From positions 1,090,064 through 1,122,063 of the forward strand of contig NZ_JHUX01000003.1 in the NCBI RefSeq assembly GCF_000619845.1: a DNA stretch of 32,000 bases, in the 5' to 3' direction. Position 1 is the first letter of the stretch. Each line of letters begins with the position of its first letter. Below are positions 1 to 32,000 of this stretch, piece by piece. Origin of the DNA: Alkanindiges illinoisensis DSM 15370 (GTDB lineage Bacteria; Pseudomonadota; Gammaproteobacteria; Pseudomonadales; Moraxellaceae). The notes under the pieces are model-generated. The model did not search any database and was not told the DNA's origin. It was given only the letters and a program-made list of their open reading frames with translations. Made by a program: the position numbers and the translations under genes.

Positions 1-396
1 GTGAACAAGCTGTCAAAGCAGGAACTTAGTCTGGATGGTGACTTGCTGTCCTATAATAAGGATGGAGATGTCATCTCAGAGCCAACAGCCACCGAAACTG
101 CCCTGGCCCAGTTATTTTTGGAAAAAAATATTGCCCTGGATGCCAAGAATATCCGGCGCGACCTGAAAAAAGAAAAGCAGCAGGAATTTGAAGAAACTAA
201 AACTTATCAGCAAGTAGTTACTTTATACGAGGAAAAAACCAGGAAAGATGCACCGTATGCCATTATGCCAGAAGTGGTTATTTCTGGCCCCAAGCTAAGC
301 CGTGATTACAACACCAACTGGTACGCCAGCAAAGTAAACCAGCGTTACAATCGCTGTGTGAGCCGTGGCAAGCGTCTGGGCTTTAAAATATCCTAA
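1..396 (+). CDS. hypothetical protein, 5' end probably cut by window edge
   Basis: Frame is open from base 1 and stops at 394-396. The product is Lys/Glu-rich and has no motif I recognise. Confidence 0.45.
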   Translation: MNKLSKQELSLDGDLLSYNKDGDVISEPTATETALAQLFLEKNIALDAKNIRRDLKKEKQQEFEETKTYQQVVTLYEEKTRKDAPYAIMPEVVISGPKLSRDYNTNWYASKVNQRYNRCVSRGKRLGFKIS

Positions 397-607
397 TCAT
401 TGATCGCAAACTTCACGCACTGATAATCAGTATTTGTTTTTATCAGTACGAAACTTGATTACTTAAAATTTGCTAGGAACTTCTTATTTCTGTTTATTTA
501 TGAATTTAATAATTATTTTAAGGTTTAAGCACTTAATAAGTGTTTGGCTATCTCCAACGCATAAGCTATAACTGGACACATAAAAATTTAAGCTTTGCCT
601 AATAACT

Positions 608-1246
608 ATGACACCTAATCTTGATGTAGTAAGCCCCATAGATTTACGCCAGATGAGTGATGCCAAGGCATGGGCTGATTCCGCCCTGCAAAAACGGCCA
701 GCGCGTACTGATTTTTTTAATAGTTTTACTACCATCATTCTTAACTATCCAATATCCAATCCGCGCATTCTGGAACTGGATTCCGGGCCGGGATTTTTGG
801 CGCAGCATTTACTCGATAATATTCTAGCTAGTGAATATGTGGCGCTGGATTTCTCAGCAGCCATGCATCAATTGGCGCAGGAAAGACTGGGAGCCAATGC
901 TGACAAGGTACAATTTATTGAGCGCAGCTTTAAGGATGACAACTGGACAGCAGGTCTGGGAAAATTTGATGTGATTGTCACCATGCAGGCTGTGCATGAG
1001 CTACGCCATAAACGGCATGCGGTTAATTTATTTAAACAGGTTCAGCAGGTTTTAAAACCAGATGGCATTTTTCTGGTCTGTGATCATTATGTAGGTACTG
1101 ACGCTCATGGCATCCAAGGCATGCAAAATGACCAGCTTTATATGACGATTGAAGAACAGTATGCTGCGCTACAGCAGGCTGGTTTTAGTCATATTAACCA
1201 GCTTTTACTGCGGCAAGGCATGCTATTGCATCAGGCTAAACTATAA
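608..1246 (+). CDS. class I SAM-dependent methyltransferase
   Basis: 212-aa ORF with a SAM-binding motif I-like segment (ILELDSGPGFLA), followed by acidic-loop and DVIVTMQAVHEL segments typical of Rossmann-fold methyltransferases. Confidence 0.8.
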   Translation: MTPNLDVVSPIDLRQMSDAKAWADSALQKRPARTDFFNSFTTIILNYPISNPRILELDSGPGFLAQHLLDNILASEYVALDFSAAMHQLAQERLGANADKVQFIERSFKDDNWTAGLGKFDVIVTMQAVHELRHKRHAVNLFKQVQQVLKPDGIFLVCDHYVGTDAHGIQGMQNDQLYMTIEEQYAALQQAGFSHINQLLLRQGMLLHQAKL

Positions 1247-1256
1247 ATTTTAAGCC

Positions 1257-2390
1257 TTAATAAATTGCCATATGGTCACGGTGAATCATCTCTACCGAGC
1301 GATTTTCACCCAGAATTTCATGCACCCGTTCGGAAGGCTGGCCAATCACCTGCCGTGCTGATGCTGAACTGAAATTAACCCGGCCCACGGCAATGCGTTC
1401 ACCATTTAAGTTCACGCACTCCACCACATCACCACGCTCAAAATGCCCTTCAACCTGACGCACACCCACAGGCAACAGGCTACGATGTTTTATCTGAATG
1501 GCTTCAACCGCACCGTTATCCAGCACCAGACGTCCCGCTGTTTGCAAATGCGCAGCCAGCCATTGCTTACGCGCAGTAATCCGGTCTTCGTCGGCTGTCA
1601 GTAGCGTTCCCAAAGCCTCACCCTGAATCAGGCGTAATAGGACATTACTGGTTTGACCACTGGTGATGAGTGTTGGACAGCCAGACTTTGCTGCCAGCCG
1701 TGCAGCACGCACTTTGGTAACCATGCCACCACGCCCCAGCACACCGCCACCACCTGCCATTGCCAGTAGACTTTCATCCATGGCACGCACGGTAGACAGC
1801 AGTGTAGCGCTGGCATCCTTGCGTGGATCACGGTCAAACATGCCTTCCTGATCAGTAAGAATAATCAGCAGGTCTGCACCGACCAGACTAGCCACCATGG
1901 CAGCCAGCGTATCATTGTCACCAAAACGGATTTCATCGGTAGCAACGGTGTCATTTTCATTGATCACCGGCACCACGCGCCACTTGATTAAACGCAGCAA
2001 GGCATCACCAGCGTTTAAATAACGGCGGCGATCAGCGAGGTCATCATGGGTGAGCAAGACCTGAGCAGTTTGAATCTGGTGCTGAACCAGTGCGCCAGCC
2101 CATGCCTGAATCAAACCCATTTGCCCAATGGCAGCACAGGCCTGCAAACCCGGCAAATCATCGGGACGGGCGCCAATTTTCATGCGCACCATGCCTTCAG
2201 CCACAGCACCGGATGACACCAGAATTACCTCAATGCCCTGTTCATGCAGCATGGCAACCTGAGCAGCCCAGGCATTAATGGCCTGATGATCCAGCCCCTG
2301 CCCATTAGCCGTGAGCAACGCCGATCCAATTTTTATGACAACGCGTTTACATTGAAGCTGACGCTGACTGCCTTGTTGTAACAACGACAT
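1257..2390 (-). CDS. proB: glutamate 5-kinase
   Basis: Amino-acid-kinase N-terminus ([11 protein letters not shown]), a GDNDTLAA motif and a C-terminal PUA-like domain. The ORF-track start at 2408 is TTG; I prefer the ATG at 2390 (MSLLQQ...). Confidence 0.93.
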
Positions 2391-2425
2391 GTTTACACTC
2401 AAAATCAAATTAACAGGTTTTTTAG

Positions 2426-3709
<1,284 letters not shown>

Positions 3710-3782
3710 CTAAGGTTTTTTGAAGTTGTTTTTGGTTTCTATTCTTAAAGCCGGGTAAGCCAGCTTTAGGCACCTGCTCTTG

Positions 3783-4121
3783 CTACTTTTGATAATAACC
3801 TGTGCTTAAGGGTGATTCCTGTGGAAATAGTTTATCCTGTTGCAAATGGAGTTTTAGGCCTTTGAACACCGTTTGCTGTGTTTCGCTGCTTTGCAGTTCA
3901 ATTAAATCGCCTACCTGCTGCCAGGTGCCACTAGATTCCTGATCAACAGCGCCATACATTAAAACAGCCTGATAATGACCATCAGGGTTTAAAAGTAACT
4001 CGGAACCTACTTCGGTAACGCCATTCAAATAATAGTGACCCGGAGCAGCAGCATTGGCCAGATGGGTAAAAAGACTTAAGGCAATCATTAAAGCTACTGT
4101 TTTAACAAACTGATTTAGCAT
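3783..4121 (-). CDS. small secreted hypothetical protein
   Basis: 112-aa ORF with a clear signal peptide (MLNQFVKTVALMIALSLFTHLANA|AAPG). No recognisable domain. Confidence 0.6.
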   Translation of the reverse strand: MLNQFVKTVALMIALSLFTHLANAAAPGHYYLNGVTEVGSELLLNPDGHYQAVLMYGAVDQESSGTWQQVGDLIELQSSETQQTVFKGLKLHLQQDKLFPQESPLSTGYYQK

Positions 4122-4244
4122 ATAAAAATCCAGATTTTTGATGACTTATTTAATTAATTGAGCAACTGAACATAAGCCTAAACCTATCTTGTTTTAGCAA
4201 TCATCAACCATTTTTTATTGTAATTGCACAGATAACACTAACAT

Positions 4245-4276
4245 AAAAAAAACCCAGCCAAAGCCGGGTTTTTCTT
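4245..4276 (-). terminator. rho-independent terminator downstream of gap
   Basis: Stem aacccagc/gccgggtt (one mismatch) flanked by an A-run and a T-run, 12 nt after the gap stop. Symmetric, so possibly bidirectional. Confidence 0.6.
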
Positions 4277-4287
4277 TGCAAATCTAC

Positions 4288-5778
4288 TTACACGCTAACG
4301 CTATCCACTGGAATGTGCGGATACACCACGCCTGCCATTTGCTCGGCAATGCGCAGTACCTGACAGCTATAGCCAACTTCGTTGTCATACCAGACGTACA
4401 GAGTGACACGGTTGCCACTGGTAATGGTGGCTTGCGCATCATACACACCGGCAGTGCGCGAACCAATAAAGTCAGACGATACCACTTCGGTAGAGTTGGT
4501 ATAGCCAATTTGACCTTGCAGGTTGGAGTTCAGGGAAATCAGACGGATGTATTCGTTGATTTCTTCAGTAGATACTTCCTGCGCCAGATTCAGGTTTAGA
4601 ATTGCCAATGATACATTTGGTGTAGGTACGCGAACCGAGTTACCAGTCAGCTTGCCTTTTAGAACTGGCAGCGCCTTGGCAACGGCTTTGGCTGCACCGG
4701 TCTCGGTGATGACCATGTTCAGGGTTGCAGCACGGCCACGACGATCAGCCTTATGGTAGTTATCAATCAAGTTCTGGTCATTGGTGAACGAGTGAACAGT
4801 TTCCACATGGCCATTTTCAACGGTGTACTTATCATTGATGACTTTTAGTACTGGTGTAATAGCATTGGTGGTACAGCTTGCTGCACTGATAATCTGGTCA
4901 GAATCAATGATATCGCTATGGTTTACACCATACACCACGTTCTTCATTTCGCCTTTGCTTGGTGCAGTCAGGATCACACGGGCAACGCCTGGGCATTTCA
5001 GGTGCTGGGCCAGGCCTTCAGCATCACGCCATTTACCGGTGTTATCAATCAACAGCGCATTATCAATGCCATACTGGGTGTAATCCACTTCAGCCGGGCT
5101 GCTGGCATAAATCACCTTGATGTAGTTACCATTGGCAATAATGGCTTCATTTTCTTCATCAATGGAAATGGTGCCTTCAAATGAACCATGAATGGAATCA
5201 CGACGCAGCAAGGAAGCACGCTTGGCCAGATCGTTTTCACTGGATTTACGTACCACAATCGCTTTAAGGCTCAAGCCACGGCCAACACCAGTTTGCTCAA
5301 TAATCAAACGGGCCAGAATGCGTCCAATACGACCAAAACCATAAAGAACGACGTCTCTGGTTTTTGGTTCGCACTTGTTGCCTGCTACTGGTGTTAAAGC
5401 AGCTTGCAAAAATTCGTTGATGTCGCCGCCTTTTTGCTTGTAATCAGCAGCCAGCTTACCCAGATCTACTTCGCAGCTTGCAATATTGTCAAATTTTACC
5501 AGTGCTTCCAGCAAAGGCATGGTGTCCACCACAGACAGCTCAACAGCAATCATGCGGGCACGGCGATGTGCTTTTAGAATCTGGATCACAGAGCGGTTGA
5601 TCAGTGAGCGACCATATACCGTAATAATAATGTCTTTTTCACGGTAAAGCTGTCCGATCAAGGCAATCATGCGTTCAGCAATTTCTTCGCGATTTTTCCA
5701 GCGGCCAAAATGTTCGCTATGCAGGGCAACGATGGTCTCTTTGCTCACGGAGGCTTCCTCTTTGGGGTTAGCTGCCAT
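4288..5778 (-). CDS. gap: glyceraldehyde-3-phosphate dehydrogenase, long form with N-terminal extension
   Basis: NAD-binding VVLYGFGRIGR and catalytic SAASCTTNAITP motifs. About 150 aa precede the Rossmann fold. The track start at 5799 is TTG; the ATG at 5778 is preferred. Confidence 0.9.
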   Translation of the reverse strand: MAANPKEEASVSKETIVALHSEHFGRWKNREEIAERMIALIGQLYREKDIIITVYGRSLINRSVIQILKAHRRARMIAVELSVVDTMPLLEALVKFDNIASCEVDLGKLAADYKQKGGDINEFLQAALTPVAGNKCEPKTRDVVLYGFGRIGRILARLIIEQTGVGRGLSLKAIVVRKSSENDLAKRASLLRRDSIHGSFEGTISIDEENEAIIANGNYIKVIYASSPAEVDYTQYGIDNALLIDNTGKWRDAEGLAQHLKCPGVARVILTAPSKGEMKNVVYGVNHSDIIDSDQIISAASCTTNAITPVLKVINDKYTVENGHVETVHSFTNDQNLIDNYHKADRRGRAATLNMVITETGAAKAVAKALPVLKGKLTGNSVRVPTPNVSLAILNLNLAQEVSTEEINEYIRLISLNSNLQGQIGYTNSTEVVSSDFIGSRTAGVYDAQATITSGNRVTLYVWYDNEVGYSCQVLRIAEQMAGVVYPHIPVDSVSV

Positions 5779-6024
5779 CACAGTAACAGCAGCAGGCAAG
5801 TTTTAAAGGCGCATATTGTAATGGAAAATTGCCTGCCTGAAAATGTTGGTAACGGATAAAACAGCAAGAAGTTTTTCCAGTATTAAAATTTTATAAAGGT
5901 TTAGACTGATAAGGTTGGTAATCAGGATTTGGTTCATCACTAAAAAACTGGCAAGCTTTAAGATTGTTATAAAATTAGAAAATAAATAATAAAGTAAATT
6001 CTAGTTAGGCATAAAATTAGATAA

Positions 6025-6070
6025 AACAATAAATACCTGATGCTACCGTGTTTATCAGGTATTTATTGTT
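6025..6070 (-). terminator. 17-bp perfect hairpin, candidate terminator of the 52-aa ORF
   Basis: Arms aacaataaatacctgat / atcaggtatttattgtt with a 12-nt loop. On the minus strand it is followed by TTTTATC. It lies about 70 nt downstream of the 6140..6298 ORF. Confidence 0.5.
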
Positions 6071-6139
6071 GATAAAGCATTAGTAGCATGAATTTCCAAC
6101 CTAAAACCAGCTCTTAACAACTCAGCACCTTTAAACGGC

Positions 6140-6298
6140 TTAGGAAGCTGAACCGCTGTGCTCGTCACTGTGTTTTAGTTCATCATGCGTGTATGTCGCG
6201 GTAAATCCTTCTACCAAATCAATTGCTGAAGCCAGTAACGTAATAAAAGTACGGGTAACCAGCTGTCCTGACTTTGGCTGGATAGTCACCTTAATCAT
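6140..6298 (-). CDS. small hypothetical protein (52 aa), not in the ORF track
   Basis: Hand-translated as MIKVTIQPKSGQLVTRTFITLLASAIDLVEGFTATYTHDELKHSDEHSGSAS. A GGAG sits 7 nt upstream of the ATG, and the hairpin at 6025-6070 follows it. Confidence 0.4.
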   Translation of the reverse strand: MIKVTIQPKSGQLVTRTFITLLASAIDLVEGFTATYTHDELKHSDEHSGSAS

Positions 6299-6611
6299 AA
6301 GATTTCTCCAATTTATTTTCAGGTTTAATTCACAATAACGACTTGGTACTGCATCATCTAGGCTAAAGACACCATCATGATGCGTGTTACAACAACTTTA
6401 ATATATAAAGTCAGCTTGTAATCATCTACGGGAAACTACCCTGCTTTTTGTGTAAAATCAGAGTAAATGTATAAGCAAACCAGCAGTTTATAAAAGCTAA
6501 CGCAGGCTTTGGTCATCTTGTGTTAATAAATCAGAAGCTGGTTACATAACTGATGAGCAGACTTTTTAAATTTTTTATTGTTAGTCTTGAATTAATGTCT
6601 GAAATTTTTTA

Positions 6612-6653
6612 ATAAAAAAAGGAATCTGCTACTAGCAAAGCTGGCAAATTCCT
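6612..6653 (-). terminator. rho-independent terminator downstream of the lipocalin gene
   Basis: 11-bp stem (aggaatctgcta / tggcaaattcct, one mismatch) followed on the minus strand by T7. It lies 20 nt after the stop at 6673. Confidence 0.6.
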
Positions 6654-6672
6654 GTTGTGTTGCGCATTCTAT

Positions 6673-7251
6673 TTACTGGGTGTGCCTAGTGCGAATTAGC
6701 TTGCTGGTGTCAAAACCCTGCTGTTTGGCTGCATCAACATAGTTCTGATAGGTTTGCTCATCAAGATGTGGTGTGCGAGACAAGATCCATAAATACTTGC
6801 GGTTGGGTGCGCCAACCAAGGCAGTCTGGTAATTGTCATCCAGCTTTAAAATCCAGTAATCACCTTTGGTAAAAGGAATCCAGCGCAAGCCTTGTGGCAA
6901 AAAGCTGACTTTAAGTTTGCTATTGGCCTTGTCTATCGGTGTGGCCTCACCCTGTGATGCCATGTTTTCTCCATTAGCCTTACGACACTGGTTGAGCACT
7001 GAAACCTTGCCATTGGCTTGCAAGCCGTAGGTTGCGGTGACATCACTGGCGCACTTGCGCTGGAAATACATGGGGAAACGCGCAACTTCATACCATGTGC
7101 CCAAATAGCGGTTTAAGTCCACCTGATTTACGGTTTGTGGCTTATTCGCTGGTGCTGCAATGGCAACCGAACCTAAGACCGCAAATCCCAGCAGGACCAT
7201 GGCGCTACGTTTGAGTATTTTGTGTGATGGCGCAACATGGGTAATGGTCAT
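6673..7251 (-). CDS. blc: bacterial lipocalin (Blc-like), secreted
   Basis: Lipocalin signature YLGTWYEVARF and a signal peptide with no lipobox Cys. Start set to the ATG at 7251, which has GAGGAG 7 nt upstream. Confidence 0.85.
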   Translation of the reverse strand: MTITHVAPSHKILKRSAMVLLGFAVLGSVAIAAPANKPQTVNQVDLNRYLGTWYEVARFPMYFQRKCASDVTATYGLQANGKVSVLNQCRKANGENMASQGEATPIDKANSKLKVSFLPQGLRWIPFTKGDYWILKLDDNYQTALVGAPNRKYLWILSRTPHLDEQTYQNYVDAAKQQGFDTSKLIRTRHTQ

Positions 7252-7440
7252 ATGAATTCTCCTCAATATATACACTGGACAGGTTAAGAAATAATAAATT
7301 TGAGCCAGAAATAGTAGAAAATTTATTGGCTTAACCTTATGCCAAGGTGCTGTAAGAATCCAATGAACTCATGCATGCTTTTTGTAGTGGTTTGGAAGTT
7401 TTAAAATTTTGAACATGTCATGACTTAGCGAACATTTATA

Positions 7441-7474
7441 AAAGAAGCCGCCTGATTAACCAGCGGCTCTTTTA
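7441..7474 (-). terminator. weak hairpin downstream of uvrB
   Basis: 6-bp stem agccgc/gcggct with an 11-nt loop, with T/A-rich runs on both sides. Confidence 0.35.
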
Positions 7475-7500
7475 TCATTTGTGCAGATGAATACAGCCTA

Positions 7501-9621
7501 TCAATACAACAACTGTGCTTTCAACCGGGTGATTTCATCACGGATGCGCGCGGCTTGCTCAAACTGCAACTGCTTGGCCATATTGTTCATCTCGCTTTCC
7601 AGCTTCTTGATGTGCTTGGCAAACAGCTTTGGATCGGCCAGCAAATGCTGATCATCACTGGACAGTGCAATATGCTTGTGCAGCTTGGCATCAATTTCAT
7701 CTTCTTCATACACCTCGCCGGTATCAATTTCCTTAATGACCTGACGGATTGCACTGCGCGGTGTAATCCCGTGTTTTTCATTAAATTCAATTTGCTTGTT
7801 ACGACGACGCTCTGTTTCCTCAATGGCACGCTGCATGGAATCCGTAATGCGGTCGGCATACAAAATCGCCTTACCATTCAAGTTACGTGCTGCACGGCCA
7901 ATGGTTTGAATGAGTGAACGATCCGAACGCAAAAAACCTTCCTTGTCGGCATCCAGAATGGCCACCAAAGACACTTCCGGCATGTCCAGGCCTTCACGCA
8001 GCAGGTTAATCCCGACCAGTACGTCATAAACACCGGTACGCAGTTCATGGATAATCTTAACGCGTTCTACCGTATCAATATCCGAGTGCAGATACGCCAC
8101 CTTGATACCGTATTCTTTCAGGTAACTGGTTAAATCCTCAGCCATCCGCTTGGTTAAGGTGGTGACCAGCACGCGCTCATTAATATTTTTACGCAGGTTA
8201 ATTTCAGATAAAACATCATCCACTTGCGTTAGCACCGGACGAATTTCAATTTGCGGATCAACCAGACCCGTTGGCCGCACCACCTGCTCTACAATTTGCT
8301 GGCTATGTTCCAGTTCATAGCGCGCAGGCGTTGCACTTACAAAAATAGTGGTCGGTGCAATCCGTTCCCATTCCTCAAATTTCATGGGACGGTTATCCAG
8401 CGCACTAGGCAGGCGAAAGCCGTAGTTCACCAGATTTTCCTTACGTGAACGGTCACCCTTATACATTGCACCAATTTGCGGCACTGACACATGCGATTCA
8501 TCAATAATCAGCAGTGCATCTTCAGGCACATAATCAAACAGGGTTGGCGGCGCTTCACCGGCGGGACGGCCTGACAAATGCCGCGAGTAGTTTTCAATAC
8601 CGTTGCTGTAGCCAAGCTGCTGGATCATTTCAATATCGTACTTAGTACGCTGCTCAATGCGCTGTGCTTCCAGCAGTTTGTCCTGCGATTTAAAAAATTC
8701 CAGTTGTTCGGCCAGTTCCTGCTTAATCGTTCCAACTGCACGCTCCAGGTTTTCCTTGGGCGTCACATAATGGCTTTTGGGATAAATGGTAATGCGGGGC
8801 ACTTTACGCACCATTTTGCCGGTAAGCGGATCAAACCAGCGAATGGAGTCAATTTCATCATCAAAGATTTCAATGCGCACTGCCATTTGCTCAGATTCGG
8901 CTGGGAAAATATCCAGAATCTCGCCACGCAGGCGATAAGTGCCCCGGGTAAATTCCAGCTCATTACGCGTGTATTGCATCTCTACCAGACGGCGAATTAA
9001 GGCATCACGGTCAATGCGATCACCCTGCACAATATGCAACAGCATTTTTAAGTAGGCCTCAGGATCACCCAGACCATAAATGGCTGAAACAGAGGCCACA
9101 ATAATGGCATCGCGCCGTTCTAGTAATGACCGGGTGGCAGACAAACGCATCTGGTCAATATGGTCGTTAATTGCCGAATCTTTTTCAATAAAGGTATCCG
9201 ATGACGGCACATAAGCTTCGGGCTGATAGTAATCGTAATAACTGACAAAATACTCAACCGCATTATTGGGAAAAAATGCCTTGAACTCGCCATATAACTG
9301 CGCGGCCAGCGTTTTGTTATGCGCCATAATAATAGTCGGGCGCTGGGTTTGTGCAATGACATTAGCCATCGTATAGGTTTTACCAGAACCTGTTACCCCC
9401 AGCAACAGCTGGCCCTTTAAACCGTTATTGACGCCACGCACCAGTTTTTCAATGGCCTGTGGCTGATCACCCGCTGGCTCAAAGTCAGTTTTTAAGTCAA
9501 AAGGCTTATCTAAAATCTGCGTGCCAGAAAGATTGACACCGCGTTGCAATGCCTGCTCCTGAATCTGGGTTGCCACATGGTTCAGCTCATCCAAAGAGCG
9601 CATTTTGGTGGGTTCACGCAT
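7501..9621 (-). CDS. uvrB: excinuclease ABC subunit B
   Basis: Walker [11 protein letters not shown], helicase motifs, and a C-terminal UVR domain ([15 protein letters not shown]). An alternative start is the ATG at 9603. Confidence 0.97.
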
Positions 9622-9947
9622 TGTATTTTAACTCTTTATATTCAGCCAGATCATACTAATAAATAAGGCTTTAGACTGAAAAATCAAGGCTATAAATACT
9701 GCTAAATGTAATTGGACATTTAAGGCAAGCCTTAATGAATAGATTGCTTTTAAAATAGTCATCCCCACTAACTGTAAAAGCTTTTTAAATTTTTGCTATC
9801 CGTTTTTAGAAAGCTTTTGCAAGTGCAAAGCCGTGTTTCTTACAAGCTTAAAACAACCCGCCAACCAAACAGGTAAATAAAGCGGCTCAGCTCAGAAGTC
9901 AAACCGTTATACAATAACATCAACTTAAAATTCAGGCAGGAGACTGG

Positions 9948-10553
9948 ATGTCCGAGCAATTTTTTACCTCATTTGCCTTGTTTTTTTCATTGCTTAACCC
10001 GTTTTTAATGAGCATTTACCTACTGGGAATGATCCGTCAGCTATCGCTGGCGCAGTTTAGTAAAGTGCTGATTCAGGGTGCATTCATCAGTAGCATCGTA
10101 TTCCTGTTATTCTCGTATGGTGGCGAAGCAATCTTTAACCGCTTTTTACATGTTCGCTTTGAATCATTTCAGATTTTTGGCGGAATTATCTTTTTAATTA
10201 TTGGGGTGCGCTATGTTTTTGAAGGCGCTGATACACTGGAATCCACTCGGGGAAAACCCGAATATCTGGCTGGCAGTGTGGCAATGCCCTTTATGATTGG
10301 GCCGGGGACAATTAGTGCTTCGGTGGTTATTGGTAGCAGCCTTAGTATTGCCGGGGCAGCAACCGTCATTGCTACCACTATGGTTTTAACCTGTAGTATG
10401 CTGATTTTATTTAAGTATTTTCATGACAACCTGAAAGCACGCTATGCGCGTTATGTCGATCGCTATATTGAGATTGTGGGCAGGCTGTCTGCGCTGCTGA
10501 TTGGCACGATTGCGGTGGATATGATTGTGACTGGTGTGATGGGATTAATGTAA
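9948..10553 (+). CDS. MarC-family (UPF0056) inner-membrane protein
   Basis: 201-aa polytopic membrane protein. The N-terminal LLNPF segment and the size are typical of the MarC family. GGAG lies upstream of the ATG. Confidence 0.8.
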   Translation: MSEQFFTSFALFFSLLNPFLMSIYLLGMIRQLSLAQFSKVLIQGAFISSIVFLLFSYGGEAIFNRFLHVRFESFQIFGGIIFLIIGVRYVFEGADTLESTRGKPEYLAGSVAMPFMIGPGTISASVVIGSSLSIAGAATVIATTMVLTCSMLILFKYFHDNLKARYARYVDRYIEIVGRLSALLIGTIAVDMIVTGVMGLM

Positions 10554-10581
10554 AAAAAGGGCTACTACAGAAGTAACCCTT
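10552..10581. terminator. bidirectional hairpin between convergent genes
   Basis: Stem aagggctac/gtaaccctt (one mismatch) preceded by A7, which is T7 on the minus strand. It sits between the marC-family stop and the stop of the small minus-strand ORF. Confidence 0.5.
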
Positions 10582-10616
10582 GATAATCACCTGCGCCTAA
10601 AAACCTGCCCCTATTA

Positions 10617-10784
10617 TTAACGCTTGCCCATTGACCGTCTCGTACCCGCAGGTGGCATAAAAGTACGGTCAGCATAACGCTTGGGTTTGGGGCGTACCTG
10701 CTCTAGCGTTTCATCATTTTCCTCATCGCGCTGTGGCATGGGAAATGGCAACTGGGCAACCTGTCGTTTGGCGGGCTTGCTCAT
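10617..10784 (-). CDS. small basic hypothetical protein
   Basis: ORF of 55 aa (ATG at 10784) or 63 aa (GTG at 10808). It is Pro/Arg/Lys-rich and a T-run hairpin follows it. The SD is weak. Confidence 0.4.
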   Translation of the reverse strand: MSKPAKRQVAQLPFPMPQRDEENDETLEQVRPKPKRYADRTFMPPAGTRRSMGKR

Positions 10785-11024
10785 CTTCAAAAACCTATCA
10801 TTAATCACTGGCCCTAGTTTAAACCTTTTGCTGGCTAAACTGTAAGATTGTTGCCTCTCACATCAGAAATTTATACACATCGAATCAGTTTAAAAATCAT
10901 TCATTCAAGGTCACAGAATGAAATTGACGAACTATGCAACAAATTGCATAATCAAATGAATCAGCAATAACGACTATCCATTTTGGACGCAGCACGCGTT
11001 AGAGTGCAGCACGAGGATTTCCTG

Positions 11025-12116
11025 ATGCCAGCAATAACCAGCTTGTTAGATTCATTTCCATCATTCTTAAAGAATAAATCCGCACCGTTACTTGAGATTT
11101 TCTATAAGCCAACAACAGACAATAAAAAGCTCATTCAGGAAATTCGGCAGCTACAACGTCCCTATCAGCCCACATTCTGGCTGGCCAACACGCATGTGCA
11201 GCTCATGTATCTTGAACTTAAGAAAAAGCTGGAAAAACCTTTAATTTATGATCGTGTTGAAACCCTCACCATGGCCGATGGTGGCAAAACGGCACTAGCG
11301 TGGTATGGCTATAACTTGCCAGCCTCTACCCCAACCCTTGTTATTTTGCATACTTTAACGGGTAGCCCGCGCAGCATGCAGGATATGGTGCGGGATTTAC
11401 ATGAATATACGGGGTGGCGTGTAGTCGTTGCTGTACGGCGTGGACATGGCGGGCTTGAATTTGACCCACCACGTTTCAATATCTTTGGTTCTACGCAGGA
11501 TCTTCGGGAACAACTCACGCACATTGAACGGCTGTTTCCACAATCACCGTTATATGCGGTGGGTTCTTCGGCAGGTTCAGGCTTGCTCATCCGTTATCTG
11601 GGTGAAGAACAGCAAAATGCCCGGTTTAAGGCATCTTTTGCATTCTGCCCCGGCTACAACACGGATGAAGGCTTTAAGTATTGCCATCCTTTTTATAGCA
11701 AATATATGGCTAAAAAATTAATCAGAACCTTTATTGAACCTCATCAAAGCAAGTTGCAGCAATTAGCAACATTTAACCATCTTAAAACTGCCAAAGACCT
11801 GCTGGCTTTTCATGAAAAAGTCTATGAATTTTCCGGTTATCCAAGTTATCAGCACTATTCGGATGCCACCAATCCCATGAAGGTTTTTCAGCAGGTTACC
11901 ACTCCGGTCATGTTGCTAAATGCCAAGGATGATCCAGTATGCAATATTCAAAATCTTGACCCCTATCTGGCTGATATTCAGCAAATGCCCAATCTTATTG
12001 TGGTTAAAACCAAAAAAGGCAGCCATTGTGCCTATCAGCAAGGCTGGCAAGCCAGATCATGGGCGCATAAACTGATGGCCGAATATTTTCAGGTGATACA
12101 CAAAAGGGATGCATAA
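11025..12116 (+). CDS. alpha/beta-fold hydrolase (YheT/ABHD-like)
   Basis: Nucleophile elbow VGSSAGSG and an HTLTG oxyanion-region motif. Start set to the ATG at 11025 (GAGGA 8 nt upstream) rather than the TTG at 10983. Confidence 0.85.
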   Translation: MPAITSLLDSFPSFLKNKSAPLLEIFYKPTTDNKKLIQEIRQLQRPYQPTFWLANTHVQLMYLELKKKLEKPLIYDRVETLTMADGGKTALAWYGYNLPASTPTLVILHTLTGSPRSMQDMVRDLHEYTGWRVVVAVRRGHGGLEFDPPRFNIFGSTQDLREQLTHIERLFPQSPLYAVGSSAGSGLLIRYLGEEQQNARFKASFAFCPGYNTDEGFKYCHPFYSKYMAKKLIRTFIEPHQSKLQQLATFNHLKTAKDLLAFHEKVYEFSGYPSYQHYSDATNPMKVFQQVTTPVMLLNAKDDPVCNIQNLDPYLADIQQMPNLIVVKTKKGSHCAYQQGWQARSWAHKLMAEYFQVIHKRDA

Positions 12117-12257
12117 ACTGGTTAAAGCATTTTCTATTGCCTTCAATAAGGAAAAGGAATTGAAAATTAGTTTTAATATGCGGCCAAACACCTTGCAAAA
12201 TCAGCTAGAATAACCCGATTTTTTGTGTTCAATTCCCTAAAAGAAGGAATCCCTGCC

Positions 12258-13502
12258 GTGGACGTACGTCTGTCTGACCGTGTTAACTCTATCAAGCCCT
12301 CACCAACTCTTGCTGTTACCAATAAAGCAGCTGAATTGAAAGCCGCCGGCCATAATATTATTGGCTTGGGTGCTGGTGAGCCAGACTTTGATACCCCACA
12401 GCACATTAAGGATGCTGCCATTGCGGCCATCAATAACGGGTTTACCAAATATACCGCTGTAGACGGTACACCCGGCCTGAAAAAAGCCATTATTGCCAAG
12501 TTCAAGCGTGACAATAACCTTGATTATGCCGCTAACCAGATTCTGGTATCTTGCGGTGGCAAGCAAAGCTTTTTCAATCTGGCGCTGGCGTTTATCAATC
12601 CGGGTGATGAAGTCATTATTCCTGCACCGTACTGGGTGAGCTATCCGGACATGGTGCTCATTGCTGAAGGCGTGCCGGTTATTGTGAAATGCGGTGAAGA
12701 ACAGCGCTTCAAGATTACTGCTGAACAACTGGAAGCAGCGATTACCCCCAAAACCAGGCTGCTGGTATTGAATAGCCCGTCCAACCCGACTGGCATGATT
12801 TATACCAAGGAAGAACTGGAAGCACTGGCGGAAGTACTGCGTCGTCATCCACAGGTTTATATTGCCTCTGATGACATGTACGAACCAATTCGCTGGTCTG
12901 GCCCATTCTATAATATTGTAAATGTTGCGCCTGACCTGTATGACCGCACTCTGGTACTCAATGGTGTATCCAAAGCCTATGCCATGACTGGCTGGCGTAT
13001 TGGTTATGCGGCTGGCCCGGCAAACATCATCAAGGCCATGACCAAAGTACAGTCGCAATCGACTTCCAATCCAACTTCAATCAGTCAGGTTGCTGCTGAA
13101 GCTGCGCTGAATGGCCCGCAAGATGTATTGCAACCCATGATTGAAGCGTTCAAGCGTCGTCATGATCTGGTGGTTAATGGCTTAAATGCAATTAACGGAA
13201 TTAGCTGTCTGGATGCAGACGGTGCTTTTTATGCCTATGCGTCTATCCGTCCGGTTATTCGTGCGCTGGGTTTAAAATCCTGCACCGAATTTTCTGAATG
13301 GTTGCTGAATAAAACTGGCGTTGCAGTTGTACCGGGTGATGCATTTGGTTTAGGTGGTTATATGCGTATTTCCTACGCTACTGCTGACAGCGTGCTGGAA
13401 GATGCCCTAAACCGCATTAAAGAAGCGGTAGACAGTATTGATCCAGCTACATTGAGTGCTGCAATTGAATCTGTTGCAGCAGATCAGGCAACTGGCAAGT
13501 AA
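12258..13502 (+). CDS. class-I PLP-dependent (aspartate-type) aminotransferase
   Basis: PLP-lysine motif SKAYAMTGWRIGY and NPSNPTG. GTG at 12258 has GAAGGAA 8 nt upstream and is preferred over the GTG at 12225. Confidence 0.9.
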   Translation: MDVRLSDRVNSIKPSPTLAVTNKAAELKAAGHNIIGLGAGEPDFDTPQHIKDAAIAAINNGFTKYTAVDGTPGLKKAIIAKFKRDNNLDYAANQILVSCGGKQSFFNLALAFINPGDEVIIPAPYWVSYPDMVLIAEGVPVIVKCGEEQRFKITAEQLEAAITPKTRLLVLNSPSNPTGMIYTKEELEALAEVLRRHPQVYIASDDMYEPIRWSGPFYNIVNVAPDLYDRTLVLNGVSKAYAMTGWRIGYAAGPANIIKAMTKVQSQSTSNPTSISQVAAEAALNGPQDVLQPMIEAFKRRHDLVVNGLNAINGISCLDADGAFYAYASIRPVIRALGLKSCTEFSEWLLNKTGVAVVPGDAFGLGGYMRISYATADSVLEDALNRIKEAVDSIDPATLSAAIESVAADQATGK

Positions 13503-13518
13503 TTTAACTGTGTATTTG

Positions 13519-13552
13519 AAAAAGCCCTGTTATTAATGATGGGGCTTTTTTA
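13519..13552 (+). terminator. rho-independent terminator
   Basis: Stem aaagccct/ggggcttt followed by a T-run, directly after the aminotransferase stop. Confidence 0.7.
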
Positions 13553-13689
13553 TGGCTATTCCGCTGGTATTATGGCTTTGTTGTACAGTTAATAATCCTG
13601 CCTTAAAAGTAAATAGAGCCGCTTATGGCCTTAATAATTCACTTGCGCTCATGATTTAAGCAATCAATTGTTTATTTCATTAAAAGGGC

Positions 13690-13718
13690 TTGACCACTAA
13701 CGTGTTGCTGCCTAAAAT
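13690..13718 (+). promoter_or_regulatory. sigma70-like promoter of tRNA-Asn copy 1
   Basis: TTGACC-N17-TAAAAT, 16 nt upstream of the tRNA 5' end. The same hexamers and spacing occur upstream of copy 2. Confidence 0.55.
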
Positions 13719-13734
13719 GCGCATCACCAACTGT

Positions 13735-13810
13735 TCTCCAATAGCTCAGTCGGTAGAGCAACGGACTGTTAATCCGTGTGTCCCTGGTTCGAGCCCAGGT
13801 TGGAGAGCCA
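13735..13810 (+). tRNA. tRNA-Asn (GTT)
   Basis: The cloverleaf folds by hand: acceptor tctccaa/ttggaga, anticodon loop ctGTTaa, T-loop ttcgagc, encoded CCA. Confidence 0.95.
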
Positions 13811-13825
13811 AGATTCTGCGGTAAT

Positions 13826-13858
13826 AAAAAATCCCTGCCTAATAAGCAGGGATTTTTT
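13826..13858 (+). terminator. rho-independent terminator after tRNA-Asn copy 1
   Basis: Stem aaaaatccctgc/gcagggattttt followed by a T-run. Confidence 0.75.
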
Positions 13859-13972
13859 ATTGAAAATTGAAAGATAAGTAATTTTTGAATAAAACCATTA
13901 TGTTGAGTCAGGCAGCTAAGATATTTATGCCTACGTATTCTATTTCACATTTTTTATAAGTATCAAAGATAT

Positions 13973-14455
13973 ATGAGTAATTCAGAAAGAAATCTGGAAG
14001 GAATTAGAGGCTGGTTAGTATTAATATTTATAGGCTTAGTTATCACACCAATTCGTATTGGTCTGTTTCTTTTTCAAGAATATACAGCACTATTTAAACA
14101 TGGTAACTGGAATGTACTTACATCTCCATCAAGTGAATTCTACCATCATTTATGGGCACCATTATTAGTGTTTGAAAGCGTTGGCAATTTATTGCTACTT
14201 ATATTGTCTTTAACCGTATTATATTTCTTTTTACACAAATCAAAATATGTACCAAAACTTATAATTTTCTGGCTAACGTATGGCCTTATTTTTGTCATTA
14301 TAGATTTTTTCTTCGCCGAACAAATTCCACTAATAGCGGATCTTTCTCAAGATACCGAATCCACTAAAGAAGTTATAAGATCATTCATTGCTGCGCTTAT
14401 TTGGATACCTTACTTCCTTATATCAAAAAGGGTTAAGGCCACTTTTATTCATTAA
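13973..14455 (+). CDS. polytopic membrane protein, DUF2569 (YdgK)-like
   Basis: 160-aa ORF in visibly AT-rich DNA between the two tRNA-Asn copies. It has an N-terminal GIRGWLVLIFIGL segment and about 4 TM helices. The family assignment is from memory of the motif and has not been searched. Confidence 0.6.
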   Translation: MSNSERNLEGIRGWLVLIFIGLVITPIRIGLFLFQEYTALFKHGNWNVLTSPSSEFYHHLWAPLLVFESVGNLLLLILSLTVLYFFLHKSKYVPKLIIFWLTYGLIFVIIDFFFAEQIPLIADLSQDTESTKEVIRSFIAALIWIPYFLISKRVKATFIH

Positions 14456-14622
14456 CTTTACTACAATTATGAGAACTCATTACTTCACTTAATTGAAGCA
14501 TGACTCAGCAAGAAATACTAAGGCAATGTACACTCTATATCTGTCATAAACTCTTAATAAACTTCTTCTGCCTACAAAATCAGCAAAGAAACCTGATTTT
14601 ATTAATATTTTCGCAAAACCCC

Positions 14623-14651
14623 TTGACCCTATGGGGATTGATGCATAAAAT
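14623..14651 (+). promoter_or_regulatory. sigma70-like promoter of tRNA-Asn copy 2
   Basis: TTGACC-N17-TAAAAT, 17 nt upstream of the tRNA. Confidence 0.55.
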
Positions 14652-14668
14652 GCCGCCGTACTGATCGA

Positions 14669-14744
14669 TCTCCAATAGCTCAGTCGGTAGAGCAACGGAC
14701 TGTTAATCCGTGTGTCCCTGGTTCGAGCCCAGGTTGGAGAGCCA
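14669..14744 (+). tRNA. tRNA-Asn (GTT), second identical copy
   Basis: 76 nt identical to 13735..13810, at an offset of 934 bp. Confidence 0.95.
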
Positions 14745-14759
14745 AGATTCTGCGGTAAT

Positions 14760-14793
14760 AAAAAATCCCTGCCCAATAAGCAGGGATTTTTTT
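14760..14793 (+). terminator. rho-independent terminator after tRNA-Asn copy 2
   Basis: Same hairpin as 13826-13858, with one loop substitution and one extra T. Confidence 0.75.
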
Positions 14794-14852
14794 ATTGGTG
14801 CTTATTTTATTCTCGCTTTAGCGCCACTTTAAATTTTATAGGAAAGCAAAAA

Positions 14853-15302
14853 ATGAGCATGTGGCTGATTATTGGTATTGTAATCATTGCATTACTGGGC
14901 ATTATTGCAGGGGAAAATAAAAAGCCCCGCCAGCAGCACACACCCATTCATGCCAAACCAATATTAACCCGTCGTGAACAGCAGTTTTTTGCCGTACTGC
15001 AACAAGCCATGCCCCGCGCTTATATTTTCCCGCAAGTCAGCTTTTCCGCCATTTTGACTACTAAGGGGTTTTATACGCGTAGTCAGTTTAACCGCAAGAT
15101 TGCTGACTTTGTGTTATGCGATCACAATCTTAATATTGTGGCGATTATTGAACTGGATGACAGTAGTCATAAAGGCCGCGAGCAACAGGATGCCGCGCGT
15201 GATGCCATGCTGAATGAAGCAGGCTATCCGGTATTTCGCTATGCACAAATTCCTGTGGCTGGGCAGCTCCAGAAAGACCTGCAAAAATACCTGAAGTGGT
15301 AA
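14853..15302 (+). CDS. membrane-anchored DUF2726 / PD-(D/E)xK nuclease-like protein (copy A)
   Basis: 149 aa from the ATG at 14853; the track start at 14712 lies inside the tRNA. An N-terminal TM helix is followed by a K/R-rich stretch and then ADFVL...IIELDDSSHKG. It is about 50% identical by eye to the prophage protein at 26278..26739. Confidence 0.8.
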   Translation: MSMWLIIGIVIIALLGIIAGENKKPRQQHTPIHAKPILTRREQQFFAVLQQAMPRAYIFPQVSFSAILTTKGFYTRSQFNRKIADFVLCDHNLNIVAIIELDDSSHKGREQQDAARDAMLNEAGYPVFRYAQIPVAGQLQKDLQKYLKW

Positions 15303-15317
15303 TGGCTTAATATCGTA

Positions 15318-15339
15318 TCTGGAAAAGTCCAGAATTTTT
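15318..15339. terminator. short bidirectional hairpin between convergent genes
   Basis: tctgga-aaag-tccaga followed by ATTTTT. Confidence 0.45.
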
Positions 15340-15346
15340 AATCCAT

Positions 15347-15715
15347 TTAGTTGTGTTTTCTATCAAAGGCCTTATGCTGGTTTGCGCTGGCATCGCGCAC
15401 ATTACTGGCACAAGTACTGGCGCTGACCTCCACTGGCTTGGCTCTTGCATCATAACATTTACAGCCTGTGGGCGTTTTCATGCAGCCTGCAATATACTGC
15501 ATTTGTGAGCTGGAATTTAAATGATGCAGTTGTGACTTGATCTGTTCATTTTGAATCTGGGTTTCACTCATGCCATCGCTATGCGGCGTCGGAATTGAAT
15601 CTGAAGAAATCTGGCTCGGCTCGGTTTTAAAGAAAGACTGCTTTTTAAGGACATTAAACACAACAAGTGCAATGACCAGAAAAATAGCCAGCTTAATCAT
15701 TTTTTGTAAGGCCAT
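15347..15715 (-). CDS. orphan Zot/pI C-terminal-domain (pXI-like) protein
   Basis: TM helix (KLAIFLVIALVVF) plus YIAGCMKTPTGCKCYDARAKPVEVSASTC, which aligns without gaps to the C-terminus of the prophage Zot (YLSGCIQLKTKCSCYTQQGSKLDVSIADC), all 4 Cys included. The start is uncertain (ATG at 15715 or 15700, TTG at 15736) and there is no clear SD. Confidence 0.6.
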   Translation of the reverse strand: MALQKMIKLAIFLVIALVVFNVLKKQSFFKTEPSQISSDSIPTPHSDGMSETQIQNEQIKSQLHHLNSSSQMQYIAGCMKTPTGCKCYDARAKPVEVSASTCASNVRDASANQHKAFDRKHN

Positions 15716-15932
15716 AATTGTCTTTATAATTAGCAAAATTATGTGAGTAGCGGCAAATTTCTATTATTGTATTAATATCAGCATGCACACTGTGAAAACT
15801 GATTTTAATAAATCTATGCCTTAAAAGACAAGCTGTAACAGAGTTGCTTATAATTTAAGCAGCATCATTGATGTTTACCGCTGCATACTCCAGCTTATTC
15901 AATTCAACAATAATATACAGCTGGAGTATGTC

Positions 15933-16964
15933 ATGCCCAATTTTTCCTATGTCTGGCTTACTCCTTATTATCGGCCTATCTCATGCTGGGTTAAGCTAAT
16001 CTTGGCTGGGCTGTTTTTGGGCTTATGTTCATTCGTTCAGGCAGCAAGCACTTCCTTAAATCATAAAGTTATTGTAGTCACAGGCGCGTCCAGTGGTTTT
16101 GGCAAGGGCATTGCGCTGAAACTGGCCAGTGAAGGTGCAACAGTGGTACTGGCAGCAAGACGCACGGAATTGCTGGAACAAATCGCACAACAGTGCAGGC
16201 AACTGGGCGGCAATGCACTAGTGGTTACTACGGATGTGGCCAATGAACAGGAAGTTCAGCAGTTGGCTCAACGGACTCTGGATAATTTTGGCCGTATTGA
16301 TGTGTGGATTAACAATGCCGGGGTTGGTGTATTTGGCCGATTTGATGAAGCGCCACTGGCCGATCATAAACGACTGATGGATATTAATTTTAATGGCACG
16401 ATGTATGGTAGCTATTATGCCATGCGCCAGTTCCGCCAGCAGCATTACGGCTCACTAATCAATATTTCTTCGGTAATGGGTAAAGTACCGCTACCCTACT
16501 ATGCTAGCTATACTGCATCCAAACATGCCATTGTTGGGCTTGATGCAGCCATCAATCAGGAATTGCAGGTTAACCACGAGCGCAATATTCATGTCACTAC
16601 GATTATGCCATTTGCTGCTGATACACCCTGGTTTAATCATACGGCCAATTATAGTGGCAAGTCTCCACGCATGATTGCGCTAGATCATCCCGATAAAATC
16701 ATCAATGCTGTAATAAAAGCCATTGGCCATCCCAAAAAAGAAGTCGCTGTAGGCTATAAGGCAAAACTGGCTGTAACTTCCCACCGCATTGCCACAGGTT
16801 TAACCAATACGCTGGCTGGGCGTGCTGGTCATAAAATTATGATTCAGGACCCGCCGCCTGCTCCAGATACCACGGGCACACTATATAAGCCTATGGCTGA
16901 AGGTACTGGTGTGGTAGGTGGGGTCAAAGCCCGTGTAGAGAGGGAAGATCAAATGCAGGACTAG
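15933..16964 (+). CDS. short-chain dehydrogenase/reductase with N-terminal membrane/signal segment
   Basis: TGASSGFG cofactor motif, NNAG, catalytic YTASK, and GGAG upstream of the ATG. Confidence 0.9.
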   Translation: MPNFSYVWLTPYYRPISCWVKLILAGLFLGLCSFVQAASTSLNHKVIVVTGASSGFGKGIALKLASEGATVVLAARRTELLEQIAQQCRQLGGNALVVTTDVANEQEVQQLAQRTLDNFGRIDVWINNAGVGVFGRFDEAPLADHKRLMDINFNGTMYGSYYAMRQFRQQHYGSLINISSVMGKVPLPYYASYTASKHAIVGLDAAINQELQVNHERNIHVTTIMPFAADTPWFNHTANYSGKSPRMIALDHPDKIINAVIKAIGHPKKEVAVGYKAKLAVTSHRIATGLTNTLAGRAGHKIMIQDPPPAPDTTGTLYKPMAEGTGVVGGVKARVEREDQMQD

Positions 16965-17192
16965 CAGACATCATTACTTCTAAACTTTATGTATTGAAGT
17001 CCATATTGAGTAATTCAGTAGTCGAGGTTTTTACCAATCACTGAGTTAACTAATACTATGAATAACTTGCTAAACTTATACTTACTTATAGAAGAATTTC
17101 TTATAAAAATTTATTACAACCGGGTTATATCCTATGAAGCAGCCTATCCTTGCATATTTTTGCGCTCATCAGCCTGTTAGTTGAGTAATACA

Positions 17193-18119
17193 ATGAATTT
17201 CCAGTTATCTGCGAGCTTTGAAGATGCAGGCCGTGCAGTCCTAGACTTCTTGCATCAGCGTCTGGATTTTGGGTTATGGATGATTACCCGCACCGAGGGC
17301 GATGACTGGATTGTGCTGCAATCCGAGGATCATGGCTATCAGGTTAAGCCCGGGCAGGTCTTTCGCTGGGCGGATTCATTTTGTGCCCACATGGTTCAGA
17401 GTGCAGCACCGCATATTGCCCCCTGCTCTGATGAGATTGAACTGTATGCCACTGCGCCTATTGCCAAGCTGGTGCCTATAAAAGCTTATATTGGCTTTCC
17501 CCTGCGTCGGGAGAATGGCGAATTATTTGGTACTTTGTGCGCTATAGATCCACATCCAAAACCCGAATCCATCCGGCAGGAACAGGAACTGCTTGACCTG
17601 CTCAGCAATCTGTTGAGTGTCATTTTGCAAAATGAGCTTCAGCGCATCCAGTACACCCGTTATTTTGAGCGTCTGCAGGTAGAAACATTGCTGGATGAAT
17701 CAACCCAGCTATACAACCGGGCTGCATGGGATCGGCTGATTAATGCAGAAGAAGAACGCAGCCGCAGGCTTGGCCATCCTTCTGCAGTTTATGTGATTCA
17801 ATTGCACAACAGTCAAAAAGCCATGAGTCATCAGGAAAAAACGGCTCATGAGCTACTGATCAGGCGTGCTGCAATGGCCCTAAAAAAAATACTGCATGAT
17901 GATGATATTCTGGCACGGCTCAACGAGCATGAGTTTGCCATCTTAAATATTAATCTTGATAAATCAAAAGCTGAGGATTTTTTCCATTATATTCGGCAAA
18001 CCTTGCAGCATATGAATATTGCTGCATCAATTGGTTATGCACTCCGTCATCCGTCTACTGGATTGCATCAGGCACTGATTCAGGCTACAGCACAAATCCG
18101 TGGCCAGCAGCACAATTAA
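17193..18119 (+). CDS. GAF-domain protein with degenerate GGDEF domain
   Basis: N-terminal GAF-like region (GFPLRRENGELFGTLCAID). The C-terminal GGDEF fold starts at STQLYNRAAW, but the active-site motif reads NEHEF instead of GG(D/E)EF. Confidence 0.8.
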   Translation: MNFQLSASFEDAGRAVLDFLHQRLDFGLWMITRTEGDDWIVLQSEDHGYQVKPGQVFRWADSFCAHMVQSAAPHIAPCSDEIELYATAPIAKLVPIKAYIGFPLRRENGELFGTLCAIDPHPKPESIRQEQELLDLLSNLLSVILQNELQRIQYTRYFERLQVETLLDESTQLYNRAAWDRLINAEEERSRRLGHPSAVYVIQLHNSQKAMSHQEKTAHELLIRRAAMALKKILHDDDILARLNEHEFAILNINLDKSKAEDFFHYIRQTLQHMNIAASIGYALRHPSTGLHQALIQATAQIRGQQHN

Positions 18120-18305
18120 TTTCCTAAACAGCTTTTATTCATTCCATACTGATGACTTAAAAACCCTGACAGCTTAAAATCTTCTAAAATTGCATAACAG
18201 CAATGTTGATAGCGAATTTTTTAAGATATTTATCTATCATATCTTTATATAGCTAAAGCACTAAAGACAGCTTAAGCACACTTGTGCTTTGGCCTTTATA
18301 AATAA

Positions 18306-18764
18306 TTGTTTAATGGCTTTGCCAGAGAAATAAATGAGTCAATTAATTTTTTTAATTATAGGGTTGGATATTGGTTAGGGAAAAATTATAAATCAACCAG
18401 ACAAAATAAAAAGCCGGTGCCATCACGGCTTAGGCAATTGACAGCCATAGAACGGCAAAAAGCTAAAGTTCTGTATACAACTGATGCAGATCGCATTAAG
18501 GAGCTCAATTTACTTTCACCCACTGAAGGAAAGTTTTTACGCATACTTCAGCATGAATTCATCAGTGCTGACATTGTAGTCAAGCAAAAGCGTTTCTTTG
18601 TGGTAGATAAAGATCAATTTCCACTGGCTATCTTTGAATATCGTGATGGGTTGCAAACTTTAAGGGCAACAGATGTAGATGATGGTTTACCTGTATTTAT
18701 CTATAAGAATTTGCCACCAAGCAGCTCTATTAAAGAAGATGCAGAATTTATACTGGCTCGATAA
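18306..18764 (+). CDS. hypothetical protein with degenerate DUF2726-like segments
   Basis: AT-rich region with a TTG start and no internal Met. LSPTEGKFLRILQHEF, FFVVDKDQFPLAIFEYRDG and GLPVFIYKN mirror the LT..E..F..L, DFV..ELD and AGYPV.RY blocks of the two DUF2726 proteins, but the acidic and Lys residues are not conserved. Confidence 0.45.
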   Translation: MFNGFAREINESINFFNYRVGYWLGKNYKSTRQNKKPVPSRLRQLTAIERQKAKVLYTTDADRIKELNLLSPTEGKFLRILQHEFISADIVVKQKRFFVVDKDQFPLAIFEYRDGLQTLRATDVDDGLPVFIYKNLPPSSSIKEDAEFILAR

Positions 18765-18772
18765 GGAGTAAC

Positions 18773-19171
18773 ATGAGTAAGGACTTTTTAGTTTTTTTGA
18801 TTCCCCTTGGAATTTTTTTGGCTTACTAGATTTTTGGTAATAAACCTGCTCGTCCTCAGCGGATATCCTCTGGTTCTAGAAATGTAAAACCTTCAAAAGA
18901 ACAGCGCAATCAGAAGATTTCAGCCATTAATCTGTTGTTTAAAAATGCTTCAACAGAATTCAAGGAATATCGTGTTTTCAGCAAGAATGGAAAAGTAATA
19001 ATTTCTGAAATTGAAGATATAAGAGAATATCCTAGAGAACTTATATTTATTTCCCTAAATCCTTTAGCACAGAAGTCCATTACACAAGGTAGTGCATACA
19101 TTGTGGCGGTGTATCGTTCAGTACTCACAGGTGCAGAAATGCGTCGGGATTTTGCTTCAATATTACACTAG
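18773..19171 (+). pseudogene. 132-codon frame interrupted by an in-frame TAG at 18827-18829
   Basis: AAGGAG lies 6 nt before the ATG at 18773. An 18-aa hydrophobic N-terminus (MSKDFLVFLIPLGIFLAY) is followed by TAG, and the same frame stays open to 19171, which contains the track ORF 18935..19171. Confidence 0.45.
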
Positions 19172-19301
19172 GATATTTTTCTAGTAATCTTGTATGGGTA
19201 CAAGAAAGTAAGATTAAGCCGTTAATTTTGCACAGAAAACTAGCAATTTGAATGATCTAGAAAAAGAGGTTGTCAAAGCTAAGCCCAAAATTAGTTTTAA
19301 G

Positions 19302-19386
19302 TGAAATTGCTGGATTAAATCCGTTTGATACGCGCACAGAGGTACAGACGGAATTAGACAAGGATAATTCTTCTTATTGGAATAAA
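19302..19386 (+). pseudogene. remnant of the 3' end of a phage HTH-regulator gene (older, related phage)
   Basis: Encodes [29 protein letters not shown], colinear with the tail of the intact prophage HTH gene (26995-27079). Of the 11 differing codons, 6 are synonymous and 5 change the residue. Confidence 0.6.
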
Positions 19387-19431
19387 TGGCGCGCCCGGCG
19401 GGATTCGAACCCACGACCCCTGCCTTCGGAG
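19366..19431. repeat. attL: 66-bp perfect direct repeat (21 bp of flank plus the 3' 45 nt of tRNA-Arg)
   Basis: Identical to 27059-27124 at an offset of 7,693 bp. It contains only the 3' part of the tRNA (CCA end to anticodon loop). Confidence 0.85.
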
Positions 19432-19465
19432 CGCGTCAGTTTTAGTATTTCAGTTACAAAAATAT

Positions 19466-20347
19466 TTAAAAAGTTGGCAGAGATTTTAGAGCGTCGCGCA
19501 AATTATCAATTTGCAAGTGAGCATAGCGCTCCGTTGTTGTTATACACGTATGGCCTAGCAGATCGCGCACCGTATAAAGCGGGATTCCCGATTGAACGAG
19601 CCACGATGCAAAAGTGTGTCGTAAATCGTGAATACGCAAGTTATCAATCTTTGCCATCTTACAGGCTAATCTAAATCCTTTCTTTAAACTCAGTATATGA
19701 GTGCCTGTCTGTTCATTATAAAAAACCCAAGTATTATTCGCCCTGGCTAACTTCATTTCATGCAGCACTTGCATGGCCGTTTCATTCAATGCAATAAAAC
19801 GCCGCCGTTTTGACTTGGTATTTTCCCTATTCAGAATTAAATAGCGATTATTAAAATCCACCCTATCCCAAGAAAGCCGGAGCAGCTCACCAGATCGGCA
19901 GCCCGTATTTAAAGCCAATTTGATAAAGCAGTTTAAAAAGTAATTATCTTTTGAAGCATAGATTAGCCTTGCAGCTTCAGCATTAGATAGAAAGCGGATA
20001 CGTGGCTCAGATTCAGATAATGAAAAATTGGCCAATGGGTTTCTATGGGATAATTCATGGTCAGTAAAATAATAATTAATTGCAGCACGCAGAGACCGAA
20101 ATTCACGGTTAATTGTCGCGTCAGTCACTCCAGCAGCACGCCTAAAGTGAATGTAGTCACGCAGGCTTTGCCGTGTGATTGCAGTTATTTCAATGTCACC
20201 ATAAAAAAGCTCAAAGCGTGCATAGGCATATTTGTCACGATCTTTTGAAGTATGTTCAGAATAATGCAGATAATAAGCTGTCACATTATTAAGGGTAATC
20301 ATAGCTAAAAGTCCTGATACATAAGGACTTTTAAAAGTGGAATTCAT
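19466..20347 (-). CDS. int: tyrosine recombinase / phage integrase
   Basis: C-terminal catalytic region NTGCRSGELLRL...HDLRHTFASWLVQSG...LLGHTCITTTERYAHL (R, H-x-x-R, Y). It lies directly next to attL. Confidence 0.9.
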   Translation of the reverse strand: MNSTFKSPYVSGLLAMITLNNVTAYYLHYSEHTSKDRDKYAYARFELFYGDIEITAITRQSLRDYIHFRRAAGVTDATINREFRSLRAAINYYFTDHELSHRNPLANFSLSESEPRIRFLSNAEAARLIYASKDNYFLNCFIKLALNTGCRSGELLRLSWDRVDFNNRYLILNRENTKSKRRRFIALNETAMQVLHEMKLARANNTWVFYNEQTGTHILSLKKGFRLACKMAKIDNLRIHDLRHTFASWLVQSGIPLYTVRDLLGHTCITTTERYAHLQIDNLRDALKSLPTF

Positions 20348-20366
20348 GGCATGTTTAGTCTGTTTT

Positions 20367-20512
20367 GAAACGCGGTGCGTTTCGCTTCGCTTGTAACTAT
20401 GAAGCTGATGCGCACAAGTCGCATCAGCTTCTGTAATTAGCTTGTTTTTGGGTTCTTTGGGCGATCAAGTTACTTTCAGACTAGACGGTGCAGTTGCCCG
20501 CTATTCTGAAAG
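20367..20512 (-). promoter_or_regulatory. cluster of three hairpins in the phage non-coding region (candidate packaging signal / origin / terminator)
   Basis: gaaacgc-ggt-gcgtttc (20367-20383); a perfect 12-bp stem gaagctgatgcg/cgcatcagcttc (20401-20431); ctttcaga/tctgaaag (20473-20512). Confidence 0.4.
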
Positions 20513-20523
20513 CCTTGACGCTG

Positions 20524-20649
20524 CTAATCCCTACTATTTTCTTTGACACCTTTAATAATTCTACGAATAGGGTGTTTAATACCGTCCCATATAAAACCAA
20601 ATAAGCATAGACCTATAAGAAACATCAGTGCTTGATAATAACTAGACAT
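20524..20649 (-). CDS. small hydrophobic phage protein (41 aa), not in the ORF track
   Basis: Its ATG at 20649 overlaps the zot stop (ATGTCTAG). The product is MSSYYQALMFLIGLCLFGFIWDGIKHPIRRIIKGVKENSRD: one TM helix plus a basic tail. Confidence 0.5.
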   Translation of the reverse strand: MSSYYQALMFLIGLCLFGFIWDGIKHPIRRIIKGVKENSRD

Positions 20650-21934
20650 TAGGTGTTACCTGTGCTGGTGACTGCACTGGAGCAGCAGGCTGTGACTGTG
20701 CAAGGAACGGGTTAAACGGCATTCCGTCATTGATTACTTTTTTGCAGTCCGCTATAGACACGTCCAGCTTAGATCCTTGTTGCGTGTAACAACTGCATTT
20801 TGTCTTGAGCTGGATGCAACCGGACAGATAAGGCCGGTTAACTCCACCAGCAGAATACTGGTTATCAAAAGGCTTGTTTGGGTCATAATTCACTTCCACA
20901 GTAGGCGTGGAAGTTTGATTTTGCAGTGTGGAAGTCTGTCGCGCTTCCAGATCTGCACGTTGCTCAGGGGTCAGCGGGTCATGCACTTGTGCTGCCTGCT
21001 GTGCTTGTACTGTCTGGCTAGTTTTTGCTGGTTGAGGTTTGCCCCCAGCGACCTCAGTTAAAAAGTTATCTGTCAGGAACAGGGTTTTTAGAGCGTAGGT
21101 AAACGCTAGAACTACACCAATACAGATAAAAATAAACTTGGGTGGGATACGCATTTTATGCGTGTGTACCGTAGCAGACTTATAATATTTATATAAATCC
21201 TTTGGATAGCTAAAGCGAAATGAGCGTTCAGCAATGGCTTTTTTTGTTGGCTCATTAGGCCCAAGAACACAGTAAGCCCAGAGATATACAGTAGCCGATG
21301 GCATCCCCCAGCCACGGTGCAGGTGGAAGTGATTACCCACTACTGAACGGAAGTGAGAATGCACCAGAACCGGAAACTGGGTGATCCCATAAATATCAAA
21401 ACCGCGGTGACGGTGAATCTGTAAGGCTTCTACAATGTCATTGGTTTTGCGTTCTTCCTTGTAGGTTTCACGCTGCTGGATTTCATCATAGAACACGCGT
21501 GAGCCGTCAGGACAAGTACGCCAGTCATCAGGACTAGGCAAAACATTAGGGACTTTCAGGCCGTTGATGTCAGCGTATATGGTGCGGACATCCTTTAAAA
21601 ACTTAAGTTTTAAAGCAGGGTTATAGTCCTTAATACGGGTAATAATTGAGTTGTAAGCCATTGTTTTCTGGTAGTAGAGCTCATGGCGTAATTCAAGGGA
21701 AAGTATAGAAAAATGATCATATTCATCTGGGTATAACTCTATTTGCTCTTTTAAATTCCAGCCATACTGGAATTCATCTTCAAGCTTGTTTTCCCTAATG
21801 ATTTTATCGTTATGGGCAAAAATAGCAGGGTTCAGCTTAATGTTCTTGGCGTTCTCTTTTTCAAACTGGATGATTAAAGAAACCGCGTAAAGGGTTTTTC
21901 CTGAGCCGGGCGTTCCGGTTATCAAATGCAGCAT
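20642..21934 (-). CDS. zot: Zot / pI-like filamentous-phage assembly ATPase
   Basis: N-terminal Walker A GTPGSGKT, a central TM helix (FIFICIGVVLAF), and a Cys-containing periplasmic C-terminal domain. Its position after the pVI-like gene matches Ff and CTXphi. Confidence 0.92.
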   Translation of the reverse strand: MLHLITGTPGSGKTLYAVSLIIQFEKENAKNIKLNPAIFAHNDKIIRENKLEDEFQYGWNLKEQIELYPDEYDHFSILSLELRHELYYQKTMAYNSIITRIKDYNPALKLKFLKDVRTIYADINGLKVPNVLPSPDDWRTCPDGSRVFYDEIQQRETYKEERKTNDIVEALQIHRHRGFDIYGITQFPVLVHSHFRSVVGNHFHLHRGWGMPSATVYLWAYCVLGPNEPTKKAIAERSFRFSYPKDLYKYYKSATVHTHKMRIPPKFIFICIGVVLAFTYALKTLFLTDNFLTEVAGGKPQPAKTSQTVQAQQAAQVHDPLTPEQRADLEARQTSTLQNQTSTPTVEVNYDPNKPFDNQYSAGGVNRPYLSGCIQLKTKCSCYTQQGSKLDVSIADCKKVINDGMPFNPFLAQSQPAAPVQSPAQVTPNV

Positions 21935-22011
21935 GGGTTACTCCGAAGCTACCCTGCGGGCGGGTCACCGTGCGCTCCGTGCAGTTGCGCGGTGCGCCGT
22001 GCAATCCGTCC
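21935..22011 (-). other. GC-rich 77-bp spacer with three GCACGG repeats
   Basis: On the minus strand it reads ggacggattGCACGGcgcaccgcgcaactGCACGGagcGCACGGtgacccgcccgcagggtagcttcggagtaaccc, immediately before the zot ATG. Its composition is unlike the flanking phage DNA. Confidence 0.5.
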
Positions 22012-22299
22012 TCAGGTAGCTTTTCGCAATGTTAGCTTTGATGCGTTTAACGCCATTCGGGTCAAATACGCAGATAAAATAAGCGACATATAGAGATCAA
22101 GGCCAAGCAAGTGTGCAAAGGCCAATACGTCACTTGGTACACCACCTAGCATCGACTTCATTTTGTCAACGGCAGCCGTGAAGGTGGTCATGAATATGGC
22201 TGATGAGGTAAGCATGACACCCGCACCAGTTAGGACATTTTTTAAGAATCCCTTTTGACTGGATTCAACAACAGCAGTTACTTTTGACCAGAAACCCAT
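22012..22299 (-). CDS. pVI / Ace-like minor coat protein
   Basis: 95-aa hydrophobic protein. Its ATG at 22299 overlaps the upstream stop (TAATG). It lies between the pIII-like gene and zot. The track start at 22395 is upstream and overlaps the pIII-like gene. Confidence 0.6.
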   Translation of the reverse strand: MGFWSKVTAVVESSQKGFLKNVLTGAGVMLTSSAIFMTTFTAAVDKMKSMLGGVPSDVLAFAHLLGLDLYMSLILSAYLTRMALNASKLTLRKAT

Positions 22300-23714
22300 T
22301 AACTTTCTTCCTCTGTACGTCCAGCTACGATCATAGAAGCCTGATAAGCACCAATGAGTAAAATTGCTGGTTTTGCATAAGCAAAAGCCTGACACCAGCC
22401 GGAAAGATCAAACTCAAAGGTCTGGGTTTGACCTATAAAATTAAAGCTGAAGGTTTTTGGCTGGGGACATGTTCCGCCAAAATCCAACTGGATGGCTTGA
22501 GGTGTTTCTGTCGTAGGAATATCAATATCAGTATCACTATCATCACGCTCAGGAACTTCTTCCTTGATTGCATCAGCAAGCTCGCGTGTGGCCGTTGCTG
22601 TTTTCGTTGTTTCAGCAAGCTGTTTTTCTGCATCAGTATGGGCTTGAGTAGTTCCAGCAGTTACAGCCTTTTTGGTTTCCTCTGTCTGTGTTGCAGTGGT
22701 TTGAGTCGCTGTTTTCACTGATTCTGTGTCAGTTGCTATACGGGTAGAGTTAGTAGCAACTTTTCCTGAATTGGTATTACTAATATTCATTGCGTCACAA
22801 ATGAAAGCAGCCCATGAGCAAAAGCCGGGCAATGTGAATTTTTCTATAGGCGGTGCATCTGGATCAGCAGTATTAGGCTTTGTTTCTTTGGTGATATCGT
22901 TGTCACCTTCTTTAGGCTCTACACCAGCATTTGCATCTAGCTGTTGAGGTACAGAGGGATATGCAAGAGGTTTACCTTGTTCAGCGTCAGCTAGATCAGC
23001 CGCAACTGTTTCTTTTACAAAGTCATTTGCAGCAGCGTCACCAGCAGCGGCATTTTTTGCTATTTCAGCGCCAACAACATCGTACGGTAAGTATTTTTCT
23101 TCAGGTTTAATGTCGGGGTCATAATTTGGGTTTACGACACGGTTAGCTTGGTCGTATCCCCAAGCACTACGGCATTCAACGGTTTGACCATTATCTGTTG
23201 CAACCATTTCGGTGATAGGAGGATGTCCTTCAACAGCAGCAACAGCAGCATTACACGCTTCCCCAAATGTAGAATAAGTCTTTGTTGTGCCAGCAATAGA
23301 AATCTGCCATAAATATTGAGAATTATTAACAGGTGTTTCCCAATATTTAACACGATTATTTGCAGGATCAAGTACCCAAGAAACACCATCGAGAAGTAAA
23401 TCAATTGCAGTCGTTACAGCTAGTACAGCACCGAAACGACCTATGCCACGCGCCAGATCAGCAGGTGCTGGAGTAACTTTTGCAAATGAATTAACCGTAC
23501 GAGAAGCACCATTAATGATTGCTTCTTTGGTTGCATTGATTGTTGCTACACCAGCCTCAGCAGCTATAGAACCTACAGACCAGCCACCCAAACCAGAAGC
23601 AGCATTTGCAAATACATAAGCTGGAGCAAACATCATGTAAACACAGATGATTAGATTAATTATCTTCGTGTGATAATCAGGAATGCTAGAACGGTTACAA
23701 TTAAAGGTATCCAA
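22299..23714 (-). CDS. pIII-like adsorption / minor coat protein
   Basis: 471 aa with a signal peptide (...MMFAPAYVFANA), a Thr/Ala/Gln-rich linker, and a C-terminal membrane anchor (AILLIGAYQASMIVAGRTEEES). It lies after the coat gene. The start (TTG at 23714) is uncertain. Confidence 0.65.
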   Translation of the reverse strand: MDTFNCNRSSIPDYHTKIINLIICVYMMFAPAYVFANAASGLGGWSVGSIAAEAGVATINATKEAIINGASRTVNSFAKVTPAPADLARGIGRFGAVLAVTTAIDLLLDGVSWVLDPANNRVKYWETPVNNSQYLWQISIAGTTKTYSTFGEACNAAVAAVEGHPPITEMVATDNGQTVECRSAWGYDQANRVVNPNYDPDIKPEEKYLPYDVVGAEIAKNAAAGDAAANDFVKETVAADLADAEQGKPLAYPSVPQQLDANAGVEPKEGDNDITKETKPNTADPDAPPIEKFTLPGFCSWAAFICDAMNISNTNSGKVATNSTRIATDTESVKTATQTTATQTEETKKAVTAGTTQAHTDAEKQLAETTKTATATRELADAIKEEVPERDDSDTDIDIPTTETPQAIQLDFGGTCPQPKTFSFNFIGQTQTFEFDLSGWCQAFAYAKPAILLIGAYQASMIVAGRTEEES

Positions 23715-23740
23715 TTTATCCAGCTCGCTTCGTCAGTCAT
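23660..23740 (-). CDS. possible 26-aa coat-like peptide (pVII/pIX-style), not in the ORF track
   Basis: MTDEASWINWIPLIVTVLAFLIITRR has an acidic N-terminus, a hydrophobic core and a basic C-terminus. It overlaps the pIII-like 5' end in another frame. The SD is weak. Confidence 0.3.
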   Translation of the reverse strand: MTDEASWINWIPLIVTVLAFLIITRR

Positions 23741-23754
23741 TTAGTTAATCCCAA

Positions 23755-23783
23755 TAGAAGAAAGCCCCGAAGGGCTTTCGTTT
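23755..23783 (-). terminator. hairpin terminator immediately after the major coat gene
   Basis: gaaagccc-cgaa-gggctttc, 5 nt after the coat stop, followed on the minus strand by a T-rich tract. Ff phages have a terminator after gene VIII. Confidence 0.6.
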
Positions 23784-24032
23784 TTACTTGGCACCCTTTT
23801 TGAACCATGACCATGCGAGGTACATGCCCAGTAAACCAACCAGAACAATAATGACTCCCTTAACAGCAGTTTTAGTGCCGTCAAGCTCACCAGTTGCCCC
23901 AGAGAAGTCCAGTTCAGCAGCAGCAAAAGAATTAGCTGCTACAAGCGCAGTTGAAGCCCCTACAGCACCTACGAATGCTGCATCCTTAAGACGTTTAACC
24001 AGTGGTTGGGTTTGTGGAGTTACATCTTTCAT
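23784..24032 (-). CDS. major coat protein (pVIII-like)
   Basis: The leader ends ...AANSFA|AAELDF. The mature peptide of about 45 aa has an acidic N-terminus, a hydrophobic core (VIIVLVGLLGMYLAW) and a basic C-terminus (FKKGAK). AAGGA is upstream. Confidence 0.85.
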   Translation of the reverse strand: MKDVTPQTQPLVKRLKDAAFVGAVGASTALVAANSFAAAELDFSGATGELDGTKTAVKGVIIVLVGLLGMYLAWSWFKKGAK

Positions 24033-24054
24033 TTTTTACATCCTTAAGTTGTGT

Positions 24055-24252
24055 TCAGGTGTTTTTATCCATGAACTGTTTAAAAAGCTGGTAGCAGTAA
24101 GCCATTATTAAAATCGTGCAGATTTCAACAGTAAGCTCACGTGCTTGAGCTTTCGTGATTGCGACCTGGTCAAGTACAGTGACTTGCTCAGACCATGAAA
24201 CACACGTCTGTGGCGTTGTGTCAGATAGCTGGTCACAGACGTAGTGCGTCAT
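24055..24252 (-). CDS. small phage protein (65 aa)
   Basis: Tightly packed: it starts 3 nt after the previous stop. It has one hydrophobic segment (ICTILIMAYCYQLF). Function unknown. Confidence 0.5.
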   Translation of the reverse strand: MTHYVCDQLSDTTPQTCVSWSEQVTVLDQVAITKAQARELTVEICTILIMAYCYQLFKQFMDKNT

Positions 24253-24255
24253 TCT

Positions 24256-24396
24256 TTAAAATCCGGTGCAGGTCATGTAATGGGCAGTAATCAGGCTTTT
24301 AGACATGACTTGACCGCAGCAAATACATTTAACTTTTGGTACGAGTGATATGCTCATTGGCTTAAATCCCAGTCCTTTTACATAAACCTGAATCAT
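24256..24396 (-). CDS. small Cys-rich phage protein (46 aa), not in the ORF track
   Basis: Its ATG is 2 nt after the stop of the ssDNA-binding-like gene. The product is MIQVYVKGLGFKPMSISLVPKVKCICCGQVMSKSLITAHYMTCTGF, with a C-x-CC...H...C pattern. Confidence 0.5.
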   Translation of the reverse strand: MIQVYVKGLGFKPMSISLVPKVKCICCGQVMSKSLITAHYMTCTGF

Positions 24397-24398
24397 GG

Positions 24399-24704
24399 TT
24401 AAGCCTTAGCAGCTTGTGGCGCTAGAACAGGCTTTAGGTCAATCAAAATGGTTTTTTGGCTTTTGCCATTGGTGACCATTTCAAACGTGGCCACCGCTTC
24501 GAACGGAAACTTGAGTGTTGCCACTTTGTTGAAGTTGTCAGACAGCCCCCATGGGTATTCAGAGCCAGCGAAGCCCACAGCATCGCCTTTGCTGGTGTCC
24601 ATGCCTGTTTGCACGTAAACCTTTGTGCTGTCGTATGGCTTTCCTTCCATTTCGCCTTTGCTACGCTTCGCACCAGTTACTACTACGTTAGATTGAAATT
24701 GCAT
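24399..24704 (-). CDS. probable ssDNA-binding protein (pV/RstB position)
   Basis: 101-aa ORF directly after Rep, with GAGGT as SD. The call is by position only; I recognise no diagnostic motif. Confidence 0.5.
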   Translation of the reverse strand: MQFQSNVVVTGAKRSKGEMEGKPYDSTKVYVQTGMDTSKGDAVGFAGSEYPWGLSDNFNKVATLKFPFEAVATFEMVTNGKSQKTILIDLKPVLAPQAAKA

Positions 24705-24714
24705 GTTTTTTACC

Positions 24715-25995
24715 TCAAGAATAAACAGCGTTAAATTGGGAGCGCTGAACAGCCTGACTCAAGCGTGTATAGCCATAAGCCTGTTCAAACTGTTTGTTAC
24801 GTTCCATTGAAATTGCAAGATGATCAATAATTTGCAGACGCTTAGGTACTGCGTCAGGGTCATTAGCAGTCACAAACTGCATAATTTCTGAATCGGAATA
24901 AACCTTGCGGAAAAGGGCAAAGTATTTGCCGAATTGATGTTTGATAATTTCCTTAGCCCGCTTCTGGGTGATTTCAGCTGTTTTTTTAACAGTGGCTATT
25001 TTTTCAGGCGTGGCGTACTGGTGAAAATCCGAAAAACAAGGATAAGCACCAATAAAATATTGAGAAGGACTAAGCAAAATATCAAATGGTATAAAGCGGT
25101 CATGGCCTTTAAATTCAACCTCTGCACGTGTCCAAGGATCATCCTTAGCACCCTCTTTTTTACCTTTTTCATAAATCCGGCAATATTTTCCAGATTCACG
25201 AGTGCCAATGGTTAGCGTCCGGCCTTTGCCTGTAATGCGTTTCCAGTTGCCCAAGTGTCCAATGTTAGGCATGGTGCCACCGCACCAGAAGCCGCCTAAG
25301 CCGTCTTGCATGTTTGCCCAGTCAACATTTAAGTGTTTGCCCTGCAAATCATCATGTGCAAGGTCTACACGGGTCAGCTTGGTACGCTGGGCATATCCGG
25401 TCAGGTATTTATAAAGGCGTTCATGCCATCCTTTAGCTGCTAAAGCACAGCCTTTGCCGTTAAGCTGGACTGCAATGCGTTTAGAGCTATGACCCATTAA
25501 GACTATGCCTAGGTTGTCTTGCAGCTCCCAAGAGTACTTATAGAAGTGCATACCCTTGTCACGTTTTTTTGCGATGCCAAAACCGAAGATTTCAAACAGG
25601 TCTTGGTCTAAATCGTCGGCAATGTCGTCGTAGGCGTCAGCATCATCTAGGCCTAGTGCTAAATATTTAGGGCTAAAGGTTTCAACACCTAGCGCAAATG
25701 TTACCCAGTCCAGTTGAGCAACTTCGCCAGTACAAGGCACGCTATGGATGATTGGCAGGTCTGTACCATCTTCAGTTTTGACCATGCGGACGTTGTCCAG
25801 CTTGCGTGGATACTTCCAGTTGCCTAGGTCTGCTGTTTTCCCGAAAATTTCCGGCTGGTTGCCTTCCACTATCGCAGGGATTAAGGCCTCTTGCGTCCCC
25901 TGTGGTGATACCGTTACCCCCATATTATAAAAGGGGGTCTTTTCGACCTTTACCGTGTGTTTTAACTGGGTTTTGATTAATTTTTGATCAGACAT
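24715..25995 (-). CDS. rolling-circle replication initiator (Rep_trans / RstA-like)
   Basis: LTRVDLAHDD and GKYCRIYEKGKKEG...WTRAEVEF blocks are typical of the Rep_trans family used by CTXphi-type phages. The ATG at 25995 overlaps the upstream ORF stop (ATGTCTGA). Confidence 0.85.
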   Translation of the reverse strand: MSDQKLIKTQLKHTVKVEKTPFYNMGVTVSPQGTQEALIPAIVEGNQPEIFGKTADLGNWKYPRKLDNVRMVKTEDGTDLPIIHSVPCTGEVAQLDWVTFALGVETFSPKYLALGLDDADAYDDIADDLDQDLFEIFGFGIAKKRDKGMHFYKYSWELQDNLGIVLMGHSSKRIAVQLNGKGCALAAKGWHERLYKYLTGYAQRTKLTRVDLAHDDLQGKHLNVDWANMQDGLGGFWCGGTMPNIGHLGNWKRITGKGRTLTIGTRESGKYCRIYEKGKKEGAKDDPWTRAEVEFKGHDRFIPFDILLSPSQYFIGAYPCFSDFHQYATPEKIATVKKTAEITQKRAKEIIKHQFGKYFALFRKVYSDSEIMQFVTANDPDAVPKRLQIIDHLAISMERNKQFEQAYGYTRLSQAVQRSQFNAVYS

Positions 25996-26254
25996 GATCA
26001 TCCCCCAATTGTTCCAGAATTTCACTCAGGGAAGCATTTTCACTTTCAAAAATGTCAGCAAGTGCAGCGATGCGAGCTGGTGAGTAGCCCCAAGCCGCAC
26101 AAACTGTTTCAAGCTGGCGCAGGCAATGTTCAGTATTTGGTGTGCATGAGCCGCCTACAATGATTTCTTCGCCATAATTCGCTACTATCTGTGCGACATG
26201 ATCAAATGCAGCTTGAGCAAACTCATGCTGATCTTTATAGACAAACGTTTGCAT
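25988..26254 (-). CDS. hypothetical acidic phage protein (88-91 aa)
   Basis: Its stop overlaps the Rep start. I found no SD before either candidate start (ATG at 26254, GTG at 26263). Confidence 0.45.
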   Translation of the reverse strand: MQTFVYKDQHEFAQAAFDHVAQIVANYGEEIIVGGSCTPNTEHCLRQLETVCAAWGYSPARIAALADIFESENASLSEILEQLGDDHV

Positions 26255-26277
26255 GGCGTTCACCAGAGAGAGAAAAA

Positions 26278-26739
26278 ATGGAAATCTTGATAATCATTGC
26301 TGTTGTAGTTATTGCAGCCTTAGCTTTTTTAGGAGCAGCTAATAAAAGCAAATCTACTAAAGGTAAAAACCAAACACCCATTAAGGCTAAGCGCGTTTTA
26401 ACCATGAATGAGCAGCCAACATTCAACAGATTACGAGAAGCACTACCTGACCATATAGTTTTAGCCCAAGTTTCATTTGGTGCATTATTAAGTACAACCG
26501 GACAAGCAACACGTAATCGCTTTAATCGAAAAATTGCAGATTTTGTTGTACTGGATAAATCTTTTAACGTGGTTGCAGTTGTCGAACTGGACGACAAGAG
26601 CCACAAAGGAAAAGAACAGCAAGATGCAGAACGGGATGCAATGCTTAAGGAAGCTGGATATCGTGTCATTCGATATCCGAGAACTCCTGATCTAGATAAA
26701 GTCAAAGCTGACTTTGCACCACCCATAAACACACCTTGA
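26278..26739 (+). CDS. membrane-anchored DUF2726 / PD-(D/E)xK nuclease-like protein (copy B, prophage cargo)
   Basis: 153 aa with an N-terminal TM helix (EILIIIAVVVIAALAFLG), a Lys-rich stretch, and ADFVVLD...VVELDDKSHKG...GYRVIRY. It is on the strand opposite to the phage structural operon. Confidence 0.8.
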   Translation: MEILIIIAVVVIAALAFLGAANKSKSTKGKNQTPIKAKRVLTMNEQPTFNRLREALPDHIVLAQVSFGALLSTTGQATRNRFNRKIADFVVLDKSFNVVAVVELDDKSHKGKEQQDAERDAMLKEAGYRVIRYPRTPDLDKVKADFAPPINTP

Positions 26740-26790
26740 TATTTCGCTAAATCGGCTTAACATAATTGTGAAGTCGGATTAACTAAATCT

Positions 26791-26830
26791 AACCAAATTT
26801 GTGAAGAAAGGTTACTTCACAAATTTGGTT
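26791..26830. promoter_or_regulatory. 16-bp perfect inverted repeat, candidate operator upstream of the HTH gene
   Basis: aaccaaatttgtgaag-N8-cttcacaaatttggtt ends 18 nt before the HTH ATG. A third TTGTGAAG copy is at 26766-26773. Confidence 0.55.
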
Positions 26831-26848
26831 ATCGTCAAGGTGTGCGAA

Positions 26849-27145
26849 ATGATCAAAGAACTAATAGAAAAAGCAAAATTTAGCTTGGGAAGCTATGAAA
26901 AATTAGCAGAAGCGACAGGCGTAAGACCGTCTGTAGTATCGGAATGGAAAGCAGGAAAAAGAAAGCCTGATGCTTTTAAAATTTGTTATATGGCTGAAAT
27001 TGCTGGATTAAATCCGTTAGATACACTTGCAGAAGTACAAGCAGAAATTGATAAAGACAATTCTTCTTATTGGAATAAATGGCGCGCCCGGCGGGATTCG
27101 AACCCACGACCCCTGCCTTCGGAGGGCAGTACTCTATCCAGCTGA
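26849..27145 (+). CDS. Cro/CI-type HTH regulator whose 3' end crosses attR into the antisense of tRNA-Arg
   Basis: HTH segment [26 protein letters not shown]. The frame has no stop before the tRNA and ends at 27143-27145. The track start at 26801 lies inside the inverted repeat, so the ATG at 26849 is preferred. Confidence 0.75.
27059..27124. repeat. attR: 66-bp perfect direct repeat
   Basis: Identical to 19366-19431. Here it is part of the complete tRNA-Arg. Confidence 0.85.
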
Positions 27146-27156
27146 GCTACGGGCGC
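27080..27156 (-). tRNA. tRNA-Arg (CCG)
   Basis: The reverse complement folds by hand: acceptor gcgcccg/cgggcgc, anticodon loop ctCCGaa, T-loop ttcgaat, encoded CCA. Confidence 0.95.
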
Positions 27157-27168
27157 ATAAGGCGAGAC

Positions 27169-27197
27169 ATCATAGGCAAAAAACTAGCGCGGGTAAA
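27169..27197 (-). promoter_or_regulatory. candidate sigma70 promoter of tRNA-Arg
   Basis: On the minus strand, TTTACC-N17-TATGAT ends 12 nt upstream of the tRNA 5' end. Confidence 0.45.
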
Positions 27198-27380
27198 GCA
27201 TTGCTTTTTTAACTGCTAGTTTTCTGTGCAATTTCTTATCAGTAATCTGCCAAACTATAACGCCTGCTCAATAAGTTGCAACGCAGCGTTCATAAAATAC
27301 AACCGGATAAGACTTGGCTTTTTTGACAATATTCCCGACAATAGGTGCCCTGTGCTTAACCAGTCATTTGAGAGAATTCC

Positions 27381-28349
27381 ATGACCGATGCTTTAGTGTT
27401 AAAGCAGCTCACCAAAACCTATAAAAACGGGTTCCAGGCATTAAAAGGTATTGATCTCACCGTCAGTGAAGGTGATTTTTACGCACTGCTTGGGCCAAAT
27501 GGTGCGGGCAAATCCACCACCATCAGCATTATTAGCTCCCTTACCCGAAAATCTTCGGGTCATGTTGAAATATTTGGCCATGATTTAGATAGCCATCCGT
27601 CACAGGCCAAACAATGTCTGGGTGTGGTGCCGCAGGAATTTAACTTTGGCCAGTTTGAGAAAGTCTTTGATATTCTGGTCACGCAAGCCGGTTATTACGG
27701 TATCCCCAAAAAAGAAGCACAAATTCGTGCAGAAAAATATTTAAATAAGCTGGGTCTGTGGGAAAAGCGCAATGTACAGTCGCGCCTGCTCTCCGGGGGC
27801 ATGAAGCGTCGCCTGATGATTGCACGTGCCATGATTCATGAGCCACGCCTGCTGATTCTGGATGAACCAACTGCGGGTGTGGATATTGAACTGCGCCGTT
27901 CCATGTGGGAATTTTTAACCGAAATCAATAATCAGGGCACTTCCATTATTCTAACCACGCATTATCTGGAAGAAGCGGAAATGCTGTGTCGCCGTATTGC
28001 CATTATTGATAAAGGCGTGATCAAGGAAGACACTGACATTAAAACGCTGCTGAGCCAGTTATCAGTAGAAACGTTTGTACTGGATTTAAAGCAGCCCGTC
28101 ACCAGTTGGCCTGCGCTAAATGTACAGGGCGTACATTTCCGGCAGGTTGATCCTTTAACGGTGGAAGTTAGTATTGATAAAGGTCTGGCACTAAATGATG
28201 TGTTTGCCCTGCTGGCAAGCCATGACATTGTGGTGACAAGTATGCGTAATAAGTCCAATCGGTTGGAAGAATTATTTATTCATATGGTTGAAAAAAACCT
28301 AGACGATCAAAATGTAGGTGGTCAAAAGCCTGCTGGAGCACAAGCATGA
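27381..28349 (+). CDS. yadG: ABC transporter ATP-binding protein (ABC-2 type)
   Basis: Walker A GPNGAGKST, signature LSGGMKRRL, Walker B LLILDEPT. Its stop overlaps the permease start (ATGA). Confidence 0.9.
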   Translation: MTDALVLKQLTKTYKNGFQALKGIDLTVSEGDFYALLGPNGAGKSTTISIISSLTRKSSGHVEIFGHDLDSHPSQAKQCLGVVPQEFNFGQFEKVFDILVTQAGYYGIPKKEAQIRAEKYLNKLGLWEKRNVQSRLLSGGMKRRLMIARAMIHEPRLLILDEPTAGVDIELRRSMWEFLTEINNQGTSIILTTHYLEEAEMLCRRIAIIDKGVIKEDTDIKTLLSQLSVETFVLDLKQPVTSWPALNVQGVHFRQVDPLTVEVSIDKGLALNDVFALLASHDIVVTSMRNKSNRLEELFIHMVEKNLDDQNVGGQKPAGAQA

Positions 28350-29119
28350 ATGTCCAGCAATTGAAAATCGCTTTAAATACATTAGTTACCAAAGAAATTC
28401 GCCGCTTTATGCGCATTTGGCCACAAACCCTGCTGCCGCCTGCCATTACCATGAGCCTGTATTTTGTGATTTTTGGCAATCTGGTCGGGTCTCGCATTGG
28501 GCAAATGAATGGCTATAGCTACATGCAGTTCATTGTGCCCGGTTTAATCATGATGGCAGTGATTACCAACAGTTATTCCAATGTGGTGTCGAGTTTCTTT
28601 AGTGTGAAATTCCAGCGCAGTATTGAAGAGCTGATTGCCAGCCCGGTGCCGCATCATATTATTCTGATTGGCTATGTGATTGGCGGCGTTACCCGTGGTT
28701 TGCTAGTAGGTTTTATTGTAACCCTGCTCTCGCTATTTTTTACCGAGCTGTCCATTCATCATGCATTTGTCATGATCTTTACTGTTCTGGTCACCGCAGT
28801 ACTGTTTTCTCTGGGCGGCTTTATCAATGCAGTATATGCCCGCTCATTTGATGATATCTCCATTGTGCCGACTTTTGTGCTCACGCCTTTAACCTATCTA
28901 GGTGGTGTTTTTTACTCCATGGATCAGCTTGGGCCATTCTGGCAAAAGCTCTCCCTGCTAAACCCTATCGTTTATATGGTCAATGCTTTCCGATACGGCA
29001 TTTTAGGCGCCAGTGATGTCAACGTCTGGGCATCATTGGCTGCCATTAGCATCTTTTGTATTGCACTGTATGCATTTGCCTATCGCCTGCTGGCTCGCGG
29101 TACAGGTATGCGTGAATAA
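28346..29119 (+). CDS. yadH: ABC-2 transporter permease
   Basis: 257-aa protein with 6 TM helices. The N-terminus KEIRRFMRIWPQTLLPPAITMSLYFVIFGNLVGSRIG resembles E. coli YadH as I remember it. Confidence 0.88.
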   Translation: MNVQQLKIALNTLVTKEIRRFMRIWPQTLLPPAITMSLYFVIFGNLVGSRIGQMNGYSYMQFIVPGLIMMAVITNSYSNVVSSFFSVKFQRSIEELIASPVPHHIILIGYVIGGVTRGLLVGFIVTLLSLFFTELSIHHAFVMIFTVLVTAVLFSLGGFINAVYARSFDDISIVPTFVLTPLTYLGGVFYSMDQLGPFWQKLSLLNPIVYMVNAFRYGILGASDVNVWASLAAISIFCIALYAFAYRLLARGTGMRE

Positions 29120-29176
29120 GTAGTAATGCAGAAATCATCACGATTTAAATATTGATTACACAGTATTGGTTAAAAC

Positions 29177-29995
29177 ATGAGTGTTGAACAATCGCTGCTG
29201 GGTCAAACCACCAGCTACCCCACAGAATATGCGCCTGACATTCTGTTTCCCATAGCACGCGCGGCGTCAAGACAGGCCTATGCCCAGATTAACGGCATTG
29301 CTCAGGGCATGGACTGGTGGCATGCCTTTGAGCTGTCCTGGCTGGATCTGGAAAATAAGCCGCAGGTTGCTATTGGGCGGCTGCATATTCCGGCGAGTTC
29401 AGAATTTTTAATTGAATCCAAGTCACTAAAGCTATATTTCAATAGCCTGAACTTTAAAAATTTTGCATCCACTCAGGCCTTTGTTGACTGTGTAGAACAG
29501 GATCTTAGCCGTGCAGCCAATGCCTCAGTAAGACTTGAGCTGTATGATGCTGATGCACTTCAGGTGAGTCAACCCACCGGATTTTGTCTTGACCAGCTGA
29601 CCCCAAACGGGTCTAGTTCGCATCCCGACAGTAGCCTGCTCAAGCTGGAACAGATAGCAGATCAGCAAGTAATTGAAACCAGTCTATATTCGCACTTGTT
29701 AAGAAGTAACTGCCCAGTCACTGGACAACCCGACTGGGGCACACTTTTTATCAGATATGAGGGAATTAAGCCTTGTTATTCAAGCCTGCTCGCTTATATT
29801 ATCTCGTACCGCCAGCACAGCGGATTTCATGAGCAATGTGTTGAGCAGATTTTTGCGGACATCTGGCAACAATTGCAACCTGAGCGTTTAATGGTGTATG
29901 CCGCCTACACACGGCGTGGTGGTCTGGATATTAATCCATGCCGCGTGTCTGACCCAGCCTGGCTACCCTCACCCATTCGTTTAGCCCGACAATAA
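29177..29995 (+). CDS. queF: NADPH-dependent 7-cyano-7-deazaguanine (preQ0) reductase, two-domain type
   Basis: QueF motif ESKSLKLYFNS and catalytic-Cys region SNCPVTGQPDWG. The 272-aa length fits bimodular QueF. Confidence 0.92.
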   Translation: MSVEQSLLGQTTSYPTEYAPDILFPIARAASRQAYAQINGIAQGMDWWHAFELSWLDLENKPQVAIGRLHIPASSEFLIESKSLKLYFNSLNFKNFASTQAFVDCVEQDLSRAANASVRLELYDADALQVSQPTGFCLDQLTPNGSSSHPDSSLLKLEQIADQQVIETSLYSHLLRSNCPVTGQPDWGTLFIRYEGIKPCYSSLLAYIISYRQHSGFHEQCVEQIFADIWQQLQPERLMVYAAYTRRGGLDINPCRVSDPAWLPSPIRLARQ

Positions 29996-30031
29996 TTTTT
30001 ATTTCTGTATTGATATTTTTAGGAGATTTTT

Positions 30032-30691
30032 ATGGCAAGTTATTTTGGCATTATCCCATCTGATGAGCTTAAAAGTGATATTAATCTGGCCAAGTCCAAT
30101 CGGGGCAGCAGCGAGCCACAATATCCTTTACGCGATAAAATCTCTTTAAAACTAAATGATGAGTTAATTGATAATCTGCTGGTTAAGCTGGTTCAGCAAT
30201 TTCCGGCCAGCGAAAAGCGCGATACAGCCGAAAAACTGGCTGGTTATGTACGCAGTACGGTCAGTGTTTTACTCAAGCAATTATTAGGTAAGGCGCCTAA
30301 TGAGCAGGTATTAAAATCACTGGAATTTCTGGAAAGCAGCAGTTTTGTTGACAATGCAGGCAATAGCCGTATTGGCGCAGCACTACCTGATGATCTGGTA
30401 AACCAGCTTAAAGCCTCTTTTGCTGCCGTACATGCGGGTGAAGGCAAACAGCAGCGCGCTGCACTGACGACGCAGTTCAAACTGTTTGCTGACCAGATCA
30501 TTAAGCATTTTATGACTGACTATAACAAGACACTGGATCTGGGTCTGATCAAGCGCAAAGCTGCTGAACTGGCAACCAGTGCAGTGGGCAAAGCCGTGCA
30601 TATTGCGATTGACAAGCTGATTCCTGCCCTAAATCAGGCCGAGCTTGAAGCTGTTGCAACTCACTTTGACAGCCTACTGGTACAAAAGTAA
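30032..30691 (+). CDS. hypothetical helical protein
   Basis: 219-aa ORF with AGGAG upstream and a terminator downstream. No recognisable motif. Confidence 0.6.
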   Translation: MASYFGIIPSDELKSDINLAKSNRGSSEPQYPLRDKISLKLNDELIDNLLVKLVQQFPASEKRDTAEKLAGYVRSTVSVLLKQLLGKAPNEQVLKSLEFLESSSFVDNAGNSRIGAALPDDLVNQLKASFAAVHAGEGKQQRAALTTQFKLFADQIIKHFMTDYNKTLDLGLIKRKAAELATSAVGKAVHIAIDKLIPALNQAELEAVATHFDSLLVQK

Positions 30692-30720
30692 TTTGCTGTA
30701 AAACTCATCTGCAATACCTG

Positions 30721-30746
30721 AGCCTGGCGATTGCTGGGCTTTTTTA
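30721..30746 (+). terminator. rho-independent terminator
   Basis: Stem agcctggc/gctgggct (two G-U pairs) followed by T6. Confidence 0.6.
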
Positions 30747-30898
30747 TGCCTGGTCTTAGGTCTGGCTTAAATCTCATGCATAAATCAATAAGGCAGTTTT
30801 TTCAGGCCATGCCAGTTCTATGTTAAGATTTGGCTTCAAATTCCCCTCCTGGCTTTTTTCTTCTTTGTGGTTTTACTTCTTCGTGGTTCTACTTGTTC

Positions 30899-32000
30899 AT
30901 GGCTGAAAATCCGCAGTACCGCTTTTTACGTTATGCCCCGCGTGATGGCAGCAATATGCAGCTTAGTCCCACTCGCTGGGAACGCATCCATGTTGATCCA
31001 TGGCTCACTGGCCTGTTCCTGTTAATCGCCAGCATGGGGCTGGTAGTGCTCTACAGTGCCTCTGCACAGGACACCGGGCTGGTAATTCGCCAGTTAGTCA
31101 GTTTCATTATCGGTTTTGTGGTGATGCTGGTGATGGCACAAGTGCCACCCAAGATTTATCAGGCATTTTCACCCTGGTTTTATGCCAGTGGCCTGGTGCT
31201 ACTTGTTGGCGTGATGGTTTTTGGTGAAGTACGCATGGGTGCACAGCGCTGGCTGGATATTCCAGGTTTTGGCAGTGTGCAGCCGTCCGAGTTTATGAAG
31301 CTGGCCATGCCAATGATGACGGCCTGGTTTTTATCAGCCAGACCCTTACCACCTACGTTTAAGGCTGTCGTCGTGACCTTGATGCTCATTGGCATCCCGG
31401 TGCTATTAATTGCCGAGCAGCCCGATTTGGGGACTTCTCTGCTGGTGATGGCAAGCGGCATGTTTGTGCTGTTTTTAAGTGGCTTGCGCTGGTGGATGAT
31501 TGGCGCTTGTGTCGGGGCGATTGCAGCCATTATTCCACTGGCATGGTTTTTTCTGTTGCATGACTATCAAAAGCAGCGTGTGCTTACCCTGTTTGATCCT
31601 GAAGCAGATGCCTTGGGCACAGGCTGGAATATTATCCAGTCCAAAACTGCGATTGGTTCGGGTGGCATCTTTGGCAAAGGTTATTTAAATGGTACTCAGT
31701 CCCATTTGCATTTTTTACCCGAAGGCCATACCGATTTTATCATTGCCGCGTTTTCTGAAGAATTTGGCTTAATGGGGGTTGCCATATTAATGACCCTATA
31801 TTGCTGCATTATTTTCAGGGCCTTTCAGATTGCCTTTCGCAGTAATCACAATTATGGCCGCTTGCTGGCTGGCGCAATTGGCCTTTCCTTTTTTGTGTAT
31901 GTATTTGTCAACGCTGGCATGGTCAGTGGCATTTTACCAGTGGTTGGCGTACCTTTACCGTTTATGAGCTATGGGGGAACTGCCATTATCACCCTGATGG
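30899..32000 (+). CDS. rodA: SEDS-family peptidoglycan glycosyltransferase RodA, 3' end beyond the window
   Basis: Hand-translated; it is absent from the track because no stop falls in the window. It contains ...VDPWLTGLFLLIASMGLVVLYSAS...QPSEFMKLAMP...GTGWNIIQSKTAIGSGGIFGKGY...PEGHTDFIIAAFSEEFG...PLPFMSYGGTA. The ATG at 30956 (MQLSPT) is an alternative start. Confidence 0.9.
   Translation, partial: MAENPQYRFLRYAPRDGSNMQLSPTRWERIHVDPWLTGLFLLIASMGLVVLYSASAQDTGLVIRQLVSFIIGFVVMLVMAQVPPKIYQAFSPWFYASGLVLLVGVMVFGEVRMGAQRWLDIPGFGSVQPSEFMKLAMPMMTAWFLSARPLPPTFKAVVVTLMLIGIPVLLIAEQPDLGTSLLVMASGMFVLFLSGLRWWMIGACVGAIAAIIPLAWFFLLHDYQKQRVLTLFDPEADALGTGWNIIQSKTAIGSGGIFGKGYLNGTQSHLHFLPEGHTDFIIAAFSEEFGLMGVAILMTLYCCIIFRAFQIAFRSNHNYGRLLAGAIGLSFFVYVFVNAGMVSGILPVVGVPLPFMSYGGTAIITLM

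Follow-up and report, generated by a model that had tools for sequence, protein, structure and literature searches.

A long-fixed Alkanindiges gene is predicted to encode a free-standing inner-membrane relative of the inovirus Zot C-terminus

We analysed a 32,000-nt stretch of the Alkanindiges illinoisensis DSM 15370 genome (contig NZ_JHUX01000003.1, positions 1,090,064 to 1,122,063; hereafter the window) around a small minus-strand gene, the orphan. With somewhat better than even confidence, we regard it as a long-fixed host gene, homologous to the C-terminus of the phage morphogenesis protein Zot, that was probably captured from an inovirus and would modulate inovirus extrusion. As judged from ten homologous loci, the gene has long been fixed in the chromosomes of Alkanindiges and its close relatives, where it is under purifying selection. 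Its product is predicted to span the inner membrane once and to carry a Zot-C-like periplasmic module as a protein of its own, and profile comparisons indicate that the link to Zot is real homology. In chronic filamentous phages the inner-membrane Zot/pI motor must dock onto an outer-membrane secretin. To our knowledge, little is understood of how secretin-less inoviruses accomplish this docking or of the means by which hosts keep them in check. A copy of the periplasmic docking module alone, kept by the host, would offer a simple genetic handle on the Zot-secretin interface.

The first-pass annotation had placed the orphan tail-to-tail with a DUF2726 gene, next to tRNA-Asn, and our feature calls agree (Table 1). 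It had also read a protein of 129 aa. The corresponding ORF exists (15347-15736), but the start conserved in the family is the ATG at 15715, which shortens the product to 122 aa. Among the 19 homologues (104-142 aa), 18 start with MALQ, the other (P0019) being N-terminally truncated; no strong Shine-Dalgarno sequence was found upstream of the orphan ATG. In the protein a short N-terminus precedes a single TM helix; a variable linker and a conserved helix then lead to a small four-Cys beta-rich domain in which C78, C85, C87 and C102 are invariant across the family. The protein ends in an invariant tail of the family's own, N-V-R-D-[AS]-[ST]-x-N-Q-H-K-x-F. Its Cys residues and the homology to Zot suggest that the Cys domain is periplasmic, and it is presumably disulfide-bonded there.

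Table 1. Features of the window, with positions counted from its first nucleotide
Feature	Position	Strand	Basis or remark
tRNA-Asn(GTT), copy 1 of tandem pair	13735..13810	+	ARAGORN
tRNA-Asn(GTT), copy 2, directly upstream of DUF2726	14669..14744	+	ARAGORN
DUF2726 gene, 149 aa	14853..15302	+	Pfam PF10881, E 5e-21
6-bp hairpin in 44-nt tail-to-tail spacer	15318..15333	.	T-run on + strand only
Orphan gene	15347..15715	-	122 aa + stop; conserved ATG at 15715
Orphan residues 53-106, N-E-Q-I-K helix and 4-Cys block	15398..15559	-	Part homologous to Zot C-terminus
Orphan TM helix, residues 2-25	15641..15712	-	AF2 helix 2-25, pLDDT 75-86; hydrophobic block conserved
attL of 7.7-kb inovirus prophage	19302..19434	.	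Partial tRNA-Arg 3' end + 85 nt like HTH gene 3' end
Zot/pI morphogenesis ATPase, 430 aa	20642..21934	-	Pfam Zot, E 2e-11; phrog_197, E 5e-67
Zot residues 369-404, Cys block matched by orphan	20723..20830	-	BLASTP
Prophage DUF2726 paralogue, 153 aa, N-terminal TM helix	26278..26739	+	Pfam DUF2726, E 4e-16, 59.3 bits
tRNA-Arg(CCG), inovirus attB	27080..27156	-	ARAGORN; repeat D1 (attR 26995-27127)

The orphan carries no ATPase domain, as had been proposed. Searches found neither a P-loop nor any Pfam, NCBIfam or PADLOC domain in it; Pfam gave no P-loop NTPase match (Walker A/B) at E <= 1, and 122 aa are too short for such a domain. On the Pfam searches, the protein is outside the Zot family (PF05707) in the Pfam sense. 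Its AF2 model is of moderate confidence, with a mean pLDDT of 65 and values of 70-80 in the Cys domain. Foldseek comparison of this model with BFVD and the PDB gave no match at E <= 1e-3 (the closest viral one is a 376-aa protein, E 0.012), and PDB sequence searches with the orphan and Zot-C profiles gave nothing meaningful. Two assignments were set aside: an NCBIfam 'listeriolysin S' match (E 0.011, 15 bits against a cut-off of 33) reflects Cys/Ser/Thr composition, and phrog_5402 'virion structural protein', matched by 13 family members (best E 1e-4), covers the TM helix only.

Pairwise BLASTP aligns the orphan with the prophage Zot over 36 positions, 11 of them identical (~31% identity, E 1e-6). 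The alignment is gap-free, as had been noted, over the block Y-x-x-G-C-x6-C-x-C-Y-x8-V-S-x3-C. Profile comparison is significant too: hhalign of the orphan family (A1) against 15 Zot C-termini (A2) yields 95.7% probability and E 8.5e-9 over 38 columns. When the orphan HMM was run on real Zots, the best scored 30.9 bits and 17 exceeded 15 bits, compared with at most 4.6 bits for reversed Zots and at most 9.8 bits for 600 shuffled ones. In short Zots these alignments are gap-free over hmm positions 33-106 (~60-70 residues), and the extended alignment pairs orphan N56 and Q62 with the Zot 'NKPF..NQ' residues. The common module spans ~40-60 residues and includes positions other than Cys, namely Y-[IL]-x-G-C-[MI], C-x-C-[YF], V-[ST] and the upstream N..Q. 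PHROG 197 'Zot-like toxin' is matched by 5 of the 19 family members (best E 3.5e-6), and tblastn over 50,697 phage records gave an inovirus Zot as the top match of the orphan, although a weak one (E 0.4). When 1.8 billion proteins were searched exhaustively with the orphan-family profile, no full-length Zot reached E <= 1e-3, the 31 bits of the best Zot corresponding to E of about 0.03 at that database size; the orphan-Zot link therefore rests on the targeted and profile-profile tests.

Using the full-length prophage Zot as query we recovered 770 homologues. Of the 120 Zots closest to it, 21 have the Cys block; in alignment A2, G112, C113, C120, C122 and C137 are invariant. The model phrog_27830 matches the Cys block of the prophage Zot (E 1e-3) but no member of the orphan family. 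After the Cys block, Zots carry an M-P-F-N-P-F motif (P146, N148 and F150 invariant in A2) that is absent from the orphan; because the two tails differ, the orphan may have a different binding partner. A TM helix, an N-x-x-I-x-x-Q helix and G-C-M-x-T-x3-C-x-C together form a signature by which free-standing or split Zot C-termini can be recognized in genomes.

Free-standing versions of the module are very rare. The exhaustive search returned only 8 small proteins (representative clusters), and the free-standing module was found in 5 of 185,579 species genomes. Two of the 8 proteins sit in inovirus contigs beside zot: P0024 (contig L023, library-wide E 1.6e-4) converges on zot and overlaps it, and P0025 (contig L024, library-wide E 7e-4) follows a short zot, of which it may be the third piece after splitting. 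Distant chromosomal homologues adjoin groEL or sit in the mutM-smpB interval; on these short contigs none of their called neighbours is a DUF2726 gene. These homologues share the N-E-Q-I-K helix and the D-S-S-G tail with the orphan. The IMG/VR viral contigs contained no close relatives of the orphan family, a viral-contig scan for DUF2726 gave no relatives, and two metagenome scans for distant chromosomal orphan homologues found nothing. Our literature search brought up no account of chromosomal, free-standing Zot-C proteins as a family.

At its locus the orphan is conserved. It is intact in all ten Alkanindiges-type loci examined, which span 33-100% aa identity, and it is adjacent to DUF2726 in each of them, including the 33%-identity relative L010. 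Wherever flanking sequence is present tRNA-Asn lies on the DUF2726 side, and in all 8 loci where it was detected tRNA-Arg lies on the orphan's side. The NG86 dN/dS, a comparison that the first-pass annotation had called for, is ~0.1-0.2 (0.10-0.18 in pairs with unsaturated dS, dS being near saturation in most pairs). Constraint differs along the gene, with a pN/pS of 0.21 in the TM helix, 0.27 in the Cys region and 0.62 in the linker. The complete genome CP171007 has no gene between tRNA-Arg and the orphan, and hence no prophage at that site. The pair had been taken for either the last remnant of an inovirus or a retained or domesticated element; the second of these options fits the ten intact loci and their dN/dS, the decaying remnant does not. 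Two outcomes that the first-pass annotation had named as refuting, disruption of the orphan in sister lineages and a lack of significance in profile searches, were thus looked for and not found.

The attL and attR that flank the resident prophage at tRNA-Arg(CCG) are the two copies of the 133-nt direct repeat D1 (19302-19434 versus 26995-27127, 89% identical). The circular map of the prophage reads DUF2726 - HTH - att - int - 41-aa ORF - zot, the order previously described. The HTH 3' end left over in attL points to earlier integrations at the same site. One of the two earlier options placed an inovirus at tRNA-Asn, but we found nothing that ties an inovirus to this tRNA; as attB of the resident inovirus, tRNA-Arg(CCG) is the likelier phage gateway. 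In prophage-free relatives it lies 50-900 nt upstream of the orphan, and in two species within ~50-100 nt. No att-like repeats of the tRNA-Arg 3' end flank the orphan/DUF2726 pair. Capture from an inovirus is, on these comparisons, the most likely origin of the orphan. What was captured would have been either a zot gene's 3' half or a phage version that already stood alone, as in the two inovirus contigs. The locus lies at the inner edge of the integration hot spot beside tRNA-Arg(CCG).

With a module of only ~40-60 residues, transfer from host to phage is also conceivable. The orphan would then be an ordinary cellular periplasmic family with a non-phage role, such as a type IV pilus/T2SS secretin accessory or an envelope protein, and the related domain of Zots would be either copied from a host secretin-binding module or shared with one. 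A fixed locus with vertical inheritance, distant homologues in the ordinary chromosomal contexts of groEL and mutM-smpB, an invariant C-terminal tail that Zot lacks and the absence of close relatives from viral contigs all agree with this explanation. Nevertheless, the module is widespread in Zots of many genera while its free-standing form is confined to 8 clusters and five species genomes, two of the free-standing versions are phage-borne, and the locus adjoins an inovirus attB. We therefore consider a cellular family unlikely, though the likeliest of the rivals. If the orphan were a cellular secretin accessory, the source of the Zot C-terminal domain would be identified.

Returning to capture from an inovirus, the periplasmic domain of the orphan would engage the partner of the Zot C-terminus, either the Zot oligomer itself or an outer-membrane secretin at its N0 face. 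Neither the prophage nor the related phage contigs contain a secretin gene; since these inoviruses encode none, they must borrow that of the host. Lacking an ATPase, the orphan would modulate inovirus extrusion, most probably by damping or blocking it, and we infer that it modulates or blocks inovirus egress. A more specific version, which is possible but distinctly doubtful, is that the orphan is a chromosomal pXI-like decoy at the secretin-docking or oligomerisation interface of Zot, limiting inovirus extrusion or superinfection by related inoviruses. If so, the host would have turned a fragment of the phage's morphogenesis module against the phage, which would be a new kind of anti-inovirus mechanism. 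Nucleotide identity of two A. illinoisensis strains is 91% within DUF2726 and steps down at the gene border to 76% within the orphan; this fast, allele-like divergence of the orphan would then reflect an arms race.

The same architecture would also suit a host-encoded, trans-acting pXI-like helper that supplies Zot with an ATPase-less partner and promotes phage assembly. The orphan matches Ff gp11 in architecture and size, and gp11 is essential in Ff (PMC5408679). Moreover, the prophage Zot seems not to make such a product itself. Its Met261 (codon 21152-21154) does lie 5 residues before the TM helix, as the first-pass annotation had observed, but its use as an internal start is not borne out: related Zots have M, L or F at this position and no Shine-Dalgarno sequence was found upstream of it. 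Against a helper role, the orphan is kept in lineages without a prophage at tRNA-Arg, and related inoviruses of other hosts do without it. Co-assembly with this Zot is also made less likely by the ~31% identity of the Cys block and by the difference in tails. We consider the helper role improbable.

The DUF2726 neighbour appears to be a PD-(D/E)XK-like protein anchored in the membrane. Its history at tRNA-Asn is separate from that of the orphan and older, and it is not demonstrably the orphan's functional partner. Its gene follows a tandem tRNA-Asn(GTT) pair whose copies belong to repeat D2 (13735-13858 versus 14669-14792, 124 nt, 99% identical, tRNA-Asn terminator included), and AGGA stands 9 nt before its ATG. 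The protein combines an N-terminal TM helix with a PD-(D/E)XK-type nuclease-like domain (PF10881, 75.1 bits against a cut-off of 24.7; DUF559, E 1e-9), and DUF2726 (PF10881) is a PD-(D/E)XK-superfamily domain (PMC3424549). Among Alkanindiges-type loci it is 68-90% identical, with a dN/dS of ~0.10. It is 50% identical to the prophage copy in the window (E 5e-45), which itself is 45-49% identical to Alkanindiges chromosomal copies and 37% to the Acinetobacter copy. DUF2726 follows tRNA-Asn in those Alkanindiges loci whose sequence reaches the tRNA, and also in one contig from Acinetobacter; there, DUF2726 converges with a 66-aa TM protein that has no detectable relation to the orphan.

It had been suggested that DUF2726 and the orphan form a two-gene module sharing a terminator hairpin. 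The hairpin is present (fold energy -11 kcal/mol), but it resembles a terminator on the + strand only and is not conserved, the gene ends of other species lying 1-10 nt apart, and the terminator scan gave 1 site where 1.4 are expected by chance. The pair could still be one functional unit, for example in phage defence or exclusion, that was inherited jointly from an ancient inovirus whose DUF2726 gene ran convergently towards the end of the assembly operon. Each gene has a paralogue in the resident prophage, the two are neighbours in 10/10 loci, the DUF2726 of the Vibrio inovirus Vaf1 converges on the end of a zot-secretin operon, and a free-standing Cys protein converges on zot in inovirus L023. 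Pairing outside these loci is a different matter, the Acinetobacter DUF2726 having an unrelated partner and the distant orphan homologues having no DUF2726 among their called neighbours on short contigs. Convergent genes are not co-transcribed. The two also evolve unequally: in L010 the orphan is 33% and DUF2726 74% identical, a divergence about 3 times faster for the orphan; the identity step described above falls at their border; and one MAG has a stop codon in DUF2726 and an intact orphan. PADLOC at E <= 0.1 matched neither the orphan, nor either DUF2726 copy, nor the 152-aa neighbour, and DUF2726 is absent from the closest related Moraxellaceae inoviruses. A single functional unit thus has little probability. 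Least probable by far is that the orphan is a decaying inovirus remnant (effectively a pseudogene) or that its Cys pattern is a chance or convergent match, for although the matched region is short and Cys-rich and no full-length Zot is significant library-wide, the gene is intact in every lineage at a fixed genus-wide locus with low dN/dS and region-specific constraint, and the hhalign result, the shared non-Cys positions, the decoy scores and the PHROG-197 matches all stand against it.

Compared with known systems, the orphan is closest to the C-termini of PHROG-197 Zot/pI proteins, a lineage found in inoviruses of Acinetobacter, Moraxella, Ralstonia, Xanthomonas, Stenotrophomonas and Pseudomonas. 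Both have G-C-x6-C-x-C-[YF]-x13-C with identical Cys spacing, a TM helix and low-complexity linker before the Cys domain, and the upstream N..Q. The orphan differs in that it lacks the P-loop ATPase, is a separate 122-aa gene, has NVRDxSxNQHKxF in place of MPFNPF, and is chromosomal, vertically inherited and host-selected. P0024 and P0025 are likewise small and combine the same Cys block with a signal peptide or TM helix, and the convergence of P0024 on zot recalls that of the orphan and DUF2726. Unlike the orphan, they are phage-borne, come from hosts of 59-64% GC and lack both the NEQIK helix and the orphan's C-terminal tail. As for DUF2726, the Vaf1 homologue converges directly on its operon end, and in contrast to inovirus-borne copies (Vaf1, this prophage) the chromosomal gene is syntenic with tRNA-Asn across genera.

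The pXI protein (gp11) of Ff phages, with which the first-pass annotation had drawn a parallel, starts at internal Met241 and lacks the ATPase, and both periplasmic Cys of gp1/gp11 are essential (PMC5408679). [quoted passage not shown] Like M13 gp11 (108 aa), the orphan (122 aa) is predicted to combine a short N-terminus in the cytoplasm with a single TM helix and a periplasmic domain of ~80-95 aa that has conserved or essential cysteines; neither protein has an ATPase. The parallel does not extend to sequence, the orphan and Zot-C HMMs scoring ~0 bits or less on M13 gp1/gp11. Furthermore, pXI arises by internal initiation within a phage gene, whereas the orphan is a chromosomal gene with its own ATG. 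By this comparison, the resemblance between the orphan and pXI is architectural only.

The orphan, a minus-strand gene whose product resembles the C-terminus of Zot without its ATPase, lies in an A. illinoisensis-type chromosome, and its protein matches an NCBI entry from A. illinoisensis at 100% identity. The start MALQK... is common to 19/19 homologues in the databases, and the real coding sequence is therefore the one of 122 aa. No domain was found in the protein with Pfam, NCBIfam or PADLOC. From its N-terminus, a hydrophobic helix is followed by a variable linker rich in Ser, Thr and Pro, a conserved N-E-Q-I-K helix and a Cys block, in which four cysteines (C78, C85, C87 and C102) are invariant in the family. 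AlphaFold2, run on the family alignment, predicts two helices, a TM one at 2-25 and another at 51-68, separated by a disordered linker, and then a small beta-rich domain (pLDDT 70-80 in this domain; mean 65).

Features of the window around the orphan gene and the resident inovirus
Feature	Position	Strand	Remark
tRNA-Asn(GTT), copy 1	13735-13810		
DUF2569 membrane-protein gene	13973-14455		
tRNA-Asn(GTT), copy 2	14669-14744		
DUF2726 gene	14853-15302	+	Pfam PF10881, E 5e-21; also matches DUF559
Orphan ORF	15347-15736	-	44-nt spacer to DUF2726
Orphan CDS	15347-15715	-	122 aa
152-aa ORF	18306-18764	+	just outside attL
ORF with HTH-like N-terminus	19270-19674		
Resident prophage Zot	20642-21934	-	430 aa
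Prophage boundary repeat	19302-19434 and 26995-27127		133 nt, 89% identical
tRNA-Arg(CCG)	27080-27156		overlapped by repeat copy 26995-27127

The resemblance to Zot, proposed from a gap-free match over the Cys block, was borne out by pairwise and by profile comparison. Orphan residues 81-116 align without gaps to residues 369-404 of the resident Zot (BLASTP, 11/36 identities, pairwise E 1e-6), and the same C-x6-C-x-C-x14-C block occurs in 21 of the 120 Zot homologues that we collected. An HMM of the orphan scored up to 30.9 bits on real Zots, 17 of which exceeded 15 bits, always at the C-terminal block, as against at most 4.6 bits for reversed and 9.8 bits for 600 shuffled Zots. For shorter Zots this alignment is gap-free over 60-70 residues and pairs the invariant N56 and Q62 of the orphan with the 'N-K-P-F..N-Q' positions. 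Furthermore, hhalign matched the orphan family to 15 Zot C-termini with 95.7% probability (E 8.5e-9, 38 columns), and 5/19 family members hit phrog_197, 'Zot-like toxin' (PHROGs, best E 3.5e-6). When 1.84 billion representatives were searched exhaustively by profile, only eight proteins came up, all of 73-141 aa; full-length Zots were not among them, a 31-bit match corresponding to an E of about 0.03 in a database of this size. Zots from inoviruses of Ralstonia, Xanthomonas, Stenotrophomonas, Pseudomonas and Acinetobacter align with the resident Zot across the Cys-block region, and the module is hence a general feature of that Zot lineage. We conclude, from sequence comparison, that the predicted periplasmic part of the orphan is homologous to the Zot C-terminal module. 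The orphan-specific tail NVRDxSxNQHKxF, which stands where Zot has MPFNPF, shows an apparent divergence in function. No description of a free-standing chromosomal Zot-C family was found in the literature that we searched.

Two of the eight proteins sit in inovirus contigs. In a high-GC one (L023, 632-2259), a 117-aa TM+Cys protein (P0024) is encoded opposite to, and converges on, a full zot with its own Cys block, the 3' ends of both genes overlapping by 7 nt. In the other (L024, 3884-5138), a 289-aa ATPase is followed on the same strand by a 38-aa TM ORF that overlaps its stop and by P0025, a 95-aa ORF that has both a signal peptide and the Cys domain. The three look like pieces of one zot, split either naturally or by an assembly frameshift.

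Among 185,579 species-representative genomes, only 5 carry the orphan: those of A. hydrocarboniclasticus, another A. illinoisensis strain and Alkanindiges sp. WGS2144, together with two MAGs whose labels go no further than Moraxellaceae and Proteobacteria. It was also found in related metagenome contigs, and IMG/VR viral contigs held no close relative. Readable loci keep a constant order, in which tRNA-Arg(CCG) is followed by 0 to 5 kb of variable cargo, the convergent orphan and DUF2726 genes, tRNA-Asn and an aminotransferase gene; in two Alkanindiges-type loci (L017 and L008) only ~50-100 nt separate the tRNA-Arg end from the orphan start. The orphan ORF is intact in 10/10 loci at 33-100% protein identity. 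Its dN/dS (Nei-Gojobori) in pairs with unsaturated dS is 0.10-0.18 (DUF2726, ~0.10), and its pN/pS is 0.21 in the TM helix, 0.62 in the linker and 0.27 in the helix plus Cys region, all approximate ratios, as dS is near saturation in most pairs. Judged by these patterns, the orphan is a chromosomal gene kept by selection and not a remnant in decay.

The first-pass annotation had left open a retained pair or the last remnant of an inovirus at tRNA-Asn; retention holds for the orphan, and the location of the phage site argues against the remnant. The 7.7-kb resident prophage carries, leftwards from the tRNA, HTH, DUF2726, Rep_trans, putative ssDNA-binding protein (assigned by size and position only), coat, pIII-like, pVI-like and zot genes, and after zot a 41-aa ORF and a tyrosine integrase gene. 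One copy of its boundary repeat overlaps tRNA-Arg(CCG), so that the inovirus attB is this tRNA, on the orphan's side of the pair, and not tRNA-Asn. The attL copy (19302-19434) runs 85 nt past the tRNA-Arg 3' end and is similar there, at 89% identity, to the phage HTH gene at its 3' end, which implies that an earlier related phage may have left its right end at the same site; the HTH-like copy forms the N-terminus of an ORF. The interval beside the orphan would thus be a repeatedly used inovirus landing site, making a phage origin of the orphan plausible. No surviving att-like repeats flank the pair. More distant full-length homologues, with the NEQIK helix, Cys block and D-S-S-G tail in common, occupy ordinary chromosomal settings (downstream of groEL; between mutM and smpB), and a cellular origin is therefore possible. 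The direction of transfer rests on a module of 40-60 residues, too short for proof. The 152-aa ORF outside attL matches phrog_23897 (unknown function, E 6e-43), with no Pfam domain and no tblastn match in 50,697 phage records, and may be cargo left by an earlier element.

No secretin gene was found in the resident prophage (19435-27080) or in three related phage contigs (L019-L021), and these phages must therefore exit via a host secretin. The orphan is a conserved single-TM protein with a Zot C-terminal module and no ATPase, beside the attB of a secretin-less inovirus. Its Cys domain would face the periplasm and could compete for, or regulate, a pI/pXI-type interface, on the host secretin or the Zot oligomer. 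We infer that restraint of inovirus extrusion is a more likely role for it than assistance, because the host keeps the gene even without a prophage at the adjacent tRNA-Arg site. On the main rival reading, the orphan would be an accessory of a cellular secretin or of the envelope and would play no part in phage biology. If true, a host pXI-like decoy against inoviruses is the more exciting, and testable, reading.

That DUF2726 and the orphan form a functional pair, as the proposed two-gene module would have it, is unproven. In its favour, the DUF2726 protein of the chromosome shares 50% identity with that of the prophage, the zot-secretin operon of the Vibrio inovirus Vaf1 ends directly against a convergent DUF2726 gene, and the orphan and DUF2726 are indeed neighbours in every Alkanindiges-type locus. 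However, their convergent orientation means that they are not an operon, and the closest related inoviruses lack DUF2726. The hairpin between them (6-bp stem, 15318-15333), taken initially for a shared terminator, has a T-run on the + strand only; one such site was found against 1.4 expected by chance and, since the two stop codons are only 1-10 nt apart in other species, it is not conserved. The pair is not obligate: in an Acinetobacter contig, tRNA-Asn is followed by DUF2726 (42-47% identity) and a convergent 66-aa TM protein that lacks a Cys domain and is not detectably similar to the orphan. This contig (CAKLQF020000018.1, 238-1018) is filed as 'Acinetobacter phage MD-2021a' and is evidently bacterial (glnA, ubiA, ubiC). 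Furthermore, the deepest syntenic relative (L010) shares 74% identity with the window's copy for DUF2726 and only 33% for the orphan. Between this strain and A. illinoisensis NFYY 23406, nucleotide identity is 92% for the aminotransferase gene and tRNA-Asn, 91% for DUF2726 and 76% for the orphan, and is lost beyond. The drop is abrupt at the orphan gene (compared over 15372-15717) and points to allele replacement or diversifying selection where the variable region begins. In MAG OH_PBrB_6 (L018), the DUF2726 gene adjacent to an intact orphan (6001-6351) has an in-frame stop (..GREQ*DAVRD..), which may mark a true pseudogene or an error of the MAG. DUF2726 is intact in the near-identical lineage L008. 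The Alkanindiges chromosomal copies are closer to the prophage DUF2726 (45-49%) than to the syntenic Acinetobacter copy (39-42%), which agrees with a transfer of the gene between phage and host, possibly into the phage, once the genera had diverged. On the evidence against pairing, we regard DUF2726 as the longer established of the two, on the flank of tRNA-Asn, and the orphan as belonging to the variable flank of tRNA-Arg, of which it is the innermost gene. The tandem tRNA-Asn copies themselves (13735-14792; a 124-nt repeat, 99% identical) flank the DUF2569 gene here and a NUDIX gene (L008) or nothing (L017) in other Alkanindiges loci, bracketing a small variable slot.

The observation on the orphan, Zot and DUF2726 is hence confirmed and its earlier interpretation partly supported. 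Homology to Zot and retention stand up; a remnant at tRNA-Asn, an obligate pair and homology to pXI do not. The gp11/pXI of Ff phages is made from an internal start, Met241, in gene I; it has the TM helix and periplasmic domain but not the ATPase, and is essential, as are its two periplasmic cysteines (PMC5408679). Through their periplasmic domains, pI and pXI meet the pIV secretin at its N0 domain, a contact needed for egress (PMC8563730). The resident Zot does have an internal Met, Met261 (codon 21152-21154), at the position matching the orphan start, as had been noted. However, close relatives have M, L or F at this position, and a Shine-Dalgarno motif is missing upstream of it, leaving a pXI-type internal start unsupported. 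M13 gp1/gp11 is detected by neither the orphan nor the Zot-C profile, so that homology is not demonstrated and the likeness to pXI is architectural: a TM helix and a periplasmic domain without an ATPase, in 122 aa for the orphan and 108 aa for M13 gp11.

Follow-up and report, generated by a model that had tools for sequence, protein, structure and literature searches.

Gene content of an integrated element at tRNA-Arg(CCG)

In the window, that is, the whole 32,000-nucleotide stretch of Alkanindiges illinoisensis DNA analysed, we found a perfect direct repeat of exactly 66 bp (19366–19431 and 27059–27124) with a start-to-start spacing of 7693 bp. A 25-nt core probe of the repeat matched at its two copies only, and none of 100 shuffles gave any match. 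The right copy comprises the 3' 45 nt of a tRNA-Arg(CCG) gene and 21 nt downstream. Thus, the direct repeats duplicate the 3' part of the tRNA gene, which itself remains intact:

19366–19431, no strand: attL, made up of 21 nt and the 45 nt at the 3' end of tRNA-Arg(CCG) (anticodon loop through CCA), without the 5' half
27059–27124, no strand: attR, right copy of the 66-bp repeat
27080–27156, minus strand: intact tRNA-Arg(CCG) (ARAGORN; Rfam, 65.5 bits), its 3' 45 nt within attR, beside the phage DNA

The DNA between the repeats is compact: 11 co-oriented ORFs overlap or are separated by gaps of at most 77 nt, except for one 176-nt intergenic region, and all 13 ORFs of the element are uninterrupted. 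The order on the minus strand is Rep_trans, a 101-aa ORF, two small ORFs, an 82-aa coat protein, a pIII-like protein, a DUF2523 pVI-like protein, Zot, a 41-aa ORF and the integrase, as detailed below:

26278–26739, plus strand: accessory gene, DUF2726/DUF559 (endonuclease-like) domain (PF10881, 6e-16; PF04480, 7e-9), opposite to the phage operon
25988–26263, minus strand: 91-aa ORF at the head of the replication operon (phrog_20873, 9e-16)
24715–26001, minus strand: Rep_trans rolling-circle replication initiator, 428 aa in its database form (longest ORF to 26025)
24399–24704, minus strand: 101-aa protein in the position of an ssDNA-binding protein (phrog_4994, 1.4e-32; weak match to the RstB family, phrog_929, 0.0025)
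24055–24396, minus strand: two small ORFs of 65 aa (phrog_9110, 5e-6) and 46 aa, in the position of small minor coat proteins
23784–24032, minus strand: major coat protein precursor, 82 aa (weak PF05356 and phrog_2186 matches; sequence features)
23760–23779, minus strand: hairpin resembling an intrinsic terminator, GAAAGCCC-TTCG-GGGCTTTC with a T-rich tail, directly 3' of the coat gene
22299–23714, minus strand: pIII-like adsorption/minor coat protein of TspB type, 471 aa (phrog_7568, 7e-57)
22012–22299, minus strand: pVI-like minor coat protein, DUF2523 (PF10734, 33.4 bits versus a cut-off of 22.1; phrog_1242, 1.4e-16)
21935–22011, no strand: G+C-rich 77-nt spacer between the pVI-like and Zot genes, folding no better than shuffles (z = 0.31)
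20642–21934, minus strand: pI/Zot morphogenesis ATPase, 430 aa (PF05707, 2.2e-11, 44 bits versus a cut-off of 20.3; phrog_197, 5.1e-67)
20524–20649, minus strand: 41-aa ORF overlapping the Zot stop (ATGTCTAG), with a hydrophobic stretch by eye
20348–20523, minus strand: 176-nt intergenic region with a perfect 12-bp stem-loop (20401–20431) and a second hairpin (DNA fold z = -4.6)
19466–20302, minus strand: tyrosine integrase, 278 aa in its database form (longest ORF to 20347)

The Rep protein matched PF02486 (7e-20, 71.9 bits versus a cut-off of 29.6) and phrog_453 (9e-87), and all 151 of its matches in the phage database carry filamentous-phage names, among them Vibrio, Ralstonia, Stenotrophomonas and Xanthomonas phages, Affertcholeramvirus, Inovirus, Inoviridae and Dulem virus, with 33–38% identity among the 25 matches listed. 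A prophage in Alkanindiges sp. WGS2144 (L002) has a Rep with 86% identity to it, and the upstream 91-aa ORF, whose stop overlaps the Rep start (ATGTCTGA), lies inside a block of ~80% nucleotide identity common to that prophage. Its position and the weak RstB-family match make the 101-aa ORF a weak candidate for an ssDNA-binding protein; its predicted structure was unusable (pLDDT 46). The C-terminus of the pIII-like protein matched the TspB C-terminal domain (NF041109, 47 bits versus a cut-off of 24). The pVI-like gene probably starts at 22299 with an ATG that overlaps the stop of the pIII-like gene (TAATG). Zot carries an N-terminal Walker A motif (GTPGSGKT) and a Cys-rich C-terminal region, its closest counterparts among deposited phages being in Acinetobacter phage M02 (38%) and Dulem virus 65 (35%). 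Profile searches gave no family match for the 46-aa and 41-aa ORFs and no match to a pIV-type secretin among the element's ORFs.

The initial annotation agrees with these results in most respects: the repeat lies exactly where it had been placed, with a complete tRNA-Arg(CCG) on the right and only the 3' 45 nt on the left, and the gene order and profile searches bear out the compact gene set in Ff/CTXphi order, with its Rep_trans-like Rep, pIII-like protein, pVI/Ace-like protein and Zot and its lack of a secretin gene; the quoted stop/start overlaps are likewise real. Its pVIII-like coat followed by a terminator is upheld in part. The terminator, the position and the sequence features (a signal peptide ending in NSFA, an acidic N-terminus, a hydrophobic core and a basic KKGAK tail) agree with this assignment, whereas the profile scores are sub-threshold (PF05356, E 0.01 and 16.3 bits versus a cut-off of 23.5; phrog_2186, 3.9e-4). 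The protein in the coat position of two relatives (L002 and L086) matches Phage_Coat_B. In four relatives (L086, L087, L089 and L176), a 62–64-aa ORF occurs just upstream of the coat gene; its likeness to the 65-aa ORF is positional. The gap between the pVI-like and Zot genes is absent from the WGS2144 relative.

Presumably, the excised circle would replicate by Rep-nicked rolling-circle synthesis, and the window's minus-strand sequence would be packaged as ssDNA and extruded with the aid of pI/Zot; export through a host secretin is proposed because the pIV gene is absent. The 176-nt intergenic region is a candidate packaging signal, origin or terminator, judged by its hairpins. The accessory protein has an N-terminal hydrophobic stretch, read by eye, and is 54% identical to a chromosomal paralogue encoded at 14712–15302; it had no match in PADLOC.

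Integrase, target site and an adjoining remnant

The integrase matched PF00589 (1.6e-32, 113 bits) and phrog_1 (4e-61), consists of a SAM-like N-domain and a catalytic domain (an arm-binding N-domain was not matched above the cut-off), and is 100% identical to P0121, annotated as 'tyrosine-type recombinase/integrase [Alkanindiges illinoisensis]'. Its catalytic residues R136, H225, R228, H251 and Y260 (R, HxxR, H, Y) are invariant in an 11-sequence alignment (A4). This integrase would recombine attP with the tRNA gene; since identity starts at the anticodon loop, strand exchange probably takes place there or close by. The initial annotation had contrasted the element's own tyrosine integrase and tRNA target with CTXphi, and both the PF00589 match and the duplicated tRNA-Arg 3' end agree with this reading. 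The novelty it implied does not stand, as filamentous phages with their own tRNA-targeting tyrosine integrases are well documented, for example the Pf phages (PMC7549136), and 582 curated inovirus prophages have att sites in a tRNA or beside an integrase (PMC6813254). The kind of element, an inovirus with its own tRNA-targeting integrase, is already known, and a further example is described here.

It might be asked whether the host XerCD recombinases integrated the element at a dif-like site, as in CTXphi, the encoded recombinase being incidental. In profile searches the integrase resembles XerC/XerD (E 1e-25 to 1e-29), and use of XerCD is assumed for many inoviruses, some A. baumannii Af prophages among them (PMC11209303, PMC12715192). 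Nevertheless, it scores far under the Xer equivalog cut-offs (95 versus 335 bits), the junctions are a tRNA-Arg 3' duplication and not dif, and the integrase type co-varies with the target tRNA, the target being tRNA-Arg here and tRNA-Glu in the WGS2144 prophage with a different integrase. Integration of this type is thus effectively refuted by the tRNA-Arg junctions and the element's own integrase, and its probability is negligible.

The related genomes in which the initial annotation had proposed to look for an unoccupied tRNA-Arg locus were compared, and the ABC-transporter/tRNA-Arg locus indeed lacks the 7.7 kb in a second strain of A. illinoisensis, NFYY 23406, and in two sister species, represented by A. 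hydrocarboniclasticus H1 and Alkanindiges sp. WGS2144; with NFYY 23406, the flanking ABC protein shares 98% identity. In the empty sites (L004, L005 and L006), a csp gene lies between the flanking genes and the tRNA. The window lacks csp and has, where L004 and L005 carry that gene, the following feature:

18306–19365, plus strand: right-arm remnant of a related filamentous prophage older than the resident one, with a copy of a 143-aa gene and an HTH 3' end

This remnant of ~1 kb begins with a 5'-altered copy of the 143-aa accessory gene (ORF 18306–18764), whose 152-aa product matches phrog_23897 (5.6e-43) and is 64–72% identical to the same-position 143-aa protein of L086, L087 and L002, and continues with ~530 nt of unassigned DNA. 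Its end, 19296–19365, abuts attL and holds the final ~70 nt of a gene for an HTH regulator, with 78.6% identity to the HTH 3' ends of L086 and L087 and to 26989–27058 of the resident phage. The two ends of the element are alike for 64–70 nt more past the 66 bp (~78%; 19296–19365 versus 26989–27058). Neither the remnant nor the extended similarity of the ends was mentioned in the initial annotation. The repeat measures 66 bp instead of 45 owing to this remnant beside attL. Presumably, the resident phage integrated into a tRNA regenerated by the previous lysogeny, and a later deletion removed the host csp region and the bulk of the older phage.

Related phages occupy tRNA-Arg(CCG) in at least six cases in other Moraxellaceae (L089, L176, L170, L086, L087 and L175). 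Two of these lysogens (L089 and L176) adjoin the same ABC/QueF genes, and the direct repeat of L176 is exactly 45 nt, with a virgin flank. The sister phage in WGS2144, in spite of the 86% identical Rep, has a different integrase and is found at tRNA-Glu with a 58-bp direct repeat.

Relation to known filamentous phages and state of the prophage

Several known systems resemble the element in part. The Pf phages are also temperate inoviruses with their own XerC/D-like tyrosine integrase, target tRNA/tmRNA 3' ends and have integrase types that match the target site; to our knowledge, they have no pIV secretin of their own. They differ in their larger genomes, in Zot (~24% identity to that of Pseudomonas filamentous phages) and in Rep, for which no relationship was detected, no Pseudomonas phage being among the 151 matches. 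In Pf phages, int adjoins the tRNA and an excisionase is used, whereas here int lies at the far end from the intact tRNA, no Xis was recognised and attP lies within a regulator gene. The inoviruses of the CTXphi/RstA type (Vibrio VCY, Ralstonia RSS1, Stenotrophomonas and Xanthomonas phages) share Rep_trans (33–38% identity among the 25 listed matches), a small protein in the RstB position, the gene order coat, pIII-like, Ace/pVI-like and Zot, a terminal HTH repressor gene in the opposite orientation and the lack of a secretin gene. They integrate by XerCD at dif or are episomal (PMC12715192), in contrast to the element with its own integrase and tRNA target.

The Acinetobacter phages M02 (OQ693633) and Af1/Af4/AfK (PMC11209303) infect bacteria of the family to which the element's host belongs. 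M02 has the same structural block of coat, adsorption protein with the TspB C-terminal domain, DUF2523 and Zot (38% identity), while it is smaller (6.2 kb) and without an integrase. For the Af phages, use of an IS110-type transposase or of host recombinases is described, and the word 'integrase' is absent from the text (PMC11209303). The TspB C-terminal domain (NF041109) is further shared with the adsorption protein of the Neisseria Nf/MDA filamentous prophages, which, by the literature that PMC11209303 cites, integrate by a transposase, not a tyrosine integrase, and at other target sites. At the nucleotide level, the phage had no match among 50,697 phage records.

Collectively, 19366–27124 is very probably a complete-looking temperate filamentous phage (inovirus) integrated in the A. 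illinoisensis chromosome, with the remnant of an older phage at 18306–19365. The uninterrupted ORFs and the 100% identical repeats argue for a recent insertion that has decayed little. An assembly artefact or a local duplication as the source of the repeat and the insertion is scarcely credible: although short-read assemblies break at the repeat, as does the single one of the same strain, the interior is unrelated to the flanking DNA, homologous insertions occur at the same tRNA in independent genomes and metagenome contigs, and related genomes have clean empty sites. The DUF2726 accessory gene and a layout typical of a tRNA-targeting island would suit a non-viral integrative island or satellite with inovirus-derived genes; this is highly improbable, as the 7.7 kb holds the full inovirus core in canonical order and nothing besides, and the deposited circular genome of M02 has the same order.

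A more serious alternative, though still an unlikely one, is a cryptic defective prophage, integrated as described and now unable to excise, replicate or assemble. The circular attP junction was not found in IMG/VR by its exact pattern, nor the long form of the regulator described below in the protein collections searched, nor virion DNA of the phage in the collections searched; these absences are weak evidence, since low-copy circles are seldom assembled. A divergent gene of ~75 aa present in relatives is missing, as is the secretin gene, and a neighbouring relative at the same site has clearly decayed. Defectiveness is opposed by the intactness of all 13 ORFs with their translationally coupled overlaps, by the perfection of the att repeats over 66 bp and by the retention of all family-invariant catalytic residues in the integrase. 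We therefore prefer the reading as a complete-looking phage.

A regulator gene containing attP

On the strand opposite to the phage operon, the right end of the element carries a regulator gene that, together with the DUF2726 gene and the position of attP inside it, the initial annotation had passed over:

26790–26831, no strand: near-perfect palindrome with a 17-bp stem just upstream of the HTH gene (z = -7), candidate operator
26849–27145, plus strand: XRE-type HTH regulator, prophage form of 98 aa (PF01381, 4e-6; phrog_638, 1e-13), identical to P0241
19432–19674, plus strand: open frame antisense to the int 3' end, hypothetically coding, a 74-codon continuation of the HTH gene across attP in the reconstructed circle

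The last 23 codons of the prophage form come from the att core and the tRNA gene (antisense). As attP lies within the HTH gene, the product has 98 aa in the prophage and would have 172 aa in the reconstructed circle. The same two-form arrangement was found in six relatives, with 136–173 aa in the reconstructed excised form versus 97–103 aa in the prophage. Moreover, none of the seven phages examined has the antisense extension frame closed, a higher rate of openness than in synonymous shuffles, and it is open even though the int synonymous sites are saturated between lineages. The HTH gene (plus strand) and int (minus strand) converge across attP and are not co-directional. The C-termini (YRLI, YKPA, YKQV, VRAN, SNRI and VLSL) showed no obvious shared tag of the degradation type. 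Relatives have other palindromes in the same position upstream of the HTH gene. They also have a 75–79-aa gene divergent from it, which had no Pfam match in L086, L089 and L175; since the resident phage lacks this gene, its switch may be incomplete.

The arrangement resembles integration-dependent immunity, which is based on an attP inside the repressor ORF in the mycobacteriophages BPs, Brujita and Charlie (PMC3694055, PMC4557955). Common to both are viral and prophage regulators with different C-termini, a small integrase and no evident excisionase. The mycobacteriophages are, by contrast, tailed dsDNA phages of Actinobacteria with co-directional, co-transcribed rep and int, while the HTH gene and int converge here; moreover, the viral C-terminus of the BPs type is a demonstrated degradation tag and its prophage form the stable, active repressor, whereas the extension here is predicted and antisense to int. 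A cro-like gene divergent from the repressor also belongs to the BPs type.

We tentatively suggest, as a possibility still less probable than its opposite, that the lysogeny switch of this Moraxellaceae inovirus lineage senses integration. From its free circle, or from the inner junction of a tandem array, a phage of this lineage would make the 136–173-aa regulator, with its extra tail encoded antisense to the int 3' end. Either the longer protein or translation across the region may be under selection; if so, an ssDNA filamentous phage of a Gram-negative host would have an integration-dependent, immunity-like switch, coupled to antisense transcription that converges on int.

Gene content of the integrated filamentous phage

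Analysis of the 7.7-kb element at 19366–27124 supported its reading as an integrated inovirus and confirmed the original observation. All structural and replication genes of the prophage are encoded on the minus strand, and two plus-strand genes, both missing from the initial annotation, lie between Rep and the tRNA gene.

Genes of the prophage (window coordinates, strand, assignment)
26849–27145, plus, XRE-type HTH regulator, between Rep and the tRNA
26278–26739, plus, nuclease-like protein (DUF2726/DUF559), hydrophobic at its N-terminal end, between Rep and the tRNA
25988–26263, minus, 91-aa ORF (phrog_20873)
24715–26001, minus, Rep (PF02486 Rep_trans, 7e-20; phrog_453, 9e-87)
24399–24704, minus, 101-aa protein at the ssDNA-binding position (phrog_4994; weak RstB-family match)
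24055–24396, minus, two small ORFs of 65 and 46 aa (65-aa ORF: phrog_9110, 5e-6)
23784–24032, minus, 82-aa coat precursor, followed by a hairpin and T-run terminator (23760–23779)
22299–23714, minus, pIII-like protein, 471 aa (phrog_7568, 7e-57; TspB C-terminal domain above the NCBIfam cut-off)
22012–22299, minus, pVI-like protein (DUF2523 above the Pfam cut-off)
20642–21934, minus, pI/Zot (PF05707; phrog_197, 5e-67; Walker A GTPGSGKT)
20524–20649, minus, 41-aa ORF with a hydrophobic stretch, no family match
19466–20302, minus, tyrosine integrase (PF00589, 1.6e-32)

The gene overlaps reported earlier (TAATG, ATGTCTAG and ATGTCTGA) are all present, and none of the ORFs of the element resembles a secretin, in agreement with the claimed absence of such a gene. 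The integrase retains the complete set of catalytic residues and is 100% identical to an NCBI protein named from Alkanindiges illinoisensis; the database forms of both Rep and the integrase start later than the longest ORFs. For the 101-aa protein, AlphaFold2 returned a pLDDT of 46 and a sequence search of the PDB matched nothing. A PADLOC search gave no match for DUF2726 or for the 143-aa family (phrog_23897) encoded by related phages. The 77-nt G+C-rich spacer between the pVI and Zot genes (21935–22011), which carries repeated GCACGG motifs and is absent from the relative in Alkanindiges sp. WGS2144, was considered as a packaging hairpin and rejected, its predicted fold being no better than those of shuffled sequences.

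A second DUF2726 gene (14712–15302), 54% identical to that of the phage, is located in the window beside the second of two tRNA-Asn(GTT) genes (13735–13810 and 14669–14744), between which lies an ORF of 160 aa with many hydrophobic residues; the copy number and spacing of these tRNA genes vary across Alkanindiges genomes, with a single copy in A. hydrocarboniclasticus H1. The adjacent 129-aa ORF (15347–15736) has a C-terminal Cys motif like the one near the C-terminus of Zot (E 1e-6 in a pairwise comparison), and both ORFs are kept in A. illinoisensis NFYY 23406; together they may represent an ancient domesticated inovirus fragment. A DUF2726/DUF559 gene also lies immediately outside the integrase end of the prophage in an A. 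soli-like lysogen (L170, 11136–11711), echoing the association of DUF2726 genes with phages of this kind and with the regions where they integrate.

From what is known of inoviruses and tyrosine recombinases, Int would recombine attP with the tRNA gene, and rolling-circle synthesis of the Rep_trans type would then copy the excised circle. The 101-aa protein would coat the strand that corresponds to the minus strand of the window; this is the protein that the 82-aa coat protein would replace at the membrane with the assistance of pI/Zot. The particle would leave through a host secretin.

The attachment site, an older remnant and related phages

The 66-bp perfect direct repeat described in the initial annotation was verified: the copies at 19366–19431 and 27059–27124 are identical and start 7693 bp apart, and a 25-nt core probe matched the window only at these two copies and matched none of 100 shuffles. 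ARAGORN and Rfam both placed an intact tRNA-Arg(CCG) at the right copy (27080–27156, minus strand), which therefore consists of the 3' 45 nt of the tRNA and 21 nt downstream. The left copy holds the same 45 tRNA nucleotides and lacks the 5' half, as claimed. Within the tRNA gene, the identity opens with the first anticodon-loop base (CTCCGAA...). A similarity of about 78%, absent from the initial annotation, extends 64–70 nt further left of both copies. Rfam detected tRNAs only, sub-threshold matches being tRNA-derived or falling on a palindrome upstream of the HTH gene.

Comparison with related genomes revealed the same tRNA-Arg beside the same ABC transporter, free of phage, in A. illinoisensis NFYY 23406 (L004), whose version of the flanking ABC-transporter protein shows 98% identity, as well as in A. 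hydrocarboniclasticus H1 (L005) and Alkanindiges sp. WGS2144 (L006). These unoccupied sites, for which the initial annotation had proposed a comparison, support the insertion. In the first two genomes, the other side of the tRNA-Arg is occupied by a cold-shock gene (csp). The NFYY 23406 tRNA (L004, 9701–9777) differs by three compensatory acceptor-stem changes (GCGCTTA/TAAGCGC versus GCGCCCG/CGGGCGC), and insertion of the present phage there would produce a tRNA of mixed origin whose acceptor stem is mispaired.

The csp gene expected left of the tRNA-Arg is absent across the whole window, as seen by comparing 18120–19365 with L004 8925–9687 and L005 8879–9666. Instead, the DNA directly left of attL (18306–19365) is of non-host origin: the ORF at 18306–18764, whose 5' end is altered, belongs to phrog_23897 (5.6e-43) and is 64–72% identical to the 143-aa protein that the relatives encode between the HTH gene and Rep, and the last approximately 70 nt (19296–19365) correspond to the 3' terminus of an HTH gene from this family of phages. 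The segment is what is left of a related filamentous phage that was there earlier, and it implies a former tandem lysogeny and subsequent deletion. On the simplest reading of these sequences, the older phage would have inserted in tRNA-Arg, the present phage would then have inserted in the regenerated tRNA to form a tandem, and a deletion would have removed most of the older phage together with its distal att site and csp. At virgin sites, attP and attB would match over 45–59 nt; the repeat here extends to 66 bp, rather than 45, because it includes phage-to-phage identity with the older phage at the site. An exact 18-mer, TTGCACAGAAAACTAGCA, occurs at 27214–27231 (minus), upstream of the tRNA-Arg promoter, where it is kept in A. 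illinoisensis and A. hydrocarboniclasticus, and as a single inverted copy within the phage remnant at 19228–19245 (plus); two matches were found in none of 100 shuffles.

At least six related phages reside at tRNA-Arg(CCG). Two (L089 and L176), on contigs of metagenome or genome origin, share the ABC/QueF neighborhood, and the repeat of L176 comprises exactly the 45 tRNA nucleotides with a virgin flank. Another is on the genome contig L170, with an integrase cluster named from Acinetobacter soli. The remaining three (L086, L087 and L175) are on unitigs of about 7.5–8.2 kb, which were rejected as circles because their terminal overlaps of 12–14 nt are shorter than expected for a circular contig (assuming a k-mer of 31). 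The 91-aa/Rep/101-aa module recurs in a sister phage (L002) of Alkanindiges sp. WGS2144, where its nucleotide sequence is about 80% identical (window 24425–26280 versus L002 9453–11572), with 86% identity in the Rep protein, in a mosaic with unrelated structural genes and a different integrase; this phage sits in tRNA-Glu(TTC), flanked by a 58-bp repeat. For the sister phage, a Logan contig of 8315 bp (L003) at first seemed a possible circle, but it is just the unitig that spans the DNA between the att repeats. The common replication module, combined with different structural genes, integrases and target tRNAs, indicates that the lineage is modular and that the integrase type tracks the target tRNA; the lineage exchanges integration modules (tRNA-Arg versus tRNA-Glu) while the replication module is kept.

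A metagenome scan with the integrase alignment retrieved only distant integrases (42% identity or less), since the derived patterns were generic catalytic motifs. Scans of IMG/VR with Zot, Int and HTH gave only distant or tRNA-only matches, and the exact attP-side pattern gave none in that collection.

The attachment site within the regulator gene

The HTH ORF crosses the att core. In the prophage, it stops inside the tRNA gene and encodes a protein of 98 aa, identical to the database HTH protein P0241, whereas in the circle reconstructed by joining 27124 to 19432 it gains 74 codons to reach 172 aa, the extension (19432–19674) being antisense to the last 68 codons of int. The six relatives behave likewise, with prophage forms of 97–103 aa and reconstructed circular forms of 173, 172, 173, 150, 142 and 136 aa. 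All eight database HTH homologues are of the short form, and protein collections searched with the reconstructed 172-aa regulator gave short forms only; the 80-aa extension, searched against 1.84 billion representatives, returned two spurious matches and no homologue.

The extension frame is open in all seven phages (39–74 codons), whereas the same frame elsewhere in int meets a stop about every 15 codons. When synonymous codons were permuted with the Int protein held fixed, the frame was open as far as observed in only 0.6–3.7% of trials for six of the phages, the remaining phage giving 17%; control frames mostly gave P values of 0.2–1, yet 2–3 of 17 fell below 0.06, so that the permutation null is imperfect. 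Between lineages, the openness of the extension is conserved but its amino-acid sequence is not, and no constraint on int synonymous sites was measurable beneath it, pS being saturated at 0.65–0.72 in five of six pairs. Judged from these sequence comparisons, selection likely keeps the extension frame open. The open frame may belong to a switch resembling integration-dependent immunity; alternatively, translation across the extension may serve, in the circular form, to sustain transcription antisense to int. Under either reading, a tandem array would again encode the long regulator at its inner junction.

Two candidate cis elements were also found: a stem-loop with a perfect stem of 12 bp, within the 176-nt gap that precedes int (z = −4.6), and a near-perfect palindrome with a 17-bp stem (26790–26831) immediately 5' of the HTH start (fold z about −7). 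The latter is a candidate operator, and may additionally terminate read-through from the tRNA gene. In the relatives, this position is taken by other palindromes, consistent with operators that have diverged in specificity. In four relatives, a 75–79-aa gene divergent from the HTH gene occupies the cro position (L086 262–607, L089 3636–3984, L175 275–633 and L176 9652–10000), with no Pfam match in the three tested; the phage in the window lacks it (26740–26848), and there the DUF2726 gene is co-oriented with the HTH gene.

Relation to known phages and significance

Integrase-bearing, tRNA-targeting inoviruses are already a known class. Pf phages use five types of XerC/D-like tyrosine integrase, each suited to its target, which is tRNA-Gly, tRNA-Met, tRNA-Sec, tmRNA or a site with direct repeats (PMC7549136); 582 inovirus prophages whose att sites lie in a tRNA or beside an integrase were curated in a genome-wide survey (PMC6813254); and Int-encoding inoviruses have been noted in non-Vibrio gammaproteobacterial genera (PMC12715192). 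The characterization of Moraxellaceae filamentous phages has only begun, and for the characterized Af phages of A. baumannii an IS110 transposase or host recombination has been described (PMC11209303). The Alkanindiges/Acinetobacter lineage is a new, uncharacterized addition to the class, and a nucleotide search of 50,697 phage records gave no match to the present phage. Its Rep is 33–38% identical to those of the best-matching Vibrio, Ralstonia and uncultured inoviruses, and its Zot is 38% identical to that of Acinetobacter phage M02, which has the same coat/TspB/DUF2523/Zot block but, unlike the present phage, no integrase. Among phages, the integrase is closest to those of the tailed D3-group phages of Pseudomonas (44%), which suggests horizontal gain of the lysogeny module.

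The regulator gene resembles that of mycobacteriophages with integration-dependent immunity, whose repressor gene also contains attP and whose repressor loses a C-terminal degradation tag upon integration (PMC3694055, PMC4557955). In the present phage, the HTH gene and int are convergent and not co-transcribed, and the system is therefore not a member of the mycobacteriophage immunity family.

The element is ordinary as a prophage. Three points make it practically useful: its boundaries, empty site and relatives are defined, so that excision and virion production are directly testable; the filamentous phages of Moraxellaceae are at an early stage of study; and it carries the DUF2726 nuclease-like accessory gene. 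The arrangement of attP within the regulator gene, together with the conserved open extension antisense to int, is the one feature that could raise its significance. Should this arrangement prove functional, integration-dependent immunity would reach beyond actinobacteriophages, and there would be a simple account of the change of a filamentous phage from silent prophage to productive episome and back.

Follow-up and report, generated by a model that had tools for sequence, protein, structure and literature searches.

A small gene on the regulatory side of a filamentous prophage in Alkanindiges illinoisensis DSM 15370 was found to specify a protein of the DUF2726 family, in which a nuclease-fold domain with an intact set of active-site residues follows a single N-terminal membrane helix, and relatives of this gene recur as cargo of filamentous phages (inoviruses). 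Judged by its architecture and by comparison with known systems, the protein is a good candidate for a one-gene barrier against incoming DNA, and an exclusion or defence function, to which architecture, position and analogy all point, is plausible. The window referred to below is the whole stretch of DNA that was analysed, 32,000 nucleotides of contig NZ_JHUX01000003.1.

The prophage and its accessory gene

A direct repeat of 133 nt, with two copies that are 89% identical and contain the 3' part of a tRNA-Arg gene, marks the limits of the prophage. The features of the prophage, in the numbering of the window, are the following.

19302-19434: attL-side repeat, a diverged remnant of the 3' end of the HTH gene together with the 3' part of tRNA-Arg
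19466-26263, minus strand: inovirus backbone (Pfam and phrog matches; gene order as in the metagenomic genomes L004-L006)
19466-20347, minus strand: tyrosine integrase
20642-21934, minus strand: Zot/pI
within 19466-26263, minus strand: coat, adsorption and ssDNA-binding genes
24715-26025, minus strand: Rep_trans initiator
25988-26263, minus strand: phrog_20873 gene, 91 aa, divergent from the DUF2726 gene
26278-26739, plus strand: membrane-tethered DUF2726/DUF559 (Vsr-like) nuclease-fold protein, 153 aa (Pfam, alignment, AF2 model)
26790-26831: 17-bp inverted repeat without mismatches, lying between the DUF2726 and HTH genes
26801-27145, plus strand: HTH_3 regulator, its 3' end overlapping tRNA-Arg and the att core
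26995-27127: attR-side repeat
27080-27156, minus strand: tRNA-Arg(CCG), the integration target

The ORF and gene maps bore out an earlier note on this DNA, which had described a 153-aa protein encoded opposite the structural operon and next to an HTH regulator. An NCBI protein of A. illinoisensis is 100% identical to this product. The DUF2726 gene lies within the att repeats, directly upstream of the HTH gene and antisense to int, zot, coat and rep, and its start is only 15 bp from that of the phrog_20873 gene, which runs in the opposite direction. The HTH gene has a promoter-like site and palindrome of its own, situated between it and the DUF2726 gene; from its sequence, the palindrome (26790-26831) is probably the operator of the regulator, the true start of which is likely the ATG at 26849.

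An 87% identical copy of the DUF2726 protein is specified in the equivalent slot of three circularly permuted metagenomic contigs of about 7 kb (L004-L006). These represent whole phage genomes, and the gene is therefore genuine phage cargo. Comparison with the L004 copy gave a dN/dS of 0.068/0.87, or about 0.08, indicating strong purifying selection, and between these two phages the DUF2726 protein was better conserved, at 87% amino acid identity, than either Rep (69%) or Zot (dN 0.73).

Fold and active site

The 26278-26739 product matched both PF10881 (DUF2726; E 4e-16, 59.3 bits, gathering threshold 24.7) and PF04480 (DUF559; E 5.5e-9, 36.3 bits, cut-off 20.6), with a weak Pfam match to MTES_1575, a restriction-endonuclease family. 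No PADLOC model matched the product, and NCBIfam returned no informative match for it. An alignment of 40 homologues (48-87% identity) displayed a three-part build of N-terminal hydrophobic helix, Lys/Arg-rich linker and highly conserved domain, and E45, Q64, R79, K85, D88, E103, D105, D106, H109, D116 and R119 were invariant throughout. Those of catalytic type are E45, D88, E103, D105, H109 and D116. An "EDxHD" active site has been described for Vsr and I-Bth0305I (PMC3239194), and the invariant E...D...E-x-D...H...D set of the DUF2726 protein corresponds to this signature in a mapping by sequence pattern.

The AF2 model (pLDDT 88.4) consisted of a helix at residues 2-25, a low-confidence linker and a restriction-endonuclease-like alpha/beta core. 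When the model was used to search the viral structure library BFVD, eight matches were obtained at E<=1e-3. The best were to DUF559 proteins, restriction enzymes and a "group I intron-associated VSR homing endonuclease" (E 1e-4 to 9e-4 for these), and phage DUF2726 proteins were also among them. Foldseek matches in the PDB were weak (best E 0.05), yet all of them, including DrdV, VRR-NUC, EcoT38I, BsaXI and MunI, had the restriction-endonuclease fold, and a profile search of PDB sequences gave as its best match, also weak (E 0.07), the DUF559 protein 3HRL of N. gonorrhoeae. The viral library was the more informative of the two structure collections for this protein.

These sequence matches place the product in the DUF2726 family and in the Vsr/DUF559 clade. 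A PD-(D/E)xK-like fold with its catalytic residues had been proposed from the letters of the window, and the Pfam matches, the alignment and the AF2 and BFVD results all agreed with it, nuclease activity being predicted. As DUF2726 had already been placed in the Vsr/DUF559 clade of PD-(D/E)xK enzymes in 2012, its function then being unknown (PMC3424549), the fold is confirmed here and is not new. Literature searches on DUF2726, on DUF559 in connection with anti-phage activity, and on nuclease-based exclusion by inoviruses found no functional study, and none of the searchable papers reported DUF2726 as inovirus cargo in the main text. Mentions of DUF2726 in transposon screens of Avibacterium (biofilm) and P. 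putida (fluoride) were uninformative.

Membrane tether and topology

The N-terminus of the protein (Met-Glu) carries no positive charge before the helix, the hydrophobic stretch spans about 20 residues, and the next 17 positions include seven Lys/Arg, giving a Lys-rich linker at about residues 22-40. This charge pattern is that predicted for an N-out/C-in signal-anchor. A cleaved signal peptide was considered and rejected on the same three features, namely the missing positive n-region, the length of the hydrophobic stretch and the basic residues that follow it. The arrangement is general among relatives: a hydrophobic 19-mer was present upstream of the domain in 71 of 77 viral and 79 of 80 genome copies (150/157 in all) and, where the helix was present, the charge was more positive after it than before it in 68 of the 71 viral and 74 of the 79 genome copies. 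Since the N-out/C-in pattern extends across the relatives, the catalytic domain is likely to be cytoplasmic. One N-terminal helix, a Lys-rich stretch and a domain on the inside had been read from the sequence at the outset, and the modelled helix and the charge bias support that prediction.

Recurrence in filamentous phages

IMG/VR was scanned by tblastn and by ELDD[SKA]SH-type patterns, and the resulting set represents the subfamily closest to the phage-borne query; ELDD..H was part of the search, and its conservation among the IMG/VR and genome loci retrieved is therefore partly by construction. A DUF2726 relative was encoded on 76 contigs, most of them 5-14 kb in length. Iterated profile searches found zot and/or rep on 73 of the 76, and in 70 of 72 loci the DUF2726 gene was antisense to zot. 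With inoviruses accounting for well under 1% of IMG/VR, 73 of 76 would be a very large enrichment. The recurrence of the gene as inovirus cargo is strongly supported. The association with filamentous-phage genes, which had been noticed within the window, thus extends far beyond it.

The hosts of the carrier phages, spread over three bacterial orders, include the Moraxellaceae, the Burkholderiales and Vibrio, and three gene arrangements were seen. In Acinetobacter and Burkholderiales phages the gene is divergent from the Rep_trans gene, and the same Rep/DUF2726 arrangement was found in an Acidovorax-type inovirus with a serine recombinase replacing the tyrosine integrase. In Vaf1-like Vibrio phages it is convergent and downstream of zot/pIV, and in six V. 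cyclitrophicus phages it is co-directional and downstream of pIV. Every one of the seven GenBank phages in the Vaf1/V. cyclitrophicus lineage has the gene, and in one V. cyclitrophicus phage it adjoins PD-T7-4; a search of fs2/VFJ at E<=1e-5 found no DUF2726 gene.

Relatives of the Rep protein were found in IMG/VR with an alignment as query, after a single-protein query had found none. The DUF2726 gene was present in only five of the 80 closest Rep_trans inoviruses, and within this lineage it is an occasional accessory cargo. The accessory slot of these 80 phages otherwise contained regulators, small ORFs and, in one case, a phrog_23897 gene. Recognised defence genes were sought in that slot and none was found, so the lineage provides no support for a "defence hot spot".

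Chromosomal and other copies

A second DUF2726 gene is present in the window, outside the prophage, with the following neighbours.

14669-14744: tRNA-Asn, preceding the paralogue
14853-15302, plus strand: chromosomal DUF2726 paralogue, 149 aa, of the same architecture (Pfam, BLASTP)
15347-15736, minus strand: ORF resembling the C-terminus of Zot/pI, 129 aa, with a TM helix and a Cys-containing domain, convergent with the paralogue

The earlier note had estimated the paralogue to be about 50% identical to the prophage-borne protein and had placed it beside tRNA-Asn and phage-derived DNA, which is what was found: the two products are 49% identical (E 4e-51), the paralogue scores 75.1 bits against DUF2726 (cut-off 24.7) and 38.5 bits against DUF559 (cut-off 20.6), and the 15347-15736 product is similar to the C-terminus of the window's Zot (E 1e-6) and was also caught by the iterated zot profile. 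The latter ORF is conserved in six further loci (L126, L136, L137 and L170-172), and the order aspartate aminotransferase, tRNA-Asn, DUF2726, Zot-C-like is kept in other Alkanindiges/Moraxellaceae genomes. The dN/dS of the paralogue was about 0.06, strong purifying selection that matches that on the neighbouring metabolic genes, and that of the Zot-C-like ORF about 0.22. By its sequence similarity the ORF is probably the remnant of an old inovirus, and the pair resembles what is left of an old prophage after domestication.

Among the 80 best genome loci, zot or rep lay within 10 kb of the DUF2726 gene in 15, which is far above any plausible background, and in the other 65 they were absent from this distance. 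Most of the 65 formed conserved synteny groups with housekeeping flanks, one in the A. lwoffii group (superoxide dismutase (sodB), NIF3, DAP dehydrogenase and UbiA), one in the A. calcoaceticus group (ABC-F ATPase, RNase T and amidohydrolase) and a third in Variovorax. Other relatives adjoined a P4-type integrase island, lay beside Fic and RelB/ParE genes, or were carried by a conjugative Pseudomonas megaplasmid. Records named "Acinetobacter phage MD-2021a", and several PLSDB "plasmids", consist in fact of chromosomal DNA and were left out of the evidence for mobile elements. The suggestion that the family tracks filamentous phage therefore holds for the viral contigs but not for most genome copies, which are conserved chromosomal genes, and the family is not specific to inoviruses.

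Clustered at 50% identity, the family numbers about 190 clusters at E<=1e-30; at E<=1e-10 the figure rises to about 2,000. In a crude neighbour-joining tree, copies from phages and from chromosomes are intermixed (about 22 switches by parsimony), and DUF2726 genes were seen to survive in decayed prophage sites. A conserved adjacent partner gene was not found, the neighbours differing among prophage, chromosomal and plasmid contexts.

The phrog_23897 family

The decayed phage sequence to the left of the attL-side repeat carries a further gene.

18306-18764, plus strand: frameshifted phrog_23897-family gene specifying a TM helix, a basic linker and a beta-rich domain

This ORF had been taken for a degenerate third relative of the DUF2726 genes. 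It is indeed broken, a 7-bp deletion in the TM-coding segment disrupting the frame relative to intact orthologues at the equivalent chromosomal site, and it occupies an equivalent slot and has a like architecture, but its family is another one. Its product showed no BLASTP or Pfam similarity to DUF2726 and was a strong member of phrog_23897 (E 6e-43), so its identification as a decayed DUF2726 gene was rejected, and the window has two members of the DUF2726 family proper (26278-26739 and 14853-15302), not three as had been counted.

The phrog_23897 family (90 clusters, mostly Acinetobacter) shares the build of the DUF2726 proteins, with a TM helix, a basic linker and a globular domain, and in other inoviruses of about 7 kb its genes take the slot divergent from Rep, as the DUF2726 gene does. 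Alignment of the two families by hhalign gave a probability of 89.6% and an E of 1.9e-6 over 55 columns. The counterpart of D88 in phrog_23897 is an invariant Arg, that of H109 is absent, and the family has a conserved motif of its own (R..D.D...EYRDG). A structure search with an AF2 model of phrog_23897 (pLDDT 85) gave no significant match, so that the kinship depends on the single hhalign result. The family is possibly a remote relative of DUF2726 at best, a distant cousin in the equivalent slot.

Proposed function and alternatives

The reading that we favour, tentatively and at somewhat less than an even chance, is that the 26278-26739 product works as a nuclease sequestered at the membrane and cleaves DNA on its way into the cell. 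It would be a small, single-pass inner-membrane protein, with a C-terminal endonuclease domain facing the cytoplasm on a short basic tether, and belongs to the accessory cargo on the regulatory side of the prophage, outside the virion and replication machinery. Cleavage would take place while DNA crosses the inner membrane, and the targets would be the ssDNA of superinfecting inoviruses, the DNA of other phages and, possibly, conjugative or transforming DNA. The anchor would hold the nuclease away from the nucleoid, and for this reason no immunity protein would be needed. Hosts have repeatedly retained the gene after decay of the phage, or have it as a core gene. As a purely conjectural refinement, incoming inovirus ssDNA would be naked while the outgoing ssDNA of the resident phage would be coated by ssDNA-binding protein.

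What favours this reading is the combination of a Vsr-type active site, a stand-alone gene, purifying selection, the border locus and the precedent of SNIPE (PD-lambda-1), a membrane-anchored nuclease that cleaves phage DNA during genome injection (PMC13190303, Nature 2026). Against it stand the conserved housekeeping synteny of most genome copies, which do not lie in defence islands and which a housekeeping role would fit just as well; the lack of a DUF4041-like module, which SNIPE needs; and the weak PDB matches, the Rep_trans accessory slot free of recognised defence genes and the missing PADLOC match. A more ambitious version, which we regard as doubtful though worth stating, is that an anchor plus a Vsr-like nuclease, in about 150 aa, would make a complete, self-safe entry-point immunity factor, an exclusion gene of inoviruses that has repeatedly been domesticated to a core gene in Acinetobacter and Variovorax, and that alternates in the phage slot with phrog_23897, remotely related and of the same architecture.

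An unlikely alternative is that the nuclease is directed against transformation, attacking the ssDNA taken up by competent cells and so blocking deletion of the prophage by homologous recombination ("anti-curing"), phage defence being secondary or absent. Acinetobacter/Alkanindiges and Vibrio, which are among the hosts of carrier inoviruses, are naturally transformable genera, and the predicted position at the inner membrane is where the ssDNA enters. SNIPE does not block plasmid transformation (PMC13190303), so that a nuclease acting on a wider range of substrates would show something new. Many carriers, however, are Burkholderiales (Variovorax, Acidovorax and Janthinobacterium) for which competence is not established, and the core chromosomal copy of competent Acinetobacter would have to coexist with efficient transformation.

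It also seems improbable that the family serves the host in housekeeping, as an enzyme of DNA repair or processing at the membrane, with the inovirus copies as passengers of no selective value, although the 65 of 80 genome loci that lie, mostly in housekeeping synteny, away from inovirus genes point in this direction, as do the selection on the chromosomal paralogue, as strong as on its metabolic neighbours, and the inclusion of repair nickases in the Vsr family (PMC3424549). Genomes of 6-9 kb rarely keep useless genes, and the phage copy, with its dN/dS of 0.08, is more conserved between two phages than Rep or Zot. Passengers would likewise be hard to reconcile with the 73 inoviruses among 76 viral contigs, in three bacterial orders and three arrangements, and with the interleaving of phage and chromosomal copies in the tree.

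The chance that the protein is a toxin-like effector of abortive infection or prophage addiction, which would attack the host chromosome when triggered (e.g. once freed from the membrane or when the prophage is lost), is small. Toxin-antitoxin and abortive-infection genes are the commonest cargo of the variable loci of Vibrio inoviruses (PMC11630473), DUF2726 is fused to AbiJ N-terminal domains in other proteins (PMC3710099), and one relative lies beside Fic and RelB/ParE genes, but the neighbours differ in every synteny group, with no conserved partner gene, and stand-alone core copies on chromosomes argue against a toxin that requires an antidote.

A role in the phage's own DNA metabolism, in replication, integration/excision or handover of ssDNA to the membrane assembly machine, is very improbable. 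The predicted location at the membrane where inovirus ssDNA is extruded, and the presence of the gene in 7/7 GenBank phages of the Vaf1/V. cyclitrophicus lineage, would suit such a role, but it is found in only 5/80 of the closest Rep_trans relatives and not in fs2/VFJ (at E<=1e-5), its transcription usually opposes the replication and assembly operon, and copies under purifying selection persist with no functional phage nearby. Finally, there is scarcely any likelihood that the domain is a catalytically dead DNA-binding module tethering DNA, or a regulator, to the membrane. Some Vsr-like and RAP domains are binding modules (e.g. FASTKD4) and the PDB matches are weak, but the whole catalytic signature is invariant in 40 sequences down to 48% identity.

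If the protein does act as a nuclease on entering DNA, no smaller membrane-bound nuclease barrier would be known, and the principle of SNIPE would have been invented twice independently. Filamentous phages are otherwise known to keep rivals out by receptor blocking, and an exclusion function based on a nuclease would be the first to be assigned to them. Since the DUF2726 gene belongs to the core genes of Acinetobacter, clinical species among them, and is frequent in inoviruses of Vibrio, it could, if this reading is right, influence phage therapy, plasmid uptake and natural transformation in these bacteria. Given the strong comparative signal and the tiny gene, the hypothesis is cheap and easy to test.

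Comparison with known systems

Exclusion genes such as lambda rexAB are situated beside the repressor gene of the prophage. The DUF2726 gene is similarly repressor-side and divergent from the replication and structural operon, and from this position it is putatively expressed in the lysogen. The two differ in proposed mechanism, nucleolytic for the DUF2726 protein and by membrane depolarisation for rexAB, and in that the HTH gene of the prophage has its own promoter-like site and palindrome.

In filamentous prophages of Vibrio the border locus beside the regulator is a hot spot of defence-related accessory genes, and degraded prophages (relics) keep such accessory cargo (PMC11630473; PMC12715192). 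Like the cargo of this hypervariable region (pHVR), the DUF2726 gene lies inside the prophage, near its border and beside the regulator, varies in presence among close relatives, persists in degraded prophages and, in one Vibrio phage, adjoins the defence gene PD-T7-4. A supplementary table of PMC11630473 contains DUF2726 ten times as an unannotated Pfam match, once right beside PD-T7-4; these two studies describe neither the family nor its membrane tether nor its occurrence in several orders.

The Vsr, DUF559 and "EDxHD" endonucleases (E. coli Vsr; I-Bth0305I, PDB 3R3P; 3HRL) share with the DUF2726 protein the fold family and the conserved acidic and His residues. These enzymes are soluble and have extra parts for DNA recognition (an N-terminal part and Zn site in Vsr, NUMOD/HTH domains in others), whereas in the DUF2726 subfamily a membrane helix and basic tether are present and no domain for specificity can be recognised.

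The closest parallel in general plan is with SNIPE, the anchor of which keeps the nuclease off the chromosome, and the activity of which was shown against siphoviruses (PMC13190303). Both combine an N-terminal TM anchor with a cytoplasmic nuclease domain (in the DUF2726 protein this location is predicted) in the product of a single gene without an immunity partner. SNIPE is a protein of about 500 aa with DUF4041 and GIY-YIG domains, and depends on the DUF4041 domain for finding injection sites (PMC13190303); the DUF2726 protein, in contrast, has about 150 aa, is of the Vsr/DUF559 PD-(D/E)xK type and has no targeting domain. Neither DUF4041 nor GIY-YIG was matched by the 26278-26739 product in Pfam and, with no PADLOC match either, the protein should be considered an analogue of SNIPE, not a member or homologue. 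As an analogue, SNIPE offers the best model for how the DUF2726 protein could work.

Regulatory-Side Module and Its Relatives

Between the prophage and the related phage of L004, a circularly permuted metagenomic contig of ~7 kb, the DUF2726 cargo gene (window 26278-26739 vs. L004 6250-6714; 87% aa identity, dS 0.87) was more conserved than Rep (69% identity, dS saturated), integrase, or Zot, a pattern of sequence divergence which suggests that the regulatory-side module has recently been swapped between diverged phage backbones. The stretch separating the DUF2726 gene from the HTH regulator gene holds a perfect 17-bp inverted repeat (TAACCAAATTTGTGAAG...CTTCACAAATTTGGTTA, 26790-26831), which has a promoter-like site (26736-26763) immediately upstream and is probably the operator of the regulator. 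For the HTH gene, the probable start codon is ATG 26849 rather than GTG 26801.

In a metagenomic, Acidovorax-type inovirus (L258-L260), the Rep_trans and DUF2726 genes are divergent, as arranged in the window prophage, while a serine recombinase (Resolvase) replaces the tyrosine integrase, and a urease operon adjoins the insertion site. In filamentous phages of V. cyclitrophicus, the DUF2726 gene forms the constant left flank of a variable segment, beyond which comes the regulator; one phage has PD-T7-4 in this segment, and another has an RNA-methyltransferase-like gene:

L253 (PQ189324.1) 8314-9788, region of the DUF2726 gene and the variable segment
L254 (PQ189328.1) 8132-10124, region of the DUF2726 gene and the variable segment

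Several matching records, namely those of "Acinetobacter phage MD-2021a" in GenBank and several PLSDB "plasmids" (L003, CAKLQH020000037.1; L262, CP033552.1; H66-H68), were rejected as mobile elements, being ordinary Acinetobacter chromosomal DNA with cysK, creBCD, dinP, sodB, and glnA, in some cases 3.6-4.1 Mb long. Records labelled in this way swell the counts of phage and plasmid matches.

Prophage Surroundings

A 20-bp inverted repeat (19226-19245 and 27214-27233) flanks the entire attL-prophage-attR segment. Taken with the reversed tRNA-Arg of a prophage-free related strain (L170 5880-6340), where the flanking genes are the same as those of the window, this bracketing repeat suggests that the segment has been inverted between strains. 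In the phrog_23897-family gene, a 7 bp deletion (GGCAATA) within the TM-coding segment (18335-18370) causes a frameshift; the related strains L170 and L171 have intact orthologues of 145 aa at the equivalent site.

Chromosomal DUF2726 Paralogue

Nearby are:

13735-13810, tRNA-Asn(GTT), first copy
13973-14455, DUF2569 membrane-protein gene, between the two tRNA genes
14669-14744, tRNA-Asn(GTT), second copy
15347-15736, minus strand, Zot/pI C-terminus-like ORF (orthologues: L126 10498-10887, L136 10440-10868, L170 2009-2377)

The DUF2569 gene was missing at the syntenic site in L126, L136, L137, and L170, and looks like an insertion that duplicated tRNA-Asn(GTT).

The Zot/pI-like ORF retains its convergent position beside the paralogue in several Alkanindiges/Moraxellaceae genomes, with a dN/dS of ~0.22, and the pair looks like a two-gene remnant under retention, not random debris. 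Its products (window, L126, L136, and L170) are free-standing proteins of 122-129 aa with a TM helix and a Cys-containing domain, similar to the C-terminal part of Zot/pI in much the way that phage pXI is.

Follow-up and report, generated by a model that had tools for sequence, protein, structure and literature searches.

The attachment site of an inovirus-like prophage in Alkanindiges illinoisensis DSM 15370 lies within the 3' end of the gene for an XRE-type regulator of the phrog_638 family. Because the attP core occupies this position, the gene has two products, one of 98 aa in the prophage and another, of 172 aa, predicted for the excised phage. We traced this arrangement in the window, that is, the whole 32,000-nt stretch of DNA analysed here, and across relatives of the phage, among them a sister clade for which both products are found in public assemblies. 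The initial annotation of the locus had proposed that integration swaps the C-terminus of the helix-turn-helix (HTH) protein, with attP inside the HTH gene, and the comparison of the two products supports this proposal. A switch driven by the integration state, in which the short form would be effective and the long form less so, is plausible and represents the single most likely reading of these sequences, although our confidence in it stays slightly below even.

The element is an inovirus-like prophage of ~7.6 kb with its own tyrosine integrase, inserted in the anticodon loop/3' half of a tRNA-Arg(CCG) gene. Its body (19432..27058) encodes, on the minus strand, the integrase Int (19466..20347; 293 aa; Pfam Phage_integrase, E=1.6e-32; phrog_1), a Zot-type ATPase (20642-21934; E=2.2e-11) and a Rep_trans initiator (24715-26025; E=7.2e-20), and, on the plus strand, a DUF2726 protein (26191-26739) and the HTH regulator. 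The combination of a Zot/pI-type assembly ATPase with Rep_trans and small coat-like ORFs, on one strand and within ~7-8 kb, is characteristic of inoviruses, the gene order is syntenic with that of the related prophages L081, L082 and L087, and Phage_Coat_B and DUF2523 are also present in relatives of the window phage. The minus-strand replication module is headed by a small ORF of 91 aa (25988..26263, minus strand; phrog_20873), on the strand opposite to the HTH gene, which is possibly the first gene of a regulated operon; small minus-strand ORFs occupy the equivalent place in L081 and L082.

The prophage is flanked by an exact direct repeat of 66 bp, with the attL core at 19366..19431 and the identical attR core at 27059..27124, in each of which 21 bp precede the 45 nt that form the 3' part of the tRNA gene. 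A 22-mer taken from the core has exactly two matches in the window and had none in 100 shuffles. ARAGORN places the target tRNA-Arg(CCG), which is intact at attR, at 27080..27156 on the minus strand, so that its 3' 45 nt fall inside the repeat, and the core ends at a GAG codon (residue 92 of the HTH ORF) that corresponds to the tRNA anticodon loop. At the other end, int lies 35 nt away from attL. The integration site is empty in Alkanindiges sp. WGS2144 (L005), in which the flanks are syntenic on both sides, at 78-84% DNA identity; this synteny places the host in Moraxellaceae. The perfect repeats, together with the intact int, argue for a recent, reversible integration.

In the integrated state, the HTH ORF (26849..27145, plus strand), whose ATG is preceded by a Shine-Dalgarno-like AAGGTG, runs without a single stop into the att core, which provides codons 71-92, and terminates at a TGA (27143-27145) after 98 codons, in the antisense of tRNA-Arg, as originally described. 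Residues 1-77 are phage-specific, residues 78-92 come from the tRNA part of the core, and residues 93-98 (GSTLSS) are contributed by the chromosomal part of tRNA-Arg; given the position of the ARAGORN-predicted tRNA, codons 78-98 are antisense to it. Codon 78 (TGG, W78) is the tRNA-encoded CCA end in reverse, and codon 92 (GAG) is the final codon of the core. Rejoining the left part of attR with the right part of attL, as in the excised circle, keeps the frame and yields the 172-aa product with precisely the 80 new residues (RVSFSISVTK...SYRLI) quoted in the initial annotation. The segment that encodes this tail, stop included, lies at 19432..19674 on the plus strand and is antisense to the 3' end of int from 19466 on, its codons (19432-19671) overlapping int by 209 nt and running antisense to the last 69 int codons. 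In the circular form, the HTH gene (plus strand) and int (minus strand) are thus convergent, and the excised-circle form of the regulator would combine the HTH domain with an 80-aa basic, partly hydrophobic tail.

Directly abutting attL lies what remains, in diverged form, of the 3' end of a related, older HTH gene (19297..19365, plus strand); this remnant represents the right end of an earlier prophage. Comparison of the remnant with the live gene over 19302-19386 reproduced the earlier count of 11 differing codons, 6 of them synonymous and 5 non-synonymous. The ORF next to the remnant (18306-18764) belongs to the phage family phrog_23897 (E=5.6e-43), and, therefore, the present phage integrated beside the remains of an earlier one.

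The regulator matches Pfam HTH_3 (E=2.9e-6) and, among PHROGs, phrog_638, annotated as "transcriptional regulator" in the category "transcription regulation" (E=7.8e-14; residues 2-76 aligned to profile positions 4-82 of 145). An AlphaFold (AF2) model built with 17 homologues (mean pLDDT 86) contains six helices that extend to residue 84, with residues 85-98 predicted to be disordered. Foldseek matched this model to XRE-type repressors, namely, P22 C2, the N-terminal domain of lambda cI, ClgR and DdrO, with weak E-values, as is usual for this small HTH fold. The final predicted helix takes in the tRNA-encoded residues WRARRD, which indicates that the att core is truly coding. Because this helix enters the tRNA-encoded residues (up to ~84) and the remainder of the core is fixed by the tRNA, the extension of the ORF to the end of the core is forced rather than coincidental; likewise, the core has no possibility of gaining a stop, since a functional tRNA has to be rebuilt from these very bases.

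According to the predicted structure, the att junction is situated in the disordered part of the protein, past the folded domain, which is also what would be expected if the two forms were a neutral by-product. Under this explanation, the arrangement is a frozen accident of genome compaction: an ancestral attP was located in the last codons of the regulator, later changes of the att site occurred at that same spot, and, with a stop-free core that must restore the tRNA, translation simply continues to the first chance stop, producing two equivalent isoforms in which the folded domain is untouched. We consider this a serious possibility, although on balance we doubt it, for reasons that emerge from the comparison of relatives and tails below.

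Upstream of the HTH gene, we delineated a putative control region (26736..26848, plus strand), which contains a sigma-70-like site (26736-26763), a palindrome with 20-nt arms (26790-26831) and, near the palindrome, a third TTGTGAAG half-site (26766-26773). A palindrome is found at an equal position upstream of the HTH gene in six phages, the window phage and five relatives, with a different sequence in each, a pattern that fits candidate phage-specific operators. The juxtaposition of an XRE/cI-type HTH protein with such palindromes fits a repressor, and we infer that the window protein is the repressor of the phage.

It is very improbable that the HTH protein is instead no immunity repressor at all, being a host-directed regulator, or that the prophage no longer excises, so that the 172-aa form would play no role in any switch. 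Regulation of host genes has indeed been proposed, by Yamada, for the full-length form of ORF13 of the Ralstonia inovirus phiRSS0, a member of the same regulator family (PMC3816273), and the excised form of the window clade was never sampled in our searches of proteins and contigs (see below). On the other side stand the perfect repeats and the intact int, the location of the gene at the usual place of inovirus repressors, opposite the replication module and beside the phage-specific palindromes, and the behaviour of phiRSS0 itself, whose lysogen shows immunity against phiRSS0 and none against phiRSS1, which lacks ORF13 (PMC3816273).

The initial annotation had asked whether homologous phages keep an open frame across attP, and this is what we found in all 16 close homologues as well as in seven rebuilt attP forms. 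The 16 homologues (50-82% identity) all enter the core and the tRNA antisense in one and the same frame, despite a 4-aa in-frame indel ahead of the core. Because a full-length search is biased by the tRNA-encoded tail, we repeated it with the N-terminal 77 aa only, against 1.84 billion representatives, which yielded 215 hits. Based on six-frame tRNA translations, at least 24 of the 150 family representatives listed carry tRNA-derived peptides near their C-termini. These peptides derive from several tRNAs, in both orientations, and from two frames of tRNA-Arg(CCG), one being the antisense frame of the window and the other being used in Burkholderia and Trinickia (L004, L093-L096); peptides read in the sense orientation include GHWFDPSTAHQ and AGVTGSIPVPPTK, and some family members read a Glu-like tRNA in antisense. 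In most of the single-domain members, 90-280 aa in length, the HTH is followed by a hydrophobic stretch, ...ALGNLRAAGVAA..., and then by an end that varies. Relatives that use dif stop at, or run past, dif-encoded peptides such as FILCKI, YIM and YYV, as does ORF13 of phiRSS0, in which this peptide is translated from the dif-like attP. Every relative found that integrates at tRNA-Arg(CCG) reads through the core, and the architecture is real and conserved. Read-through has been maintained with no fewer than six types of att site, with the tRNA in both orientations and in two frames, which speaks against the neutral explanation.

Excised forms were rebuilt for the seven prophages with both junctions. 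The tail beyond the core comprises 80 aa in the window phage and in L082, 58 aa in L081, 25 aa in L002, 35 aa in L085, 53 aa in L087 and 84 aa in L007, which comes from an Azoarcus MAG. Across all rebuilt or observed episomal forms, this tail spans 23-84 aa, compared with 5-6 aa in the integrated state. For the Burkholderia-type loci, att repeats were not found within the fetched DNA, and attP was accordingly not rebuilt there. Two apparent natural counterparts were discarded on inspection: in L001, a P2-like prophage (portal, terminase) lies beyond the HTH-core junction, which is thus hybrid and has a tail of a third kind, SKNN, and the 7,891-bp IMG/VR contig L091 has no terminal repeat, being a trimmed prophage, cut between the stop of int and the tRNA, rather than a circle. 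Among 50,697 sequenced phages, searched at the DNA and protein levels, a close relative was absent, the only matches being to tRNAs in Ralstonia phages. A search of 5.8 billion proteins with the 172-aa query recovered only integrated forms of 97-103 aa from the window clade, without its excised form, and pattern scans for attL/attP junction DNA, two of metagenome contigs and one of viral contigs, returned nothing.

A sister clade allows both forms to be observed directly. With P0055, a member of the family, as the seed, we retrieved 94 proteins from Psychrobacter-type inoviruses. Identity to the window phage is 46% for their HTH protein and 36% for their Int, and the core has the same position and frame. 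The proteins of 16 clusters are 96-97 aa long and end in ...SETDTLSN, and those of 38 clusters run past the core and reach 114-168 aa, in most cases 132 or 136 aa. A 96-aa form (P0197) adjoins tRNA-Arg(CCG) on an 82.7-kb chromosomal contig (L163) with an ABC-transporter/QueF neighbourhood, as in the window. A 136-aa form (P0190) is encoded on a 7,756-bp contig that recurs unchanged in 11 NCBI assemblies; the four copies that we read are different rotations of one another, each with a 141-nt terminal overlap, and three more contigs, of 7.4-8.0 kb, have terminal overlaps of 26-30 nt. Such overlaps and rotations are the signature of circular molecules. An example of a circular relative is the 7,615-bp Psychrobacter episome of GCA_041810355.1. 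In the circles, the ORF crosses attP and overlaps the 3' end of int by 98 nt (in L158, ORF 4325-4735 and int 4638-5459).

Overall, the long forms reside mostly on circular contigs of 7.2-8.0 kb and the 96-aa forms on chromosomal contigs. When only clusters with informative contig sizes were counted, 17 long forms were on contigs of 7.0-8.8 kb and 2 on contigs of >10 kb, compared to 2 and 6, respectively, for the short forms (Fisher exact test, P=0.002). Rebuilding attP from L163 gave a 129-aa product with a tail resembling one of the observed tail types, which validates the reconstruction method applied to the window. At least four unrelated tail types occur within the Psychrobacter clade. In the AlphaFold model of the natural 136-aa form, the HTH domain is kept, residues 88-107 add a hydrophobic helix of moderate confidence (pLDDT 64-76), and residues 111-136 are disordered (pLDDT about 40).

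We then compared the tails with the Int sequences encoded on the opposite strand. Over the 201-nt int overlap, members of the window clade differ pairwise at 38-50 nucleotides, which translates into differences at 4-7 of 67 residues in Int and at 33-40 of 68 in the tail; expressed as residue differences, the tails diverge by 53-59%, as opposed to about 10% for Int. The sister clade follows suit, with differences at 4-5 of 31 Int residues and 11-15 of 30 tail residues. Because the tail differs so widely while Int barely does, its amino-acid sequence is essentially unconstrained, and in L081 a premature stop has arisen at tail codon 59. The excised tails share no sequence outside close relatives. 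All of them carry a net positive charge (+1 to +9) and have a hydrophobic stretch near the start. We rejected the possibility that the 80-aa tail is a conserved domain, given that there are no homologues beyond the clade and that its substitutions track Int synonymous sites; a membrane-spanning segment was likewise dismissed, with maximal hydropathy over 15 residues (0.3-2.1) too weak and variable to call. Inspection of the C-terminal sequences of long forms (SYRLI, TVRAN, FYKQV, LKYLF, TSSTS, VVTRC, PHGCF, APANL, KEALG, ITVRA) revealed neither an ssrA-like end (-AA/-LAA) nor a common C-terminal motif; this is a comparison of sequences, and degrons of other kinds may be present. The peptide IRRT, which is common to L002, L085 and L087, reflects the conserved 13-mer ATCCGACGAACGG in the P' arm DNA and no conserved feature of the protein.

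The length of the tail is a separate matter. Synonymous resampling of Int codons gave P=0.016 for a tail of at least 80 aa and P=0.033 for at least 58 aa in the window clade, and P=0.19 for at least 46 aa in the sister clade; shuffling gave P=0.14 for L002, 0.20 for L085 and 0.025 for L087. The run of 80 open codons after the core is thus only moderately unusual. Combining the resampling and shuffling tests over all lineages by Fisher's method gave P=0.006, but the lineages are not independent over the first ~15 tail codons because a conserved AT-rich P' arm motif lies underneath, and this motif, along with lineage kinship, renders the evidence of selection on tail length suggestive at best.

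Much of this behaviour is compatible with the neutral explanation: the tails are almost free to change and come in various types and lengths, one has been cut short in L081, no degron motif is visible in them, and the Int sequence by itself makes an open frame plausible, as illustrated by the sister-clade resampling. Moreover, the two repressor forms of the mycobacteriophage BPs bind DNA alike (PMC4557955), which implies that a tail need not alter binding. Apart from the recurrent read-through, what weighs against neutrality is that the shortest episomal tail seen is still 23 aa, taken together with the combined probability, and that a hydrophobic, disordered addition of 40-80 aa to a protein of ~10 kDa would rarely be neutral with respect to stability.

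Integration state might also be sensed at the RNA level, through polymerase collision or RNA duplexes arising from the convergent HTH and int units, which would lower expression of one or both genes until integration separates them and relieves the conflict; in that case, the long ORF would be incidental to the overlap (209 nt in the window, 98 nt in the sister clade). The circular contigs L158, L164 and L165 show the convergent overlap directly, it is predicted in the window, and the retention of the arrangement while the tail sequence drifts fits such a mechanism. In addition, no terminator-like site was detected in 26100-27400 besides the palindrome upstream of the HTH start, and hence none between the HTH stop and the core. 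However, the tail region does not overlap int in L087, L085 and L002, and in L162 it overlaps a different small ORF. We regard an RNA-level effect as improbable.

We judge the integration-state switch to rank first, ahead of a neutral accident and, in third place, an RNA-level effect. If the switch operates as we propose, the HTH gene would act as a sensor of the integration state. The short prophage form would be a stable, effective repressor with two targets, the palindrome that precedes its own gene and the replication module, which is divergent, whereas the long episomal form would be less effective, as its hydrophobic helix and disordered tail could render it unstable, prone to aggregation or mislocalised. 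Repression, and with it the silencing of replication and virion production, would start only after integration and end upon excision. A broader and somewhat unlikely generalisation is that phrog_638 inoviruses of Beta- and Gammaproteobacteria keep the att site in the 3' end of the regulator gene under any recombination system, be it XerCD/dif or tyrosine integrases, the latter at several tRNAs, which may be read in one orientation or the other and in more than one frame. In that case, the regulator might be a general sensor of the episome and prophage states, and the system an inovirus counterpart of integration-dependent immunity that evolved independently of the actinobacteriophage ones, working via a destabilising or hydrophobic tail that tolerates sequence change, rather than via an ssrA tag.

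Little is understood of how inoviruses choose between persisting as a silent prophage and releasing virions chronically, a choice that affects biofilms, virulence and host fitness. If the regulator product depends on integration, it would provide a direct, protein-level readout of the physical state of the phage without extra genes, an attractive solution for a 7.6-kb genome. The present analysis extends a single noted case, that of phiRSS0 with dif/XerCD, to inoviruses of Moraxellaceae that employ a tyrosine integrase at tRNA-Arg(CCG) and, further, to a recurrent pattern within one regulator family. The main added value lies in this family-wide pattern and in the natural pairs of short and long forms, on chromosomal and circular contigs, respectively, which together open the question to experiment. 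Annotation can also profit from a practical rule, namely, that an ORF of the phrog_638 family with a tRNA-like or dif-like peptide at its end marks the end of a prophage and an att site.

Among filamentous phages, candidates for comparison are RstR of CTXphi and the Pf4 repressor Pf4r, small HTH proteins encoded opposite the replication genes of the respective prophages and presumed to confer immunity; the window HTH protein is likewise small and encoded opposite the replication module. CTXphi integrates by means of XerCD at dif, and Pf4 has an integrase and tRNA-Gly at the end of the prophage away from the repressor; to our knowledge, an attP inside the repressor gene has not been reported for either phage.

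The initial annotation had likened the locus to the integration-dependent immunity of the BPs/Brujita type, and this analogy holds in part. Common to both are an attP inside the ORF of the repressor (here an inferred one), a tyrosine integrase and a shorter prophage product of ~100 aa that keeps the HTH (103 compared with 136 aa in BPs, 98 compared with 172 aa in the window), with the folded domain, residues 1-84, spared by the shortening. BPs, too, integrates at a tRNA-Arg gene. Beyond a generic HTH, no homology is seen between the window and BPs proteins, and the phages themselves are far apart, the BPs type being tailed dsDNA phages of Actinobacteria and the window phage an ssDNA inovirus of Gammaproteobacteria. 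The layout differs as well: in the BPs type, a transcript from Prep covers both rep and int, which point the same way, with cro divergent (PMC3694055), whereas the window HTH gene and int are convergent and overlapping. The viral repressor and Int of the BPs type carry ssrA-like tags, the short prophage form being stable and active (PMC3694055, PMC4557955), but in the window no such tag is visible in either protein, Int ending in ...ALKSLPTF and its relatives in ...SLPNL or ...SLPKL, without an -AA end, although Int may carry a degron that its sequence does not reveal. Furthermore, a gap in activity between the two forms has been demonstrated in the BPs type, whereas for the window pair it is proposed. 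In the literature that we searched, no description of integration-dependent immunity outside actinobacterial phages was found.

The closest precedent is phiRSS0, in which attP (dif) lies inside ORF13 and integration shortens the product from 156 to 130 aa (PMC3816273; PMC4471427); a functional difference between the two ORF13 forms has been hypothesised (PMC3816273). We confirmed the arrangement in the sequence record JQ408219, where a dif-like site (6756-6774) falls within ORF13 (6681-7151). The original statement that such an arrangement had not been described in inoviruses is, accordingly, overstated, given that ORF13 is an HTH regulator of the same PHROG (phrog_638, E=1.4e-40). Both cases involve a filamentous phage and an N-terminal HTH with attP in the 3' end of the gene, the likeness within phrog_638 being confined to the N-terminal domain; the pairwise match between ORF13 and the window protein is marginal (E=0.033), and the two are linked via profiles or intermediates (P0043, E=1e-12). 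The differences concern both the recombination and the protein. phiRSS0 relies on host XerCD at dif, whereas the window phage has its own tyrosine integrase, acting at tRNA-Arg(CCG). ORF13 includes, in both of its forms, a hydrophobic segment between the HTH and attP, and long relatives in the family have 20-40 aa between ...ALGNLRAAGVAA... and the att-derived peptide, whereas in the window protein the core comes directly after W75-N-K. Finally, ORF13 does not overlap an integrase gene, in contrast to the window HTH gene, which would overlap int in the circle. Compared with phiRSS0, then, what is new as far as the sequences tell is the lack of a visible degradation tag, the convergent overlap with int, and the pairing of a tyrosine integrase with a tRNA.

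At L001, from a Moraxellaceae MAG, P2-like portal and terminase genes directly follow an inovirus HTH-core junction (450-779; 1335-4475), where use of the same site by a second phage has left the regulator with a third C-terminus, …PLPSESKNN. The P' arms of three other loci (L002, L085 and L087), otherwise unrelated, share the 13-mer ATCCGACGAACGG on the phage side, 20-35 bp from the core, at the approximate coordinates 676-688, 348-360 and 2904-2916, respectively. This 13-mer may be an integrase arm site or an accessory site, and because it encodes the peptide IRRT, the occurrence of that peptide in all three rebuilt regulator tails is spurious.

Within the core, the tRNA encodes W-R-A-R-R-D (window 27071-27097, codons 75-83) at the position occupied by the conserved L-R-A-A-G-V in long family members, and similar GC-rich DNA (CGCGCC…GGCG) would encode both motifs. 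This similarity might hint at how the tRNA-Arg core was captured inside the HTH gene, or may be a coincidence. In the Burkholderia and Trinickia relatives (L004, 1924-2325, and L093-L096), the regulator ORF also runs through tRNA-Arg(CCG) in antisense, but in a frame different from that in the window, and the antisense residues are preceded by an extra hydrophobic segment.

Comparison with the empty site of Alkanindiges sp. WGS2144 (L005) showed that the window has ~3.6 kb of additional DNA left of attL (15790-19365). This segment carries genes for an SDR protein (15933-16964), a GAF-GGDEF protein (17181-18119) and a member of the phage family phrog_23897 (18306-18764), as well as the HTH remnant, and looks like the right part of an older, decayed prophage, possibly with cargo genes aboard; beyond attL and attR, a further core copy was not detected. 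Upstream of the studied region, two tRNA-Asn(GTT) genes lie ~0.9 kb apart (13735-13810 and 14669-14744), the second adjoining a DUF2726-like ORF (14712-15302). The C-terminal stretch of this ORF (...FNRKIADFV...DD.SHKG.EQQDA.RDAML.EAGY...) is closely similar to that of the prophage DUF2726 protein (26191-26739). As the L005 alignment covers the ORF region, the ORF appears to be chromosomal in that strain too.

In the Psychrobacter-type sister clade, two long forms of the regulator lie on large contigs: a 3.4-Mb chromosome carries P0188 (160 aa), and P0174 (154 aa) is encoded on a 15.8-kb contig. Either tandem prophages or hybrid junctions may account for these loci, and the long form would then come from the chromosome. 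A ready source of episomal-form material is the circular inovirus contig of L158-L161, 7,756 bp long (7,615 bp once a 141-nt overlap is removed) and identical in 11 separate NCBI assemblies (GCA_0418…).

Just 5' of the HTH gene, each of six phages carries a palindrome with 12-20-nt arms: the window prophage (26790-26831), L081 (9947-85), L082 (7707-62), L087 (9943-80), L163 (9945-76) and L158 (4265-4303). The palindromic sequence differs in every one, and such constancy of place combined with divergence of sequence is the pattern expected of operators that set immunity specificity.
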